Part shown: piece after piece, positions 1 through 25,447 of the stretch | Numbering within the stretch: the stretch's first letter is position 1 | Layout of the letters: every line of letters starts with the position of its first letter | IMG/VR virus record: IMGVR_UViG_2734482783_000014 | From: a virus | Lineage: Duplodnaviria; Heunggongvirae; Uroviricota; Caudoviricetes | Length of the DNA stretch: 25,447 nt | Reading direction: 5' to 3' (one strand) | The notes under the pieces: model-generated | What the model saw: the letters and a program-made list of their open reading frames with translations, nothing else | Told to the model about the DNA's origin: nothing | Database searches by the model: none | Position numbers and translations under genes: made by a program

Positions 1-1062
1 TTCTCCCAAACCAAGGTATGCGAGAAGACCAGCTACATCCTTTCCACTCAAATTGGTAAGCGTATTGTCCAGCGGTTGTTTACCTGCCAGTGCATTAAGC
101 ATTGTCGTGGCAAAGTTCGGGTCATTCCCCAGCGCCGCCGCCAGTTCGTTCAGTGTATCCAGTGCCGCAGGTGCAGAACCCACCATTGCCGCAATCGCCG
201 ATTTCACAAATGCCGTGGTAGCAATCTGTGTATTGTTGACCGACTGTGCCGCTGTAGGTGCTGTTGGCGTTCCGGTAAGTGCCGGACTCGACAGCGGCGC
301 TTTCAGTGCCAGCGCATTGTTAATGGTGGTACTGAATTTCGGGTCATTGTTTATGGCTGCGGCAATTTCTTTCAGCGTGTCCAGCGTGGCTGGCGCACCA
401 TTAATCAGGGACGTCAGTGCCGCCTGAACAAACGCGGTGGTCGCAATCTGCGTGGTGTTATTCCCTGCTGCTGGCGTTGGCGCTTTGGGTGTCCCGGTAA
501 ACGTCGGACTTTCTTTGGGTGCATACTGTGAATGGGGGTCCGGTGCGGCAAGATGTTTTGCCATCAGGTCATCCACGTACACCTTCAGCTCCAGTGCCTT
601 ATCATCCACATACTTGCGGGTTGCCAGCACGACGGCAGGGTCGATTTTCAGGGTGATATTGTCCGTGCTGCTGGTAATCAGCACCATCCGTACGGTCTGG
701 GTACGCCCGCTGCCTTCAGCCAGTTGCGGCTTATAGCTTTCCGGGCAGTTGCCCACGGCAATCAATGCCCCTGACTCATCAAACAGGCCCACTTCACGTA
801 TCCACCAACCGCCCTCGTTTTCAGGGATCACCTGTTCAGCAATAATCTGGCTGCTGTTCTGCGGGTCAATATAGAGCATATTCAGCGCAGCCCGGCGTTT
901 CTCATTTACCAGTGCAGTCTGCTTTGCGTCCGGCGTTGGCAATGTTCCGCCGCCATCGCCTACCGCCATATGGGTAATTTTTAGCGGCACACCGAGCGCG
1001 GCGGCGCTGGCAAGTTTCGCCGCGCCAATATCCGTCAGCAGGGTATAAAATTTTGTGCTCAT
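1..1062 (-). CDS. H: Tail fiber protein, N-terminal ~354 codons; C-terminal part lies beyond the window start
   Basis: Minus-strand translation from ATG at 1062..1060 reads MSTKFYTLLTDIGAAKLASAAALGVPLKITHMAVGDGGG..., matching the conserved N-terminus of P2-family tail fibers as I recall it. Repeated ...GAPAxLDTLxExAAAxxNDPxF... segments follow. Start overlaps the gpI stop (ATGA). Confidence 0.85.
   Translation of the reverse strand, partial: MSTKFYTLLTDIGAAKLASAAALGVPLKITHMAVGDGGGTLPTPDAKQTALVNEKRRAALNMLYIDPQNSSQIIAEQVIPENEGGWWIREVGLFDESGALIAVGNCPESYKPQLAEGSGRTQTVRMVLITSSTDNITLKIDPAVVLATRKYVDDKALELKVYVDDLMAKHLAAPDPHSQYAPKESPTFTGTPKAPTPAAGNNTTQIATTAFVQAALTSLINGAPATLDTLKEIAAAINNDPKFSTTINNALALKAPLSSPALTGTPTAPTAAQSVNNTQIATTAFVKSAIAAMVGSAPAALDTLNELAAALGNDPNFATTMLNALAGKQPLDNTLTNLSGKDVAGLLAYLGLGE
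69..460. repeat. Internal tandem repeat inside the tail fiber gene: two ~220-bp units encoding a ~50-aa TQIATTAFV...GAPAxLDTLxExAAAxxNDPxF module
   Basis: Near-identical nucleotide stretches, e.g. gccgtggtagcaatctg (217..233) versus gcggtggtcgcaatctg (437..453), and a duplicated peptide module in the minus-strand translation. Unit boundaries are approximate. Confidence 0.5.
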
Positions 1063-1664
1063 GGATTCACTCTCACTGTGTCAATAACGTGGACTGCCCC
1101 GCCCTCATGCGCGGTGCCGCCGGAAATAATTGTTTCGTTGATATACGGATAGATCGTGATTTCTTCGCCAAGATAACTGGCTGCCCCCACCCAATGCGGG
1201 CCGCTGGTCTGCAGATTGATGGACATGCCGATCATGTGGCGGCTACATGGTTTGGCATCGCTTATCAGTCGCTCAAGTTCCAGATAGGTATCTTCAGTGA
1301 TGCCCTGGTCCTGCACGCCGATATCCAGGCGAAACGTGCCCGGAGCCTCTCCGGTCTGCCACCACTCAATAATGCGGATCAGGAATCCGAACGGTTCCAC
1401 CACCCGCCGCACGGCACTGGTGGTTCCTTTGTGCTGATGAATATAAAAAGCATCCTTCACCACCTGGCGTTTGACGCTTTCTGTCCAGCTCTCGTCCCAG
1501 CGATCCACAGAGAACGCCCAGGCGAGATAAGGCAGGAAACTGACCGGACAGGTCGCCGGATTCCACAAGTCACGCAGTGGCACCTGCAGATCAGAAATCC
1601 CGCTGCAGGTTTGCGCCAGTCGGCGCTCCAGTGGCGTTGAACCCGGTGGCAGCAGACTATTCAT
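1059..1664 (-). CDS. I: Baseplate assembly protein gpI-like
   Basis: 201-aa ORF in the P2 V-W-J-I-H order. GGAGG RBS upstream of ATG at 1664; stop overlaps the H start and the start overlaps the J stop. Confidence 0.8.
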   Translation of the reverse strand: MNSLLPPGSTPLERRLAQTCSGISDLQVPLRDLWNPATCPVSFLPYLAWAFSVDRWDESWTESVKRQVVKDAFYIHQHKGTTSAVRRVVEPFGFLIRIIEWWQTGEAPGTFRLDIGVQDQGITEDTYLELERLISDAKPCSRHMIGMSINLQTSGPHWVGAASYLGEEITIYPYINETIISGGTAHEGGAVHVIDTVRVNP

Positions 1665-2565
1665 CCGTTCCTCCGTTGGTTACGCTCCACTGCGTACATG
1701 ATGCCGCCTGTGTTTTGTTCAGGACCACATCCGCCAGCGGCGAAGCCAGCTCCACACGCTGCACACCCTCAACATGCAGTGCGGCAAAGATGGCGCTACG
1801 GCGAATATCCCGACCAAGCCTCGTCTGACTGGCGATATACTTCTGCAGGCTGGCTTTTGCCGCTGCCATTACCGGCTCGGCTTCCGGCCCCGGATAGAGA
1901 AAAATGGTGGCTTCCACGCGGTACGGGATGATTTCTGCGCTGCGAACCGTAAGACGATCAGCCACCGGGCGGACATTCTCACTGTTCAGGGCTTTCTCCA
2001 CCACATCCAGCAAATCTTTTTCTGCTGTTCCGTCGCCTTCACGGCTCAGGACAGTCAGTACCACCTCTGCAGGTGCCGGACTGGTTGCACTGGCATCCGC
2101 CACCCGACCGTCGGCGCTTCGGGCATGAAATTCATAAGCGGCAGTTGGCCCCGCAACAGAAAGCCCTTCAAAGGCTGCGGGCACACGCAGGCGTAACGCT
2201 TCATCGCTTTCCATCACAGCCGCAACGGGTGGCACAGCGTCATTATCAGCAGGCGTCACCGTCAGGCGTTTCACGTTGTAGTTGGCAGCGAGCTGGTCAA
2301 GATCGCCGCCCATCGCGTAAGCCACCATCACAGCCTGCGCGGCTTCGTTAATGCGCTGGCGCAGAAGCAACTCACGGTAAGCGTTCTCCTGCAGCAATTT
2401 GGTGACGGGTTCAGATTCCAGTTCCAGCGTGCGGATCACGGCTTCCTGCTCATCTTTCGGATGAAGTGCAACAAATTGGGCCTTGCGTTCGGCAAGCAGC
2501 GTCTCAAAGTCCGGCACATCGACAATCTGCGGCGCAGGCAACTGCGAAAGGTCAATCACTGCCAT
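1657..2565 (-). CDS. J: Baseplate protein gpJ-like
   Basis: Translation from MAVIDLSQLPAP... resembles the P2 gpJ N-terminus as recalled. ATG at 2565 has an AGGAG RBS; the longer ORF to 2604 lacks one. Confidence 0.85.
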   Translation of the reverse strand: MAVIDLSQLPAPQIVDVPDFETLLAERKAQFVALHPKDEQEAVIRTLELESEPVTKLLQENAYRELLLRQRINEAAQAVMVAYAMGGDLDQLAANYNVKRLTVTPADNDAVPPVAAVMESDEALRLRVPAAFEGLSVAGPTAAYEFHARSADGRVADASATSPAPAEVVLTVLSREGDGTAEKDLLDVVEKALNSENVRPVADRLTVRSAEIIPYRVEATIFLYPGPEAEPVMAAAKASLQKYIASQTRLGRDIRRSAIFAALHVEGVQRVELASPLADVVLNKTQAASCTQWSVTNGGTDE

Positions 2566-2911
2566 TCTCTGCTCCTGTTGATACGGAAAGGGAAACAGGC
2601 ACACCGTTATTACGCCGCCCGGTCAGCCCCACCACCATTGAACCGTCAAAATTGCTGTTAATGGTGATGGATTCCAGCGTCAGCCGTGGCTCCCAGCGAC
2701 TCAGCGCCACATACACTGCCGACATGACCTGCAGGCGTAATGCCGGATTTTGTGGCTGGTCTATCAGTGCCGACAGCAGGGAACCATATTCCCGACGGGC
2801 AATGCGGCTACCCTGCGGCGTCAGCAGAATGTCCCGCACCGACTGGCGCAGATGGTCAATATCAGTAATGGCTTTACCGCTGGTATTATTCATCCCGCTA
2901 TAAAGTGTCAT
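2552..2911 (-). CDS. W: Baseplate wedge protein gpW-like (GPW/gp25 family)
   Basis: 119-aa ORF between V and J. Start ATG at 2911 overlaps the V stop (ATGA coupling). Confidence 0.75.
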   Translation of the reverse strand: MTLYSGMNNTSGKAITDIDHLRQSVRDILLTPQGSRIARREYGSLLSALIDQPQNPALRLQVMSAVYVALSRWEPRLTLESITINSNFDGSMVVGLTGRRNNGVPVSLSVSTGAENGSD

Positions 2912-3486
2912 ACCGGGCCTCCGGTGGTATCGCCGCCTTTCAGGACGCCAGTATGCTGATGCGCATCAACCACGATCCCGTTAGAACTCATTGCACCGCC
3001 ACTCTGGGTAACACCACCATTGATCACCACTTCGCTGTTAATACGCGTGCGGTCAGCCTCCAGCACAAACTCACTGGTTTTCAGGGTGATGTTGTCGACG
3101 GCCTCAATGACCATAGATTTGATGCCCCTGACATACCAGCGCCCGGTGGCGGGTTCGTATTCAAACCAGCCACCGTCAGGATGTTCTGTCACGCAGGCGT
3201 CCGCCGACTTCGACGGTGGTGCGAACTGATTCGAATAGACAGCGGGCAGCGCAAAGGCAGTTTCAAGATTGCCTCCCAGACTCAGCAGCACCACCTGCTC
3301 ACCTTCCGATGGTCGCCACCATGTGCGGGCATTACCGGCACGCAGCGTCAGCCAACTGATCCAGTTAGTTTCAAGGTCGCCCGTTTTCACCCGGCAAAGC
3401 CAGTTTTCCCGGTCCACTTCGGTGACTACACCTGTGCGGATCAGGTTGGTGATAAGGCGCATGATTTCGGTTAGTTGTGCGTTCAT
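2908..3486 (-). CDS. V: Baseplate spike/assembly protein gpV-like
   Basis: 192-aa ORF in the expected position; Gly-rich C-terminus is typical of gpV-like spike proteins. ATG at 3486. Confidence 0.75.
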   Translation of the reverse strand: MNAQLTEIMRLITNLIRTGVVTEVDRENWLCRVKTGDLETNWISWLTLRAGNARTWWRPSEGEQVVLLSLGGNLETAFALPAVYSNQFAPPSKSADACVTEHPDGGWFEYEPATGRWYVRGIKSMVIEAVDNITLKTSEFVLEADRTRINSEVVINGGVTQSGGAMSSNGIVVDAHQHTGVLKGGDTTGGPV

Positions 3487-3589
3487 AACGTGATGATTGT
3501 TATAGACACACGAAAAAAATTCGCTATTGTTGCTTTGTATGAGAAATCACACAAAACACGGTCAATTATTGAACAAAAAAGGAATCCCA

Positions 3590-4435
3590 ATGGCTACTGT
3601 TGTTTCTTTGATAAACATGAAAGGTGGTGTAGGTAAGTCGACTCTAACTGTAAACTTAGCTTGGCACTACTCATGCTATAATAACTGGAAAAAAAACGTA
3701 CTCGTTGTTGATTTGGATCCGCAATTTAACGCAAGTCAGTACTTAATCGGCACACAAAAATATCAGCAAAATGTCATCATTGATAAAAAACCGACTGTTT
3801 GGGAAATATTTGAGCAGCATACAAGAACACCTATGGGCAAACCGAATAAAGTTGACCCTAACGATGCTATTATTCGCGCCGTAACATTTACAAATGGTTG
3901 CTATATAGATTTATTACCTTCTAGGTTAGAGCTTGCATTATCTTTAAAAAGCCCCGGACAGAAGGTTGAATTACTTCGTAAAGCATTAAAAAAAGTTGAG
4001 GACAAGTATGATCTCATAATTATTGACTGTGCCCCAACCGAATCAATATTAACAACAGCGGCGTATTTAGCTAGTGACTACATACTTGTACCAGTAAAAC
4101 CAGAGTATTTATCAACAATAGGCTTACCATTACTAGTAAATTCAATGAATGACTTTCTTGGGGAACATGAGGATTCTAACTTAAAACTTGCAGGCATTGT
4201 ATTCAATGCCTGCTCAGGATATCAACCAGAAGAAATTAAATCACAAGATAGCGTAAGAGAATTAGCAAAGAAAAATGGCTGGAATGTTTTTGATTCTGAA
4301 ATAATCTATTCAAAATCTTATCCTAAAGGAGCCAGGGAAGGAAAACCTATTTTCAGAACATCATATGCTCGCACTACTTCAGCAAATAACTTTGCTAAAT
4401 TTGCTAATGAGTTCGCTAAAACGATAGGTCTATAA
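3590..4435 (+). CDS. ParA/MinD-family deviant Walker-A ATPase (cargo gene)
   Basis: ATG at 3590 preceded by an AAGGA RBS. The N-terminus MATVVSLINMKGGVGKSTLTVNLA carries the KGGxGK[ST] deviant Walker A motif, and IIIDCAP is a Walker B-like hydrophobic-Asp segment. Markedly AT-rich compared with the flanking tail genes. Confidence 0.8.
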   Translation: MATVVSLINMKGGVGKSTLTVNLAWHYSCYNNWKKNVLVVDLDPQFNASQYLIGTQKYQQNVIIDKKPTVWEIFEQHTRTPMGKPNKVDPNDAIIRAVTFTNGCYIDLLPSRLELALSLKSPGQKVELLRKALKKVEDKYDLIIIDCAPTESILTTAAYLASDYILVPVKPEYLSTIGLPLLVNSMNDFLGEHEDSNLKLAGIVFNACSGYQPEEIKSQDSVRELAKKNGWNVFDSEIIYSKSYPKGAREGKPIFRTSYARTTSANNFAKFANEFAKTIGL

Positions 4436-4437
4436 GT

Positions 4438-4974
4438 ATGACAACTAGCTCAGAGAAAAAAACATTTACTTTGTTGAGTGAGATTTTCTCATTGATTGCA
4501 AAGTATGGAGAAGAAAACTTCTACAATGCCATATCGAAACTCAACGATCCTGAACTTGTTAAGTCATTAAATCAAGTTAAAAGTGCAGCTATCACAAGAA
4601 AGCAAAGTGTAAAGAGCAGCAAGCACATTGTATCCACATCGAAAAAACCTACCGATATGCTTAATATAGATTTGGTAAATAATATCAAAAATCATTTAAG
4701 CAACATTAGAGTTTTCAAAGAAACAAAAGATGTAAGGAGCTATCTCGAAAACCAGAAATTCGTTAACCCTGACTTATTGAACAAAAGAAGTCGCCAGCAA
4801 ATGATCAGCACATTTTGCAAGCAATGTAGCTACCTAACCACTGAGACTTTAGAGTTAGTTATAAGTGAGTTAGAGAGAAAGCCACTTCATGGTCATACTC
4901 ATAAAGATGACAGAAGCCTTGAAAATTGGTCAGATATAATATTAAAAAAAGATAATAAAGCGAACGACATTTAA
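4438..4974 (+). CDS. Hypothetical 178-aa basic protein, translationally coupled partner of the ParA-like ATPase
   Basis: Starts 2 bp after the ParA-like stop with the same AT-rich composition. Lys/Ser-rich, no recognisable motif, no ParB-like signature. Confidence 0.6.
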   Translation: MTTSSEKKTFTLLSEIFSLIAKYGEENFYNAISKLNDPELVKSLNQVKSAAITRKQSVKSSKHIVSTSKKPTDMLNIDLVNNIKNHLSNIRVFKETKDVRSYLENQKFVNPDLLNKRSRQQMISTFCKQCSYLTTETLELVISELERKPLHGHTHKDDRSLENWSDIILKKDNKANDI

Positions 4975-4981
4975 TCAACAA

Positions 4982-5014
4982 GGTCACCAGCTTATCCTTT
5001 CGAATCTGGTGACC
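4982..5014. terminator. Inverted repeat (ggtcaccag ... ctggtgacc), probable bidirectional terminator between the convergent cargo operon and gene S
   Basis: 9-bp perfect stem at 4982..4990 and 5006..5014 with a 15-nt loop, lying between two convergent stop codons. Flanking U-runs are weak. Confidence 0.4.
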
Positions 5015-5061
5015 TATTAAATAAGAAAAAAAATAAAATCCAATAGACTTTATTTTAAGAG

Positions 5062-5511
5062 TTATTTCCAGTTCAATTCTTGAATTAAAGTATCAAGCAC
5101 TATGTCGTGAACCTCTCTATTTCTACCAAGTAGTCTCCTACTTGCATATCTCACCTCCGGTCCTTTGCGACTAACGCGATCACGCAGGCCATAATGATGA
5201 ACACGGGCAATGCGCTGTACCTTACCTTCAAACTGCACGCTGGCAGAATCGGCGCTGGCGGCAGTTTTCAGGTATTTTGTGGTGCGCAGCTTTGCAAACA
5301 TCTGACGTTTGATACGGCCTTTTTTACTGCGTGCTGTTAACCGTCGCGGTTCATAGCTGCTGCCGTCAGGATTGCGCTGCATCCTGATATTCTGCTGCTG
5401 TGTCCGGCGCAGTTCCTGCGCCAGCTGGCGCATCATACGGCTTCTTGCGGCTGGCTCCAGATTCGCCAGCAAGGCACTCAGCCAGTCGTCCACTTTCTGC
5501 AGTTCAGCCAC
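5062..5511 (-). CDS. S: Tail completion protein gpS-like
   Basis: 149-aa ORF (MAELQKVDDWLSALLANLEPAARSRMMRQLAQELRRT...) of P2 gpS size and position. Start is GTG at 5511, overlapping the R stop. Confidence 0.75.
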   Translation of the reverse strand: MAELQKVDDWLSALLANLEPAARSRMMRQLAQELRRTQQQNIRMQRNPDGSSYEPRRLTARSKKGRIKRQMFAKLRTTKYLKTAASADSASVQFEGKVQRIARVHHYGLRDRVSRKGPEVRYASRRLLGRNREVHDIVLDTLIQELNWK

Positions 5512-5935
5512 GTTTCACCGTCCACATTTCTTCAGGTTCATCGGGTTCCGCTACCGCTTCAACGCTCGACACACTGCCGTCAGTACTGACCAGCACCCGC
5601 TCCGTGAGTTGCAGGTTAAGGCTGATATCACAGACATCGTTGCGCAGAATATCCACCTCAAAAGTGAATAATTTTTCCCGTAACGCCGGGTTATTGATGG
5701 CATCGGGCTGGTTATCACGCAGCCACAGCAAAACTGGGGCCATCAGCAGATTCTGGTCGCCGCTGAAATCCTCAATCACCACGTTCAGGGTGTAACGGTA
5801 CTCCCATGACATGGAGCTGGCCCCCGTGGCAACCAGCGAACCGTTATCCACAAACAGATGCAGTTTGTCCGGGTTATTGCGGACATAAGTCACCGCTTTA
5901 TTGAGTGCGTGGCGCAGGGATTGTGGTTTGTTCAC
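5504..5935 (-). CDS. R: Tail completion protein gpR-like
   Basis: ORF in the expected position. GTG at 5935 has an AGGAG RBS; the longer ORF to 5956 begins with TTG and has no RBS. Confidence 0.7.
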   Translation of the reverse strand: MNKPQSLRHALNKAVTYVRNNPDKLHLFVDNGSLVATGASSMSWEYRYTLNVVIEDFSGDQNLLMAPVLLWLRDNQPDAINNPALREKLFTFEVDILRNDVCDISLNLQLTERVLVSTDGSVSSVEAVAEPDEPEEMWTVKRG

Positions 5936-6188
5936 TGTTTCGCTCCTGACACGCAATAATCATGTCCACTTTGTCTGCACAGACCGCCCAGGCGGCCTCC
6001 GTTTCATCCAGCAATGCGTTCAGATCACCGTTAGTGCGCGGCGCTGTCTGATCCAGTCGACACGGCGTCACTCGCGGACAACCACTGACGGTAAGCTGCA
6101 CCTCCGGTGAGTGCCGGACGTTCCCGCAGCCGGATAATGTCAGCAGGCAAAGGAGTATCAGCCCAGCGGCGTAAATCCTCGTTCTCAC
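5898..6188 (-). CDS. lysC: Outer-membrane spanin lipoprotein (LysC/Rz1-like), overlapping the 3' end of lysB
   Basis: N-terminal signal peptide with lipobox LTLSGC. The ORF starts inside lysB in another frame and extends past its stop. GAGGA RBS before GTG at 6188. Confidence 0.65.
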   Translation of the reverse strand: MRTRIYAAGLILLCLLTLSGCGNVRHSPEVQLTVSGCPRVTPCRLDQTAPRTNGDLNALLDETEAAWAVCADKVDMIIACQERNSEQTTIPAPRTQ

Positions 6189-6459
6189 GTTTCAGTTCCT
6201 CAATCCGATGTTGTCGTTGTCTCAGCAGCGCGCTGGTCTGTTCTGCTTCGGCATAGAGCCGCGCCTGCTCCCGGTTATTGGTTTCAGTTAGAATGGACAG
6301 GCTGATAAGCTGGCTGTTGCTCTTTGCCAGTGCCTGGCTTTTGCTCCGCAGCTCGTCTGCCTGCGTGCTGATGGTCTGGCTGGCATCAGCCAGCCGCCAC
6401 GTCTGCCAGCCCAGCGACGCCAGTAATAACGCCAGCACAACCAGCAGCAACCGGTTCAT
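6031..6459 (-). CDS. lysB: Inner-membrane spanin (LysB/Rz-like)
   Basis: N-terminal transmembrane helix (LLLVVLALLLASLGW) followed by a coiled-coil-like, Arg/Glu-rich periplasmic domain. ATG overlaps the lysA stop. Confidence 0.65.
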   Translation of the reverse strand: MNRLLLVVLALLLASLGWQTWRLADASQTISTQADELRSKSQALAKSNSQLISLSILTETNNREQARLYAEAEQTSALLRQRQHRIEELKRENEDLRRWADTPLPADIIRLRERPALTGGAAYRQWLSASDAVSTGSDSAAH

Positions 6460-6833
6460 GCTGCTACCTGTTGCGCCATCTGGTTACGAGTGATCCAGAA
6501 GGCAATAACGGTCAGCAGATAAAATACCAGGGTAATGGCCCACCCCGTCCAGGCGAGACTTACGATAATCAGCAATCGCATAACCCAGCTGATAAATACG
6601 TTTTCTTTTCGGGTAATGCTCTTCAGCAAAGATGCCCTCAACTCCTGCCAGAGCGGGCCGTTCTTAATTAACGCAACCAGTGCTACCGGAATTGCCACCC
6701 ATGTCAGCAGACAGGCTACCCAGACACCGGACGCTGCCAGTACCGGAAAAATCCCCTGTGGATACACCATTGCTGCGATTAACAGCGCCATCCATAACAT
6801 CAGAAACAGTCCGCTGATTAATTTCTTTTTCAT
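6456..6833 (-). CDS. lysA: LysA-like multi-pass membrane protein (lysis timing)
   Basis: Start MKKKLISGLFLML... at 6833, immediately after the K stop. Several hydrophobic helices. The longer ORF to 6905 would overlap K. Confidence 0.55.
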   Translation of the reverse strand: MKKKLISGLFLMLWMALLIAAMVYPQGIFPVLAASGVWVACLLTWVAIPVALVALIKNGPLWQELRASLLKSITRKENVFISWVMRLLIIVSLAWTGWAITLVFYLLTVIAFWITRNQMAQQVAA

Positions 6834-6834
6834 T

Positions 6835-7347
6835 TCAGTTTGCTCCCTGTAAGCACCAGGCCATCTCCCGCGCACGGCGGTTATCCAGCCCCTGATTAAA
6901 CACACCTTTCACATAAACCCAACGCGGCAACTGTCGGCACGCATCTGCCCAGCGCCGCTGATAGAGTAATTTCACCAGTGTGGAACTGCAGGCATTGCCC
7001 GTTCCCACGTTGAAGGCAAACGACACCGTAGCGTCATATACCTTCTGCGGCGGCTGTTGCTTCACACACCTTTCCAGCGCCCGCTCCACACGCAGCACGT
7101 TGGAAATCAGCCCTTCTGCTGCCTGTCGTTCCGTAATGGTTTTGCCGGGAATGACGCCAGACGTGTTACCAATGCCGTCGGTCCAGACACCCGCGCTGCA
7201 CTGATACGGCTGCAGACGACAGCCTTCGTAATCGGCAATCAGTTTCAGCCCCTCCACGGAGGTGTGAAGCTGCTGAAAACCCGGCAGCGTGGTAGCAATA
7301 GCCAGCACAGCCCCGACAAGGCAGCGTTTAACGACTGATGGATTCAT
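6835..7347 (-). CDS. K: Lysozyme (T4-lysozyme-like GH24 fold) with an N-terminal hydrophobic, possibly signal-anchor-release, segment
   Basis: Motif LIADYEGCRLQPYQCSAGVWTDGIGNT fits the Glu...Asp...Thr catalytic pattern of this fold. N-terminus VVKRCLVGAVLAIATTLPG is hydrophobic. Strong GGGAGG RBS before ATG at 7347. Confidence 0.8.
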   Translation of the reverse strand: MNPSVVKRCLVGAVLAIATTLPGFQQLHTSVEGLKLIADYEGCRLQPYQCSAGVWTDGIGNTSGVIPGKTITERQAAEGLISNVLRVERALERCVKQQPPQKVYDATVSFAFNVGTGNACSSTLVKLLYQRRWADACRQLPRWVYVKGVFNQGLDNRRAREMAWCLQGAN

Positions 7348-7543
7348 AGTCCTCCCGCGAGATCTGCCCGTCGCGCAGAAGCTGGTAGGCTTTGTGTTTG
7401 TAGTACCAGTTGATAGCCAGCATCAGCACACCAATCATCAGGCCGCCCAGCGTTGAGGCATCCTTGATGGACAAATCGCCCAGCCAGGCCAGCACGACGG
7501 CGATGCAATACGTGATAAAGGCGCTGATTCGCTCAAGCGTCAT
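7328..7543 (-). CDS. Y: Small two-TM holin (pinholin-like)
   Basis: 71-aa protein with two hydrophobic helices and a charged C-terminus (RDGQISREDYESISR), directly upstream of the lysozyme. Confidence 0.6.
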   Translation of the reverse strand: MTLERISAFITYCIAVVLAWLGDLSIKDASTLGGLMIGVLMLAINWYYKHKAYQLLRDGQISREDYESISR

Positions 7544-7546
7544 AAT

Positions 7547-7750
7547 TCAGTCCCATAGCTGGACGGTCTGCACGGTGGTGGTGGTCGGAATGTCCGGCAA
7601 CTCCACCTGCAGCCCGTGAGGTAAAAAGGGGCCGTATTCGGCAAGCCCCGGATTTGCCTTCAGTACCTGCTCCGTGACACCCTGCGTGCGCCCGTAATGA
7701 CGCCAGCAAAGCGCGTCCACCGTGTCATACTGATGCGCACGCACTTTCAT
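7547..7750 (-). CDS. X: Tail protein X-like (67 aa)
   Basis: Size and position match P2 gpX. ATG at 7750 overlaps the L stop (ATGA). Confidence 0.75.
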   Translation of the reverse strand: MKVRAHQYDTVDALCWRHYGRTQGVTEQVLKANPGLAEYGPFLPHGLQVELPDIPTTTTVQTVQLWD

Positions 7751-8214
7751 CAGATAAGCTCCACTGTGCAGTGCGGCGCATCCTGTACCCGGCTGATGGC
7801 CCAGCGGGCGTCACGCCATAAATCACCGCTGGCTTCCGCCAGCTCCTCGCCCCGCTTCACACCGGATGCCGTGGCGTCATAGTCCTGGTAACGTTCGTTG
7901 AGCATGGCGCGTGCCCAGCAGTAAACCGCGTTGAAATAGTGCTGAATGCGCTCACTTTTCCCATCCAGCTGTTCTGCCGGAACCTCTGCCAGCGAGGCAT
8001 ATCCCAGCATCTGCTGGCGTCTGCGAAACTCATACAGCTCTGCGTTGACCTCCGAAATTGCCGACAGCGCAACCTGCTTTAAACGCGGCTGCGTCACCGT
8101 GCCGTCAGTGCGCATCACACTGCGAAACTCCGACAGGTCCACATCAGGCCAGAACGGCGTATTTCTGATGATTTCCGCCTGTTCCGGTGCCTGTTCTGGC
8201 GCAACAAACTTCAT
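7750..8214 (-). CDS. L: Head completion/stabilisation protein gpL-like
   Basis: ATG at 8214 has an AGGAGA RBS; the longer ORF to 8277 would begin with GTG and no RBS. Position between M and X. Confidence 0.7.
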   Translation of the reverse strand: MKFVAPEQAPEQAEIIRNTPFWPDVDLSEFRSVMRTDGTVTQPRLKQVALSAISEVNAELYEFRRRQQMLGYASLAEVPAEQLDGKSERIQHYFNAVYCWARAMLNERYQDYDATASGVKRGEELAEASGDLWRDARWAISRVQDAPHCTVELI

Positions 8215-8309
8215 GCTGCTTTCTCCTGAAATAGAGGGCGGTGGACGGGGTTTTGATGTGGCTGTGCCTTTCGCCACCCCGTGCCGCCCGTGCGCGGGGG
8301 CACGTTCTG

Positions 8310-8960
8310 TCAGCGGCTGTCATTGCGCAGTCTGCGCTCCAGCTGCTGTTTGTCTTTTTTCACGCCACAGCGGGGATCGAGCTGTAACGCATGGTTGAGA
8401 TGATTAAGGGCAGACGCCGGATTGCTTTCACTCAGGACAGCGCCAATCGCTTTATGCAGACGCGCCCGTGACTGGTCCGGCATATCCAGACCGTCTGTCA
8501 GCTCCAGCGTCTGCAGCAACAGATCGGCATCAAAGCCGGTGGCGGCAAGCATTGCGCTCTGCGCTGCGTCTGCCATTTCCTCTGCCAGCACGGTCTGCAC
8601 GTTGCGGTTACCCAGTGGCATCACCCAGCCATGACGCAGGGCATGACGCCCGATCTCCAGCGCCCCGGCATAGTCTCCGGCATCAATGCGCCACAGCATC
8701 ACGTACATCAGCACGTCATCCTGTTGAGTGCCTCCGGCAGCCAGGACACCCTCTGCCCAGGCGGCGTACTTCGGCAGCAGCTCCACCTTTATTTCCGCTT
8801 TTTTCACCGTGGACTGAACGCCCTTGAGACGGCGGCGGTCTTCCGCCAGTTGCAGCAGCATCAGGTCATAGCCCGACGCGTGGCGAACGCTGCCGCCCTC
8901 GCGGGCGGCCTGTTCAGCCTGAACGCGCAGGCGATGCTGCCGTGCGGGACTCAGGCTCAT
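8310..8960 (-). CDS. M: Terminase small/endonuclease subunit gpM-like
   Basis: 216-aa ORF directly downstream of N in the P2 O-N-M-L order. ATG at 8960. Confidence 0.75.
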   Translation of the reverse strand: MSLSPARQHRLRVQAEQAAREGGSVRHASGYDLMLLQLAEDRRRLKGVQSTVKKAEIKVELLPKYAAWAEGVLAAGGTQQDDVLMYVMLWRIDAGDYAGALEIGRHALRHGWVMPLGNRNVQTVLAEEMADAAQSAMLAATGFDADLLLQTLELTDGLDMPDQSRARLHKAIGAVLSESNPASALNHLNHALQLDPRCGVKKDKQQLERRLRNDSR

Positions 8961-8963
8961 GGT

Positions 8964-10022
8964 TTACGCTCCGGCTTCTGCTGCGACGGCGCTGAAGTCG
9001 CCAATCTGGATGTTTTCCACCAGTGCGGCGCAGCGGTAGTCCTCAACCACATAGGCTTCATTAACGGATTCAAAGTTTTCAATCCGGTCACGTTTCGGGT
9101 TGTCGATAACTGAACGGCGGCGGGTGTCTTCCTGCCAGTAGATGGACAGGTTATCCAGACGGGTAATCAGCAGTGCATTCGGCGGGAAGAACGGCGCACG
9201 CACGGCCTGCAGGCCCCCCATGCGTTTCTGGCTGATGATCATATCGGCAGCCAGTTTTTCACTGTTTTCCTGCTCTTTGTTGACCAGCGGGAAATACTTG
9301 TCAGACAGCAGTTCACGACCGCAAATCACCACCAGATCGTCATCGTCCTGGTAGACCACATCGATAAGCTCATTGACGGCATCCATCACCACGGCGTCCA
9401 GGTTGGCATATTCGCCCCCTTTCCCGACTTTCACCGCGCCCGGTGTGGTTTCACCGCCCGTGGTGGTGCTGCCCATGACGTGATCCGGTGCATCCTCACG
9501 GATTTTCTGCAGCCAGCCTTTGTTCACATCCTGCAGCAGCGGGTTTTCACTACGGTTGGAGGTTTTCGCACGCTTCACGCCGTTAAAGCCGATCATGATG
9601 CGGTCCAGTGCCTGACGTTTCACGATGGCGTCACGGATACGCACCTGGAAATCCTGAAACTTCGCCCACAGGTCCAGCTTCGCGTAGGTCAGCACCGTGT
9701 CAAAGTTGGTCTGCTCGCATTTATATTCCACATCGACTATCAGCGTCGGATCGACAGGTTCACGCTCTTTCGCGGTGGTGTCAGTGGTTCCGGCAATGGT
9801 GCTGCCAACACCCAACCCCAGCAACTGACCGGACTGCTCAGTCACTGGCGTGACGTTAATCAGCGTCAGGAAAGCGGCGGACTGCTGGATCTGGTCTTCC
9901 AGCGTCTGCTGTACAGACGGCTCCACGGTGAACTTGCTGGACAGTTCTTCAACTGCCACACCGTTCAGACGCGCCAGCTGCTGCAGGTAAGCGTTAAAAG
10001 CAAAGCGGGTATTCTTCTTCAT
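8964..10022 (-). CDS. N: Major capsid protein gpN-like
   Basis: 352-aa protein; the stretch ...TRFAFNAYLQQLARLNGV...QDFQVRIRDAIVKRQALDRIMIGFNGVKRA...MIISQKRMG... is highly similar to P2 gpN as recalled. Confidence 0.9.
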   Translation of the reverse strand: MKKNTRFAFNAYLQQLARLNGVAVEELSSKFTVEPSVQQTLEDQIQQSAAFLTLINVTPVTEQSGQLLGLGVGSTIAGTTDTTAKEREPVDPTLIVDVEYKCEQTNFDTVLTYAKLDLWAKFQDFQVRIRDAIVKRQALDRIMIGFNGVKRAKTSNRSENPLLQDVNKGWLQKIREDAPDHVMGSTTTGGETTPGAVKVGKGGEYANLDAVVMDAVNELIDVVYQDDDDLVVICGRELLSDKYFPLVNKEQENSEKLAADMIISQKRMGGLQAVRAPFFPPNALLITRLDNLSIYWQEDTRRRSVIDNPKRDRIENFESVNEAYVVEDYRCAALVENIQIGDFSAVAAEAGA

Positions 10023-10038
10023 CAGGTTTTGTGCTCCA

Positions 10039-10872
10039 TCAGCAATTGGTCAGAGTGTCAGCGGGGGCGTTACCGCCTGTTGCACGCTGGCGGTAGTCCT
10101 GGCGGCTGTCTTCATGACTCAGCTTGTCCACCAGTTCGTTAAAGGCGGTCTGCTGTGCCTGCAGGGCAGTCTCCAGCTCAGACAGGCGTTCTTCCTGCTC
10201 AGACAGGGATTTTTCGGTGCGTGCGCTCAGGTTCTGCTGCTCAGTGGCGACCAGCTCCACGGCCTTATGCACATCAGAGAACCGGGCATCGTCGGACTGC
10301 TCTTTTTTGGTAAACAGCGCCGTGACGCGGGCAAACAGGGACGGTTTGTCGTCCTGGACTTCTTCCAGTTCGATCACCGTTTCCTCTGCGGCGGTAAAGA
10401 GATTGGCGGGATTCTGCTTGCGGTTTGCCAGCGGGTTATGGGCTGCACTGGCGCTGAATGTCAGCATTTCCGTACCCAGACTGGCAGGGTCATCAGTGGC
10501 AGCCAGGCCGACCAGGTAGGCTTTGCCCGTATCAGCGAACTTCGGACTGACTTCCATAGAGGTGAATAATTTCTGGCCTTTTTTCACCAGCTCCACCAGG
10601 GACTCCGTTGGCTCAACGTCGGCATACAGCGCCATCTTGCCTGCCAGCGGACCTTCCGTGATTTCTTCAGCAAACAGCGCCGTCACCTTGCCGTAGCGGT
10701 TAAAGGTGCTGTCCGGCAGATAAGACTTGATGTGCTCAAGGTTAATCAGCGCGGTATACACCGCCGGGTTGTAGCTGGCTGCCATCTGTTCCAGCCATTC
10801 ACGCTGGATTTCGCGTCCGTCGGTGGTGGCACCTTCCACCCCGATGCGAAAACGCTTTGCTTTCACTGTCAT
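10039..10872 (-). CDS. O: Capsid scaffolding protein gpO-like
   Basis: 277-aa protein with FRIGVEGATTDGREI...INLEHI...YLVGLAATDDPASLGTE... and C-terminal KATGG...TNC, matching P2 gpO as recalled. Confidence 0.85.
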   Translation of the reverse strand: MTVKAKRFRIGVEGATTDGREIQREWLEQMAASYNPAVYTALINLEHIKSYLPDSTFNRYGKVTALFAEEITEGPLAGKMALYADVEPTESLVELVKKGQKLFTSMEVSPKFADTGKAYLVGLAATDDPASLGTEMLTFSASAAHNPLANRKQNPANLFTAAEETVIELEEVQDDKPSLFARVTALFTKKEQSDDARFSDVHKAVELVATEQQNLSARTEKSLSEQEERLSELETALQAQQTAFNELVDKLSHEDSRQDYRQRATGGNAPADTLTNC

Positions 10873-10950
10873 GAGCCGTGCTCCGTTAGAAAAAACTTAC
10901 TGGAGTCTTATGGTTGCGGTGATGGGGGCAGTGAAACAATGCGCGGTATT

Positions 10951-10968
10951 TGTACCGACAACCACACA
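10951..10968. promoter_or_regulatory. TGT-N12-ACA dyad in the O/P divergent intergenic region, candidate Ogr/B-type late activator site
   Basis: TGTaccgacaaccacACA lies about 85 bp upstream of the O start, compatible with a site centred near -55 of a leftward late promoter. The motif is short and expected several times by chance in 25 kb. Confidence 0.3.
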
Positions 10969-11014
10969 AACCGCAGGCGGGGAAAGCCTTCATTCAAGGC
11001 TGTAGGTTTGTGCC

Positions 11015-12781
11015 ATGAACACCACACTGACACCCGCAGATCTCGATCCCCGTAGGCAGGCCATGCTGCTGTACTTTCAGGGATACCGCGTAGCCCGCAT
11101 TGCTGAAATGCTGGGCGAGAAAGTTGCAACCGTTCACAGCTGGAAGAAACGCGACAAGTGGGGTGACTATGGGCCGCTGGATCAGATGCAGCTCACCACC
11201 GCCGCCCGCTACTGCCAGCTCATTATGAAGGAGCACAAAGAAGGGAAAGATTTCAAAGAGATTGACCTGCTGGCGCGCCAGTCGGAGCGCCATGCACGGA
11301 TCGGCAAGTTTAACAATGGCGGCAACGAAGCCGACTTAAACCCTAACGTCGCCAACCGCAACAAAGGCCCACGCCGTCAGCCGGAAAAGAATGTTTTCAC
11401 CGATGAACAGATTGAAAAGCTGGAGGAAATCTTCCATTCCTCCATGTTCAACTACCAGCGCCACTGGTGGGAAGCCGGAAAAACCAATCGCATCCGTAAC
11501 CTGCTGAAGTCTCGCCAGATCGGCGCGACCTTCTATTTTGCCCGTGAAGCCCTGATTGACGCCCTGCTGACCGGACGTAACCAGATTTTCCTTTCTGCCA
11601 GTAAGGCTCAGGCCCACGTCTTTAAACAGTACATCATCGACTTCGCCAAAGAAGTCGAAGTGGAGCTGAAAGGCGATCCGATGGTGCTTCCCAACGGGGC
11701 CACGCTTTACTTCCTCGGCACCAATGCCCGCACGGCGCAGAGTTACCACGGCAACCTGTATCTGGATGAATATTTCTGGATACCGAAATTCCAGGAGCTG
11801 CGCAAAGTGGCTTCCGGTATGGCTATTCACAAGAAATGGCGACAGACCTATTTTTCCACGCCATCCAGCCTGACCCACAGTGCTTATCCGTTCTGGTCCG
11901 GTGCGCTGTTCAACCGTGGACGCAACAAAGCCGACAAGGTGGACATCGACCTGTCCCACAGCAATCTGGCCCCCGGCCTGCTGTGCGCAGACGGGCAATA
12001 CCGCCAGATAGTCACCGTGGAAGATGCAGTGCGCGGCGGCTGTAACCTGTTCGACCTTGACCAGTTGCGCATGGAGTACAGCCCGGATGAATACCTGAAC
12101 CTGCTGATGTGCGAGTTCGTGGACGATCTCGCGTCCGTGTTTCCGCTCAGCGAGCTGCAGGCGTGCATGGTGGACAGCTGGGAAGTCTGGACCGACTTTC
12201 ATGCACTGGCCCTTCGCCCGTTTGGCTGGCGCGAAGTGTGGATCGGTTATGACCCGGCAAAAGGTACGCAGAACGGCGACAGCGCCGGATGCGTGGTGGT
12301 GGCACCGCCAGCCGTGCCGGGCGGTAAGTTCCGCATTCTTGAGCGTCACCAGTGGCGCGGGATGGACTTCCGCGCCCAGGCTGACGCCATCAAAAAACTG
12401 ACCGAACAGTACAACGTGACCTACATCGGTATCGACTCAACCGGCGTTGGTCACGGGGTTTATGAGAACGTGAAAGCATTCTTTCCTGCCGTCCGGGAGT
12501 TTGTCTACAACCCCAACGTTAAAAACGCCCTGGTGCTCAAGGCCTACGACATTATCAGCCACCGCCGTCTGGAGTTTGACGCCGGACACACCGACATAGC
12601 GCAGTCATTCATGGCAATCCGTCGCGCCACCACCGCCAGCGGCAACCGCCCGACCTATGAAGCCAGCCGCAGCGAAGAAGCCAGCCATGCCGATCTGGCC
12701 TGGGCAACAATGCACGCACTGTTTAACGAACCGCTGCAGGGCGAATCCGCCAATACCAGCAATATTGTGGAGATTTTTTGA
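11015..12781 (+). CDS. P: Terminase large (ATPase) subunit gpP-like
   Basis: 588-aa ORF divergent from O, of the size and position of P2 gpP. Stop overlaps the Q start (TGATG). Confidence 0.9.
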   Translation: MNTTLTPADLDPRRQAMLLYFQGYRVARIAEMLGEKVATVHSWKKRDKWGDYGPLDQMQLTTAARYCQLIMKEHKEGKDFKEIDLLARQSERHARIGKFNNGGNEADLNPNVANRNKGPRRQPEKNVFTDEQIEKLEEIFHSSMFNYQRHWWEAGKTNRIRNLLKSRQIGATFYFAREALIDALLTGRNQIFLSASKAQAHVFKQYIIDFAKEVEVELKGDPMVLPNGATLYFLGTNARTAQSYHGNLYLDEYFWIPKFQELRKVASGMAIHKKWRQTYFSTPSSLTHSAYPFWSGALFNRGRNKADKVDIDLSHSNLAPGLLCADGQYRQIVTVEDAVRGGCNLFDLDQLRMEYSPDEYLNLLMCEFVDDLASVFPLSELQACMVDSWEVWTDFHALALRPFGWREVWIGYDPAKGTQNGDSAGCVVVAPPAVPGGKFRILERHQWRGMDFRAQADAIKKLTEQYNVTYIGIDSTGVGHGVYENVKAFFPAVREFVYNPNVKNALVLKAYDIISHRRLEFDAGHTDIAQSFMAIRRATTASGNRPTYEASRSEEASHADLAWATMHALFNEPLQGESANTSNIVEIF

Positions 12782-13815
12782 TGGGAAAGAGTAAGAAAAA
12801 CCGCGCTGCGTCGACGAACCAGATTCAGCATAAAAGCCAGACTTCAGCCGAAGCATTCAGCTTTGGCGATCCCATTCCAGTACTGGACCGCCGCGAACTG
12901 CTGGACTATGTGGAATGCGTACAGACGGATCGCTGGTATGAGCCACCCGTAAGTTTTGACGGACTGGCGCGCACCTTCCGCGCTGCCGTGCATCACAGTT
13001 CCCCGATTGCCGTAAAGTGCAACATTCTGACCAGTACCTACATCCCTCACCCGCTGCTCAGCCAGCAGGCTTTTTCACGTTTTGTGCAGGACTATCTGGT
13101 ATTTGGTAACGCCTACCTGGAGAAACGCACGAACCGATTCGGTGAAGTTATCGCCCTTGAGCCTACTCTGGCAAAATACACCCGACGCGGATTAGACCTG
13201 GATACCTACTGGTTTGTGCAATACGGCATGACCACGCAGCCGTATCAGTTCACGAAAGGCAGCATCTTTCATCTGATGGAACCGGACATCAACCAGGAGA
13301 TCTACGGCCTGCCCGGTTATCTTTCTGCCATTCCGTCAGCCCTGCTCAACGAATCCGCCACGCTGTTCCGCCGCAAGTATTACATTAACGGTAGTCATGC
13401 AGGCTTCATCATGTACATGACCGATGCCGCGCAGAACCAGGAGGATGTGAACAACCTCCGCAATGCGATGAAAAGCGCCAAAGGCCCTGGTAACTTCCGC
13501 AATCTGTTTATGTACTCGCCTAACGGCAAAAAGGACGGACTTCAGATTATCCCGTTGTCAGAAGTCGCAGCGAAGGATGAGTTTCTGAATATCAAAAACG
13601 TGAGCCGTGACGACATGATGGCGGCACACCGTGTGCCGCCTCAGATGATGGGGATTATGCCGAATAATGTTGGGGGTTTTGGGGATGTGGAGAAGGCTAG
13701 TAATGTATTTGTACGCAATGAACTAATACCATTGCAAAAAAGATTTGAAGAGTTAAATGTTTGGTTAAAAGAAAAAGTGATACAGTTCGAAGAATATAAA
13801 CTTCATTCAAATTAG
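12781..13815 (+). CDS. Q: Portal protein gpQ-like
   Basis: ATG at 12781 (the tabulated ORF begins 3 nt earlier at TTG). 344 aa, following P. The last ~150 bp are AT-rich. Confidence 0.85.
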   Translation: MGKSKKNRAASTNQIQHKSQTSAEAFSFGDPIPVLDRRELLDYVECVQTDRWYEPPVSFDGLARTFRAAVHHSSPIAVKCNILTSTYIPHPLLSQQAFSRFVQDYLVFGNAYLEKRTNRFGEVIALEPTLAKYTRRGLDLDTYWFVQYGMTTQPYQFTKGSIFHLMEPDINQEIYGLPGYLSAIPSALLNESATLFRRKYYINGSHAGFIMYMTDAAQNQEDVNNLRNAMKSAKGPGNFRNLFMYSPNGKKDGLQIIPLSEVAAKDEFLNIKNVSRDDMMAAHRVPPQMMGIMPNNVGGFGDVEKASNVFVRNELIPLQKRFEELNVWLKEKVIQFEEYKLHSN

Positions 13816-13821
13816 CTTTAA

Positions 13822-13840
13822 GGCTGCCAGTTTGGCAGCC
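13822..13840. terminator. Hairpin (ggctgcca gtt tggcagcc) between the convergent Q and P-loop NTPase genes
   Basis: Perfect 8-bp stem with a 3-nt loop placed between two convergent stop codons. The flanks are only moderately T-rich. Confidence 0.4.
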
Positions 13841-13847
13841 AGAACCT

Positions 13848-15098
13848 TTATCGCCATTTTAGATAAAAAGCAAAAAATGGATCAGTAATATGCAACTTTC
13901 GGTCCTCCTTATCCCAATCTATTACAGGAGTTGAAGCTTCTTCCGTAGCAGCTATTTTAGCCATTTTTTCTATAACACGAGTAACCTCATGAGCTTGTGG
14001 AGGAGTATCTTGCACCAGTTCGCGTATGGCTGATCTTAACTCCTCATACTGAATACTTTGCATTCCTGGTTTCATATGTGACAATGCATATAATACAACT
14101 TTATATATATCTACTTCCTCACCACTTTTCAGTTTTCTAGGAATTCTGTCAGTTCGCTGATTAGGGCCACTAGCTAACTTATCAAATACTATTTTCCCAG
14201 TGGATTCTGCAACCTTTCTAAAAATATCATCATCTAAAGAATTAATAACTAACTTACTCGACAAAGTTTCTTTAACATTATTTGCTAAGCATATAGCCTT
14301 GCAAAACTCTTGCATTAAATGAGGACTTCCCAATGATTCATTGGCAATTTTATCAATTACTGAATCACTAACTTCCATGTTTAACAGAGGAAATCCCACT
14401 TTTGCTATTTGTTTTAGTTCATCCATTTCCCACGAAGGCATGGAAATATTTTCTAGCCGTCCGGTAATTTCTTTTTCAACTTTTACAGCATCATACCTTC
14501 GATGTGGAATGGCTATCAGTACAACTGGTACTCCATCAAAAACTAATGGTTTTATCGCTCTAATAAAGTTACCTTGTAGGTCACGATCGAGGTAATGAAA
14601 GTCATCAATTATAAGACTAGACTTGGTTTGAGAGAGAACTTTTAGTGCAGAACTTTTTGCGGATATCGTTCGCGATTTTTTATTACCATTTGACTTTCCA
14701 TCCGTCTGAACTAAACCAGCCTCACCTGTACCTTTAACAACTAATGCACTTGCGGTCCCCGATACCTTACCACTAACTGCAATAGCACTATTTTCTCCAG
14801 AATTAACTTCAATACTATGGTAGCCATTTAGTTTTTCTAATACCTGCTCCCAAATATCATCTTCAGTTGTAATACTCCCACCGTCAATCCATACAACATC
14901 ATCGTCCATGACTGGGAATACCATTCTTGTAATTACAGTCTTACCAGACTTTGTTTGCCCAGTTAAAGTTACTAACTTACATAAATTATCTTTAGCACTC
15001 TCCAGTTTTCCATGAACCTCTCCTTCAGAGCGCTCAACATAAGTCAATTTCGGCATACCGCCTGGCACAAAAACTTGTGAAGCACGTTGTTTATCCAT
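13848..15098 (-). CDS. P-loop NTPase, 416 aa, AAA+/STAND-like (cargo gene)
   Basis: Walker A GQTKSGKT and Walker B-like SSLIIDDFHYL, followed by a largely helical C-terminal half. AT-rich with an AT-rich upstream region at 15100..15190. Sits between Q and the putative cos site. Confidence 0.7.
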   Translation of the reverse strand: MDKQRASQVFVPGGMPKLTYVERSEGEVHGKLESAKDNLCKLVTLTGQTKSGKTVITRMVFPVMDDDVVWIDGGSITTEDDIWEQVLEKLNGYHSIEVNSGENSAIAVSGKVSGTASALVVKGTGEAGLVQTDGKSNGNKKSRTISAKSSALKVLSQTKSSLIIDDFHYLDRDLQGNFIRAIKPLVFDGVPVVLIAIPHRRYDAVKVEKEITGRLENISMPSWEMDELKQIAKVGFPLLNMEVSDSVIDKIANESLGSPHLMQEFCKAICLANNVKETLSSKLVINSLDDDIFRKVAESTGKIVFDKLASGPNQRTDRIPRKLKSGEEVDIYKVVLYALSHMKPGMQSIQYEELRSAIRELVQDTPPQAHEVTRVIEKMAKIAATEEASTPVIDWDKEDRKLHITDPFFAFYLKWR

Positions 15099-15205
15099 GA
15101 ATACTTCCCAATTAACACCGTTCTAGTGAACTACGATTCTAAAATAACATCTGAGCTTGGACTATTAACATTACATGATTTGAGTATTCAAAGCCACAAG
15201 CGCGC

Positions 15206-15224
15206 GCTCGTATCCCCGCCACGC
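15206..15224 (-). other. Candidate cohesive-end (cos) site
   Basis: Minus strand reads GGCGTGGCGGGGATACGAG. The first 13 nt match the 186 cos sequence GGCGTGGCGGGGAAAGCAT as I recall it (P2: GGCGAGGCGGGGAAAGCAC). Orientation relative to Q matches the P2 arrangement. The region is GC-normal between two AT-rich cargo blocks. Confidence 0.4.
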
Positions 15225-15270
15225 CTGCCCGCTTTATGTAGTGGTTTTCATGCAGATGCATGCTCTACGC

Positions 15271-15297
15271 AAAAGCCCGCCAGTTCTGGCGGGCTTT
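15271..15297. terminator. Rho-independent terminator (aaaaGCCCGCCagttctGGCGGGCtttt), bidirectional
   Basis: GC-rich 7-8 bp stem flanked by an A-run and a T-run, immediately downstream of the minus-strand three-gene operon. Confidence 0.55.
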
Positions 15298-15361
15298 TGC
15301 AAAAACGATCCTCAAACGATCATGCGATTTCATGCAGCATAGTCATGCAAAGTAGAAACTG

Positions 15362-15778
15362 CTATTTAACGTCCGGCGTTTGCGCTGTGGGGGATACTTT
15401 TCCATCTAGCGTATTTACAATTGAGAGGGGGTAAATTCCCATTTCAATTCCACAAATCACGTCGTAACGAGCCTGCGCTTTCTCTCGCATTTCTTGAGAA
15501 ACAGGGGACGATGGTGCATTTAAAACTGCTTCGGCTTGCTTCTTCAGAGCTTTCAACCGTCTTTTCAGTTTGATTTCTTGCGGATCAACAGCATAAATCG
15601 TCCATGCAAAAGTAAAAACTTCGCTTAAAAGAATTGACACCATCGGTATTGAAGCAATGTAAAGGTCTTTCCATGTTGGATCTGTAATGAAGCTAGCCAG
15701 CTTTATTAGGAAAAGGCCTACGCCGCCGCCACCAGTAACACCGACTGCTTTACCGCTTGTTTTCTTTTGTTCAGGCAT
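15362..15778 (-). CDS. Small membrane protein with two predicted TM helices (third gene of cargo operon)
   Basis: From ATG at 15778: MPEQKKTSGKAVGVTGGGGVGLFLIKLASFI... plus a second hydrophobic helix IASIPMVSILLSEVFTFAWTIYAV, then a charged C-terminus. Start overlaps the end of the upstream gene by 8 bp. Confidence 0.55.
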   Translation of the reverse strand: MPEQKKTSGKAVGVTGGGGVGLFLIKLASFITDPTWKDLYIASIPMVSILLSEVFTFAWTIYAVDPQEIKLKRRLKALKKQAEAVLNAPSSPVSQEMREKAQARYDVICGIEMGIYPLSIVNTLDGKVSPTAQTPDVK

Positions 15779-16034
15779 GAGAGGCTGACTCCTTCCTCTC
15801 ACGCTTATTTTTCTCTGCTATATCATCGATGAGCTTTATTAACTCATCATCATTGTTTATATAAATATTTGTTTTATAGACATTTTTGTTTGCATCAGTA
15901 TAAGTGATAGAAACTTTTGTTTCGACAATAACTCGATCGAGCAGGCTACGTATAGCCACTCTAGCACCTATAAATATAGCTGGAGCTGCAACAAGCAGCC
16001 CCAACCATCCTAACACACTAATATCTATAGACAT
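15771..16034 (-). CDS. Small single-TM protein, 87 aa (second gene of cargo operon)
   Basis: N-terminal helix ISVLGWLGLLVAAPAIFIGARVAI followed by a polar Asn/Asp/Lys-rich domain. Begins 2 bp after the upstream gene's stop. Confidence 0.55.
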   Translation of the reverse strand: MSIDISVLGWLGLLVAAPAIFIGARVAIRSLLDRVIVETKVSITYTDANKNVYKTNIYINNDDELIKLIDDIAEKNKRERKESASHA

Positions 16035-16036
16035 TT

Positions 16037-16930
16037 TTAATCCGCATCAGGTTTTATTTTTCTATCTTTGGCGGCAAAGTGTCGACCCACTTTGATGATC
16101 GATAACTTTTCGTCTACCTGGCCACCGGAATCTTTCACAATTTTCTTCATCTTCACAGCAAACAATTCGCCAAAAATTTTGGGGGCGTCTGGTCCAGTAA
16201 CAAGCTTGATGAACTCATTATCTTCCATTCTGACATTGCGCTTTTCACCGCCAAACTCAACACGCCAGCCACTTTTTTTGTCAGTATGCGCCGAAACGAA
16301 TGTCACGGTTGTTTCAAATTCGTCAACTTCTTCTTTGGTTTCAAAGAGAACTTTTGGCGACTTAAACTCTTCTGCCTCATCTTTATGAATTTTGAGGATT
16401 TCTTTCTTAGAGGTGCGCGATTTTTTTACCACAAAATTGTCGATACCATCTTGTAACAGAGGCTGTCTGACAAACGCGTCAACAGCCTTACGAATCTCTG
16501 GGGCATTAACGATTTTTTCGACATCTTCAGAGCAAACAATCTCTTCACCATCGACTTTCAGCTTAACTTTGTCACTACCGTTAGCTTTCTCGACTATGTC
16601 GATCTTACGCCCGTTAAGCTTCTTGAGAACCTCTAAAACTGTAGCACCGCCAACGGCTAAAGGAATGGCTGACAAACCTAAAATTTGTACAACATCTTTA
16701 GCATTAGCTAGATGTTGTACAACCTCAATATCAAACCCAAAGGAACCGGCTATCAATTCAGCGTCAACGTTAACTTCAATGTCTCGCCCTCCGTTTACAA
16801 TCTCATTTGCAGAGTAGATAGCCTCACCTAGCCCCTGCAAACTTTTCGCAAACGAAAGAATATCCATCTTATGATCGTCGAGAGCTTTGCCTTGATACAC
16901 AATACTTACTGATTGAGTCTTATCCGCCAT
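16037..16930 (-). CDS. Hypothetical soluble protein, ~297 aa (first gene of cargo operon)
   Basis: Long AT-rich ORF, Lys/Glu/Asp-rich, with no recognisable catalytic motif. ATG at 16930; the tabulated ORF starts at TTG 16951. Confidence 0.6.
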   Translation of the reverse strand: MADKTQSVSIVYQGKALDDHKMDILSFAKSLQGLGEAIYSANEIVNGGRDIEVNVDAELIAGSFGFDIEVVQHLANAKDVVQILGLSAIPLAVGGATVLEVLKKLNGRKIDIVEKANGSDKVKLKVDGEEIVCSEDVEKIVNAPEIRKAVDAFVRQPLLQDGIDNFVVKKSRTSKKEILKIHKDEAEEFKSPKVLFETKEEVDEFETTVTFVSAHTDKKSGWRVEFGGEKRNVRMEDNEFIKLVTGPDAPKIFGELFAVKMKKIVKDSGGQVDEKLSIIKVGRHFAAKDRKIKPDAD

Positions 16931-17066
16931 TGAGTTCAGATCCGTTGCCAATAAAATGCGCGCGATTTTACGCCCATCACTATGTTTAATCTATCTATTA
17001 ATCATTTATCCCTCTAGCTGTCTACTATCGGACTCAAAAAACATGACTCATTACAAACGAAACCTA

Positions 17067-17300
17067 TCAATGCAGCCAGCTGTCGTCTTCCCACACCTTC
17101 TGCATAATTTTCAGCACTTGTTTTCTTTCTTCGTCCAGTTGCAGTCCGGTCAGTTCCACACCGTTAGAGCTACCTTTGCGGATACGAATTACCGTTTTGG
17201 GATACAGGAGGCGCAGATTGCGGTAAAGCTCGGATTCAAGGGCATCCAGGGTAGACTGGCTAATCTTCTGCTCTTTATCGATCATTATTTCAATGCGCAT
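17067..17300 (-). CDS. dinI: DinI-family protein (DNA-damage-inducible protein I-like)
   Basis: From ATG at 17300: MRIEIMIDKEQKISQSTLDALESELYRNLRLLYPKTVIRIRKG...ELTGL...QKVWEDDSW, the DinI pattern (MRIE... start, acidic C-terminus). GAGGTG RBS. Confidence 0.75.
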   Translation of the reverse strand: MRIEIMIDKEQKISQSTLDALESELYRNLRLLYPKTVIRIRKGSSNGVELTGLQLDEERKQVLKIMQKVWEDDSWLH

Positions 17301-17310
17301 AAAAGTCACC

Positions 17311-17499
17311 TCAGCTGATGACATCCATTGAGCGGTTGTATTCGTGGGTTCTGATTTTTGCCATGAGTTCATCTGTCAGTTCAGAAACCCACTGCAGAGC
17401 CAGCCCCTTCTCTTCATCACTACACTCACTAGCCGCTACAAGCTTAAGAAAAAAATCAATGCGCTGTAGCTTCAAAGACTCCAAAAAATAGTCCTGCAT
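17311..17499 (-). CDS. Small SOS-regulated ORF (62 aa), in the position of the 186 tum antirepressor but much shorter
   Basis: Perfect AGGAGG RBS 4 nt before ATG at 17499. A LexA box overlaps the predicted -10 upstream. Function is inferred from position only. Confidence 0.45.
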   Translation of the reverse strand: MQDYFLESLKLQRIDFFLKLVAASECSDEEKGLALQWVSELTDELMAKIRTHEYNRSMDVIS

Positions 17500-17539
17500 C
17501 TTTCCTCCTATGACACCAAAGCAATACTGTATGCATAAC

Positions 17540-17559
17540 CACTGTTTATATTTACAGTA
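17540..17559. promoter_or_regulatory. LexA operator (SOS box) overlapping a promoter for the small-ORF/dinI operon
   Basis: caCTGTttatatttACAGta has perfect CTGT-N8-ACAG spacing with an AT-rich core. On the minus strand a TATACT -10-like hexamer overlaps it and TTTACA lies about 15 bp upstream. Confidence 0.65.
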
Positions 17560-17651
17560 TATAATAATCTTACTGATGTAAAACGTTTTTTTACGTTCAT
17601 CAGCCTGATATGCCTGGTATTATTAAGAGCACGAATTGTTAACCCGCGTAA

Positions 17652-20066
17652 TTAATACAGGTTCCGCCACTTATCATCTTCCTGCAAACGCTGGTTCCGA
17701 TAGAAGATACGCAGGCCTGCTCCTGACGGAATACTGCCGCCGCGAAGGAGTAAATCGACCTCTTTCTCGCTACCATCAAATCCTCTGGACTTCAGCTCAT
17801 AGACGAGCTGCAGTCGCTGATGGTCTGTAATTCGCTGTTTGTAGTCTTTACGCCGTTTCGGTTTAACCAGGCGTAACCTTGCAGCCAGTTCCCGGCGCTC
17901 TTTTTTGCTCATACTGTGCAGGTAATCGTGCAACTCCTTGTCATCCATGCGGGTAATGTCCGTTCTGGTGTCCCCATCAGCTGATTTGTCTTTCCCTTGT
18001 TGGTTCAAATTTTCAGCAAGGGGACAGTTATTGCCACGAGTCCAAGGGGCGCAAGCGCCCTGGTCGGCTGCCGCCTCCTGAACGTCAACGGCCTTACGAA
18101 CCATTTTCCACTTCACTGCATGAGTGCAGATCTTGCCCTCTGCAATGGGTGACCAGATGCCATAAATACGAATACCGTGATCGCCATAGGCGGTTGGCTC
18201 TTCGTTGATTTCATAAGCGGTTCTGATGAGGTGATATTTGCGGGGAACCAGTACGCCGCCCTGCTTCATGATGTAGGTGGCAAAACAACCAGCATCAGCA
18301 GCAGCCAGGATGGCATCAAGGCGCGGGTTATCCAGTACCGGCGCACCTGCTTTTTTGTCACCCTGTTGCCTTGCCGCCTGACCAGCCAGCAATCGCAGTT
18401 CACGGTAAGCCTGACGCCCCGGAATGCCAAAGAAGCGGAATTGCTGAACACGATGCAGAGACGCCCAGGCATTAACGTATTCAGCGTTATCACGCAGGGA
18501 TTTACCCGTTTCCTTACTGATCTCGCCAGCCAGACCACGCCCGTCAATATTCTTACTGATATATTTCGCAATGTAGCTTGTCGGCGTTCCTTTGCGCGGG
18601 TTTATCAGCTCAGACTTAAAGCGCGGCCCCGTGTTATTGCCCAGCTCCTCGCGGTCTTCACGGATGGCAAACTTACGCAACAATGCAGTAATGGCGCGGC
18701 GGTCTTTTTTGCGCATGAAACACAACAGGTGCCAGTGAACTGTGCCGTCATGATGCGGCTCAGCCACCCGCACGCCATACCAGCGCAACCCGGCTTTGTG
18801 CATAGCCTTACGAAATGCAGCAAACATACCGACCAGATAATCACTGCTTTGTCTTACCGTCGCATTTGTCCAGGTCGGGTTGGGCCTGCCGTTATTTAGC
18901 GTGGAATGGAAACGTGACGGGCAGGTGATGGTGTAGAAAACGGCGCAGTCACCACGCATTTCCGCGATAAGCTCCAGACCTTTAACACAGGCCATCATCT
19001 CATTGCGGCGATGCGCAGGGTTGCTGCTGCTGGCGTTTACCACGTCTTCCATATCCAGCGTGTCGCCGTCTTCGTTCACCAGTTCATGAGAACGGAAAAA
19101 CTCCAGCGACTTACGGCGCTGCTCACGTTTATGCATCACGGCTTCATAGCTGACATAGGGAGATGCTTTTTTGCTGACCAGGCAAACAGCACGCAACTGC
19201 TCTTCCCGCCATTCGCAACGCATCTTCCATAATTTCCGATACCACCAGTCGGCGCATAACATACGCGCCAGCGAACCCGGAATGAGTTCATAAGGCACGG
19301 GTTTACGGCGGTTTCTTTTCCGACAGAGTTGCTCAAACGCAGGCGGGATAACATCCAGACGCAGGGTTTCCGCTGCCACCTTTTCCCATGTCTTGCGGAT
19401 TTCTTCTGGCGTAACATCATCGGTGGCATACAAATCGCCACAAGCTGTATCAAGGCACATGCTCATATGCGCAGCTACCAAGGTGGACAGGCGTTTCACC
19501 TGATCCTGACTCATTTCAGGCAGGATCAGCAGGCCGTCCAGCCCTTCATGGCTTGCCATAAAGCGAAAAGAAGTGGATAGCTGACTGTCGCGTACATGCT
19601 CCAGTCGTTCCAAGCATGGCTTAATCGTCTCACGCAAATAGCGGGAATAAGCCTTTGGCCTGCCCAGGCTGCTGAAGTATTTAATACGTTGCATCAGCGG
19701 CTTGCTGATATGGGAAGGCTGGGCGTTGACGTCCGCCAGAATGGCCATGTCTGGATTAAAACGCTGCTGCTCATGCGCCAGCTTTGCCCGGCTAATTAGC
19801 TTATCCTGCTCCATTTCGCGTTGGACAGGATCACGGGATTCATTAAAGAAATAACGCTCCCAGACCTGATCACTCAGTGCCTCGCGGCGCAGTTGTTCCT
19901 GCTCGTTATCGGCAGCGTACAGAGTGATCAGGTTTGAAAGCGCAGAAACCGGCGCAACTTCCGCCGGGTCCAGATAAGGGTTAATGGCCTTTTTCGGGCT
20001 GTTCCATGAGAATGCTGCGGCGACCTCGTTAAAGCCGCTGCAGTTGTTCATATCAGCATGGCTCAT
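17652..20066 (-). CDS. A: Replication initiation protein gpA-like (rolling-circle nickase)
   Basis: Contains [15 protein letters not shown] and [13 protein letters not shown], the metal-binding and active-site tyrosine motifs of P2 A-family initiators. ATG at 20066 overlaps the Dam stop (ATGA); the longer ORF extends to 20093. Confidence 0.9.
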
Positions 20067-20920
20067 GCACGCACTCCGTACACGACGGAACAATCCACGC
20101 CACGCGAAGGATCAAATCCTACCCAGCAGCGCGGCCCGGAAACAGCGATGATTTCTGTTGCAGATTTACTCTCACCAGCTGCCACGCCGATGCTGCGTTT
20201 TGCCTTGATGTAGTGGTGAGTAAAATTGCGATACAGCGAACGGATCAGGGATGTGTCACTGTTAGAAACAATGACCGGATGACCTTCAGATGATCGATGT
20301 TCAAGAACGGATGCCAGGTGATACTGGTCATCTTCAGTGAAGCCATCAGTGTGATAGCCGGAAAACGTACCGTCATAAGGCGGATCGCAATACACCACAT
20401 CCCCCGCCTTCAACATCGCCAGCGTTTCATCAAAGCTGGCGCAGATAAACGTTGCCCGCTGGGCTTTCTCTGCAAATGCGCGAATTTCTTTTTCAGGGAA
20501 ATACGGATTTTTATAATTACCGTAGGGAATGTTGAAATACCCGCTCTTGTTATAGCGACATAGCCCACGGTAACCATGACGATTGAGATACAGAAAATAT
20601 ACCGCTTTCATGAAATCAGTAATTTCAGTGGAGTAATTAAACTCCTGCCTTATGTTGTAATAAGCCACCTCTCTGTTTGCTTCCTCAAATAAAGCTCTGG
20701 CACGAGATATAAACGCCTCACAATCAGCAGCAACCTTTTTATAGAGGTTGATTAAATCAGGATTAATATCCGAAACCAGATAGCTGGGGTAATCCGTCTC
20801 CATCATCACAGCACAAGAACCCGCGAAAGGTTCAACCAGTCGCGTGCCAGCAGGAAGGTATTTTTTCAGTTCGGACATAATGGTGGTTTTATTACCCGCC
20901 CATTTCAGGATGGTGCTCAT
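20063..20920 (-). CDS. dam: DNA adenine (N6) methyltransferase, Dam family
   Basis: From ATG at 20920: [11 protein letters not shown]..., FAGSCAV, and the catalytic DPPY motif ([10 protein letters not shown]). AGGAGG RBS; start overlaps the upstream stop. Confidence 0.85.
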
Positions 20921-21219
20921 ACAGCACCTCCTGCAATAACATATCCTAAAGCTTCTAATGGGGTTAATGAGCGAATTGATAGCATCACCCATTGTTCTGA
21001 AACTGCCATGACGTCATTAACCGGAAGCACATGAGAGATAACCGCGGCCCATTCCCTACCCGTAAATACGCCATGCTTCCATTCGCAAAGAGAAAGAACA
21101 TCACCAACTTTATAGCCACGATCGTCTTTACGAAGTTCAGCCGTCTTTTGACCTGCAACCACAGCGTTGAAATACTTAGGTGCAATTTTTAATTGATGGA
21201 TACGCACAGCCCCTGTCAT
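20917..21219 (-). CDS. DUF3850/ASCH-like small protein
   Basis: From ATG at 21219: [40 protein letters not shown], which resembles the DUF3850 N-terminal pattern as I recall it. GGAGG RBS; ATGA overlap with the upstream gene. Confidence 0.6.
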
Positions 21220-21443
21220 ACAGCACCTCCGTTGTAATGTTTGCCTTTCAGCTCTGCGATTTCCTGACAGGTAATGCAAAGCTGCACTCCTGGAATGGCG
21301 CGGCGGCGTGCTGGCGGAATTGGCGCTTCACATTCAATGCAAAGCACGCGAGACACGCCCGGTGTTTTGGCACGGGCAGCACGGATATGGCGCTGGCGTT
21401 CTTCTTCAACGCGCTGCTGTACGAGATCCATTGCATCAGCCAT
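21216..21443 (-). CDS. TraR/DksA-family C4 zinc-finger protein
   Basis: 75 aa with two Cys pairs, CIECEAPI and CITCQE, in the spacing typical of phage TraR-like proteins. Confidence 0.7.
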
Positions 21444-21682
21444 TAGTGGATCTCCTGCGCTTCGTTCTGGATTGCTTCAGCGGTCACACGCAGCAGTTCT
21501 GCCGCTTCGACGTGGTTTAGCTGGCGGGATGTGATATGACACGCAAGACTATCAAGGCGGGCAGCCATTGCTTCAGCCCTTGCCCGGCGTTCTTCCAGAC
21601 GAGCCTCTGTCAGTAAAATATTAAGCCCTGCGTCATCCGGTCCGGTTTTAGTCGTGAGGGTTTCAATATTACGCATAATCAA
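21443..21682 (-). CDS. Hypothetical early protein (79 aa)
   Basis: ORF with an AGGAGA RBS; its stop overlaps the TraR-like start (TAATG). No motif recognised. Confidence 0.5.
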   Translation of the reverse strand: MIMRNIETLTTKTGPDDAGLNILLTEARLEERRARAEAMAARLDSLACHITSRQLNHVEAAELLRVTAEAIQNEAQEIH

Positions 21683-21743
21683 TTCTCCTGAATTTAGATA
21701 AAGGGATGCCCGGCGGGTTTACGCCATTAATTTCATTAGCTGG

Positions 21744-22085
21744 TTAATTCGGCATGGTTAGCCGTCTGGGAAATAAGCTCACCACTGCACGAAAATGATT
21801 CATTGCTTTAATCAACTCCCGCTTTTCGTCAGTGGTCAGCTCATTAATGCTGATGCTATGACGTTCAGCTGGAATTTTTGCCATAAAGAATATGGCAGCC
21901 AGTGCCCGTTTATTTTGTTCGCTATTGATATCCCGTGGATCACGCATATCTTTAATAAACCGCTCAAGCTCTGACTCAATATTCAGGCCAAAAACTTTCG
22001 CCCTTAACTCCGCAATGTGATTAAGTCCATTCAGGCGTTCACCGGGGCTTAATGGAACAGTCGCCGCAGCGCCATTAATTGCCAT
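21744..22085 (-). CDS. Hypothetical early protein (113 aa)
   Basis: ORF in the early operon between CII and A with protein-like composition. No motif recognised. Confidence 0.5.
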   Translation of the reverse strand: MAINGAAATVPLSPGERLNGLNHIAELRAKVFGLNIESELERFIKDMRDPRDINSEQNKRALAAIFFMAKIPAERHSISINELTTDEKRELIKAMNHFRAVVSLFPRRLTMPN

Positions 22086-22107
22086 AATTCATATCCCCAA
22101 AACGCAA

Positions 22108-22332
22108 CTATCGTTCTTTGTTCTTACGGTAACGTTCAAGAGGAGATACATTTTTTCGTATCGTCTCTTTAACCTGCTCTCCCCGTAAAAACGTCCCATC
22201 CTTTAGCGTGAAAAAGTAACTGCCATCGCCCGACAACGACGGATAACAACAGAGCAAATCATCTTCAGGTACTGAATAACTCTCCCCTCTGTAACGAAAC
22301 TGATAAACCACTTCACTTTCCGCTGCATACAT
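22108..22332 (-). CDS. Hypothetical small protein (74 aa)
   Basis: ATG at 22332 preceded by GGAGA. Protein-like composition (MYAAESEVVYQFRYRGESYSVPEDD...). Overlaps the upstream ORF by ~130 bp in another frame. Confidence 0.45.
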   Translation of the reverse strand: MYAAESEVVYQFRYRGESYSVPEDDLLCCYPSLSGDGSYFFTLKDGTFLRGEQVKETIRKNVSPLERYRKNKER

Positions 22333-22499
22333 TTTGACTTTCTCCGTTTCCCCGTGGTCAATTCAGACAGCAATTCATCTTGTGAACGGCACGGATGCCA
22401 GCGTTTACCATCCTCACCCATGATCCAGCCGTGACCGTAGTGCATTGCCGGGCTTTGTTTTACCAGCAGCGATGCAAATGATGGTTCTTTCGTCAGCAT
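22203..22499 (-). CDS. Hypothetical small protein (98 aa from ATG 22499); 3' third may be out-of-frame read-through
   Basis: GAGGTG RBS before ATG at 22499, just after the CII stop. The N-terminal ~55 aa look protein-like; the C-terminal part is Arg/Cys-rich and overlaps the 74-aa gene. Confidence 0.35.
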   Translation of the reverse strand: MLTKEPSFASLLVKQSPAMHYGHGWIMGEDGKRWHPCRSQDELLSELTTGKRRKSKCMQRKVKWFISFVTEGRVIQYLKMICSVVIRRCRAMAVTFSR

Positions 22500-22506
22500 A
22501 AGCACC

Positions 22507-23025
22507 TCACAGCAAACCGAATGAAGCACCGAGGCCAGTCACGGTATCAACTGCACTCGCCATCGCAGGATTAGCCTGTAAACGGGCCTGCAATGAAACA
22601 GCCGCCAGCGCCATCAGTCGTGTTACAGAGTTAATGCTGCTGATAGCATCACGACGACCTGCACTGGTTTTTACATCGCCAGATACCGCACCTGCAGCAA
22701 CACGCCCGATCTCTGCGGTTGCACTCATGACGTAATGTGGCAGTTTCTCTTTTGCTACCTCATTAATCGGTACACATGGCAGACAATGAATCTGTGCCAG
22801 AAAACCATCTACCAACGTTGAATCTTCAGTCAGATCGGTAAGCAGCCAGATTTCTGGTGCGGTTAATAAATGAGGTTGAGCTGGGTTCAGCTTGTTCCGC
22901 AGAATCTGCACATTCATGCCCGCACGTTCTGCCAGTTGCACCAGATTGTGGCGCAGTGCGAATGCACGACAGGCTTCATCAAAATGTGGATGTTTGGAAA
23001 CTTGGTAATCAAACATGGTTTTCAA
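22507..23025 (-). CDS. cII: 186 CII-like lysogeny-establishment transcription activator
   Basis: 172 aa beginning [50 protein letters not shown]..., which resembles 186 CII as recalled. It is the second gene of the rightward early operon after the Apl-like gene. Confidence 0.6.
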
Positions 23026-23080
23026 CTCCGAACTTATCGCAAAATCGAACTCAGCGTCTTATTGCGAAAATAGACGTCTA

Positions 23081-23284
23081 TTAAGCAGACAAAGCATCAA
23101 CAGTCAGAGCAGCCAGGTTAATCATTACCTTTTCACGTTTTTTGTCTTTACGAAGACGATGACGAGGTAGTCGGCCATCAGCCAACATGTCGTTAATCGT
23201 ATCAATAGAAAGGCCAGTCAGTTCGCTATAACGTTCGATTGTGACATGTGGTGTATTCAGAGTAATTGAAATGTTAGGTGTCAT
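23081..23284 (-). CDS. Apl/Cox-like excisionase-regulator (AlpA-type HTH)
   Basis: 67 aa with an HTH-like segment [25 protein letters not shown] and a basic tail. First gene of the early operon, divergent from the repressor. Confidence 0.6.
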
Positions 23285-23429
23285 AAGGCAACATTCCTTC
23301 TAGATATGGCTTGTGGCGAGCCGTTGTTTGTCGTGATTAGTAGTGAAGGCTCCAAAAGAACACTTCTGGTTCAACTTTAAGATCGCTTTTGGAATCTGTC
23401 AACGAATTTTGGATTTCTTTGGAGGACTT
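23285..23429. promoter_or_regulatory. Immunity switch region between the Apl-like and CI genes (expected face-to-face lytic and lysogenic promoters and repressor operators)
   Basis: 145-bp intergenic region between divergent regulatory genes, containing a short direct repeat ttttgga (23392..23398 and 23406..23412). Individual promoter and operator elements were not resolved. Confidence 0.4.
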
Positions 23430-23999
23430 GTGGATTTCAATAGCGGCGGTAAGAAAGCCATAGAACGTTTAGTTGAAGCATATGGGTTCGGTACTCGTCA
23501 GGCTCTCTGTGATCATTTAGGTGTTTCTAAGAGCACCATGGCAACGCGCTATATGCGTGATATTTTTCCAGCAGATTGGGTAATCCAGTGCGCCCTTGAA
23601 ACGGGCACCTCGCTTAATTGGCTAACAACAGGGCATGGTTCAAAGCAAGCATCAGCAAATACAAATACTATAGAAGTAGAAAAATATTTATTGTCTGATG
23701 GAGCATTGCAGAAAGACGGTTTTTATATTTTTGATAAGGGATTTCTACCCTCTACGTTTAAAAAACCTTTTGTCATCACAGATAACAATTCTGAATTTAT
23801 TTGTGATAAAGAATTTGATGATATACGTGATGGTAAATGGGTAATAAGTATTGATGGCGAAATAACGATCCGTGACATTACTCGTTTACCCGGTGGAAGA
23901 ATCTTCGTCGAGGGTGGAAACAGAGCCTTCGAATGCAAGATAGAAGACATTGAAATAATTGGTAAAATTATAAGTTTAACAGTCAAGTATGTTAAATAG
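23430..23999 (+). CDS. cI: 186-type CI immunity repressor
   Basis: From GTG at 23430 (GGAGG just upstream): ...IERLVEAYGFGTRQALCDHLGVSKSTMATRYMRD...CALETGTSLNWLTTGHG aligns with the recalled 186 CI N-terminal domain (LDRICEAYGF...CALETGANLKWLLTGEG). 189 aa versus 192 in 186. The longer ORF from 23343 has no start support. Confidence 0.75.
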   Translation: MDFNSGGKKAIERLVEAYGFGTRQALCDHLGVSKSTMATRYMRDIFPADWVIQCALETGTSLNWLTTGHGSKQASANTNTIEVEKYLLSDGALQKDGFYIFDKGFLPSTFKKPFVITDNNSEFICDKEFDDIRDGKWVISIDGEITIRDITRLPGGRIFVEGGNRAFECKIEDIEIIGKIISLTVKYVK

Positions 24000-24014
24000 T
24001 ACCGGGAGGAAACT

Positions 24015-24206
24015 ATGCTTGGTAAGGTATTTTTTGTGGTTTTGTCATGTTCTTTGTTATTAAACCCACTAACTACCTATGCTAGAAATTATCCCTGCTC
24101 AGGGAAAAAGGGAGGTGTTTCTCACTGTACCTCAGATGGCAAATTCGTTTGCAATGATGGAACTATTAGTAAATCCAAAAAAATCTGTACTAAAAACTCA
24201 CGATAA
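24015..24206 (+). CDS. Small secreted Cys-containing protein (63 aa) between cI and int
   Basis: Strong GGGAGGA RBS. N-terminal signal-peptide-like segment [23 protein letters not shown], then a ~40-aa mature region with four Cys and many Lys. Confidence 0.5.
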
Positions 24207-24394
24207 CTTTTGTTTTTATATCTGCGTCTAAAATAAAAATGAGCCGCAGGTTAACCGCAAAAGTTACATGCTCACATAGCAAAAAGAATAGCCAACTTCA
24301 TTATGGCTTCAGTGAGATGTATGGTCGTAGGATTTCATACATTGACACTGGTTATACATACAGTAAAAATGCTCTCTACTGGAGGGCATTTTTT

Positions 24395-25447
24395 ATGGCA
24401 GTACGAAAACTCACCACAGGGAAATGGCTTTGCGAATGTTACCCCGCCGGACGAAGTGGGCGTCGTGTGCGTAAACAATTCGCCACCAAAGGCGAAGCTC
24501 TGGCTTTTGAGCGTCACACGATGGAAGAAACCGAATCAAAGCCCTGGCTGGGCGAATCAGTGGATCGTCGAACCCTGAAAGACGTGGTTGAGCTATGGTT
24601 CAAACTACATGGTAAATCTCTGACTGCTGGACAGCATGTCTATGACAAATTGCTGCTGATGGTTGACGCTCTAGGCAATCCTCTTGCAACCGATCTCACC
24701 TCTAAAATGTTTGCCCACTATCGAGATAAACGCCTGACAGGCGAGATCTACTTCAGCGAGAAATGGAAGAAAGGAGCAAGCCCGGTCACCATTAACCTGG
24801 AGCAAAGCTATCTAAGTAGTGTTTTTAGCGAACTATCCCGTCTGGGCGAATGGTCGTATCCGAACCCACTGGAGAACATGCGAAAATTCACCATCGCAGA
24901 AAAAGAGATGGCATGGCTTACCCATGAGCAGATTGTTGAATTGCTGGCTGATTGCAAACGTCAGGACCCAATTCTGGCACTGGTAGTTAAGATATGCTTA
25001 AGCACAGGCGCACGCTGGCGTGAAGCCGTAAATCTTACCCGCTCACAGGTGACCAAATACCGAATTACCTTTGTCAGAACGAAGGGGAAGAAAAACAGAA
25101 GCATCCCTATCAGTAAAGAGCTTTACGAAGAGATCATGGCGCTTGATGGGTTCAATTTCTTCACAGACTGCTATTTTCAATTTTTATCCGTGATGGAAAA
25201 AACGTCTATCGTGCTCCCTCGCGGTCAACTCACACACGTTCTGCGCCATACGTTTGCGGCGCACTTCATGATGTCGGGTGGAAACATTCTGGCCTTACAA
25301 AAAATTCTCGGACACCACGATATAAAAATGACTATGCGTTACGCACATCTGGCACCGGATCATCTGGAAACGGCGCTCCGTTTCAATCCTCTGGCAACGC
25401 TGCCAAGTGGCGACAAAGTGGCGGCAGCGGTTGGCATTACCCCGTAA
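24395..25447 (+). CDS. int: Tyrosine integrase (P2/186 family)
   Basis: ATG at 24395 with a GGAGGG RBS. The C-terminus has the tyrosine-recombinase signature (...RHTFAAHFMMSGGNILALQKILGHHDIKMTMRYAHL...). Stop TAA is the last codon of the window; the longer ORF from 24239 lacks an RBS. Confidence 0.9.
   Translation: MAVRKLTTGKWLCECYPAGRSGRRVRKQFATKGEALAFERHTMEETESKPWLGESVDRRTLKDVVELWFKLHGKSLTAGQHVYDKLLLMVDALGNPLATDLTSKMFAHYRDKRLTGEIYFSEKWKKGASPVTINLEQSYLSSVFSELSRLGEWSYPNPLENMRKFTIAEKEMAWLTHEQIVELLADCKRQDPILALVVKICLSTGARWREAVNLTRSQVTKYRITFVRTKGKKNRSIPISKELYEEIMALDGFNFFTDCYFQFLSVMEKTSIVLPRGQLTHVLRHTFAAHFMMSGGNILALQKILGHHDIKMTMRYAHLAPDHLETALRFNPLATLPSGDKVAAAVGITP

Follow-up and report, generated by a model that had tools for sequence, protein, structure and literature searches.

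The AT-rich insert between the tail genes V and S of a P2-like phage encodes a ParA-type ATPase and a 178-amino-acid partner that, by sequence comparison, belong to a large and widespread two-gene family spanning phyla, in which ParA has a dedicated partner. We propose, with a probability of roughly 0.4, that the pair is expressed in the lysogen and uses a ParA switch for conflict, exclusion or defence. ParA/MinD ATPases are textbook positioning machines, and one prophage ParA-like protein was recently shown to block phages; if the present pair proves to serve defence or addiction, it would open a new mechanistic class in which a nucleoid-patterning ATPase provides immunity. The family is compact (two genes, ~1.4 kb) and sharply defined by one invariant motif of the partner. 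The initial annotation correctly described the pair as a self-contained cassette and missed its membership in this very large cross-phylum family. The literature on ParA-based defence and on integron-cassette function yielded no description of the family.

The window, to which all positions refer, is the whole 25,447-nucleotide stretch of viral DNA analysed (IMG/VR record IMGVR_UViG_2734482783_000014). The cassette and its surroundings comprise the following features:

2908-3486, minus strand: V, the tail gene on one side of the cassette.
3487-3589, no strand assigned: shared control region, from which V late operon and cassette diverge.
3503-3530, plus strand: candidate sigma-70 promoter of the cassette (TAGACA, 16 nt, TATTGT; 9/12 matches).
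3536-3553, minus strand: late activator site TGT-N12-ACA (TGTATGAGAAATCACACA), P2 Ogr-type, for the V promoter.
3590-4435, plus strand: ParA/Soj-like ATPase, 281 aa.
4438-4974, plus strand: partner, 178 aa, basic (pI 9.3), all-helical in the AF2 model.
4909-4944, plus strand: C-terminal amphipathic helix motif of the partner, D158-R-S-L161-E-N-W164-S-D-I-I168-L.
4981-5015, no strand assigned: hairpin 1 (AGGTCACCAG ... CTGGTGACCT), where S and the cassette converge.
5030-5057, no strand assigned: hairpin 2, AT-rich, with a U run after it on the minus strand.
5062-5511, minus strand: S, the tail gene on the other side of the cassette.
5062-5150 (upper bound approximate), minus strand: 3′ end of S, last ~27 codons, where identity to phage KP12 falls.

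The insert at 3487-5061 has 35% GC against 56% in the surrounding P2-like late region; along the sequence, GC stays at 0.32-0.37 over 3451-5100 and at 0.53-0.60 in the flanks. It holds the two plus-strand genes, as the initial annotation had it, followed by the two hairpins. The genes are translationally coupled, as was also noted there: the ParA stop codon (TAA, 4433-4435) lies 2 nt before the partner ATG at 4438, and in most relatives the start and stop codons overlap (ATGA). Transcription of the cassette had been called convergent to the tail genes, which is true with respect to S, but the cassette and V diverge. The foreign DNA had been taken to end with the insert. However, S is only 41-53% identical to its KP12 counterpart over the last ~27 codons, as against ~93% further in, and its C-terminus resembles that of a cassette-bearing variant, L011. 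The AT-rich foreign segment thus extends into S, whose 3′ end travels with the cassette.

The cassette is an accessory (moron) operon in a variable slot between two late tail operons. In the P2-like phages compared, the S-V region, whose comparison had been suggested, holds a bare spacer, a single unrelated gene or the cassette. The closest phages, with flanks ~96% identical, have no cassette and a V-S spacer of just 68 bp, and P2, RE-2010 and ST11-OXA245phi3.1 each carry a single, different gene of unknown function on the strand opposite to the tail genes, oriented as the cassette is. Because the closest phages lack the cassette altogether and others carry an unrelated gene, the slot is accessory and the cassette is neither a core nor a structural feature of the lineage, in line with the moron reading put forward earlier. 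The occupant in P2, orf30, was rightly placed but is not small, encoding 261 aa on the opposite strand; it shares with the cassette its orientation and its position, bounded by the terminator that follows S and by the late promoter of V, and we found no sequence relationship between it and the cassette genes. The exclusion genes old and tin and the non-essential gene fun are located elsewhere in P2, and the hotspot of Rousset et al. is the cos-proximal A-Q region, not this slot. The S-V junction is a second cargo slot of P2-like phages, and whenever alleles are swapped there, the V late promoter and the end of S go with them.

That promoter lies inside the cassette upstream region. The initial annotation gave the cassette its own upstream region, which is present at 3487-3589 but is common to the divergent V late promoter; it does not resemble the 68-bp spacer that the closest phages have between V and S. 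The centre of the TGT-N12-ACA site lies 58.5 nt upstream of the ATG of V, compared with 55.5 nt in KP12, and the P2 annotation puts the activator site ~55 nt before V. Motif and spacing recur in KP12 and in the cassette variants L011, L016, L021 and L047, consistent with a P2-type late promoter for V. The candidate sigma-70 site is a weak prediction as cassette promoter: sigma-70-like sites are no more numerous in the region than expected by chance; the two hexamers are kept in L011, L013 and L016.

At the other end, the inverted repeat reported earlier is present as the first of two hairpins. It is complementary at 12/13 bp, and in L011, L013 and L016 its stems are conserved and its loops variable. 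Both hairpins fold far better than shuffled sequences on both strands (z -4.2 and -6.0), hairpin 2 reaching -29.5 kcal/mol (z -6.0) on the minus strand. A U run follows hairpin 2 on that strand, which gives it the look of a terminator of the operon whose last gene is S, and P2 has a terminator at its place. Despite these two strong folds, a scan of the cassette region for canonical terminators found none, and an Rfam search of 3300-5300 matched no RNA family.

The ATPase is assigned by its sequence to the ParA/MinD deviant Walker A superfamily, as first annotated, and looks active. Its start is the ATG at 3590, with ribosome binding site AGGA at 3580-3583, rather than the TTG at 3527, since homologues are all 280-281 aa and begin MAxxVSLINMKGG. 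The deviant Walker A motif with its signature lysine (KGGVGKST, nt 3620-3643), the DLDPQ motif (in VVDLDPQ) and Walker B (LIIIDCAP) are invariant across 33 family members. Pfam matches are to AAA_31 (3e-35; 122 bits against a cutoff of 27) and CbiA (6e-16), and the solved structures nearest by sequence are 8ray, HpSoj (Helicobacter pylori) and TtSoj (Thermus thermophilus). ParA is 64-73% identical across phyla, with a dN/dS of 0.02.

The partner consists of an N-terminal helical domain (residues 1-50, with a KYG..F motif), a basic disordered linker (51-75), a second helical domain and the C-terminal motif. The family form of that motif is DRSLExWxxIIL; L161, W164 and I168 show no variation among 58 partners, DRSLExW is found in 36 loci, and more distant loci have a degenerate SSLxxWSxII. 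We infer that this helix is the element by which the partner docks on ParA. Searches of Pfam, NCBIfam, PHROG, PADLOC and PDB sequences and profiles with the partner gave no match, nor was any ParB, helix-turn-helix (HTH) or ribbon-helix-helix (RHH) match or centromere-binding signature found, which bears out the original remark that it lacks ParB features. The structure prediction proposed at that stage gave a helical model (9 helices, pLDDT 73) and left the fold unassigned: Foldseek against PDB and viral structures returned nothing better than E>0.3, and weak helical-bundle or CARD-like matches from fold searches are an unconfirmed lead. Among proteins, a single-sequence search found 5 clusters and phmmer of all partners against representatives 17 matches; a 58-sequence profile, for which word sharing limits the candidates, found 11, all 'hypothetical protein' without a Pfam domain.

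A coupled partner of 155-210 aa follows ParA in essentially all of the ~60 loci with enough sequence, and it is basic in every relative. Among neighbours at 38 loci, only ParA and partner recur, with no third gene. The two proteins co-diverge (Mantel r 0.52; 0/2000 permutations). Five diverged alleles (dS ~1) all keep the two genes intact, and by their substitution patterns both genes are under purifying selection. The partner evolves fast (dN/dS 0.23-0.25); positive selection on it was considered and rejected, since overall dN/dS is ~0.24 and evolution is near neutral in the linker alone, the part predicted to be disordered.

Relatives occur as mobile cargo, in Vibrio as single cassettes of chromosomal integrons. 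In the Vibrio parahaemolyticus superintegron the pair is exactly one cassette between attC repeats. At locus L017 the whole stretch from one attC-like repeat (6727-6863) to another (8335-8471) is taken up by the module, within an array of 12-14 such repeats; by their repeat-bounded position these relatives are integron gene cassettes. In V. cholerae the pair is found in three different integron neighbourhoods. Elsewhere it adjoins an island integrase beside smpB (L218, an ssrA-adjacent island), SocAB with an integrase and an IS, or, in Nostoc, an RHH/ParE pair; one relative lies inside a defence-like island. At one locus, L199, ParA is split and only the partner is intact, possibly through an assembly error. 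A scan for related loci from a single ParA query returned mostly generic ParAs, its patterns being too specific to the query.

Plasmids and known phages gave a different picture. None of the 72,556 plasmids in PLSDB matched the family (ParA at E<=1e-30, partner at E<=1e-2), and tblastn of 50,697 phage records, phage-plasmids included, found no member, the best match being 37% identical. The cassette DNA had no megablast match among phages, and neither megablast nor distant blastn found it in 5,426 complete Escherichia coli genomes.

These distributions bear on partition or maintenance, in which the partner would be a centromere-binding protein and the pair would segregate an extrachromosomal form such as a prophage or island after excision, a role that Soj-like genes play for some integrative elements. 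In the order of ParA then partner, in their coupling and in the basicity of the partner, the cassette is reminiscent of type Ib par loci; the module adjoins an integrase in island L218; and Rousset et al. mention that about one in four P2-like phages has a putative partition system, located at the other hotspot. The best NCBIfam match is likewise ParA_partition (NF041546), but at 91 bits against a cutoff of 180, and all 19 NCBIfam matches of ParA fall under their curated cutoffs. The partner shows no ParB, RHH or HTH signal. Repeat arrays were sought and not found in 3400-5150, and repeats flanking 46-47 family loci are at the level of chance (median z ~0), a measure that a single or intra-coding site would escape. 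Partition also has no role in an integron cassette, a form in which the pair occurs singly. Since no member of the ParA family was found on a PLSDB plasmid, plain partition is unlikely. The initial annotation had doubted a partition role and named a ParB-like partner with a cognate repeat array as what would overturn its reading; its doubt is borne out on both counts and by the plasmids.

A pure addiction module with no antiviral role is improbable. Here a DNA-locked ParA would be toxic and the labile, partly disordered partner its antidote, and the pair would stabilize a prophage, island or integron array. As a coupled two-gene operon on mobile elements it has, by its sequence context, the outward form of a type II toxin-antitoxin system, it sits among toxin-antitoxin cassettes in Vibrio integrons and beside ParE and SocAB pairs, and the neutrally evolving, presumably disordered linker and the split ParA of L199 would fit. 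That sole split case could, however, be an assembly artefact; neither protein has a known toxin or antitoxin domain, both are larger than typical type II proteins, and the family was not found on plasmids.

There is also a low probability that the pair modulates host growth or the cell cycle, a nucleoid-bound ParA and its partner delaying division or replication to the benefit of the element, for example during induction. In the integrative element ICEclc, ParA and the small non-ParB partner Shi interact, and together they arrest host growth across proteobacteria in an ATPase-dependent manner that requires the Walker A motif (PMC6812849). The pair described here, also on an integrating element, shares this overall arrangement. 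But Shi is an 85-aa HicA-like protein, whereas the partner here has 178 aa, is all-helical and has no HicA signal; the cassette points away from the late operons, with no obvious induction-linked control; and constitutively arresting growth from an integron cassette would carry a high cost.

Decaying passenger DNA without function, as its AT-richness, rarity and absence from the E. coli genomes might suggest, is effectively refuted by the selection analysis, given intact genes in the five alleles (dN/dS 0.02 and 0.24) and conservation across phyla.

The conflict, exclusion or defence module that we favour would have its own promoter, active in the lysogen. A universal surface, most likely nucleoid DNA, would be where ParA-ATP dimers bind; the partner would use its invariant C-terminal amphipathic helix to dock on ParA and, aided by its basic linker, would control ATP turnover and release. 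The pair would shield the lysogen or element from superinfection by phages or from other invading DNA, either by exclusion or by an abortive, toxin-antitoxin-like arrest when the balance of ParA and partner is disturbed, and would neither partition DNA nor build the tail. Accessory status, autonomy as a unit, mobile-cargo contexts and genes under selection argue for this reading, and because the family lies on mobile elements yet was not found on plasmids, conflict or defence is more likely than DNA partition. Beyond context, we infer the defence or exclusion role from two precedents, the ICEclc pair and GiPD474, a prophage ParA-like ATPase that confers broad phage resistance (PMC12724215).

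Several observations argue against it. PADLOC-DB 2.0 has no matching system (ParA alone hits PDC-M28B, at 7e-6 and over the P-loop only, residues 5-43), and the pair has no recognizable effector domain such as a nuclease or pore. Just a handful of the 149 neighbours at the 38 environmental loci are restriction-modification or defence proteins, with no clear enrichment for defence genes. Defence and toxin-antitoxin modules are usually common on plasmids, where this family scored 0/72,556, and a ParA with dN/dS 0.02 and 65% cross-phylum identity is unusual for immune genes. DNA binding by ParA is presumed, and its C-terminal 50 residues do not align with Soj.

Among known systems, Soj/ParA-ParB and the type Ib loci (ParA-ParG, delta-omega) likewise combine a deviant Walker A ATPase with a small gene directly downstream; the cassette differs in its partner without ParB, RHH or HTH features, in having no centromere repeats or plasmid members, and in a ParA scoring below every curated NCBIfam partition model. 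ICEclc ParA-Shi, also a ParA with a small non-ParB protein on an integrating element, is followed by parB, which the cassette is not; it is an analogue and not a homologue, homology of the partner to Shi being rejected on size and fold. GiPD474 of Gifsy-1 is likewise an AAA_31/ParA-like ATPase of a prophage, shown experimentally to restrict many phages, and its top structural neighbours, 8ray and HpSoj, are the top sequence neighbours of the cassette ParA (PMC12724215). It is, however, a single gene with an extra domain in a lambdoid immunity region and is likened to the cassette by description; the phage tblastn gave no Gifsy or Salmonella match. ParA/MinD cargo-positioning systems (MinDE, McdAB and others) use short-peptide adaptors. 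Like the cassette, they have a small, fast-evolving, partly disordered partner with a conserved short interaction motif; unlike them, the cassette has no linked cargo genes, carries its motif at the C-terminus and has a ParA that keeps the signature lysine.

The segment 3451-5100 has a GC content of 32-37%, against 53-60% in the flanking P2-like late genes, and is occupied by two genes on the + strand set two bases apart, so that the AT-rich two-gene cassette initially annotated in the tail cluster is confirmed, with corrections to its surroundings. The features are as follows.

2908-3486, - strand: flanking tail gene V
3536-3553: activator site of the V late promoter (TGT-N12-ACA), within the 103 bp 5′ of parA
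3590-4435, + strand: ParA-like gene (true start ATG at 3590, preceded by AGGA; TAA at 4433-4435)
4438-4974, + strand: partner gene, 178 aa, beginning two bases past the ParA TAA
4981-5015: hairpin 1, from folding, between the partner and S stops
5030-5057: hairpin 2, from folding, between the same stops
5062-5511, - strand: flanking tail gene S

Since V and S both lie on the - strand, the convergence with the tail genes described in the initial annotation applies toward S, while toward V the cassette is divergent. The upstream region claimed as its own exists, but its 103 bp contain the V late promoter, and the single inverted repeat noted at its end is present at 4981-5015 but is one of two hairpins. 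Folding of the stretch between the partner and S stops gives -19.4 kcal/mol (z -4.2) for the + strand; for the - strand the value is -29.5 kcal/mol (z -6.0). A search of Rfam found no match there. The first product matches Pfam AAA_31 (3e-35) and CbiA (6e-16) and contains the motif KGGVGKST; its partner has no match in Pfam or PADLOC.

About 80 contigs carry the exact partner; all of them are P2-like prophages of E. coli that share the layout V / ParA + partner / S. Variants occupy the same slot in Citrobacter or E. coli (partner 65-69% identical), Pantoea (partner 30%, ParA 83%) and one IMG/VR contig (ParA 85%); only one close copy was found in IMG/VR. Outside phages ParA relatives number in the thousands, the best 120 of them being 280-281 aa long, 64-96% identical, and drawn from Vibrio, Pseudoalteromonas, Nostoc, Bacteroidia, Acidobacteria, Poribacteria and many metagenomes; mean column identity was 74% over 33 members. 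Among 80 metagenomic and several genomic loci fetched, essentially all with sufficient downstream sequence encode a translationally coupled partner of 155-210 aa, usually through an ATGA overlap. Partners have four elements in common: a helical domain at the N-terminus (LLxEIxxLxxKYGxxxF), a linker that is basic and of low complexity, a second helical domain and the C-terminal motif DRSLExWSxIIL, degenerate in distant members (SSLxxWSxII). Across 58 sequences its residues L161, W164 and I168 do not vary. All 42 partners analysed are basic (pI 8.6-10.5). Distances among ParAs correlate with those among partners (Mantel r 0.52, 0/2000 permutations), and all-against-all comparison of neighbours at 38 loci yielded no third recurrent gene. 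The cassette encodes a ParA/MinD ATPase and its cognate partner, the latter from a previously undescribed family. At one metagenomic locus (L199:8001-9354) ParA is split into ORFs of 84 and 211 aa beside an intact partner, which may reflect inactivation of ParA or a misassembly.

The alleles of the window and two cassette-bearing relatives (L011 and L016) are old, with mutual dS of about 1. At dN/dS of 0.02 for ParA and 0.23-0.25 for the partner, both are real genes; the partner is relaxed, not under positive selection, with near-neutral evolution only in its linker (codons 46-75).

Over the flanks, identity to P2-like phages of Klebsiella and E. coli, KP12 among them, is 95-97%; the V-S spacer of these phages, 68 bp long, has nothing in common with the window. 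The P2 interval runs from a terminator after S through orf30 (261 aa, L022:940-1725; non-essential, opposite strand) and an Ogr-type activator site to V. Salmonella RE-2010 (283 aa, L209:1565-2416) and Klebsiella ST11-OXA245phi3.1 (230 aa, L210:1555-2247) carry different single uncharacterised genes, orientated alike, and in SopEPhi and others the slot is empty. The S-V junction is therefore a slot for variable cargo, and the cassette an accessory element rather than part of the core; as none of the three other occupants has a Pfam or PADLOC assignment, the slot harbours several unknown cargo genes.

The spacing of the TGT-N12-ACA site from V equals that in KP12 and P2, and every cassette variant keeps the site. 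AT-rich foreign DNA extends into S, whose final ~27 codons are only 41-53% identical to KP12 (5062-5150, - strand: ...GRNREVHDIVLDTLIQELNWK in the window versus ...GVNDDVEAMTRDMILQWLAG in KP12) and are similar to the terminus of S in a different phage with a cassette. This mosaic C-terminus of the tail-completion protein co-varies with the cassette allele, so the end of an essential gene is swapped together with the cargo. With the V promoter inside the upstream region, the foreign S end indicates that the cassette is exchanged as an allele among P2-like phages, by recombination within V and S rather than by point insertion.

Rousset et al. (PMC9122126) treat the other, cos-proximal P2 hotspot, mentioning putative partition systems there, and do not cover the S-V slot. 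In the window that hotspot (13848-17500, GC 0.35-0.45) is bordered by portal gene Q (12778-13815) on one side and replication gene A (17652-20093) on the other, and encodes a 416-aa AAA_22-like protein matching PADLOC candidate PDC-S59 (4.6e-32), a 304-aa protein matching PDC-S42 (7.8e-44) and two small uncharacterised ORFs; related prophages hold different cargo, e.g. DUF4145 or 216-aa plus 61-aa genes. A CI-type repressor (Phage_CI_repr + CI_C, 23343-23999) and an integrase running from 24239 past the window end (25447) mark 23343-25447 as the lysogeny end. In cassette-bearing E. coli prophages L002-L005 (about 3076-3972) a resolvase/invertase (Resolvase + HTH_7) adjoins tail-fibre and fibre-assembly genes, suggesting an invertible host-range segment.

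Elsewhere the module travels in other carriers. In V. parahaemolyticus it is exactly one superintegron cassette, with attC-like repeats on both sides, and in V. cholerae it occupies three distinct integron neighbourhoods among Phd/ParE, ParD/ParE, HNH and acetyltransferase cassettes. It directly follows the integrase of an smpB-adjacent island, ahead of Shufflon_N and MobA genes. In Leisingera it adjoins SocAB together with an integrase-like gene and an IS, in Nostoc an RHH/ParE pair, and at one locus an RHS toxin. Another copy lies in a defence-like island that also encodes SRA-HNH and HNH_2 proteins, an SMC-like ATPase and a methylase. By contrast, most of the 149 neighbours at 38 environmental loci are housekeeping genes, alongside only a handful of methylases, DndC and DinG, so guilt by association is moderate, not strong. 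No family member was found in 72,556 plasmids (ParA E<=1e-30; partner E<=1e-2) or in 5426 complete E. coli genomes, and the best ParA match among 50,697 phage records is just 37% identical.

Partition by the pair is doubtful. The cassette contains no repeat array, and in the 200-bp flanks of 46-47 modules 7-mers in direct or inverted repeat are not generally in excess. As initially annotated, the partner lacks ParB features, with no ParB, RHH or HTH match in Pfam, NCBIfam, PHROGs or a PDB profile search, and ParA stays under the cutoff of each curated NCBIfam partition model. Given also the plasmid result and the integron-cassette lifestyle, plain partition is unlikely, as first supposed, so that the initial interpretation is supported in part: the unit is accessory and neither core nor a plain partition module; a centromere-like site that is single, or lies inside coding sequence, is possible. 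Strong direct-repeat arrays adjoin the module at 2 of ~47 loci, upstream at L135:1749-1948 (z 36) and downstream at L199:9355-9554 (z 15).

ParA aligns with Soj over the ATPase core, to about residue 232; its C-terminal 50 residues are family-specific, so DNA binding by it is presumptive. An ATP-dependent ParA dimer would bind a universal surface, probably the nucleoid, and the partner may dock via its C-terminal amphipathic helix and, with the basic linker, tune ATP hydrolysis. The pair might then act in conflict, by exclusion, by abortive or toxin-antitoxin-like arrest, or on invading DNA. We tentatively favour such a conflict or defence role (probability roughly 40%) over cargo positioning, because no other gene accompanies the unit as it spreads into unrelated hosts, and because its carriers are integron cassettes, islands and a prophage cargo slot. 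We consider it improbable that the module serves addiction alone.

Two published systems, to which homology is demonstrable for the ParA fold only, bear comparison. ICEclc ParA-Shi joins a ParA to a small non-ParB partner and arrests host growth in an ATPase-dependent manner (PMC6812849); growth control of that kind by the cassette pair seems unlikely. GiPD474, a ParA/Soj-like ATPase of the Gifsy-1 prophage, restricts many phages (PMC12724215), and its structural neighbours, 8ray and HpSoj, are the top sequence neighbours of the cassette ParA. Both precedents make the conflict role plausible.

Follow-up and report, generated by a model that had tools for sequence, protein, structure and literature searches.

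The locus considered here raises a simple question: what is a stand-alone NTPase gene doing between the portal gene and the cos site of a P2-like prophage? The window, meaning the whole stretch of 25,447 nucleotides analysed (IMG/VR record IMGVR_UViG_2734482783_000014), is a P2-like (Peduoviridae) prophage whose orientation is reversed relative to the P2 map. The structural genes have a GC content of 53-60%, which drops to 35-45% at positions 13500-18000. The features on which the argument depends are collected in Table 1; the assignment of Q as the phage portal protein is also that given in the annotation of matching genomes. Beyond the cluster of three AT-rich genes, and before replication gene A, we observed a DinI-like gene and a small conserved ORF.

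Table 1. Features of the cargo slot, its borders and the NTPase encoded within it (positions are those of the window).
Feature	Position	Strand	Basis or property
Terminase gene P	11015-12781	+	56.8% GC
Portal gene Q, left-hand border of the cargo slot	12778-13815	+	Pfam Phage_portal, 1.4e-17
8-bp GC-rich hairpin GGCTGCCA-GTT-TGGCAGCC between the convergent Q and NTPase genes	13822-13840	.	
NTPase ORF, 416 aa (NTPase core, lid and winged helix)	13848-15098	-	ORF listing
C-terminal half, residues 222-416 (AAA+ lid, then winged-helix region)	13851-14435	-	
Sensor-1 / second-region-of-homology block IAIPHRRYDAVKVEKEITGR, residues 195-214	14457-14516	-	Conservation
Walker B LIIDDFHYL, residues 162-170	14589-14615	-	Conservation in homologue alignments
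Hypervariable Gly/Ser-rich insert between Walker A and Walker B, residues ~90-146	14661-14831	-	
Walker A / P-loop GQTKSGKT, residues 47-54	14937-14960	-	Read from sequence
AT-rich leader/promoter region, 108 bp, from cos to the start codon	15099-15206	-	34% GC
Conserved cos/packaging element, right-hand border of the cargo slot	15198-15349	.	91-95% identity (query positions 1599-1750; best 25 of 60 phage records)
cos cohesive-end core GGCGTGGCGGGGATACGAG	15207-15225	-	blastn against the P2 cos junction
AT-rich cluster of three genes	15362-16951	-	
Replication gene A	17652-20093	-	Phage_GPA, 8.8e-128

The NTPase ORF runs from an ATG start to a TAA stop at 37.1% GC, and the chance of 416 stop-free codons at the gene's own base composition is ~2e-15. 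Because its GC content of 37% departs from the 50-57% of the adjoining genes (49.7% in Q), the gene is foreign to its surroundings. The allele of strain 64EVA is annotated as a hypothetical protein (WP_000360886.1), and comparison with it yielded a dN/dS (omega) of 0.17, a value indicating that the gene is under purifying selection. The 99 bp immediately 5′ of the ORF (15099-15197) have a GC content of 34%, and GGGAAG stands 6 nt upstream of the ATG. A promoter scan of the leader detected no consensus sigma-70 site above its threshold; moreover, the upstream regions differ in sequence among the backgrounds of the homologues and are not conserved.

The initial annotation had described an AT-rich 416-aa gene between Q and a putative cos site, with an AT-rich upstream region of its own and a hairpin separating it from Q. 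The reading frame, its composition and the alignment of cos bear out this description. By blastn, the circularised P2 junction aligns to 15199-15254 (E = 3e-6) and sets the 19-nt P2 end on 15207-15225, so that the putative cos site is real. An exact-pattern search of the window for the P2 and 186 cohesive ends, allowing up to 3 mismatches, returned no match because the site differs at more than 3 positions. The cos core is common to five P2-like backgrounds, and the conserved element of ~150 bp that contains it is present in Fels-2, RE2010, and Klebsiella and E. coli P2-like phages, as well as in the majority of the 1,286 E. coli records matched. The annotation was also right in sense that P2 has far less DNA here, but its figure of ~250 bp was too high: the distance from the Q stop to cos is 1391 bp in this prophage versus 167 bp in P2, and the P2 interval from cosL to the Q stop holds the terminator tQ only. 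The hairpin at the opposite border (MFE -16.7 kcal/mol, z = -2.2) takes the position of P2 tQ, which is annotated between cos and Q, and it is probably a terminator shared by the two convergent genes and working in both directions.

The position falls within a hotspot already on record, of which it forms the portal side: Rousset et al. (2022, PMC9122126) described the gpA-gpQ region beside cos as a diversity hotspot with 1,650 gene arrangements, which holds old and tin in P2 together with several validated systems. The locus studied here has the hallmarks of such cargo, with a variable gene between gpA and gpQ, beside cos, in a P2-like prophage. Like the old, tin and Rst systems found at the same locus (PMC9122126), the NTPase gene is AT-rich and separately transcribed; unlike Old, in which an ABC-type ATPase is joined to a TOPRIM nuclease, its product contains no nuclease, and it lies on the portal side of cos and not on the gpA side. 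Non-defence cargo, such as partition systems, occupies about a quarter of P2 hotspot loci (PMC9122126), and hotspot position alone is therefore weak evidence of defence. Table S5A of the same study includes the exact protein WP_000360886, labelled "hypothetical" and not tested there, together with three hypothetical proteins and DinI; the likeness of that entry to the window lies in gene count and order.

To what extent does the gene belong to its position? Among 5,426 complete E. coli genomes, 7 carry the NTPase gene at 97.9-98.5% identity, against 1,281 in which the flanking Q/cos sequence is matched. In other P2-like prophages, the sub-slot from Q to cos is filled by genes annotated as TIR, RES, DUF4145 or GTP pyrophosphokinase. 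Strain 64EVA combines the same NTPase allele with another set of genes on the gpA side of cos, from which it follows that the two sides of cos are loaded independently. A functional tie between the NTPase and the three genes across cos was considered and rejected, since the identical allele has other cargo there. The P2 hotspot thus comprises a slot on either side of cos, each of which receives its cargo separately. In P2-like backgrounds, homology ends ~9 bp past the cohesive end; prophage surveys can use the boundary of the portal-side slot, within ~10 bp of that end, to delimit cargo.

We then asked what kind of protein the gene encodes. The P-loop motif GQTKSGKT and the Walker B motif LIIDDFHYL, both named in the initial annotation, follow the patterns GxxxxGK[ST] and hhhhD[DE] that define P-loop NTPases, and both are invariant or nearly so across 30 aligned homologues. 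K53 and D165 are retained without exception in homologues of as little as 25% identity, and within Walker B D165, F167 and H168 are invariant among the aligned homologues. This Walker B is of the type 'hhhhDD-F-H', as in AAA_16/MalT-like STAND NTPases, and a TYVxRxxE motif stands at the N-terminus. The sensor-1 block was placed against strand 4 and helix 4 from the secondary structure of the predicted model; it ends in the invariant pair G213-R214, where an arginine finger would be expected, and we infer that R214 serves as one.

The C-terminal half was modelled with a pLDDT of 92.6; the whole-protein model reaches a pLDDT of 74, with an N-terminal half that is only moderately confident. The lid carries a GSP(H) sequence of the 'GxP' kind, in which G257-S258-P259 aligns with the GTPR of the RuvB lid, the arginine being missing. 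The winged helix that follows bears a conserved basic loop, G311-P-x-Q-R-x-D-R318-x-x-R. The first part of this region is basic in all members, with a mean net charge of +4.9, and the region closes with a terminal LHITDPFFAFYLKW motif. In structure comparison, the lid and winged helix of the model match SSO1545, NB-ARC and Cdc6, and the model as a whole has an ORC/Cdc6-like fold with good fold scores to TnsC and MuB. On the predicted structure, the fold class is closest to ORC/Cdc6, TnsC/MuB, archaeal ATPase_2 and STAND NTPases, and the motifs themselves are intermediate between those of the initiator AAA+ clade and those of the STAND NTPases. A fold search of viral proteins yielded nothing beyond generic AAA+ matches of the clamp-loader type (TM below 0.3), and searches of PDB sequences, with the single sequence and with a profile, gave no match below E = 0.04.

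Between the two Walker motifs lies the most divergent part of the protein. Mean pairwise identity is 0.29 in the insert versus 0.50-0.77 in the other parts, and residues 97-142 have a pLDDT below 50 and are predicted to be disordered. Against the Salmonella orthologue, dN is 0.53 in the insert and 0.14-0.21 elsewhere, a rate 2.5-3.7 times faster. A check for positive selection gave an omega of ~0.3 for the insert, not above 1, with dS near saturation. The homologue on a Selenomonas plasmid is entirely without the insert. We regard this hypervariable segment as a candidate specificity element; being disordered, missing in one homologue and evolving at a dN/dS of ~0.3, it may also be just a linker.

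The initial annotation had assigned the gene to no named family. That judgement stood for Pfam, in which all matches were generic and below threshold: AAA_22 scored 26.4 bits against a cut-off of 27, TniB 18.2 bits against 22.4 (with weak matches in 10 of 30 members), and AAA_16 was matched weakly by 28 of 30. It did not stand for the PADLOC collection, whose candidate PDC-S59 matched with E = 4.6e-32 and 109.6 bits over residues 7-415 (profile positions 6-402 of 428); the C-terminal half alone still matched at 5.3e-12. The profile searches that the annotation had proposed gave a match to AAA_14 in a single member out of 30 (E = 0.008), and none to KAP or DUF4143 in Pfam, to Pfam ATPase_2 (PF01637, grouped with DUF234) in any stand-alone member, or to Avs and the other named PADLOC systems. 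No stand-alone member matched the Cdc6 or ORC models of Pfam, and nothing significant was found in NCBIfam; the match in PHROGs was to a family of unknown function. The proposed inspection of the C-terminal half for a nuclease or sensor domain led to the lid and winged helix described above, and neither the model nor Pfam revealed a nuclease, another effector or a repeat-type sensor anywhere in the protein. The motifs and the fold thus uphold the description as a stand-alone P-loop NTPase of AAA+/STAND-like type, but the accompanying label "defence effector" is inaccurate for a protein with no effector domain.

PDC-S59 is, like the NTPase, a single-gene candidate of ~420 aa, and it is matched end to end. 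The PDC models derive from genes that lie within type I restriction-modification (R-M), BREX or DISARM loci (10.1101/2024.01.29.577857); PDC-S59 is one such 'guilt-by-embedding' candidate, and all 145 PDCs are described as untested (Payne et al., 10.1101/2024.01.29.577857). The distant homologues of the NTPase adjoin type I R-M genes, as would be expected from the way the model was built. At 110 bits the score is modest, and the proteobacterial and prophage branch is ~25-35% identical to the copies on Firmicute and Actinobacterial plasmids. Its profile match, which extends over most of the length of this single gene, makes the NTPase, by sequence comparison, a diverged member of the catalogued candidate family PDC-S59. 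Our search of the literature found no mention of PDC-S59 or WP_000360886, no reported phenotype, and nothing relevant on the function of SSO1545 or PAB2304.

The family is large and, for a conflict gene, unusually well conserved. A word-indexed search recovered 1,672 homologues, and an exhaustive search at E <= 1e-3 recovered 2,296 clusters at 50% identity, 613 of them with E <= 1e-30. Length stays at ~420 aa nearly throughout, with 148 of the best 150 representatives at or below 481 aa, and homologues in Enterobacteria, Nostoc and Desulfobacula alike keep an identity near 55%. The remaining two representatives (P0123 and P0126) are fusions of ~900 aa that add a second P-loop domain resembling nSTAND3/ATPase_2; several independent contigs carry one of the two.

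The genomic contexts show that the gene moves singly. The portal-adjacent slot of P2-like prophages holds a homologue of 69% identity in Salmonella (more than 1,000 contigs), one of 71% in a second E. coli lineage and one of 65% in Pectobacterium. The Serratia homologue sits in a lambdoid prophage, between the replication and late-regulation genes and on the strand opposite to the flanking phage genes. In Vibrio cholerae, Pseudomonas, Nostoc and Desulfobacula, the homologue stands alone on the chromosome with housekeeping genes around it; in V. cholerae, an insertion sequence with a Tn5-type transposase lies ~750 bp downstream. In Pseudoduganella, the chromosomal homologue is near nSTAND1 and putAbiC genes, and homologues of 25-27% identity on Selenomonas and Glutamicibacter plasmids stand beside type I R-M, MqsA and Fic genes. 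No neighbouring gene recurred in the eleven contexts sampled. Among 50,697 deposited phage genome records, no close relative was found, and the one match had 27% identity.

How does the protein compare with systems whose mode of action is better defined? STAND NTPases have as their defining features effector and/or repeat sensor domains, and the class is typically linked to cell-death switches. The NTPase shares the core of this class (Leipe et al. 2004), with the DD Walker B, the GxP in the helical domain and the winged helix that follows, but it ends after the winged helix with no further Pfam domain, and it lacks the conserved MHD/LHD-like histidine through which the STAND winged helix contacts the nucleotide. 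We examined H403 (in LHITD) and H370 as MHD-like histidines and rejected both, as each is replaced in distant members; H370, H403 and the lid residue H260 are invariant in the close clade only. With ORC/Cdc6 the NTPase shares the AAA+ core, the lid and the C-terminal winged helix at the level of the fold, but there is no sequence-level family match and no sensor-2 arginine, GSPH/Q taking the place of GxxR in the lid. Its Walker B has DD instead of the DE of ORC/Cdc6 and TnsC/MuB, and no origin, transposase or partner subunit lies near the gene. A place among TniB/TnsC/MuB proteins is likewise not indicated, given the sub-threshold HMM score and the lack of an adjacent transposase save for the more distant Vibrio element. 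The archaeal ATPase_2 proteins SSO1545 (PDB 2fna) and PAB2304 (PDB 2qen) resemble the NTPase in fold, with no sequence match.

A precedent for the mechanism proposed below comes from the BrxC/PglY proteins of BREX, a defence system whose restriction involves no cleavage. BrxC belongs to the ORC/Cdc6-like AAA+ clade, and it is a much larger protein that acts in a six-gene system including a methyltransferase. One report describes BrxC as a BREX ATPase that multimerises and binds DNA, and BREX as inhibiting phage DNA replication (PMC13326643). No sequence relationship between BrxC and the NTPase was detected, and PADLOC gave no BrxC match.

Taken together, the hotspot position, the PDC-S59 match and the neighbours of the distant homologues make a defence function fairly likely by association. 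The reading that we prefer is that the gene is a moron, lysogenic-conversion cargo whose product acts against phages as an effector-less, NTP-dependent switch; we put its chances a little short of even. Counted in its favour are the position, the foreign composition, the independence from any particular neighbour, the PDC-S59 match and the purifying selection; a switch that assembles is favoured by the invariant K53, D165 and G213-R214, the matches of the lid and winged helix, the basic winged-helix segment and the fast-evolving insert. Under this proposal, the prophage would express the NTPase from its own transcription unit, and the NTPase would shield the lysogen from infection by other phages. 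Some signal derived from the incoming phage, for which the hypervariable insert may be the reader, would trigger ATP-dependent self-assembly; the assembly would form on nucleic acid through the basic winged-helix loop, with ATP hydrolysis completed in trans by R214, and it would stop the replication or packaging of the invader without cutting it. Such a mode would be analogous to the loading of ORC, TnsC and MuB on DNA, and to BrxC. Of the outputs considered, ATP-dependent assembly on nucleic acid would be the likeliest, though as a specific mechanism it is doubtful. In its boldest form, the ~47-kDa effector-less protein would by itself suffice for immunity, as a 'rogue initiator' that senses through the insert and polymerises with ATP on invading DNA, with neither cleavage nor killing; in that full form we consider the idea unlikely. 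Because the NTPase has no effector domain, any killing or blocking activity is conjecture.

Several other explanations have to be weighed. The protein might be an abortive-infection switch that senses infection and halts the infected cell through runaway ATP/NTP hydrolysis or a toxic oligomer. Since it is encoded by a single gene without an effector, the NTPase itself could be the output, and the strict conservation of the catalytic motifs, including the arginine-finger position, and the STAND-like DD Walker B and GxP lid accord with this; however, depletion of ATP by an AAA+-type enzyme of ~47 kDa would need a very high turnover, and the basic winged helix and the ORC/TnsC/MuB-like fold point instead to a nucleic-acid partner. 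We hold this explanation to be improbable.

A role outside immunity, as a MalT-like transcription factor or a TniB/IstB/MuB-like transposition helper that has hitch-hiked into the hotspot, likewise seems improbable to us. The weak TniB matches and the good TnsC/MuB fold scores speak for such a role, as do the Tn5-type transposase near the Vibrio cholerae gene and the presence of non-defence cargo in hotspots. Yet the TniB scores are below the Pfam cut-off, no other context examined has an adjacent transposase or recombinase, and the association with R-M and toxin-antitoxin genes, together with the PDC-S59 match, favours conflict systems.

The gene could also be one half of a system, encoding a sensor or adaptor that needs an effector in trans, such as a host nuclease, a protease or a second STAND-type protein. 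That the module itself lacks an effector, and that rare fusions join it to a second P-loop domain, would fit this explanation; against it, only the two fusions occur among the best 150 representatives, the eleven contexts yield no recurrent neighbour, and the required host effector would have to be conserved from Nostoc to E. coli. Its probability is low.

Finally, the gene could supply the prophage with an accessory ATPase for its own packaging or replication, acting at cos; this explanation is close to refuted. The gene adjoins cos and the portal and terminase genes, and its product has an ORC/Cdc6-like fold. But it is rare (7 of 5,426 genomes, against 1,281 with the flanks) and is not the conserved P2-like ATPase that would have overturned the initial annotation, and neither P2 nor any deposited P2-like phage has it. 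Unrelated genes take its place between Q and cos in other prophages, its homologues occur in a lambdoid prophage, on plasmids and in cyanobacterial chromosomes, and its AT-rich composition marks it as foreign.

Returning to the effector-less anti-phage switch that we favour, its significance depends on the phenotype of the gene. If there is none, the NTPase would be one more uncharacterised moron in a well-described hotspot. If the gene protects lysogens, one of PADLOC's candidates would be validated, and the 416-aa protein would provide a small, tractable model of how an effector-less nucleotide switch can stop a phage. Because the gene moves singly among P2-like prophages, lambdoid prophages, plasmids and chromosomes, such a result would generalise widely. 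Should the protein indeed act as a rogue initiator, the family would represent a new mechanistic class of single-protein defence, with at least 2,296 clusters at 50% identity, extending from Enterobacteria to cyanobacteria.

The distribution of the 416-aa P-loop NTPase gene extends beyond its intact copies. In several degraded P2-like prophages, including those of E. coli CE10, IAI39 and AR_0013, the match to the window runs to position 13896 and takes in the 3′-terminal 48 bp of the NTPase gene. An IS3 element follows the end of the match in the CE10 prophage, and the entire stretch as far as the cII region has been deleted. These 3′ remnants show that the gene was once more widespread than its seven intact copies indicate.

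Coordinates of the NTPase-related loci, cargo genes and low-GC island
Feature	Sequence	Coordinates	Strand	Remarks
NTPase 3′ remnant region	E. coli CE10 (NC_017646.1, L024)	3501-3796		
Q-to-cos cargo	E. coli SCU-485 (L025)	2761-3642		
AT-rich three-gene cluster	Window	15362-16951	-	gpA side of cos
304-aa gene of cluster	Window	16037-16951	-	AT-rich
87-aa gene of cluster	Window	15771-16034	-	AT-rich
146-aa gene of cluster	Window	15362-15802	-	AT-rich
Perfect 13-bp inverted repeat, AAAAGCCCGCCAG-TT-CTGGCGGGCTTTT	Window	15271-15298		Read from sequence
Second AT-rich island	Window	3527-4974	+	34-36% GC
70%-identical NTPase homologue	Serratia (L021 / L022)	5001-6260		Strand opposite to neighbours

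Cargo other than the NTPase also occupies the slot between the portal gene Q and cos. RES or TIR genes were found there in other prophages, and the slot of SCU-485 contains a gene annotated as 'GTP pyrophosphokinase' (approximately 166 aa, calculated from its coordinates), which overlaps one of the two small ORFs in the slot and may represent a fragmented RelA/SpoT-like toxin module. On the opposite side of cos, profile searches of the 304-aa protein encoded in the three-gene cluster returned the PADLOC phage defence candidate PDC-S42 (7.8e-44) and the NCBIfam family LAPAL_fam (2e-56), together with phrog_3243 in PHROGs. Three hypothetical proteins (WP_000893653, WP_016237789/WP_117611497 and WP_071533703) are listed alongside the NTPase in Table S5A of Rousset et al. 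2022 (PMC9122126), and these probably correspond to the window cluster, which might be the validated system named 'three hypothetical proteins' in the same study. The inverted repeat falls within the conserved cos element, displaced from the cohesive end towards gpA, and, judged from its sequence, could serve as a bidirectional terminator insulating both cargo slots or form part of the terminase recognition site.

The second AT-rich island is flanked by ORF 2908-3486, putatively baseplate gene V, and ORF 5062-5511, a putative tail-completion gene, which would be the position of orf30 in P2. Its products are a 302-aa ParA/MinD-like P-loop protein, matching Pfam AAA_31 at 3.7e-35, and a second protein, of 178 aa, for which the family search returned no match; the only PADLOC match was to PDC-M28B, at the level of the P-loop. 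Near the right end of the window, at 23000-24500, GC content is again low (37-41%) and the GC skew is positive.

The proteins P0123 and P0126 (loci L017-L019) are natural fusions of approximately 900 aa, in which a module resembling the defence candidate PDC-S59 is joined to a second P-loop NTPase (GRRGSGKT) with weak matches to nSTAND3, ATPase_2 and PDC-M28C, and to an uncharacterised C-terminal region. Several independent metagenomic contigs carry P0123, which is therefore a real gene. The Serratia homologue resides within a lambdoid prophage, with lambda-P/DnaT-like replication genes on one side and DUF1367, YbcO and antiterminator-Q genes on the other, and the NTPase therefore occupies, as a single gene, moron slots of unrelated phage families.

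Follow-up and report, generated by a model that had tools for sequence, protein, structure and literature searches.

The 150-bp block at positions 15200-15349 of the window (the whole stretch of 25,447 nucleotides analysed here, from the IMG/VR record IMGVR_UViG_2734482783_000014) is very probably the functional cos site in a P2-like (Peduoviridae) prophage of the Fels-2 type, as judged by sequence comparison. This identification rests on the homology of the block, the borders of the conserved module, synteny, the full-length packaging genes, and the exchange of cargo at the module borders. The preliminary description of the region had proposed a cos site there, and the span it gave, 15190-15360, contains the conserved module almost exactly. 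The coordinates of the features discussed below are collected in Table 1.

The window is part of a P2-like prophage of the Fels-2/Klebsiella/E. coli type. Its segment 10000-20000 aligns with such phages at about 96% identity over 68-69% of the length, in three pieces. The gpP and gpQ genes on the plus strand are followed by cargo, cos, a second cargo, DinI, and gpA on the minus strand, and the same order is found in Fels-2, SEN8, and E. coli prophages. The location of cos, between gpQ and the DinI-gpA region with gpQ reading toward it, is canonical. Beyond gpP, the genes of the scaffold protein gpO, the capsid protein gpN, the small terminase subunit gpM, and gpL are located. Both subunits of the terminase (gpM and gpP) are encoded on the same element as cos, at a distance of about 2.5-7 kb from it. 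The prophage is represented incompletely in the window, whose end cuts the integrase ORF; the tail genes are also incomplete.

Table 1. Features of the cos region and the related genes in the window.
Feature	Coordinates	Strand	Basis or remarks
Terminase small subunit (gpM homologue)	8310..8960	-	PHROG, E = 1.4e-88
Terminase large subunit (gpP homologue)	11015..12781	+	PHROG, E = 3e-160
Portal gene (gpQ homologue)	12778..13815	+	Pfam Phage_portal; synteny with P2, 186, Fels-2
Portal-side cargo bay	13741..15199	-	GC 0.37; one gene
P-loop NTPase gene, 416 aa	13848..15098	-	PADLOC candidate PDC-S59, E = 4.6e-32; AAA_22 weak
Complete conserved cos module	15200..15349	-	Offsets counted from the first G of the cohesive end: +26 to -124
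Portal-side flank of the predicted bottom-strand nick, CGCGCGC	15200..15206	-	GCGCGC invariant in 12/12 family members
Predicted 19-nt 5' cohesive end (cosN), GGCGTGGCGGGGATACGAG	15207..15225	-	Homology to annotated P2/186 ends
Invariant flank directly 5' of the predicted top-strand nick, AAAGCGGGCA	15226..15235	-	Conserved in the 12-genome alignment and 120 listed loci
Proximal boxes, CATGCAnnTGCATGAAAACC (CATGCAnnTGCATKAAAACC)	15243..15262	-	12-genome alignment
GC-rich hairpin AAAAGCCCGCCAG-nn-CTGGCGGGCTTTT, intrinsic-terminator-like	15271..15298	.	Read from the replication side toward cosN
GATC (Dam) site pair, GATCGTTTGAGGATCG	15306..15321	-	Hairpin on one side, distal boxes on the other
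Three distal boxes: CGCATG 15322-15327, TGCATG 15331-15336, TGCATG 15344-15349	15322..15349	-	Single orientation
Replication-side cargo bay	15353..17068	-	GC 0.41; three-gene cassette
146-aa gene (PGAP: shorter 138-aa product)	15362..15802	-	Cassette member
87-aa gene	15771..16034	-	Cassette member
304-aa gene, LAPAL-motif family	16037..16951	-	PDC-S42, E = 7.8e-44; NF053583, 191.6 bits (cut-off 60)
DinI/Tum-like gene, first conserved gene on the replication side	17067..17372	-	Pfam DinI, 5.5e-21; DinI/Tum module resembles that of 186
Replication protein gpA	17652..20093	-	Pfam Phage_GPA, 8.8e-128

The borders of the module were determined by scanning IMG/VR for a 26-mer composed of the predicted 19-nt cohesive end and CGCGCGC, which gave at least 120 loci. 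All offsets are read on the minus strand of the window, which corresponds to the orientation of the P2 map. Among the matches listed, with 120 distinct sequences, the alignment columns are conserved from -124 to +26 with an abrupt start and end, and the sequences outside are unalignable. In window coordinates, 15200-15349 is aligned in 120 of the loci listed, 15350 in 7, and the position just left of 15199 in none. The module is 90-95% identical across 48 phage records. Since conservation is confined to -124..+26, the block behaves as an indivisible functional unit. The portal-side border lies only 7 bases past the predicted cut, so that almost all of the recognition information would be located on the side of the replication genes, in agreement with the one-sided array of boxes. 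The block had also been characterised as an island of normal GC content between AT-rich blocks; indeed, the GC content of 15200-15349 is 54%, compared with 37% in the left flank and 41% in the right one.

A coding explanation for the module was rejected, the ORFs over it being short or crossing the cargo junctions, with none of them conserved. An explanation by an RNA gene was also rejected: the window contains no Rfam match at the gathering threshold, and the only matches, on the terminator stem, have E > 0.1. Gene calls over the module are present in the databases. In RefSeq entries of E. coli P2-like prophages, the region of cos is annotated by PGAP as a 'hypothetical protein, internal stop' pseudogene (4446-4634 in locus L138 and 2940-3134 in locus L139), and a 150-nt 'hypothetical protein' is annotated over the module in a Klebsiella phage record. 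These gene calls appear to be a systematic mis-annotation of a non-coding packaging site.

Another peculiarity was noted in the record IMGVR_UViG_3300011853_000021 (L072), where two inverted copies of the cos 26-mer (3440-3465 and 6704-6729) are located 3.2 kb apart. Each copy has its own orf62/DinI, cargo, and Q-P arm, and the arms are 81-92% identical, so that they do not make up a perfect palindrome. This double cos probably reflects a chimeric metagenome assembly in which two related phages were joined; an inverted double element would be the alternative.

The comparison of the cos regions included 12 genomes: the window, P2, 186, EtG, SEN8, P4, Fels-2, SopEphi, Klebsiella Gegevirus, Erwinia ENT90, Aeromonas LPM4, and Ralstonia YO139_2. 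For P2, 186, EtG, SEN8, and P4, the right and left ends were joined before alignment. The architecture common to all 12 consists of three distal TGCATG boxes, usually a GC-rich dyad, two proximal boxes, AAGCGGGCR, GGCGWGGCGGGG, and GCGCGC. In the P2 orientation, the distal boxes occupy -124 to -97, the dyad about -73 to -46, and the proximal boxes -37 to -18. They are followed in the cut region by AAGCGGGCR, the predicted top-strand nick, GGCGWGGCGGGG, seven variable bases, the predicted bottom-strand nick, and GCGCGC.

The 55-bp core around the nicks has been delimited previously (Ziermann & Calendar 1990, as cited in PMC3931495 and PMC5694545). In an ungapped comparison over this core (-29..+26), the window is identical to Fels-2 at 55/55 positions and to SEN8 at 54/55; the level of identity is 44/55 with 186, 43/55 with P4, 42/55 with P2, and 44-46/55 with the Erwinia, Aeromonas, and Ralstonia relatives. 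Alignment to the P2 and 186 cos regions had been named in the preliminary description as a way to check the identity of the site. When carried out, it gave significant matches to the experimentally defined cos junctions of 186, P2, and P4, with z values for local alignment of 25.7, 11.7, and 16.6, respectively, each above all 1000 dinucleotide shuffles.

Homology of this kind would also be displayed by a genuine cos by descent that is no longer used, that is, by a recent relic in a prophage made defective by, for instance, lesions located elsewhere than in the window. Cryptic P2-like prophages are frequent in enterobacteria, and only 25 kb of the element is visible here, with the integrase ORF cut by the end of the window. 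Nevertheless, we consider such a relic improbable. The six head and packaging genes (gpP, gpM, gpO, gpN, gpL, and gpQ) are all full-length with strong family matches, and the flanking CI, CII-like, Dam, and gpA genes are full-length ORFs with strong Pfam matches. The module itself shows no decay, and its core does not differ from that of Fels-2 at any of the 55 positions. A cos site that is still functional remains the preferred reading.

The predicted 19-nt cohesive end (plus strand, ctcgtatccccgccacgcc) lines up nucleotide by nucleotide with the cohesive ends annotated for P2 (GGCGAGGCGGGGAAAGCAC, NC_001895 1-19) and 186 (GGCGTGGCGGGGAAAGCAT, NC_001317 1-19), which are known from experiment, and with that of P4. 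The level of identity is 15/19 with 186, 14/19 with P2, and 19/19 with Fels-2 and SEN8. The first 13 nt are those of the 186 cohesive end, as had been recognised on the minus strand beforehand; the match is real, although the coordinates then assigned to it (15224..15206) are one base low, the correct ones being 15225->15207. The chance expectation for the exact 13-mer is 7.6e-4 per window, and a scan of the whole window revealed this copy as the sole exact one.

From the alignment, the minus strand is predicted to be nicked 5' of G15225, and the plus strand between 15206 and 15207. Because the overhang ends in 7 nt (ATACGAG) that are unlike those of P2 and 186, the position of the bottom-strand nick is an extrapolation. 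A literature search for mapped virion ends of the ATACGAG variant of the 19-mer gave only the SEN8 annotation. The SEN8 record opens with a 'putative cos site', ggcgtggcggggatacgag, and the genome announcement names that string cos (PMC5427200); the SEN8 cos was called by annotation. An overhang obtained by PhageTerm for the Serratia phage BZS1 was set aside as belonging to a phage of no shown relatedness. The sequences bordering the two predicted nicks display partial two-fold symmetry: GCGGGCR on one side agrees with GCGCGCR, the reverse complement of the other side, at 5-6 of 7 positions in 12/12 genomes. This partial symmetry fits a symmetric nicking enzyme.

The catgca repeats that had been noticed next to the putative cohesive end belong to the same module. 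TGCATG is rarer than expected in the window (12 copies found vs 27 expected), and 4 of the 12 copies are located within the 150-bp block, together with one CGCATG variant. Three distal boxes at similar spacing are found in 186, EtG, P2, P4, and ENT90, and TGCAT boxes recur in every aligned lineage. The proximal boxes, from TGCAT onward, represent the replication-side part of the Ziermann & Calendar core. The distal boxes are presumed to be terminase recognition repeats (cosB-like), and the gpM homologue is presumed to read the TGCAT boxes.

The hairpin of the module, already described as strong, has a calculated stability of -30.6 / -27.9 kcal/mol (z about -6.5), and 0/200 shuffles were equally stable. 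In 77 distinct relatives, its 9-bp GC stem is nearly invariant, while the 2-nt loop is variable. When the hairpin is read from DinI to cosN, its TTTT tail is present in 67/77, whereas the opposite A-tract of the window is not conserved. The hairpin looks like a one-directional intrinsic terminator that would close the DinI/cargo operon ahead of the cut site; in the window alone, it is symmetric enough for both directions. GC dyads with different stem sequences are located in the same place in 186, EtG, P4, ENT90, and Aeromonas LPM4, and P2 has none. Found in most lineages but not in P2, the dyad is a common and not an obligatory part of the cos region of the family, and the hairpin cannot be essential for cleavage in general, since P2 lacks it. 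A search for covariation in the stem within the lineage (615/693 cells Watson-Crick) revealed nothing informative because the stem is almost invariant. The dyad is swapped for other GC stems only between genera.

The terminator-like hairpin with its conserved T-tail is the strongest single feature of the block, and the only sub-threshold Rfam matches are leader and terminator stems. One may therefore ask whether the block is mainly a transcriptional insulator (a terminator plus promoter elements) between accessory operons, with an incidental likeness to cos and the packaging site elsewhere. This is very unlikely. The hairpin accounts for 28 of the 150 conserved bases, and conservation is strictest at the positions of the cohesive end and of the nick flanks, which P2, 186, and P4 share. 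P2 lacks the hairpin yet keeps everything else, and the window contains no further GGCGWGGCGGGG-like site.

A pair of GATC (Dam) sites is conserved in the Fels-2-type module. GATC is found at -96 in 88 and at -85 in 87 of 95 distinct modules, and the pair is absent from the aligned modules of P2, 186, P4, EtG, ENT90, and Ralstonia YO139_2. Within -130..-1 of 48 contrast loci of the P2/186 type, no GATC was found in 28, one in 13, and two or more in 7. The window encodes a D12-class (Dam-type) adenine methylase (20063-20992, minus strand). A Dam homologue is present in 47 of the 54 assessable Fels-2-type cos loci (46 of these 47 have at least two GATC in the module) and in 0 of the 48 loci with P2/186-type cos, an association that holds only as a contrast between the two lineages. 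In six loci, the GATC pair is present without a detectable phage Dam. More speculatively, the GATC pair together with the phage Dam could make the use of cos methylation-dependent, like that of the P1 pac site.

Cargo on both sides of cos had been claimed for this window, and the distances between the conserved genes and the module bear this out: the gaps are 1387 bp on the portal side and 1720 bp on the DinI side, compared with ~140-170 and ~82 bp in the relatives with empty sites. The two-sided arrangement is typical of the lineage and was described previously. Based on profile matches to PADLOC candidates, both cargo sets are candidates for anti-phage defence. Profile searches gave no matches for the 87-aa and 146-aa partners, and a search for PDB relatives by sequence found none for the 416-aa or 304-aa protein.

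Each cargo of the window is found at >98% identity in E. coli P2-like prophages, and the three-gene cassette adjoins cos at >99% identity in 14 E. coli genomes. In E. coli 13E0767, a DUF262 gene is followed by cos and then by the three-gene cassette of the window, and homology breaks at 13740 and 15200. In E. coli 64EVA, the 416-aa gene of the window is followed by cos and then by a different right-hand gene; homology reaches 15352 and resumes at 17069, the DinI stop codon. The empty-site relatives and these single-cargo E. coli genomes place the exchange breakpoints between 15199 and 15200 and between about 15352 and 15353. Both cargos of the window together were found in 0 of 5,426 complete E. 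coli genomes, none of which covers at least 80% of 13700-17200, and the exact 46-mer across the left cargo/cos junction has 0 matches in 185,579 representative genomes. Thus, this pairing of cargos is rare.

The gap between the portal gene and the module varies from 140 to 3518 bp in 88 listed loci and exceeds 500 bp in 76 of them. The empty portal-side gap of 140 bp contains only a terminator and a P2/186-like cosL flank. The gap between DinI and the module varies from 81 to 3320 bp in 81 listed loci and is empty (about 82 bp) in 24. Among the 56 listed loci measurable on both sides, both sites are filled in 27, only the portal side in 22, only the replication side in 3, and neither in 4. Clustering of the contents in these 56 loci gave 42 portal-side and 29 replication-side contents in 50 distinct combinations, and the cargo of one side was found paired with several different cargos opposite. 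These sequence data provide evidence for two independently exchangeable bays around cos.

NCBIfam assigns the 304-aa protein to a family with the name 'putative phage structural protein', and it might be argued that the AT-rich flanks are ordinary lineage-specific phage genes and not horizontally exchanged cargo. We regard this as scarcely credible. The contents just enumerated include empty sites, near-identical copies of each cargo reside in E. coli prophages where the other bay is different, and the GC content of the cargo is 13-17 points under that of the phage backbone.

Some further observations concern the flanks. The homology of many relatives stops ~50-75 bp before the portal stop codon, with the number of aligned loci falling from 72 to 44 at 13765. 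The portal-side junction is thus often located within the 3' end of gpQ, which makes about 20 C-terminal residues of the portal protein variable. In about 15 listed loci (for example, L027, L043, and L118) with a DinI-to-module gap of ~347 bp, a conserved ORF of ~90 aa (MGSKDS/MGKVDQ...) is the only replication-side cargo, located between the DinI terminator and the cos module. A screen of the 120 listed loci for satellite genes (psu, sid, delta, alpha, int) revealed no convincing satellites, only Ogr/delta-like and integrase matches.

A third AT-rich block (34-36% GC) is located amid the tail and baseplate genes, at 3527-4974 on the plus strand. It encodes a ParA/Soj-type ATPase of 302 aa (AAA_31, 3.7e-35) and a 178-aa protein without matches, and we take its place to be that where P2 carries the AT-rich orf30. 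According to Rousset et al. 2022 (PMC9122126), roughly one in four P2-like phages has a partition-like system.

Among known phages, the Felsduovirus members Fels-2 (NC_010463) and SEN8 (NC_047753) are the most similar to the window in this region. They have the same 19-mer, 150-bp module, boxes, hairpin, and GATC pair, and their cos is likewise located between gpQ-side cargo and DinI/gpA. Only the flanking cargo differs: in Fels-2, the portal-side cargo is a hypothetical gene of 1.7 kb and that of the opposite side is an orf97-like gene, and SEN8 carries a hypothetical gene and an HNH endonuclease on the portal side. P2, 186, and P4 share with the window the architecture, the first 12-13 nt of the overhang, the AAGCGGGCR/GCGCGC flanks, the TGCAT boxes, and the adjacency to the portal gene. 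Their cohesive ends are also 19-nt 5' overhangs; however, the last 7 nt are AAAGCAC/T instead of ATACGAG. The space from cos to Q in P2 and 186 is free of cargo and consists of only about 170-190 bp with the terminator tQ/tW, whereas the window carries cargo there. P2 lacks the hairpin and all three lack the GATC pair, while the window has both. The cos of lambda resembles that of the window in its logic, with a partly two-fold-symmetric nicking site and a one-sided array of terminase-binding repeats. However, there is no sequence relationship between them, the overhang of lambda is 12 nt and not 19 nt, and its repeats are R sites plus IHF. P2-family phages package from monomeric circles.

The interval between gpA and gpQ by cos has been described as a major hotspot for defence genes in P2-like phages (Rousset et al. 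2022, PMC9122126; NAR 2026, PMC13586616), and the cos-Q insertion slot has also been reported (Dodd & Egan 1996 and Nakayama 1999, as cited in PMC5694545). The old/tin genes of P2 are located on the side of cos opposite the cos-Q slot. As in the window, the hotspot described in these papers contains variable AT-rich accessory or defence-candidate genes adjoining cos, from the conserved A-side genes to Q. The papers treat it as one interval, whereas here it is resolved into two bays that assort independently, with the 150-bp module between them and borders defined to the nucleotide. This two-bay resolution is a refinement and not a new phenomenon.

Taking these comparisons together, we infer how the site would work, including the nick positions, the protein-DNA contacts, the role of the terminator, and the function of the cargo. 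The terminase, composed of the small subunit gpM and the large subunit gpP, would recognise replicated phage DNA at cos, most likely via the five same-orientation TGCAT(G) boxes on the side of the replication genes. It would then cut the DNA, most likely via the partly two-fold-symmetric GCGSGCR half-sites at each nick. Two nicks 19 nt apart would leave the 5' overhang GGCGTGGCGGGGATACGAG, and the DNA would be fed through the portal (gpQ). The hairpin most likely halts transcription of the DinI/cargo operon before the cut site. The DNA outside the 150 bp, up to the portal and DinI genes, would be dispensable and would provide two bays for accessory genes, here anti-phage candidates, with the conserved cos module as a shared homology anchor between them.

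It is possible, although we propose this with somewhat more doubt than confidence, that the 150-bp block is the entire cis-acting packaging signal, in which case nature would have provided, in the -124/+26 borders, the deletion map of a minimal cos. In the same proposal, the block would also serve as a pivot for recombination, dividing the gpA-gpQ hotspot into two bays, each of which exchanges its defence cargo independently of the other.

The cos site, its sequence, and the surrounding hotspot are already known, and for this reason the current understanding is unchanged. What is added here is modest: the borders of the module at nucleotide resolution on the population level and the independent assortment of the two sides. 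The 150-bp cassette is ready for cosmid or transduction tools in the hosts of Fels-2-type phages. For the biology of the prophage, the position of cos fixes the ends of the virion chromosome and orients the prophage map, and it marks the two bays used by this phage family to keep accessory and defence genes that can be exchanged.

Follow-up and report, generated by a model that had tools for sequence, protein, structure and literature searches.

A three-gene cassette of a P2/186-like E. coli prophage as a candidate anti-phage module akin to MichelleMyBell gp29/gp30

We describe a cassette of three genes, A, B and C, on the minus strand of a 25,447-nt stretch of viral DNA (IMG/VR record IMGVR_UViG_2734482783_000014; the whole stretch is referred to as the window). 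The element that carries it is a P2/186-like E. coli prophage. We favour, with a probability of about 0.6, the reading that these genes are accessory prophage cargo with an anti-phage function, of the type represented by gp29/gp30 of mycobacteriophage MichelleMyBell (MMB). Our analysis supports anti-phage defence as the best available assignment of function; the first-pass annotation of the locus had already proposed anti-phage cargo, and both the homology of protein A to the validated gp29 and the cargo behaviour of the cassette favour this proposal. What is new here is the arrangement of three genes, in which a member of the gp29 family is combined with B and C.

Organization of the cassette

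The product of gene A (16037..16930, minus strand) is soluble, 297 aa long and a member of the gp29 / LAPAL / PDC-S42 family. The mechanically delimited ORF spans 16037..16951 from the first TTG (304 aa); the ATG at 16930 is backed as the start by the alignment of homologues and by RefSeq. The TAA stop of A is followed, after a 2-nt spacer, by the ATG of gene B (15771..16034, minus strand), whose 87-aa product has one N-terminal transmembrane (TM) helix and a cytoplasmic tail of ∼55 aa. Genes B and C overlap by 8 nt (ATGCCTGA). Gene C (15362..15778, minus strand) encodes 138 aa with two hydrophobic helices when read from its ATG, the mechanical ORF from the GTG at 15802 giving 146 aa. The first-pass annotation had described three tightly coupled, AT-rich genes on the minus strand, and the ORFs are present as described, with a GC content of 0.411 for the cassette versus 0.53 for gpA and 0.54 for the terminase and portal genes. 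Of the two junctions that it listed, the 8-bp overlap of B and C stands, while the 4-bp junction of A and B has to be replaced by the 2-nt spacer.

The cassette as exchangeable cargo

The upstream edge of the cassette is an intergenic leader of 136 bp (16931..17066, minus strand) between gene A and the stop codon of DinI (17067-17300), with gpA (17652-20093) located on the same side. The downstream edge is a backbone spacer with the terminator and the cos region (15199..15349, no strand assigned). An intrinsic terminator hairpin within this conserved spacer (15269..15300, minus strand) closes the operon; its fold has a dG of −32.6 kcal/mol (z −5.96 versus shuffled sequences), in good agreement with the clean terminator annotated earlier at 15271..15297. 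The spacer also contains a cos-like 19-mer, GGCGTGGCGGGGATACGAG (15207-15225), which occurs once in the window and which we take to resemble the P2/186 cohesive end.

In BLAST comparisons the boundaries of the cassette were sharp and coincided exactly with the DinI stop, where backbone homology ends at 17069, and with the conserved 150-bp cos/terminator spacer. The flanking backbone and spacer were present in 1275 of 5426 complete E. coli genomes (∼90–97% identity for the spacer), versus only eight genomes with the complete cassette; elsewhere, prophages of this backbone have the slot filled by different genes, and the neighbouring slot is likewise variable. These sequence comparisons support the view that the cassette is a discrete cargo of the cos-to-A hotspot that is swapped as a unit. 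Its assignment to a variable cos-to-A region is thus upheld by the alternative cargo found in the slot, and a core gene common to all relatives it is not.

On the P2 map, old and tin are placed between gpA and cos. The cassette shares with these genes the slot and, putatively, the character of accessory exclusion genes, but the proteins that they encode (the OLD nuclease and Tin) are unrelated to A, B and C. The exact cassette proteins make up 12 entries, all labelled 'hypothetical', in a catalogue of the P2 hotspot (Rousset et al. 2022); beyond this label the cassette is absent from the cloned or tested systems of that study and of a 2026 P2/P4 preprint. Most of the hotspot cargo tested in these works is defensive.

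A sigma-70 scan of the leader gave no minus-strand site upstream of A; by eye we found TAGATT-17 nt-TAAAAT, a weak promoter candidate only.

Protein A is a homologue of MichelleMyBell gp29

Protein A scores 191.6 bits against the NCBIfam model NF053583 ('LAPAL motif-containing putative phage structural protein'), an equivalog model with a curated cut-off of 60 bits, and MMB gp29 exceeds the same cut-off with 181.4 bits. A also matches PHROG 3243 and, over its whole length, the PADLOC model PDC-S42 (7.8e-44, residues 12-295 versus profile positions 3-293 of 302), a model matched by gp29 as well. When the A-family profile was compared directly with gp29, hhalign gave 98.5% probability (E 1.6e-15, 268 columns) and hmmsearch gave 2.2e-24; the identity of A and gp29 is only ∼20%. 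On this profile evidence A is clearly a full-length homologue of gp29. What DefenseFinder calls MMB gp29, PADLOC calls PDC-S42 and NCBI calls a 'putative phage structural protein' is one large family whose sequences form 3600 clusters at 50% identity, and one of its members, from Vibrio, bears the depositor note MMB_gp29_gp30__gp29.

The first-pass annotation had seen neither a motif nor a named family in the ∼300-aa protein and had ranked the locus as the strongest candidate for an undescribed system. The matches to NF053583, PHROG 3243, PDC-S42 (the outcome of the PADLOC search that it had suggested) and gp29 overturn the first of these statements, and the second gives way to the homology of A to gp29, part of a validated defence that DefenseFinder models.

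The one hydrophobic stretch of A (residues 80-102, Kyte-Doolittle 1.83) contains charged residues in homologues, and for this reason A is best read as soluble, as had been annotated. There is no catalytic signature in A; its C-terminal part is predicted to have an OB-fold topology. Pfam gave no above-threshold match for A, B or C, and a sequence profile search of PDB gave no match. Foldseek returned nothing significant for A from PDB, A did not resemble capsid or tail proteins in structure, and from BFVD it returned only uncharacterised phage proteins, among them one of the cluster N phage Pipsqueaks. Conserved stretches are lacking in the broad alignment of the A family. Our literature search on PDC-S42, DUF7946 and the 'LAPAL motif' found nothing.

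Several candidate assignments were discarded. A catalytic triad (AxSxG / Asp-His near A61-G65) was rejected, neither S63 nor H20 being conserved in the wider A family. The similarity of the N-terminus of A to Pfam DUF7946 and to the P4 'HP + 4TM' protein was too weak (E 0.007-0.04, hhalign probability 26%), and a DuOB match in one member of the A family (E 0.031) was suggestive at most.

Proteins B and C are small membrane proteins

Near its N-terminus, protein B carries a single strong hydrophobic segment (residues 5-23, with a 19-residue Kyte-Doolittle maximum of 2.15), and it fits its earlier description as an 87-aa single-TM protein. It adjoins every close homologue of A, with 32–37% identity. 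In protein C the first hydrophobic segment (residues ∼12-31, Kyte-Doolittle maximum 1.49) is Gly-rich and the second extends over residues 39-64 (maximum 1.74); in an AF2 model of low confidence the helices fall at 18-31 and 37-63, and both segments are kept in homologues. Two TM helices in C are plausible; of the ∼139-aa two-TM protein proposed in the first-pass annotation, the size is correct (138 aa), while the pair of helices is plausible rather than proven. The first hydrophobic helix of C carries an invariant GGGG; beyond the second come a basic amphipathic helix and a second cytoplasmic helix. In the loci of the A1 clade C is invariably downstream of B. Searches of Pfam, PADLOC and NCBIfam gave no family match for B, and the same searches together with PHROG gave none for C. 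Profiles of B and C compared with gp30 reached an hhalign probability of ≤0.2% and gave no hmmsearch match.

Small inner-membrane proteins at a prophage cargo site are also what one would expect of superinfection exclusion at the envelope, in which B and C, together with a tethered A, would stop DNA entry in the manner of Sie or Imm proteins and no cell death would occur; indeed, adjacent cargo positions include SieB-family and Imm_superinfect proteins. A pure block of entry, however, would hardly be expected to need a conserved 300-aa cytoplasmic protein with a predicted OB-fold, solo homologues of A have no membrane component at all, and the homologous MMB system is described as acting after adsorption and DNA injection (PMC6426606). 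We consider this explanation improbable.

Linkage and distribution of the trio

B and C were found directly downstream of the A1-clade homologue in 17 of 17 IMG/VR loci, and all close relatives examined have the pair beside A, at unrelated genome positions. The settings include a lambdoid one, a siphoviral tail module, a Mu-like head module, a Klebsiella prophage and a tailless PM2-like element of Vibrio. A 1.84-kb module, which includes 245 bp upstream, is 99% identical at two unrelated positions in Proteus prophages. Among cultured phage records searched by tblastn the trio is absent from 50,696 of 50,697.

In Proteus prophages the trio lies directly downstream of a cI-like S24 repressor, on the same strand. 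In lambda, rexAB lies directly downstream of cI on the same strand, and RexA activates RexB; the Proteus trio takes the equivalent position. This placement suggests a Rex-like mode of action, with A as a cytoplasmic sensor of phage DNA or protein–DNA intermediates and B and C as a killing pore or depolariser. Consistent with it are the combination of a ∼300-aa soluble protein with small membrane proteins under tight translational coupling (lambda has a cytoplasmic protein of ∼280–300 aa and small membrane protein(s) as well), the GGGG in the first TM helix of C together with its basic amphipathic helix, and the S24/HTH repressors that make up ∼6 of the 120 ORFs just upstream of distant A homologues. 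Expression from the prophage and an outcome of the abortive-infection type, features of the lambda system, are also what we propose for the cassette. RexB, on the other hand, is one 4-TM protein, and profile and structure searches detected no similarity of sequence or fold between RexA/RexB and the cassette proteins. Overall we judge a Rex-like mechanism unlikely.

The distribution of the wider A family bears on a further explanation, suggested by the NCBIfam/RefSeq product name, that A is a structural or morphogenetic protein of the phage, with B and C as accessory factors of the virion or of its assembly. Some homologues are placed within head and tail gene clusters, either between the Mu G and protease I head genes or between the tail chaperone and the tape measure. 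The trio itself, by contrast, occurs at regulatory, head, tail and cos-proximal sites, in carriers that range from myo-, sipho- and Mu-like phages to a tailless PM2-like virus, and it is as rare among genomes with the same backbone and among cultured phages as the counts given above indicate. Many homologues of A reside in chromosomal islands of non-phage type, A resembles no capsid or tail fold, and its relative gp29 has, according to secondary sources, a demonstrated role in defence. We therefore regard a structural role of A as highly improbable, and the NCBI label 'putative phage structural protein' as probably wrong or misleading. Distant members of the A family are mostly solo, without membrane partners; in view of these members, and of the homologues between Mu G and I, part of the family may conceivably serve the phage's own cycle. 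For the Burkholderia homologues a position ahead of tape-measure genes was considered and rejected: Pfam identifies MerR regulators there, along with unknown proteins, and the loci are chromosomal islands.

Proposed mode of action

For the mycobacterial system, secondary sources record that the MMB prophage cuts plating of phage Tweety by 4–5 logs (PMC8549241) and that the defence shows abortive-infection behaviour after adsorption and DNA injection (PMC6426606); PMC11856565 calls gp29 toxic and gp30 a membrane protein. Escape from the defence in mycobacteria mapped to Tweety gene 54. If the cassette is a defence module of this type, it would be expressed from the prophage, that is, in the lysogen. 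A would be a cytoplasmic protein of the gp29 family, and B (1 TM) and C (2 TM) would be translationally coupled inner-membrane proteins that replace the single 2-TM gp30 and hold or regulate A, in a latent state, at the inner membrane. Injection of DNA by a heterotypic phage would act as the trigger and activate or release A, whose OB-fold region might then bind nucleic acid or a replication protein; the resulting growth arrest would leave an infected cell that gives no phage (abortive infection). The division of labour within such a module is a matter for caution: that A is the latent toxic component restrained by B and C is a tentative assignment, and that A senses and B and C kill is a possible but doubtful one.

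We think it rather unlikely that A-B-C is a distinct membrane-coupled abortive-infection system, in which A would sense phage ssDNA or replication intermediates via the OB-fold and would be switched by B and C or would switch them. Should it prove true, a Rex-like logic would have been built from unrelated parts, a module of 1.7–1.8 kb would be moving among viruses as different as tailed phages and the tailless PM2-like ones, and E. coli would give access to how the gp29 / PDC-S42 family works.

A compact coupled operon on mobile elements, with a relative of the reportedly toxic gp29 (PMC11856565) among its products, could also serve toxin–antitoxin-like addiction, prophage maintenance or some other lysogenic conversion with no role in phage defence. 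The protection of 4–5 logs that the homologous cassette gives in mycobacteria (PMC8549241) and the mostly defensive nature of the tested hotspot cargo (Rousset et al. 2022; 2026 preprint) argue against this, and we hold it to be improbable too. Addiction and defence functions can coexist.

Comparison with known systems

The closest known relative of the putative defence module is MMB gp29/gp30 of cluster N mycobacteriophages (DefenseFinder MMB_gp29_gp30). The two share the homology of the large subunit, the status of accessory prophage cargo and the layout, in which a 310-aa gp29 is followed by an overlapping gene for a 67-aa 2-TM protein and A, likewise, by the abutting genes B and C. They differ in that the one 67-aa gp30 faces two proteins, the 87-aa 1-TM B and the 138-aa 2-TM C with its cytoplasmic helices, and in their hosts, mycobacterial for MMB and gammaproteobacterial for the cassette. 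Since B and C have no detectable homology to gp30, their likeness being that of small membrane proteins encoded by a coupled gene, the cassette conforms to only half of the two-component definition. PDC-S42, whose model A matches from end to end, is defined as a single-gene candidate by guilt-by-embedding, the PADLOC PDC set being derived from genes that lie within BREX, DISARM or type I RM systems; A, in contrast, is strictly tied to B and C.

Two validated systems resemble the cassette in location and gene number. Rst_2TM_1TM_TIR of the P2-like phage AC1 occupies the same P2 hotspot and has three genes, for a 2-TM, a 1-TM and a soluble protein, but the soluble member of that set is a TIR enzyme, and A lacks any enzymatic motif. 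Rst_3HP of E. coli E1114 is a validated three-gene cargo of the same hotspot; identity of the cassette with it was rejected, as the cloned Rst_3HP proteins (345, 360 and 230 aa) are unrelated. In BLASTP comparisons with the six proteins of these two systems (Rousset 2022 Table S2A) all E-values were >0.2.

Defence by gp29/gp30 has been validated only in mycobacteriophages, and a gp29-type cassette of E. coli, located in a well-studied hotspot of P2 type, could offer a tractable model. Across lineages the partners turn over, with gp29-like proteins found solo, with gp30 or with B and C, which raises the question of which component senses, which is the effector and which regulates. Meanwhile, the NCBI product name of the A family is spreading through RefSeq.

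Identity of A and its relation to gp29

Protein A (297 aa) matches three existing models over its full length: NCBIfam NF053583 (191.6 bits; cut-off 60), PHROG 3243 (function unknown) and PADLOC PDC-S42, although the first-pass annotation could not match it to a named family. PADLOC PDC entries are untested candidates, picked because members of their families occur inside BREX, DISARM or type I RM loci. In an exhaustive profile search the family amounted to 3600 clusters (50% identity), virtually all of them ∼280–320 aa long and of a single architecture.

One Vibrio homologue bears the depositor note MMB_gp29_gp30__gp29; therefore, we compared the family with the defence proteins of mycobacteriophage MichelleMyBell (KF986246). 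Over 268 columns, MichelleMyBell gp29 (310 aa; L092:4383-5315) could be aligned with the profile of the A family (hhalign 98.5%, E 1.6e-15; hmmsearch 2.2e-24), and it also matched NF053583 (181.4 bits) and PDC-S42 (1.6e-16) in its own right. Judged by these profile matches, the DefenseFinder gp29, the PADLOC PDC-S42 and the NCBI 'LAPAL motif-containing putative phage structural protein' (the name of NF053583) are one family under conflicting labels; a literature search found no paper equating the three. This finding suggests reconsidering the product name used by NCBI, and we regard a structural role for A as less likely than one in defence.

With the MichelleMyBell prophage present, phage Tweety plates four to five orders of magnitude less efficiently, and escape maps to Tweety gene 54 (PMC8549241). 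The gp29/gp30 pair, a system type that DefenseFinder detects in 23 cultured phage genomes, was described as a typical case of abortive infection that takes effect once the phage has adsorbed and injected its DNA (PMC6426606); entry-blocking exclusion is a less likely reading of the cassette, as is pure addiction. In a further description gp29 is toxic, gp30 is a putative membrane protein and the mechanism is unknown (PMC11856565). Homology of A to a protein of a validated defence system lends sequence-based support to the defence role first proposed for the operon, and the proposal that the system is undescribed is not supported.

Organization of the operon

The three minus-strand genes were found in the window as first described. 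On the basis of homologue alignments and RefSeq, A begins with ATG 16930 (297 aa) and C with ATG 15778 (138 aa), both on the minus strand. The stop codon of A is followed after a 2-nt gap by the ATG of B, and the B and C reading frames share 8 nt; the linkage of the three genes is strict, with translational coupling. A terminator hairpin (15269-15300; dG −32.6 kcal/mol, z −5.96) ends the operon, whose GC content is 0.411 versus 0.53–0.54 in neighbouring backbone genes.

Both small proteins have membrane character. B has a single strong hydrophobic helix at its N-terminus. Of the two in C, the first is rich in Gly and contains an invariant GGGG; beyond them lie a strongly basic amphipathic helix and one more helix (the AF2 model of C has low confidence, pLDDT 62.6). 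The positive-inside rule would place the soluble parts of both B and C on the cytoplasmic side. In an alternative, Rex-like scheme for the mechanism, A would be the sensor and B and C would depolarise the membrane.

In the AF2 model of A (pLDDT 81.5, pTM 0.63) an N-terminal strand-helix-hairpin region bearing the family motifs YDG, 'LAPAL' and GSF is followed by a mixed middle part and then, at residues 199-285, by a C-terminal beta1-beta2-beta3-helix-beta4-beta5 domain. A Foldseek search of the PDB with this model gave nothing significant; the BFVD search gave uncharacterised phage proteins, one of them from the cluster N phage Pipsqueaks. Across the family, the invariant positions (Y12, G62, W222 and F240) are for the most part aromatic or glycine, and D13, G14, F64, R147 and D237 are near-invariant. 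No catalytic signature was found among the conserved residues; therefore, A is probably a binding protein, with nucleic acid as a possible ligand.

The N-terminal strand-helix motif of the family, YDG..H..D...LA.aL..LG (A residues 8-38; window 16880-16930), has a weak likeness to Pfam DUF7946 (E 0.007), as well as to the soluble protein of a P4-hotspot 'HP + 4TM' cassette (Rousset Table S2B; hhalign probability 26%), a cassette that was tested without a phenotype. This likeness may reflect an N-terminal module shared by soluble-plus-membrane cassettes, or chance.

The cassette as prophage cargo

The prophage that makes up the window is P2/186-like (Peduoviridae) and runs opposite to the P2 map as usually drawn: genes for capsid and scaffold (8964-10872, minus strand), terminase ATPase (11015-12781, plus) and portal (12778-13815, plus) precede the replication endonuclease gpA (17652-20093), Dam methylase (20063-20992) and 186-type CI repressor (23343-23999), after which comes the integrase. 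Given this gene order and a cos-like 19-mer, GGCGTGGCGGGGATACGAG, at 15207-15225, the cassette lies between cos and the DinI/gpA genome end. The tin and old genes of P2 occupy this place on its map. A P2 hotspot in the cos/gpA region has been reported (PMC9122126).

Between gpA and the cassette are a DinI-like gene (PF06183, 5.5e-21) and a 62-aa PHROG 698 gene (17067-17499, minus strand), which recur across many hotspot entries of Rousset Table S5 and are conserved backbone, not cargo. On the other side, a 150-bp spacer (15199-15349) comprising the terminator and the cos-like 19-mer is present in 1275 out of 5426 complete E. coli genomes (megablast) and is conserved in Klebsiella, Salmonella, Yersinia and Erwinia phages as well. 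This spacer splits the hotspot in two, leaving on each side of cos a slot that varies independently of the other.

The entire cassette is present in only eight of the same 5426 genomes (megablast). Homology to the backbone of other prophages ends exactly at the DinI stop (17069) and restarts at 15349; in strain A30 two unrelated genes occupy the slot. Thus, the cassette is cargo moving as a unit. Strain PEC148 carries the same trio with a SieB-family gene in place of the window's 416-aa ATPase between cos and portal, and in IMG/VR P2-like contigs this second slot varies freely beside the trio. The P2-hotspot table of Rousset et al. 2022 includes the exact A, B and C proteins 12 times, labelled 'hypothetical'; they are absent from the systems cloned there. 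Identification of the cassette as Rst_3HP, Rst_2TM_1TM_TIR, RexAB or old/tin was ruled out on comparison.

The trio in other viruses

Next to A homologues of 48–62% identity, homologues of B (32–37%) and C (36–41%) always follow downstream. The settings have no relation to one another: the trio lies in a prophage of Klebsiella, in lambdoid prophages of Proteus (directly 3′ of a cI-like S24 repressor), in a Proteus siphophage (between tail chaperone and tape measure) and in a Mu-like phage (flanked by Mu G and protease I). Both Proteus contexts share a 99% identical 1842-bp module, from 245 bp 5′ of A to 38 bp past C, at unrelated positions in P. mirabilis sequences, beside cI (L006 5756-7588) and within the tail cluster (L007 5748-7588); this identity indicates that a self-contained module was transferred recently. 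Each of the 17 IMG/VR loci whose A homologue belongs to the cassette's clade has B and C.

Among cultured-phage records, the sole tblastn match to A was in a 14.4-kb temperate Vibrio element that is PM2-like (Vinavirales, tailless), 10N.286.45.F8_PE001 (PQ189332.1). Here, beside an integrase (L091:7980-9584), A at 31.5% identity is followed by 83-aa and 161-aa genes with weak but specific matches to the B and C profiles, the same layout of A, small TM and 2-TM proteins. The cassette therefore crosses the realms of tailed and tailless viruses, and its cargo behaviour spans very different viruses.

A distant subfamily from proteobacteria and CPR (∼25% identical to A) showed no B or C homologue in the 80 loci covered, and a downstream TM protein is rare there. 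Neighbours in this subfamily include cI/LexA-like repressors just upstream (∼6/120 upstream ORFs), Mu G 5′ and protease I 3′ (three to four loci), MerR-regulated chromosomal islands in Burkholderia and, in further loci, ordinary housekeeping genes. The gene for gp30 (67 aa, two hydrophobic segments) overlaps gene 29; no homology of B or C to gp30 was detected, and the only C-family proteins found were neighbours of A. Thus, the gp29-like protein is the conserved core of the family, and the small membrane partners have been recruited independently in separate lineages.

The closest known system is gp29/gp30, with which the cassette shares homology of the large subunit and prophage-cargo character but not homology of the small subunit. 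We class the cassette as a gammaproteobacterial three-gene form of the gp29-type defence family and infer an abortive-infection-type defence. A would be the active component that arrests growth, tethered or restrained by B and C until infection; this is slightly favoured over the Rex-like scheme in view of the reported toxicity of gp29 and the many homologues that stand alone.

Other cargo

The 416-aa P-loop ATPase gene between cos and portal (13848-15098, minus strand, GC 0.37) is a separate low-GC cargo gene, at whose position trio-bearing relatives hold other genes, e.g. SieB. Its product matches PADLOC candidate PDC-S59 (4.6e-32) and Pfam AAA_22 (9.3e-06; 26.4 bits, slightly below the 27-bit cut-off), is TniB-like (E 0.0018) and weakly resembles LmuA/DUF4297 in a stretch towards its C-terminus. 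A third low-GC island (3527-4974, plus strand, GC 0.34–0.36), among tail/baseplate genes of the opposite strand, encodes a 178-aa protein for which a family search gave no match and a ParA/MinD-type ATPase (AAA_31, 3.7e-35; weak PDC-M28B match), and may be a further prophage cargo site.

What the first reader, a model, noticed from the sequence alone, without database searches (positions are those of the whole stretch)
17311..17600. LexA-box promoter driving a 62-aa ORF and dinI: SOS-inducible module with a truncated or novel antirepressor candidate
A perfect CTGT-N8-ACAG operator at 17542..17557 overlaps a -10-like hexamer for a minus-strand transcript carrying a strongly initiated 62-aa ORF and a DinI homologue. 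In 186 the equivalent LexA-controlled operon encodes the Tum antirepressor that links the SOS response to induction. Here the first ORF is far shorter than Tum, so it is either a distinct small antirepressor or a remnant.
Basis: partly seen in the sequence, partly recalled or inferred. Interest (0 to 1): 0.5.

Follow-up and report, generated by a model that had tools for sequence, protein, structure and literature searches.

The report
LexA-controlled split Tum antirepressor module
This is the usual SOS induction switch of 186/Fels-2-type prophages: a LexA-repressed promoter drives a small antirepressor gene (tumA type) and a separate dinI-like gene, which together match the two halves of phage 186 Tum, so it is real but already known.

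Summary
A LexA box (core 17542..17557; 20-mer 17540..17559, 17/20 to consensus, 0 of 100 shuffles) lies over the -10 region of a minus-strand promoter. It is followed by a strong Shine-Dalgarno site, a 62-aa ORF (17311..17499) and a DinI gene (17067..17300).

The 62-aa ORF is neither a remnant nor a new antirepressor. Profile comparisons link it to residues 5-45 of 186 Tum (hhalign 97%, E 4e-11; reciprocal PHROG hits). The DinI gene matches the C-terminal half of Tum (41% identity). This is the split tum (tumA/tumB) described for PSP3 and Fels-2. The module is 97% identical to Fels-2 DNA, and the protein is 100% identical in many Klebsiella and E. coli phages. It occurs in 1286 of 5426 complete E. 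coli genomes. dN/dS is about 0.08. The window also carries the 186-type CI/Apl/CII switch that Tum acts on.

Two observations I could not find in the papers I could read:
- The operator is a double, overlapping LexA site that aligns almost base for base with colicin/pesticin operators.
- TumA sequence does not co-vary with CI alleles across 32 loci, which suggests a broad-specificity antirepressor.

Verdict: already known, low interest.

The parts
17652..20093 (-). gpA-like rolling-circle replication gene, last gene of the early lytic operon. The SOS module lies directly downstream of it, as in 186, PSP3 and Fels-2.
   Evidence: Pfam Phage_GPA E 8.8e-128; same gene order in 186, PSP3 and Fels-2.
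17573..17603 (-). Hairpin after gene A that overlaps the -35 element. It may be a weak terminator or insulator. It is shared with Fels-2 only.
   Evidence: RNA fold of 17560..17655, z = -2.2. Not conserved in SopEPhi, MLG42 or phi13.6.
17577..17582 (-). Inferred -35 hexamer TTTACA of the tum promoter.
   Evidence: Read from the sequence. TT[TC]AC[AT]-15 nt-TATACTG is conserved in 29 of 40 loci from different species. Equivalent to TTCACA of 186 p95.
17554..17561 (-). Inferred -10 region TATACTGT. The hexamer is either TACTGT with a 17-nt spacer, as annotated for 186 p95, or TATACT with a 15-nt spacer.
   Evidence: Not mapped experimentally here.
17540..17559 (-). LexA box A (promoter-side): TACTGTAAATATAAACAGTG, 17/20 to consensus. 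It covers the -10 hexamer and the likely transcription start.
   Evidence: CTGT-N8-[AC]CAG is present upstream of the homologue in 37 of 40 loci.
17525..17544 (-). LexA box B (gene-side): CAGTGGTTATGCATACAGTA, 14/20 to consensus. The left half is degenerate and the right half is intact. It overlaps box A by 5 bp. Together the two boxes form a colicin-type double operator.
   Evidence: It aligns with the single box of 186, PSP3, ESSI-2 and YenM. The 38-nt double operator matches the colicin N operator at 32/38 and the Klebsiella bacteriocin operator at 33/38. It is 81% invariant among 4 divergent relatives, against 13-33% in the flanks.
17504..17509 (-). Shine-Dalgarno site AGGAGG of tumA, 4 nt before the ATG.
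   Evidence: The Shine-Dalgarno site plus ATG is 85% invariant in relatives.
17311..17499 (-). tumA-type gene, 62 aa. Homologue of the N-terminal (antirepressor) part of 186 Tum. Predicted two-helix hairpin.
   Evidence: PHROG cross-hits; hhalign 94.6-97.2%; dN/dS 0.07-0.12; AlphaFold2 pLDDT 90.5; 98% identical to Fels-2 STM2728 and 89% to SopEPhi orf10.
17067..17300 (-). dinI-like gene (tumB type), 77 aa, with its own Shine-Dalgarno site GAGGTGA (17312..17306).
   Evidence: Pfam DinI E 2.9e-21; 41% identical to 186 Tum residues 71-145; dN/dS 0.07-0.13.
16948..16978 (-). G+C-rich hairpin followed by UUUUAUU, between dinI and the next gene. It may be a partial terminator, in the position of t95a in 186.
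   Evidence: Local hairpin in the fold of 16940..17075. The whole segment folds no better than shuffles, so this is weak evidence. t95a annotation.
23433..23999 (+). 186-type CI immunity repressor (HTH N-terminal domain plus CI C-terminal domain), the presumed target of TumA. The start codon is uncertain.
   Evidence: Pfam Phage_CI_repr E 3.3e-31 and Phage_CI_C E 4.7e-29; Peptidase_S24 below its cut-off; 33% identical to 186 CI.

Best explanation
The region is the SOS induction module of a 186/Fels-2-type (Peduoviridae) prophage.

Proposed mechanism:
- In an undamaged cell, LexA occupies a double, overlapping operator (17525..17559). This operator covers the -10 region and transcription start of a minus-strand promoter just downstream of replication gene A.
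- After DNA damage, RecA-stimulated LexA self-cleavage derepresses the promoter.
- A short transcript is then made that encodes TumA (62 aa) and a DinI-like protein (77 aa).
- TumA is the stand-alone equivalent of the N-terminal part of 186 Tum. It binds the prophage's non-cleavable 186-type CI repressor and stops it from binding its operators. This switches the prophage to lytic growth.
- The DinI-like protein modulates RecA filaments, and so the strength or duration of the SOS signal.

Shown here: the sequence elements, their homology, their conservation and their genomic context.

Inferred from homology and from published work on 186, PSP3, Fels-2 and SopEPhi: LexA binding, the TumA-CI interaction and the DinI role.
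For: 1. LexA box. The 20-mer is unique in the window and matched none of 100 shuffles. Its position relative to the -35 and -10 elements is the same as in the annotated 186 p95 promoter.

2. Conservation of the regulatory elements. A LexA box lies upstream of the homologue in 37 of 40 loci from about 40 Enterobacterales species. The operator and the Shine-Dalgarno site are 81-85% invariant, while flanking intergenic DNA is 13-33% invariant.

3. Homology to Tum.
- The 62-aa protein hits phrog_698 (E 3.6e-38), phrog_8554 (2.4e-8) and phrog_1993 (2e-3).
- The N-terminal half of 186 Tum hits the same three families (2.4e-5, 1.4e-11, 1e-22).
- hhalign of the family against Tum-N/PSP3 TumA/Yersinia 'tum protein' gives 97.2%, E 3.6e-11. 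Against 186 Tum alone it gives 95.1%, E 3e-8, over Tum residues 5-45.
- The downstream gene is 41% identical to the C-terminal half of Tum.

4. The gene is real. dN/dS is 0.07-0.12 at dS 0.5-1.1. There are 482 clusters at 90% identity. The module is present in 1286 of 5426 complete E. coli genomes.

5. Context. The window has a 186-type CI, an Apl-like gene, CII and a Fil-like gene. A 186-type CI was found in 34 of 40 loci that carry the homologue, and where gene A is also present it lies beyond gene A on the opposite strand.

6. Literature.
- 186 p95 is LexA-regulated and Tum inactivates CI (PMC7708051; GenBank U32222).
- Fels-2 and PSP3 have tum split in two, and in PSP3 the upstream gene carries the antirepressor activity (PMC3121763). 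PSP3 tumA is annotated 'UV induction of prophage'.
- Deleting tum of SopEPhi blocked phage transfer (Diard 2017, as summarised in PMC8710666 and PMC9827884). SopEPhi orf10 is 89% identical to this ORF.
Against: - No pairwise BLASTP similarity to 186 Tum or PSP3 TumA. The link exists only at profile level, over about 40 residues.
- No Pfam, NCBIfam or PADLOC family covers the protein. Structure searches gave nothing specific.
- The evidence that the upstream half is the antirepressor in a split system is a personal communication about PSP3. PSP3 TumA belongs to a different, distant subfamily.
- I could not read Bunny 2002 or Diard 2017, so I could not confirm which ORF was mutated.
- TumA sequence does not co-vary with the CI N- or C-terminal domain across 32 loci (Mantel r = -0.05 and -0.14, p = 0.67 and 0.91). 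Identical TumA proteins sit beside CIs that are only 34-61% identical. This is not what a tightly matched repressor/antirepressor pair would show.
- The -10 assignment is ambiguous (3/6 match with a 17-nt spacer, or 5/6 with a 15-nt spacer), and the generic promoter scan did not call it.
Confidence: 0.85

Rival explanations
1. The 62-aa ORF is a decayed remnant of a once-fused tum gene, broken by a stop codon or frameshift, and has no function of its own. Only dinI is functional.
For: It is far shorter than 186 Tum. It is annotated only as 'hypothetical protein' in RefSeq and in phage records.
Against: - dN/dS is 0.07-0.12 at dS up to about 1.1.
- Start codon, Shine-Dalgarno site and length (62 aa) are conserved across genera.
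- Relatives use different stop codons (TGA, TAA, TAG), and in each case a separate Shine-Dalgarno site for dinI follows.
- About 18 of 40 loci have the gene with no dinI after it.
- All genuine representatives at 50% identity are stand-alone small proteins.
Confidence: 0.02
2. The 62-aa protein is a new small antirepressor unrelated to Tum, analogous to Gifsy GfoA/GftA, that happens to occupy the same position.
For: No BLASTP similarity to 186 Tum or PSP3 TumA. No Pfam family.
Against: - Reciprocal PHROG hits.
- hhalign 95-97%, with a shared motif (L/I)x(R)(I/V)xxxxx(L)xAxxxCxxx(D/E)(K/R)xxAL over Tum residues 5-45.
- Distant family members form a graded series towards the 186 type.
- Same position, same LexA promoter layout and same DinI partner as 186 and PSP3.
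Confidence: 0.03
3. TumA does not act on CI. It acts instead on a host SOS component (RecA, LexA or the DinI partner), or on another phage protein, and induction of this prophage depends on something else.
For: - TumA does not co-vary with CI alleles. Identical TumA is found beside CIs that are 34-61% identical.
- TumA is fused to, or adjacent to, a RecA-binding DinI domain in many phages.
- No direct biochemical data exist for this subfamily.
Against: - 186 Tum is annotated as inhibiting CI DNA binding and is described as sequestering CI (PMC7708051).
- A 186-type CI is found in 34 of 40 loci, although the replication gene family differs between them (33-37% against 75-99% identity to gpA).
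- TumA occurs without DinI in about 18 of 40 loci.
- SopEPhi tum deletion is reported to block induction-dependent transfer.
Confidence: 0.08
4. The LexA-like site is a chance A+T-rich palindrome and the promoter is not SOS-regulated.
For: The minimal pattern CTGT-N8-ACAG appears at least once in 25 of 100 shuffled windows.
Against: - 17/20 match to the 20-mer consensus, with none found in 100 shuffles.
- Fixed position relative to the promoter and gene in 37 of 40 loci.
- 81% invariant within variable intergenic DNA.
- Near-identity to colicin/pesticin operators, a class that binds two LexA dimers.
Confidence: 0.02

Closest known systems
Coliphage 186 p95-tum SOS operon (Tum antirepressor, 146 aa)
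   Same: - Position directly after replication gene A.
- LexA box starting at the -10 hexamer TACTGT.
- The N-terminal part is homologous to the 62-aa protein (hhalign 95%, Tum residues 5-45). The C-terminal part is homologous to the DinI gene (41% identity).
- 186-type CI/Apl/CII switch.

   Different: - In 186 the two parts form one polypeptide, although an internal Shine-Dalgarno site and GTG also give a separate DinI-like product, Tum95.5. Here they are two genes in different reading frames.
- 186 has one LexA box; here there are two overlapping boxes.
- Pairwise identity of the N-terminal parts is only about 20%.
PSP3 tumA / tumB
   Same: Split arrangement: a roughly 60-aa upstream gene ('similar to 5' end 186 tum; UV induction of prophage') followed by a DinI-like gene, after gene A and behind a LexA box.
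   Different: - PSP3 TumA belongs to the 186-like subfamily (14% identity to the window protein in the alignment; no BLASTP hit).
- In PSP3 the two genes are in the same frame, separated by a stop codon plus one codon.
- PSP3 has a single LexA box.
Fels-2 STM2728 / STM2726.1 and SopEPhi orf10 / orf11 (the 'tum' of Felsduovirus)
   Same: Essentially the same module. The DNA is 97% identical to Fels-2. TumA is 61/62 identical to Fels-2 STM2728 and 89% identical to SopEPhi orf10. The double operator and gene order are the same. The literature links the lethality of a lexA null mutation to Fels-2 and attributes SopEPhi induction to tum.
   Different: The window prophage has a different CI allele. 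The best match in the phage collection is 58%; the match to Escherichia sp. MOD1-EC7003 is 100%. It also has different cargo downstream of dinI.
Gifsy-1/2/3 LexA-controlled dinI-antirepressor (gfoA/gftA)-irsA operons
   Same: A LexA-controlled operon that combines a dinI homologue with a small antirepressor acting on a non-cleavable repressor. The antirepressors can act across prophages (PMC3121763).
   Different: The gene order is reversed (dinI first). The phages are lambdoid, with a different repressor family. Sequence relationship to GfoA/GftA was not tested here.
Double overlapping SOS boxes of colicin, pesticin and klebicin promoters
   Same: The 38-nt operator ATACTGTAAATATAAACAGTGGTTATGCATACAGTATT matches the colicin N operator at 32/38 and a Klebsiella bacteriocin operator at 33/38, including the shared CAGTGG overlap. 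Such operators bind two LexA dimers and give very tight repression (PMC2994835).
   Different: - It drives a phage antirepressor, not a bacteriocin.
- The spacing to the -35 element differs. Relatives have an 8-nt insertion relative to colicin promoters, and the functional -35 appears to be TTTACA.
- Binding of two LexA dimers was not tested here.
E. coli DinI
   Same: Pfam DinI domain over residues 15-77 of the 78-aa query used in that call (one extra N-terminal residue, so 14-76 of the 77-aa protein). Conserved acidic C-terminal helix ending WEDDSW.
   Different: Phage-borne paralogue. It scores below the NCBIfam equivalog cut-off for chromosomal DinI (42.5 bits against 111).

Membership tests
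Tum / TumA antirepressor (N-terminal part of 186 Tum) | Sequence homology to the N-terminal part of 186 Tum or to PSP3 TumA | tested here: met
   Reciprocal PHROG hits. hhalign 94.6%, 97.2% with E 3.6e-11, and 95.1% against 186 Tum residues 5-45. Pairwise BLASTP was negative, so the relationship is remote.
Tum / TumA antirepressor (N-terminal part of 186 Tum) | Gene lies directly behind a LexA-box promoter, downstream of replication gene A | tested here: met
   Same layout in 186, PSP3 and Fels-2. LexA box present in 37 of 40 loci.
Tum / TumA antirepressor (N-terminal part of 186 Tum) | Transcription actually repressed by LexA and induced by DNA damage | not testable with these tools
   Needs a reporter fusion in lexA mutants, or a LexA footprint.
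Tum / TumA antirepressor (N-terminal part of 186 Tum) | Resident prophage has a 186-type, non-self-cleaving CI repressor | tested here: met
   Pfam Phage_CI_repr plus Phage_CI_C; Peptidase_S24 at 16 bits, below its 23.3-bit cut-off. A 186-type CI is present in 34 of 40 loci. Absence of self-cleavage is inferred, not shown.
Tum / TumA antirepressor (N-terminal part of 186 Tum) | Protein binds CI and prevents operator binding | not testable with these tools
   Known for 186 Tum. No data for this subfamily.
Tum / TumA antirepressor (N-terminal part of 186 Tum) | Co-variation with the cognate repressor, as expected for a specific pair | tested here: not met
   Mantel r = -0.05 for the CI N-terminal domain (p 0.67) and -0.14 for the C-terminal domain (p 0.91), 32 loci. 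This is not a defining feature of the family, but it bears on specificity.
DinI family (Pfam PF06183) | Match to the DinI profile above the gathering score | tested here: met
   E 2.9e-21, 76 bits against a 24.2-bit cut-off. 41% identical to the C-terminal half of 186 Tum.
Enterobacterial LexA (SOS) box | CTGT-N8-ACAG core within a 20-bp palindrome close to TACTGTATATATATACAGTA | tested here: met
   17/20, unique in the window, 0 of 100 shuffles.
Colicin-type double overlapping SOS operator | Two LexA boxes that share the CAGTG overlap, with a good promoter-side box and a weaker gene-side box | tested here: met
   Alignment with the colicin N, pesticin and Klebsiella bacteriocin operators. A second CAG half-site 15 bp downstream of the first is present in 23 of 40 loci, and the strict colicin-like form in 17 of 40. 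Occupancy by two LexA dimers is not testable here.
Large antirepressors (P22 Ant, N15 AntC, KilAC/ANT domains) | Match to the corresponding Pfam domains | tested here: not met
   No Pfam family at E <= 1 for the 62-aa protein.
Gifsy GfoA/GftA small antirepressors | Sequence similarity to GfoA/GftA | not tested
   Sequences were not retrieved. Only the operon logic was compared.

The most novel reading that the evidence does not exclude
The Fels-2-type TumA may be a broad-spectrum antirepressor. It would recognise an invariant surface of 186-type CI repressors, for example the conserved C(A/S)LETGxSLxWLxTGxG end of the HTH domain, rather than one immunity allele. One SOS-derepressed prophage could then co-induce heteroimmune P2-like prophages in the same cell. 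Its promoter-operator may share ancestry with colicin/pesticin promoters and set a colicin-like, high-threshold, all-or-none SOS response. Read-through past the weak hairpin after dinI might also place the downstream candidate defence genes under SOS control.
Probability: 0.3. Interest if true: 0.45.

Novelty: already known. Interest (0 to 1): 0.18.

Why it matters
The finding mainly corrects annotation. A gene present in about a quarter of complete E. coli genomes, and in many Klebsiella and Salmonella prophages, is labelled 'hypothetical protein' or, wrongly, 'levan regulatory protein'. It is very probably the antirepressor that couples these prophages to the SOS response. That coupling controls induction and the transfer of cargo such as sopE.

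Two points could be followed up by experiment. The first is the colicin-type double LexA operator, which may explain tight, threshold-like induction. The second is the lack of co-variation between TumA and CI alleles, which predicts cross-induction among co-resident P2-like prophages.

Tried and rejected
- Pairwise BLASTP of the 62-aa protein against 186 Tum and PSP3 TumA found nothing. Only profile methods show the link.
- Pfam, NCBIfam and PADLOC found no family for the 62-aa protein.
- AlphaFold2 gave a confident two-helix hairpin. Foldseek against PDB and BFVD gave only generic helical-hairpin hits, all with E > 0.4.
- Rfam found nothing in the window.
- The generic promoter/terminator scan missed the promoter. 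Its one terminator call was a small hairpin over the tumA stop codon and dinI Shine-Dalgarno site. That hairpin is shared with Fels-2 only, so I dropped the idea of conserved translational coupling.
- The hairpin after gene A is likewise not conserved beyond Fels-2.
- I rejected read-through fusion of TumA to DinI. The genes are in different frames, and a second in-frame stop follows six codons later.
- I first thought TumA might track the CI N-terminal domain, because six phages with identical or near-identical TumA (98-100%) have CI N-terminal domains 60-83% identical against 23-59% for the C-terminal domains. The 32-locus Mantel test showed no co-variation, so I withdrew that as evidence.
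- The apparent long or repeated family members (P0163, P0141, P0154) are a HEAT-repeat false positive and chimeric calls, not real fusions.
- A search for the P2 cos sequence found no match.
- Bunny 2002 and Diard 2017 could not be read. One literature search returned only noise.
- The first dinI dN/dS run used a start coordinate 3 nt off. It was redone correctly.
Full report
**1. The observation**

The window is a P2/186-like (Peduoviridae) prophage. On the minus strand, an 813-aa gpA replication gene (17652..20093; Pfam Phage_GPA E 8.8e-128) is followed by an intergenic region, a 62-aa ORF (17311..17499) and a DinI homologue.

CTGT-N8-ACAG occurs once in the window, at 17542..17557. Alone this is weak evidence: 0.26 are expected, and 25 of 100 shuffles contain at least one. 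The full 20-mer TACTGTAAATATAAACAGTG (17559..17540, minus strand) is 17/20 to the enterobacterial LexA consensus. No shuffle produced such a match.

The minus strand reads TTTACA (17582..17577), 17 nt, TACTGT (17559..17554), with AGGAGG four bases before the ATG at 17499. This is the layout annotated for 186 p95: TTCACA, 18 nt, TACTGT, with the LexA 20-mer starting at the -10. An alternative -10 is TATACT, with a 15-nt spacer. The generic promoter scanner did not call either.

The DinI gene is 17067..17300 (77 aa). It has its own Shine-Dalgarno site, lies 10 nt after the tumA stop codon and is in a different frame. A second in-frame stop follows six codons after the first, so read-through cannot fuse the two proteins.

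**2. What the 62-aa ORF is**

It has no Pfam, NCBIfam or PADLOC family and no BLASTP similarity to 186 Tum or PSP3 TumA. Profile methods do link them:
- The 62-aa protein hits phrog_698 (E 3.6e-38), phrog_8554 (2.4e-8) and phrog_1993 (2e-3). The N-terminal 60 residues of 186 Tum hit the same three families (2.4e-5, 1.4e-11, 1e-22).
- hhalign of six window-type sequences against 186 Tum-N, PSP3 TumA and a Yersinia 'tum protein' gave 94.6%.
- A broader 32-sequence profile gave 97.2%, E 3.6e-11. Against 186 Tum alone it gave 95.1%, E 3e-8, over Tum residues 5-45.
- Distant family members grade towards the 186-type sequence.

The downstream gene is 41% identical to Tum residues 71-145. So 186 Tum (146 aa) corresponds to the 62-aa protein plus the 77-aa DinI-like protein.

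This is documented. PSP3 is annotated with tumA ('similar to 5' end 186 tum; UV induction of prophage') and tumB (DinI-like). Lemire et al. 2011 state that Fels-2 and PSP3 have tum split in two, and that in PSP3 the upstream gene carries the antirepressor activity (PMC3121763, citing Bunny 2002 and a personal communication).

**3. It is a real, common gene**

- The module is 97-98% identical at DNA level to Fels-2 and to many Klebsiella, Salmonella and E. coli P2-like phages.
- The protein is at least 99% identical (tblastn) in 39 phage records and differs from Fels-2 STM2728 at one residue.
- Against relatives with 84-89% protein identity, dN/dS is 0.07-0.12 at dS 0.5-1.1. For dinI it is 0.07-0.13.
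- The family has 482 clusters at 90% identity. All are unnamed or mislabelled 'levan regulatory protein'.
- It has 86 representatives at 50% identity. Nearly all are stand-alone proteins of 50-100 aa, and the few long hits are artefacts.
- The module is present in 1286 of 5426 complete E. coli genomes, where PGAP calls the ORF hypothetical.
- AlphaFold2 predicts a confident two-helix hairpin (pLDDT 90.5). Fold searches found nothing informative.

The 'remnant' reading is therefore rejected.

**4. Regulation**

The single LexA box of 186, PSP3, ESSI-2 and the Yersinia phage aligns with a degenerate second box in the window, not with the perfect one. That second box is CAGTGGTTATGCATACAGTA (17544..17525, 14/20). 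It overlaps the perfect box by 5 bp.

The 38-nt double operator matches the operators immediately upstream of three bacteriocin genes: colicin N (32/38), pesticin (32/38) and a Klebsiella tRNase bacteriocin (33/38). [quoted passage not shown] Such genes show no detectable basal expression (PMC2994835). For colicin N the published heterology index is 7.55 for the distal box and 11.61 for the proximal box.

Among four divergent Fels-2-type relatives, the double operator is 81% invariant and the Shine-Dalgarno site plus ATG is 85% invariant. The flanking intergenic segments are 13-33% invariant.

In 40 loci from about 40 Enterobacterales species:
- 37 have CTGT-N8-[AC]CAG upstream of the homologue.
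- 23 have the second CAG half-site 15 bp downstream of the first.
- 17 have the strict colicin-like form.
- Pantoea and Erwinia loci have a single box.

LexA control is therefore strongly supported by comparative evidence, but it is not shown directly.

**5. Target and mechanism**

The window carries the 186-type switch:
- CI (about 23433..23999; Pfam Phage_CI_repr and Phage_CI_C; S24 peptidase below its cut-off; 33% identical to 186 CI)
- an Apl-like gene (23081..23284)
- CII (22507..23025)
- a Fil-like gene and an integrase

In 186, SOS derepression of p95 produces Tum, which sequesters CI and derepresses pR (PMC7708051; U32222 annotation). For SopEPhi, whose orf10 is 89% identical to this ORF, reviews report that Diard et al. 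2017 found that deleting tum blocked phage transfer. I could not read the primary paper.

A 186-type CI is found in 34 of 40 loci. This holds although the homologue occurs with two different gpA families, and lacks a downstream dinI in about 18 of 40 loci.

The best explanation is thus a LexA-repressed TumA antirepressor acting on CI, with DinI as an accessory modulator of RecA. The TumA-CI interaction is inferred.

**6. An unexpected detail**

The window's CI is at most 58% identical to any CI in the phage collection. It is 100% identical in Escherichia sp. MOD1-EC7003. Six phages with identical or 98%-identical TumA carry CIs that are 34-61% identical overall. Their N-terminal domains are 60-83% identical and their C-terminal domains 23-59%.

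Across 32 loci, TumA identity does not correlate with CI N-terminal or C-terminal identity (Mantel r = -0.05 and -0.14, p = 0.67 and 0.91). One Pantoea locus pairs an 84%-identical TumA with a 186-like CI.

Either TumA recognises an invariant CI surface and has broad specificity, like the cross-acting Gifsy antirepressors, or its specificity lies elsewhere. This is the only part of the finding that is not routine.

**7. Verdict**

The module is the known split tum (tumA plus a dinI-like tumB) of Fels-2/SopEPhi/PSP3-type phages. Novelty: already known. Interest: low (0.18). The colicin-type double operator and the lack of TumA-CI co-variation are modest leads for experiment.

Noticed in passing
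window 13848..17066 (minus strand): Similarity to Fels-2-type phages stops exactly at the dinI stop codon (the match begins at window 17066). The variable cargo between dinI and the portal gene holds four co-directional ORFs:
- a 304-aa protein (16037..16951; likely ATG at 16930) matching PADLOC candidate PDC-S42 (E 7.8e-44) and phrog_3243
- two small ORFs (15771..16034 and 15362..15802)
- a 416-aa AAA-type ATPase (13848..15098) matching PDC-S59 (E 4.6e-32), with a weak LmuA hit
These are probable anti-phage defence genes. They might be read through from the SOS promoter.
   Followed up: partly
window 23433..23999 (+); L019: The CI repressor is an allele not represented in the phage collection (best 58%, phage 813R9). 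It is 100% identical in Escherichia sp. MOD1-EC7003, which also has gpA at 99.6%. That prophage is probably the same one, or a close relative.
   Followed up: partly
L003, L005 (SopEPhi, MLG42) upstream of tumA; L010-L012: In SopEPhi, MLG42 and phi13.6 the sequence upstream of the operator reads ATTGACAGAAAAAA. This resembles the TTGACAGGAAAAACG -35 region of colicin N and pesticin promoters, with an 8-nt insertion. The whole promoter-operator cassette may therefore share ancestry with bacteriocin promoters.
   Followed up: partly
L014 (Klebsiella phage 4LV2017, CI region): The annotated CI ORF of 4LV2017 begins with an extra copy of the CI HTH domain (VIERILMAYGFKSRQAF...WLAFG) ahead of the normal CI. 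This could be a duplicated or fused N-terminal domain, or an over-extended ORF call.
   Followed up: no
protein family of window 17311..17499: Homologues are labelled 'levan regulatory protein' or 'levan regulatory domain protein' in UniRef and in some Klebsiella phage records. Nothing found here supports that name, so it looks like a propagated misannotation.
   Followed up: no
window 24015..24206 (+): A 63-aa ORF between CI and int has a signal-peptide-like N-terminus and several cysteines ([16 protein letters not shown]...). It may be a small secreted protein or lipoprotein moron.
   Followed up: no
window 20063..20992 (-): A DNA methyltransferase gene (phrog_56, E 2e-123) lies immediately upstream of gene A. 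Fels-2 has a Dam-like 'retron EC67 methylase' gene in the same position.
   Followed up: no
L002 (186) 3260..3305: Even the fused 186 tum keeps an internal AAGGAGG-N5-GTG start at codon 71. This start yields the separate DinI-like Tum95.5 product. The fused and split arrangements are therefore functionally closer than they look.
   Followed up: partly

What the first reader, a model, noticed from the sequence alone, without database searches (positions are those of the whole stretch)
24015..24206. Small secreted four-Cys protein encoded between the repressor and integrase
This 63-aa ORF has a strong RBS and a signal-peptide-like N-terminus. It sits in the lysogenic transcript between cI and int, so it would be expressed in the lysogen. 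Such genes are typical lysogenic-conversion or exclusion factors acting in the periplasm. I do not recognise the family.
Basis: partly seen in the sequence, partly recalled or inferred. Interest (0 to 1): 0.5.

Follow-up and report, generated by a model that had tools for sequence, protein, structure and literature searches.

The report
Prophage copy of periplasmic mini-protein YdcA
The small ORF is a real, strongly conserved gene for an exported, four-cysteine, lysine-rich mini-protein of the catalogued but uncharacterised YdcA family, carried just after the repressor gene of a 186-like prophage; its function is untested, and a role in blocking incoming foreign DNA is my leading guess.

Summary
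ORF 24015..24206 (+) encodes 63 aa behind a GGGAGG ribosome-binding site, 15 nt after the cI stop. It has a signal-peptide-like N-terminus and four invariant Cys in the 40-aa mature part.

The family is recognisable: YdcA (Pfam PF27300, NCBIfam NF007463, PHROG 6000). RefSeq already names this protein "YdcA family protein". About 630 of 5,426 complete E. coli genomes carry it, including REL606 and BL21.

The mature peptide is under very strong purifying selection, while the signal peptide drifts. Divergent YdcA copies sit directly after divergent cI alleles in other 186-like prophages. Haemophilus phage HP2 has an unannotated copy whose ATG overlaps the cI stop.

The cI-int slot is a cargo and defence hotspot. 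It holds PD-Lambda-1 or a KAP NTPase in relatives, and the periplasmic exclusion protein Glo in Vibrio phage K139.

Two new functional leads emerged. The domain is consistently cationic and is fused to three unrelated secreted nuclease families. It also resembles the lobes of Legionella Dis2, a disulfide-pinned T4SS outer-membrane-cap subunit.

Best guess: a lysogen-expressed periplasmic polyanion (DNA) binder that helps exclude foreign DNA. Function is unproven. The gene is ordinary in kind, with modestly interesting leads.

The parts
23430..23999 (+). cI immunity repressor (189 aa, GTG start as in RefSeq). It is the upstream gene of the lysogenic operon.
   Evidence: Pfam Phage_CI_repr 3.3e-31 and Phage_CI_C 4.7e-29. 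RefSeq annotates 'phage repressor protein CI' at the matching coordinates.
24004..24009 (+). Shine-Dalgarno sequence GGGAGG of the YdcA-like ORF, 5 nt before the ATG.
   Evidence: Read directly from the sequence. It is identical in REL606.
24015..24206 (+). The whole YdcA-family coding sequence (63 aa plus stop).
   Evidence: ORF list; PHROG 6000 1.9e-34; NCBIfam NF007463 115.8 bits above cut-off 93; RefSeq 'YdcA family protein' WP_000900883.1; precomputed Pfam PF27300 'YdcA' on homologues.
24015..24083 (+). Predicted Sec signal peptide (residues 1-23, [23 protein letters not shown]), with cleavage after A23.
   Evidence: Hydropathy and the (-3,-1) rule. Ala at -1 is invariant. 248 of 251 family members look signal-like. 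The sequence drifts freely, pN about 0.5.
24084..24203 (+). Mature 40-aa peptide [40 protein letters not shown]. It has four invariant Cys, 8 Lys and 2 Arg against 2 Asp, and a pI of about 9.5.
   Evidence: Invariant columns P27 C28 S29 K32 G33 G34 C38 F44 C46 D48 G49 S52 S54 K55 C58. Strong purifying selection. AF2 pLDDT of 86-90 over residues 31-50. Charge census.
24204..24266 (+). Long hairpin that starts at the ORF stop codon, inside a strongly structured 188-nt spacer.
   Evidence: RNA fold of 24195-24410: -62.5 kcal/mol, z = -5.9. The hairpin is conserved in REL606.
24342..24393 (+). Conserved pre-int element. It comprises a promoter-like TTGACA-17-AAAAAT (24342-24370) and a 13-bp hairpin (24365-24393) followed by a U run, which buries the int Shine-Dalgarno sequence GGAGGG.
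   Evidence: Promoter scan. Hairpin -17.5 kcal/mol, z = -6.0. The element is conserved, with compensatory stem changes, upstream of the same int type behind different cargo. Homology with other phages starts at about 24335.
24395..25447 (+). Tyrosine integrase (350 aa). The prophage sits next to rcdA in the matching genomes.
   Evidence: Pfam Int_N 3.2e-32 and Phage_integrase 7.2e-22; RefSeq context.
23081..23284 (-). Apl/Cox-like excisionase-repressor, the first gene of the divergent lytic operon. A pR-like promoter lies at 23402->23374 on the minus strand.
   Evidence: PHROG 575 1e-29; promoter scan.

Best explanation
The ORF encodes a prophage-borne member of the YdcA family of small exported proteins.

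Shown or strongly supported:
- It is a real gene under very strong purifying selection.
- It is placed 15 nt after cI, behind a strong ribosome-binding site, inside what is the pL/pE lysogenic operon in phage 186. It should therefore be made together with the repressor in every lysogen.
- Its N-terminus is a Sec signal peptide cleaved after A23. This releases a 40-residue, lysine-rich peptide (about 4.3 kDa) with four invariant cysteines.

Inferred:
- The four Cys form two disulfides in the periplasm, giving a compact cationic mini-domain.
- The same domain is almost always cationic. In other bacteria it is fused, directly after the signal peptide, to three unrelated secreted nuclease families. 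I therefore infer that it binds a polyanion, most likely DNA, in the cell envelope.
- As a stand-alone protein made by a lysogen, in a slot that otherwise carries exclusion and defence genes, its most likely job is to interfere with foreign DNA crossing the periplasm. That would be superinfection exclusion, or a block to other DNA uptake.

The identity, export and operon steps are about 0.9 likely. The DNA-binding and exclusion step is a hypothesis.
For: Identity: PHROG 6000; NF007463 above its curated cut-off; RefSeq name; PF27300 'YdcA' on all close homologues.

Real gene: the mature part shows 9 synonymous and 1 non-synonymous difference against REL606. Against L009 and L013, pS is 0.86-0.89 and pN is 0.04-0.07. 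The signal peptide has pN of about 0.5.

Export: signal-peptide anatomy, invariant Ala at -1, and 248 of 251 members signal-like. E. coli YdcA is described as having a signal sequence and predicted periplasmic (PMC11340327).

Operon membership:
- In 186, cI abuts int in the annotated lysogenic operon.
- YdcA copies sit 15-53 nt after cI alleles that are only 33-85% identical, and 2-11 nt before the next gene.
- In HP2 the ATG overlaps the cI stop.

Accessory slot:
- 186 lacks the gene.
- vB_EcoM-813R9 has PD-Lambda-1 in its place, as do 164 E. coli genomes.
- L009 adds a PDC-S20 KAP NTPase.
- K139 has periplasmic Glo, 'involved in phage exclusion', in the same slot.
- Rousset et al. report a cI-int defence hotspot in K139-like phages (PMC9122126).
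- Acinetobacter prophage copies sit in a tail-module island with TA modules.

Polyanion/DNA lead:
- Median net charge is +4 over 35-36 residues, with five conserved basic positions.
- Lys-rich tails and linkers occur in longer members.
- Fusions are to Endonuclease_NS (3 members), SNase (1) and PLDc_2 (1). These five are the strongest extra-domain matches among 149 representatives; the other families hit are DUF4124 (2), PBCV_basic_adap (2), VasL (1) and TerY_C (1).
Against: - There is no experimental function for any YdcA-family protein. E. coli ydcA is 'function unknown'.
- The one reported phenotype, 3-hydroxypropionate sensitivity of delta-ydcA in E. coli W (PMC7642389), points to envelope or stress physiology rather than DNA.
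- There is no match to any PADLOC defence model.
- The only relative with a solved structure, Dis2, is a protein-protein docking subunit of a T4SS, not a known DNA binder.
- The nuclease fusions could instead mean that the domain anchors enzymes to an envelope component.
- Core chromosomal copies exist (E. coli K-12, Moraxella bovoculi), so the function need not concern phages.
- Expression in the lysogen is inferred from operon structure, not measured. The signal peptide was judged by rules, not by SignalP.
Confidence: 0.35

Rival explanations
1. Envelope-docking or host-fitness factor. The mature peptide binds an outer-membrane-proximal protein complex, lipoprotein, LPS or peptidoglycan, as the homologous lobes of Legionella Dis2 dock onto DotC, DotD and DotK under the outer membrane. 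It would change envelope properties such as stress or acid tolerance, or surface structures. This would be lysogenic conversion that benefits the host, not DNA exclusion.
For: - Dis2 is the top PDB hit by mature-only profile (E 3.5e-4), by hhalign (84%, E 7e-6) and by Foldseek on the AF2 model (E 0.28, 37-38% identity).
- A close relative of the Dis2 sequence (95-96% identical over the aligned half of the query) carries a precomputed PF27300 hit.
- Dis2 lies near the outer membrane, is pinned by disulfides, and contacts DotK, DotC and DotD (PMC8486379 and PMC12716638).
- Delta-ydcA is sensitive to 3-HP, and ydcA is reported to be up-regulated at pH 5.
- Chromosomal, non-prophage copies exist.
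Against: - Dis2 lobes have lost most of the conserved lysines, so they may be a derived use of the fold.
- The fusions are concentrated on nucleases rather than spread over many kinds of periplasmic enzyme.
- The gene is enriched on phages and small mobilisable plasmids and sits in defence hotspots.
Confidence: 0.3
2. Secreted cationic antimicrobial or bacteriocin-like peptide used by the lysogen against competitors.
For: The mature product is a small, disulfide-rich, strongly cationic peptide, and it is carried on mobile elements.
Against: - There is no dedicated exporter, immunity or processing gene next to it in any context examined.
- Sec export alone ends in the periplasm.
- A paralogue is a harmless chromosomal gene in E. 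coli K-12.
- Extreme sequence conservation is unusual for bacteriocins.
Confidence: 0.05
3. The protein itself is unimportant. The ORF would serve as a translated spacer that couples or tunes expression of downstream int or cargo, or it is a hitch-hiking remnant.
For: There is tight spacing or overlap with neighbours in some relatives: 2 nt to int in L013, and the ATG overlaps the cI stop in HP2.
Against: - The amino-acid sequence of the mature part is conserved at saturated synonymous divergence.
- The same domain is conserved in chromosomes, plasmids and siphovirus tail modules, with no cI or int nearby.
- In this window, 188 nt and a hairpin separate it from int.
Confidence: 0.03

Closest known systems
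E. coli K-12 YdcA (b1419; Pfam PF27300, NCBIfam PRK10040 group)
   Same: The architecture is the same: a signal peptide followed by one 35-40-aa domain with the motif PCSGxKGG(V/I)SHC...KFVCNDGxISxSKKxC and four Cys. Mature regions align throughout, and the DNA is 78% identical over 87 nt. The window protein passes the curated cut-off of the sister model NF007463.
   Different: The K-12 gene is chromosomal, between cybB/rydC and hokB, with its own regulation. This copy is prophage cargo behind cI. The signal peptides are unrelated in sequence. The window protein scores below cut-off on the K-12-type model NF007462 (68.5 bits against 118), so it is a paralogous subfamily. Neither protein has a known function.
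Glo of Vibrio phage K139 (periplasmic protein involved in phage exclusion)
   Same: Same virus family (Peduoviridae), same slot (PL -> cI -> ... -> glo -> int), and same predicted compartment. It is made from the lysogenic operon. This is the best precedent for what the window gene may work like.
   Different: There is no sequence relationship (hhalign probability 0.1%). Glo is 137 aa and is not a four-Cys mini-domain. An exclusion phenotype is documented for Glo only.
Dis2 (Lpg0823) of the Legionella pneumophila Dot/Icm T4SS outer-membrane cap (PDB 7MUC/7MUD chain AN)
   Same: Each Dis2 lobe shares the pattern C-S-K-x-GG-(I/V)-x-x-C ... (L/V)-V-C-N-(N/D)-G-x-x-S. It is exported, disulfide-pinned and lies under the outer membrane. 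It is the top PDB hit by three methods.
Prophage morons and defence cargo in P2-like hotspots (e.g. PD-Lambda-1, PDC-S20, old, tin)
   Same: It occupies a variable slot that holds these systems in sister prophages. It is present or absent among close relatives, and its GC content is low (35% against 50% for the window).
   Different: It is not a recognised defence protein. It has no promoter or terminator of its own. It is periplasmic rather than cytoplasmic.

Membership tests
YdcA family (Pfam PF27300 / NCBIfam NF007463 PRK10040.1-2 / PHROG 6000) | Profile-HMM score above the curated threshold | tested here: met
   NF007463 scores 115.8 bits against a cut-off of 93, covering residues 5-63 over profile positions 1-58 of 58. 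PHROG 6000 scores 1.9e-34. The 98%-identical cluster representative carries PF27300. The local Pfam copy lacks PF27300.
YdcA family | One mini-domain with four invariant Cys and the PCSGxKGG...FxCxDGxxSxSKKxC motif | tested here: met
   All 16 invariant columns of a 28-30-sequence alignment are present in the window protein.
YdcA family | N-terminal Sec signal peptide immediately before the domain | tested here: met
   Rule-based check: basic n-region, hydrophobic core of 2.7, T-Y-A cleavage site. 248 of 251 members share this layout. SignalP itself was not available.
YdcA family | Periplasmic location and disulfide bonding of the mature peptide | not testable with these tools
   Support is indirect only. 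Dis2 lobes are disulfide-bonded in the cryo-EM map (PMC8486379). YdcA is predicted to be periplasmic (PMC11340327).
Dis2 (Lpg0823) T4SS outer-membrane-cap subunit | Sequence and fold similarity to a Dis2 lobe | tested here: inconclusive
   [not shown]
Dis2 (Lpg0823) T4SS outer-membrane-cap subunit | Two lobes pinned by five disulfides; part of a Dot/Icm T4SS | tested here: not met
   The window protein has a single lobe and four Cys. The surrounding genes are prophage genes, and no T4SS genes were seen.
K139 Glo-type periplasmic exclusion protein | Encoded between cI and int in the lysogenic operon of a Peduoviridae phage, with a signal peptide | tested here: met
   K139 annotation compared with the window layout.
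K139 Glo-type periplasmic exclusion protein | Sequence homology to Glo | tested here: not met
   hhalign probability is 0.1%.
K139 Glo-type periplasmic exclusion protein | Superinfection-exclusion phenotype | not testable with these tools
   This needs plating assays on strains with and without the gene.
Known anti-phage defence systems (PADLOC-DB 2.0) | Match to a defence-protein model | tested here: not met
   There were no hits at E <= 0.01. The neighbours in sister prophages do hit PD-Lambda-1 and PDC-S20.
Bacterial lipoprotein | Conserved lipobox Cys at the end of the signal peptide | tested here: not met
   C12 follows V-L-S, but only 11 residues from the N-terminus, and it is not conserved in homologues. 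The conserved cleavage site is A23.
Moron (independently expressed prophage cargo) | Presence/absence among close relatives, deviant composition, and its own promoter and terminator | tested here: inconclusive
   Presence/absence is met. GC is 35% against 50%, but the low-GC tract also covers the cI C-terminus. There is no promoter of its own, because the gene is 15 nt after cI.

The most novel reading that the evidence does not exclude
The YdcA domain would be an unrecognised, disulfide-stabilised, cationic DNA-binding module of the Gram-negative periplasm. It would be the substrate-binding domain of several secreted nucleases and the building block of Legionella Dis2. Temperate phages (186-like, HP2-like, and Moraxella and Acinetobacter siphoviruses) and small plasmids would deploy the free domain to intercept DNA in transit through the envelope. 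That would make it a new class of superinfection-exclusion or anti-uptake factor, expressed with the repressor.
Probability: 0.2. Interest if true: 0.6.

Novelty: already known. Interest (0 to 1): 0.33.

Why it matters
As it stands, this is a catalogued family of unknown function sitting where prophage accessory genes are expected, so the finding itself is ordinary. It is worth a small experiment for four reasons:

- The 36-aa core is conserved far better than the repressor and integrase on either side of it (for example 95% against 45% and 53% in L013).
- The gene is present in about 12% of complete E. coli genomes, including the laboratory B strains.
- It recurs on unrelated mobile elements across Gamma-, Beta- and Alphaproteobacteria.
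- Two leads were not found in the papers read here: fusion to three nuclease families, and similarity to Dis2. Its authors describe Dis2 as Legionella-specific and without structural relatives.

A simple exclusion and DNA-binding test in BL21 or REL606 could give a function to YdcA, to PHROG 6000 and to Dis2 at once.

Tried and rejected
- The local Pfam copy gave only a sub-threshold hit, GULLO2-like_3rd (E 0.075). PF27300 is newer than that copy.
- DUF3761 circular-permutation idea (recalled from memory: CNDGT.S.S...CS.HGGV). Neither the native protein nor an artificial tandem copy hit DUF3761. Rejected.
- LDL-receptor class A and plant proteinase-inhibitor hits in the PDB (E 0.01-0.1). I judge these to be Cys-pattern noise.
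- Lipoprotein reading of C12: rejected, because the Cys is not conserved and lies too close to the N-terminus.
- Conserved downstream partner: the genes after YdcA in HP2, M. bovoculi, Mcat17 and the Acinetobacter phages are unrelated to each other.
- The name 'Conjugal transfer protein' in UniRef appears to be a propagated label. On a 3.9-kb Acinetobacter MOBQ plasmid the gene merely neighbours a TraD-like gene.
- Rfam on 23900-24500 gave only a chance-level Phe_leader hit (E 0.3).
- A literature search for ydcA found no functional study.
- The second broad protein search listed only single-domain members among its best 120, so it added no architecture census.

Full report
**1. What is in the sequence**

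The ORF is exactly as described: 24015..24206 on the + strand, ATG to TAA, 63 aa. Its sequence is [63 protein letters not shown].

- A GGGAGG Shine-Dalgarno sequence lies 5 nt upstream of the ATG. The cI stop codon is only 15 nt upstream.
- The neighbours are cI (23430..23999; Phage_CI_repr and Phage_CI_C) and a tyrosine integrase (24395..25447). An Apl/Cox-like gene and a CII (CP76) gene lie on the other strand. The region is therefore a 186-type lysis-lysogeny switch.
- The ORF has 35% G+C against 50% for the whole window. That low-GC tract also covers the 3' half of cI and the spacer up to about 24335.

**2. It is a real gene of a recognisable family**

- The protein matches PHROG 6000 (1.9e-34, full length).
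- It matches NCBIfam NF007463 (PRK10040.1-2) at 115.8 bits, above the curated cut-off of 93.
- The identical DNA in E. coli N2250 is annotated by RefSeq as 'YdcA family protein' WP_000900883.1. There it lies between 'phage repressor protein CI' and 'phage integrase', in a prophage next to rcdA.
- Homologues carry a precomputed Pfam hit to PF27300, which is named YdcA. The local Pfam copy predates that model.
- The ORF is present at 80% coverage or more in 628 of 5,426 complete E. coli genomes, including REL606, BL21 and HS. The same number of genomes contain the whole cI-ORF-int block.

Codon-level comparison leaves no doubt that the gene is translated:

| Comparison | Region | Result |
|---|---|---|
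| Window vs REL606 | mature | 9 synonymous, 1 non-synonymous difference |
| Window vs L009 and L013 | mature | pS 0.86-0.89 (saturated), pN 0.04-0.07 |
| Several pairs | signal peptide | pN about 0.5, hydrophobic character kept |

**3. Export**

No SignalP-type tool was available, so I used rules and comparative data.

- The N-terminus has a basic residue (K4), a 12-residue hydrophobic core (9-mer hydropathy up to 2.7), a helix breaker (P18) and T-Y-A at positions -3 to -1.
- In an alignment of 30 homologues, the Ala at -1 is invariant even though the rest of the leader is not alignable.
- Of 251 family members with the domain near the N-terminus, 248 have a hydrophobic core plus a (-3,-1) site. 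In most, the site lies 2-3 residues before the invariant Pro-Cys. 238 have a basic n-region.
- C12 is a non-conserved residue of the leader, so the protein is not a lipoprotein.
- The predicted mature peptide is 40 aa with four invariant Cys, eight Lys, two Arg and two Asp.
- The literature describes E. coli YdcA (57 aa) as having a signal sequence and being predicted periplasmic, with unknown function (PMC11340327).

**4. Position and expression**

In phage 186 itself, cI and int abut. The record annotates pL and the CII-activated pE as promoters of the 'lysogenic operon'. Phage 186 has no YdcA homologue. In this window the ORF is inserted between those two genes. With 15 nt after cI there is no room for a promoter or terminator, so co-transcription with cI is the natural inference. 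It was not measured.

The same arrangement recurs with very different partners:

| Locus | Layout | cI identity to window | int identity to window | YdcA mature identity to window |
|---|---|---|---|---|
| L009 | cI-YdcA-KAP NTPase-int | 65% | 98% | 92% |
| L013-L016 | cI-YdcA-int | 45% | 53% | 95% |

In these loci the gaps to the next gene are 2-11 nt.

In Haemophilus phage HP2 (and also S2), a 60-aa homologue with a full signal peptide is not annotated. Its ATG overlaps the cI stop codon, and it precedes orf1-int.

The pairing of repressor and YdcA is therefore old or repeatedly re-created. The mature peptide is conserved far better than either neighbour.

Downstream, the window has a 188-nt spacer that is unusually structured (z = -5.9). 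It ends in a 13-bp hairpin plus U-run that abuts the int ATG and buries its Shine-Dalgarno sequence. This last 60 nt is conserved in front of the same int type behind different cargo, with compensatory changes in the stem. Lysogenic transcripts may therefore often stop after the YdcA gene.

**5. The slot is an accessory and defence hotspot**

- With the same integrase and attachment site, phage vB_EcoM-813R9 carries a 558-aa DUF4041/T5orf172 protein in place of YdcA. This protein matches PD-Lambda-1 (3e-120) and occurs in 164 E. coli genomes.
- The KAP NTPase that follows YdcA in L009 matches candidate system PDC-S20 (1e-171). It occurs in 9 genomes.
- Vibrio phage K139, also in Peduoviridae, has PL-cI-orf2-glo-int. 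Glo is annotated 'periplasmic protein; involved in phage exclusion'. Glo is unrelated in sequence to YdcA.
- Rousset et al. describe a defence hotspot between cI and int in K139-like phages (PMC9122126). A 2026 survey lists an integrase-primase hotspot in P2-like prophages (PMC13586616).

Outside Peduoviridae, YdcA genes occur in several other settings:

- Moraxella and Acinetobacter siphovirus genomes, between the tail tube/chaperone genes and the tape-measure gene. In Acinetobacter this is an island with HicAB, SocA/Panacea and anti-repressor genes.
- A 3.9-kb MOBQ plasmid and 50-126-kb Acinetobacter plasmids.
- Ordinary chromosomal genes in E. coli K-12 (between cybB/rydC and hokB) and in Moraxella bovoculi.

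**6. Leads to mechanism**

An exhaustive profile search found 463 clusters (50% identity) at E <= 1e-3.

- The domain occurs singly, in tandem (two or three copies), and as the first domain after the signal peptide in longer proteins.
- Among the 149 best representatives, eight other Pfam families were matched at E <= 0.001. The five strongest are nuclease domains from three unrelated superfamilies: Endonuclease_NS (3 members), SNase (1) and PLDc_2 (1). The remaining families are DUF4124 (2), PBCV_basic_adap (2), VasL (1), TerY_C (1) and Endonuclea_NS_2 (1), the last being a weak second match on one of the Endonuclease_NS proteins.
- Across 223 distinct domains the median net charge is +4 over 35-36 residues. 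Basic residues are conserved at five positions (K31, K32, K43, K55, K56 in window numbering).
- Longer members often add Lys-rich tails.

This pattern is what one expects of a polyanion-binding, most simply DNA-binding, accessory domain. It is an inference from domain fusions, not a demonstration.

The second lead is structural.

- The AF2 model (mean pLDDT 77; 86-90 over residues 31-50) has as its best Foldseek PDB match chain AN of 7MUC/7MUD, with 37-38% identity and E 0.28-0.67.
- A profile of mature regions only, which avoids signal-peptide inflation, also ranks that chain first in the PDB (E 3.5e-4), with both of its lobes matched.
- hhalign gives 84% probability and E 7e-6.
- A close relative of that chain carries a precomputed PF27300 hit.

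The chain is Dis2 (Lpg0823) of the Legionella Dot/Icm T4SS outer-membrane cap. It has two similar lobes pinned by five disulfides near the outer membrane, and it contacts DotK, DotC and DotD. It is dispensable for assembly, with subtle effects on translocation. Its authors report no structural relatives and call it Legionella-specific (PMC8486379 and PMC12716638).

**7. Most likely mechanism and rivals**

Shown or well supported: the protein is made with cI, exported by Sec, and cleaved after A23. The invariant four-Cys core is under strong constraint.

Inferred: the Cys residues form two periplasmic disulfides, and the cationic core binds a polyanion.

My leading hypothesis (about one in three) is that it binds DNA in the envelope and hinders entry of foreign DNA. 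That would make it a superinfection-exclusion factor analogous in position and compartment to K139 Glo.

Nearly as likely is an envelope-docking or fitness role modelled on Dis2. This fits the only reported ydcA phenotype, 3-hydroxypropionate sensitivity, and the reported acid induction (PMC7642389).

A bacteriocin-like role is unlikely, and the data argue against a mere translated spacer (see the rival explanations).

**8. Comparison with what is known, and novelty**

The gene is a member of the YdcA family: all sequence-defined features that I could test are met. It works like, but is not homologous to, Glo. It is not a member of any PADLOC defence family.

The exact protein is already annotated in RefSeq and clustered in PHROGs and Pfam, so the feature itself is already known, although its function is not. 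In the papers I read, I did not find:

- the tight and widespread cI-YdcA linkage, including the unannotated HP2 and S2 genes;
- the nuclease fusions;
- the Dis2 connection.

**9. Verdict**

Interest is low to moderate (0.33). It is an ordinary kind of prophage cargo, with a cheap and potentially informative experiment attached.

Noticed in passing
window 24335-24394: A roughly 60-nt element sits directly upstream of int and is conserved behind different cargo genes. It has a promoter-like TTGACA-17-AAAAAT and a 13-bp hairpin plus U-run (24365-24393) that abuts the int ATG and sequesters its Shine-Dalgarno sequence. The stem shows compensatory changes in vB_EcoM-813R9 and L009. It could be a terminator that insulates int from the lysogenic transcript, or a translational control of int.
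   Followed up: partly
window 24204-24266: A long hairpin begins at the stop codon of the YdcA ORF, and the whole 188-nt spacer folds far better than shuffled controls (z = -5.9). There is no Rfam family match; the only hit is a chance-level Phe_leader at E 0.3.
   Followed up: partly
window 13848-16951 (- strand): Two candidate anti-phage genes lie in the classical P2 hotspot between the portal and replication genes. One is a 416-aa AAA_22 protein matching PDC-S59 (4.6e-32). The other is a 304-aa protein matching PDC-S42 (7.8e-44). A DinI-like gene lies at 17067-17372.
   Followed up: partly
[not shown]
   Followed up: yes
L006 804-2480 (vB_EcoM-813R9) and L009 5198-6529: The cI-int slot of sister prophages holds PD-Lambda-1 (164 E. 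coli genomes) or YdcA plus a PDC-S20 KAP NTPase (9 genomes). L015 and L016 carry an AAA_15/AAA_21 ATPase (HEC-04-like) just after int.
   Followed up: partly
L023-L026 (Acinetobacter baumannii prophages), about 4400-7400: A cargo island lies inside the tail module, between the tail tube/YdaY genes and the tape-measure gene. YdcA and a DUF4236 protein recur there (DUF4236 in three of the four loci), beside variable HicAB, SocA/Panacea, DUF4760 and anti-repressor genes.
   Followed up: no
P0056, P0058, P0060, P0062 (101-105-aa proteins; P0056 is from Herbaspirillum): These members have a second C-terminal Cys-rich module (C.C...YC(T/A)GPRGG.YC) after the YdcA domain. It has no Pfam match.
   Followed up: no
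NZ_CP148400.1 and NZ_CP148585.1 (55-kb records labelled as E. coli plasmids): The whole cI-YdcA-int block is at 99.3% identity on records labelled as plasmids from single-cell assemblies. They may be excised or circularised prophage, or assembly artefacts.
   Followed up: no
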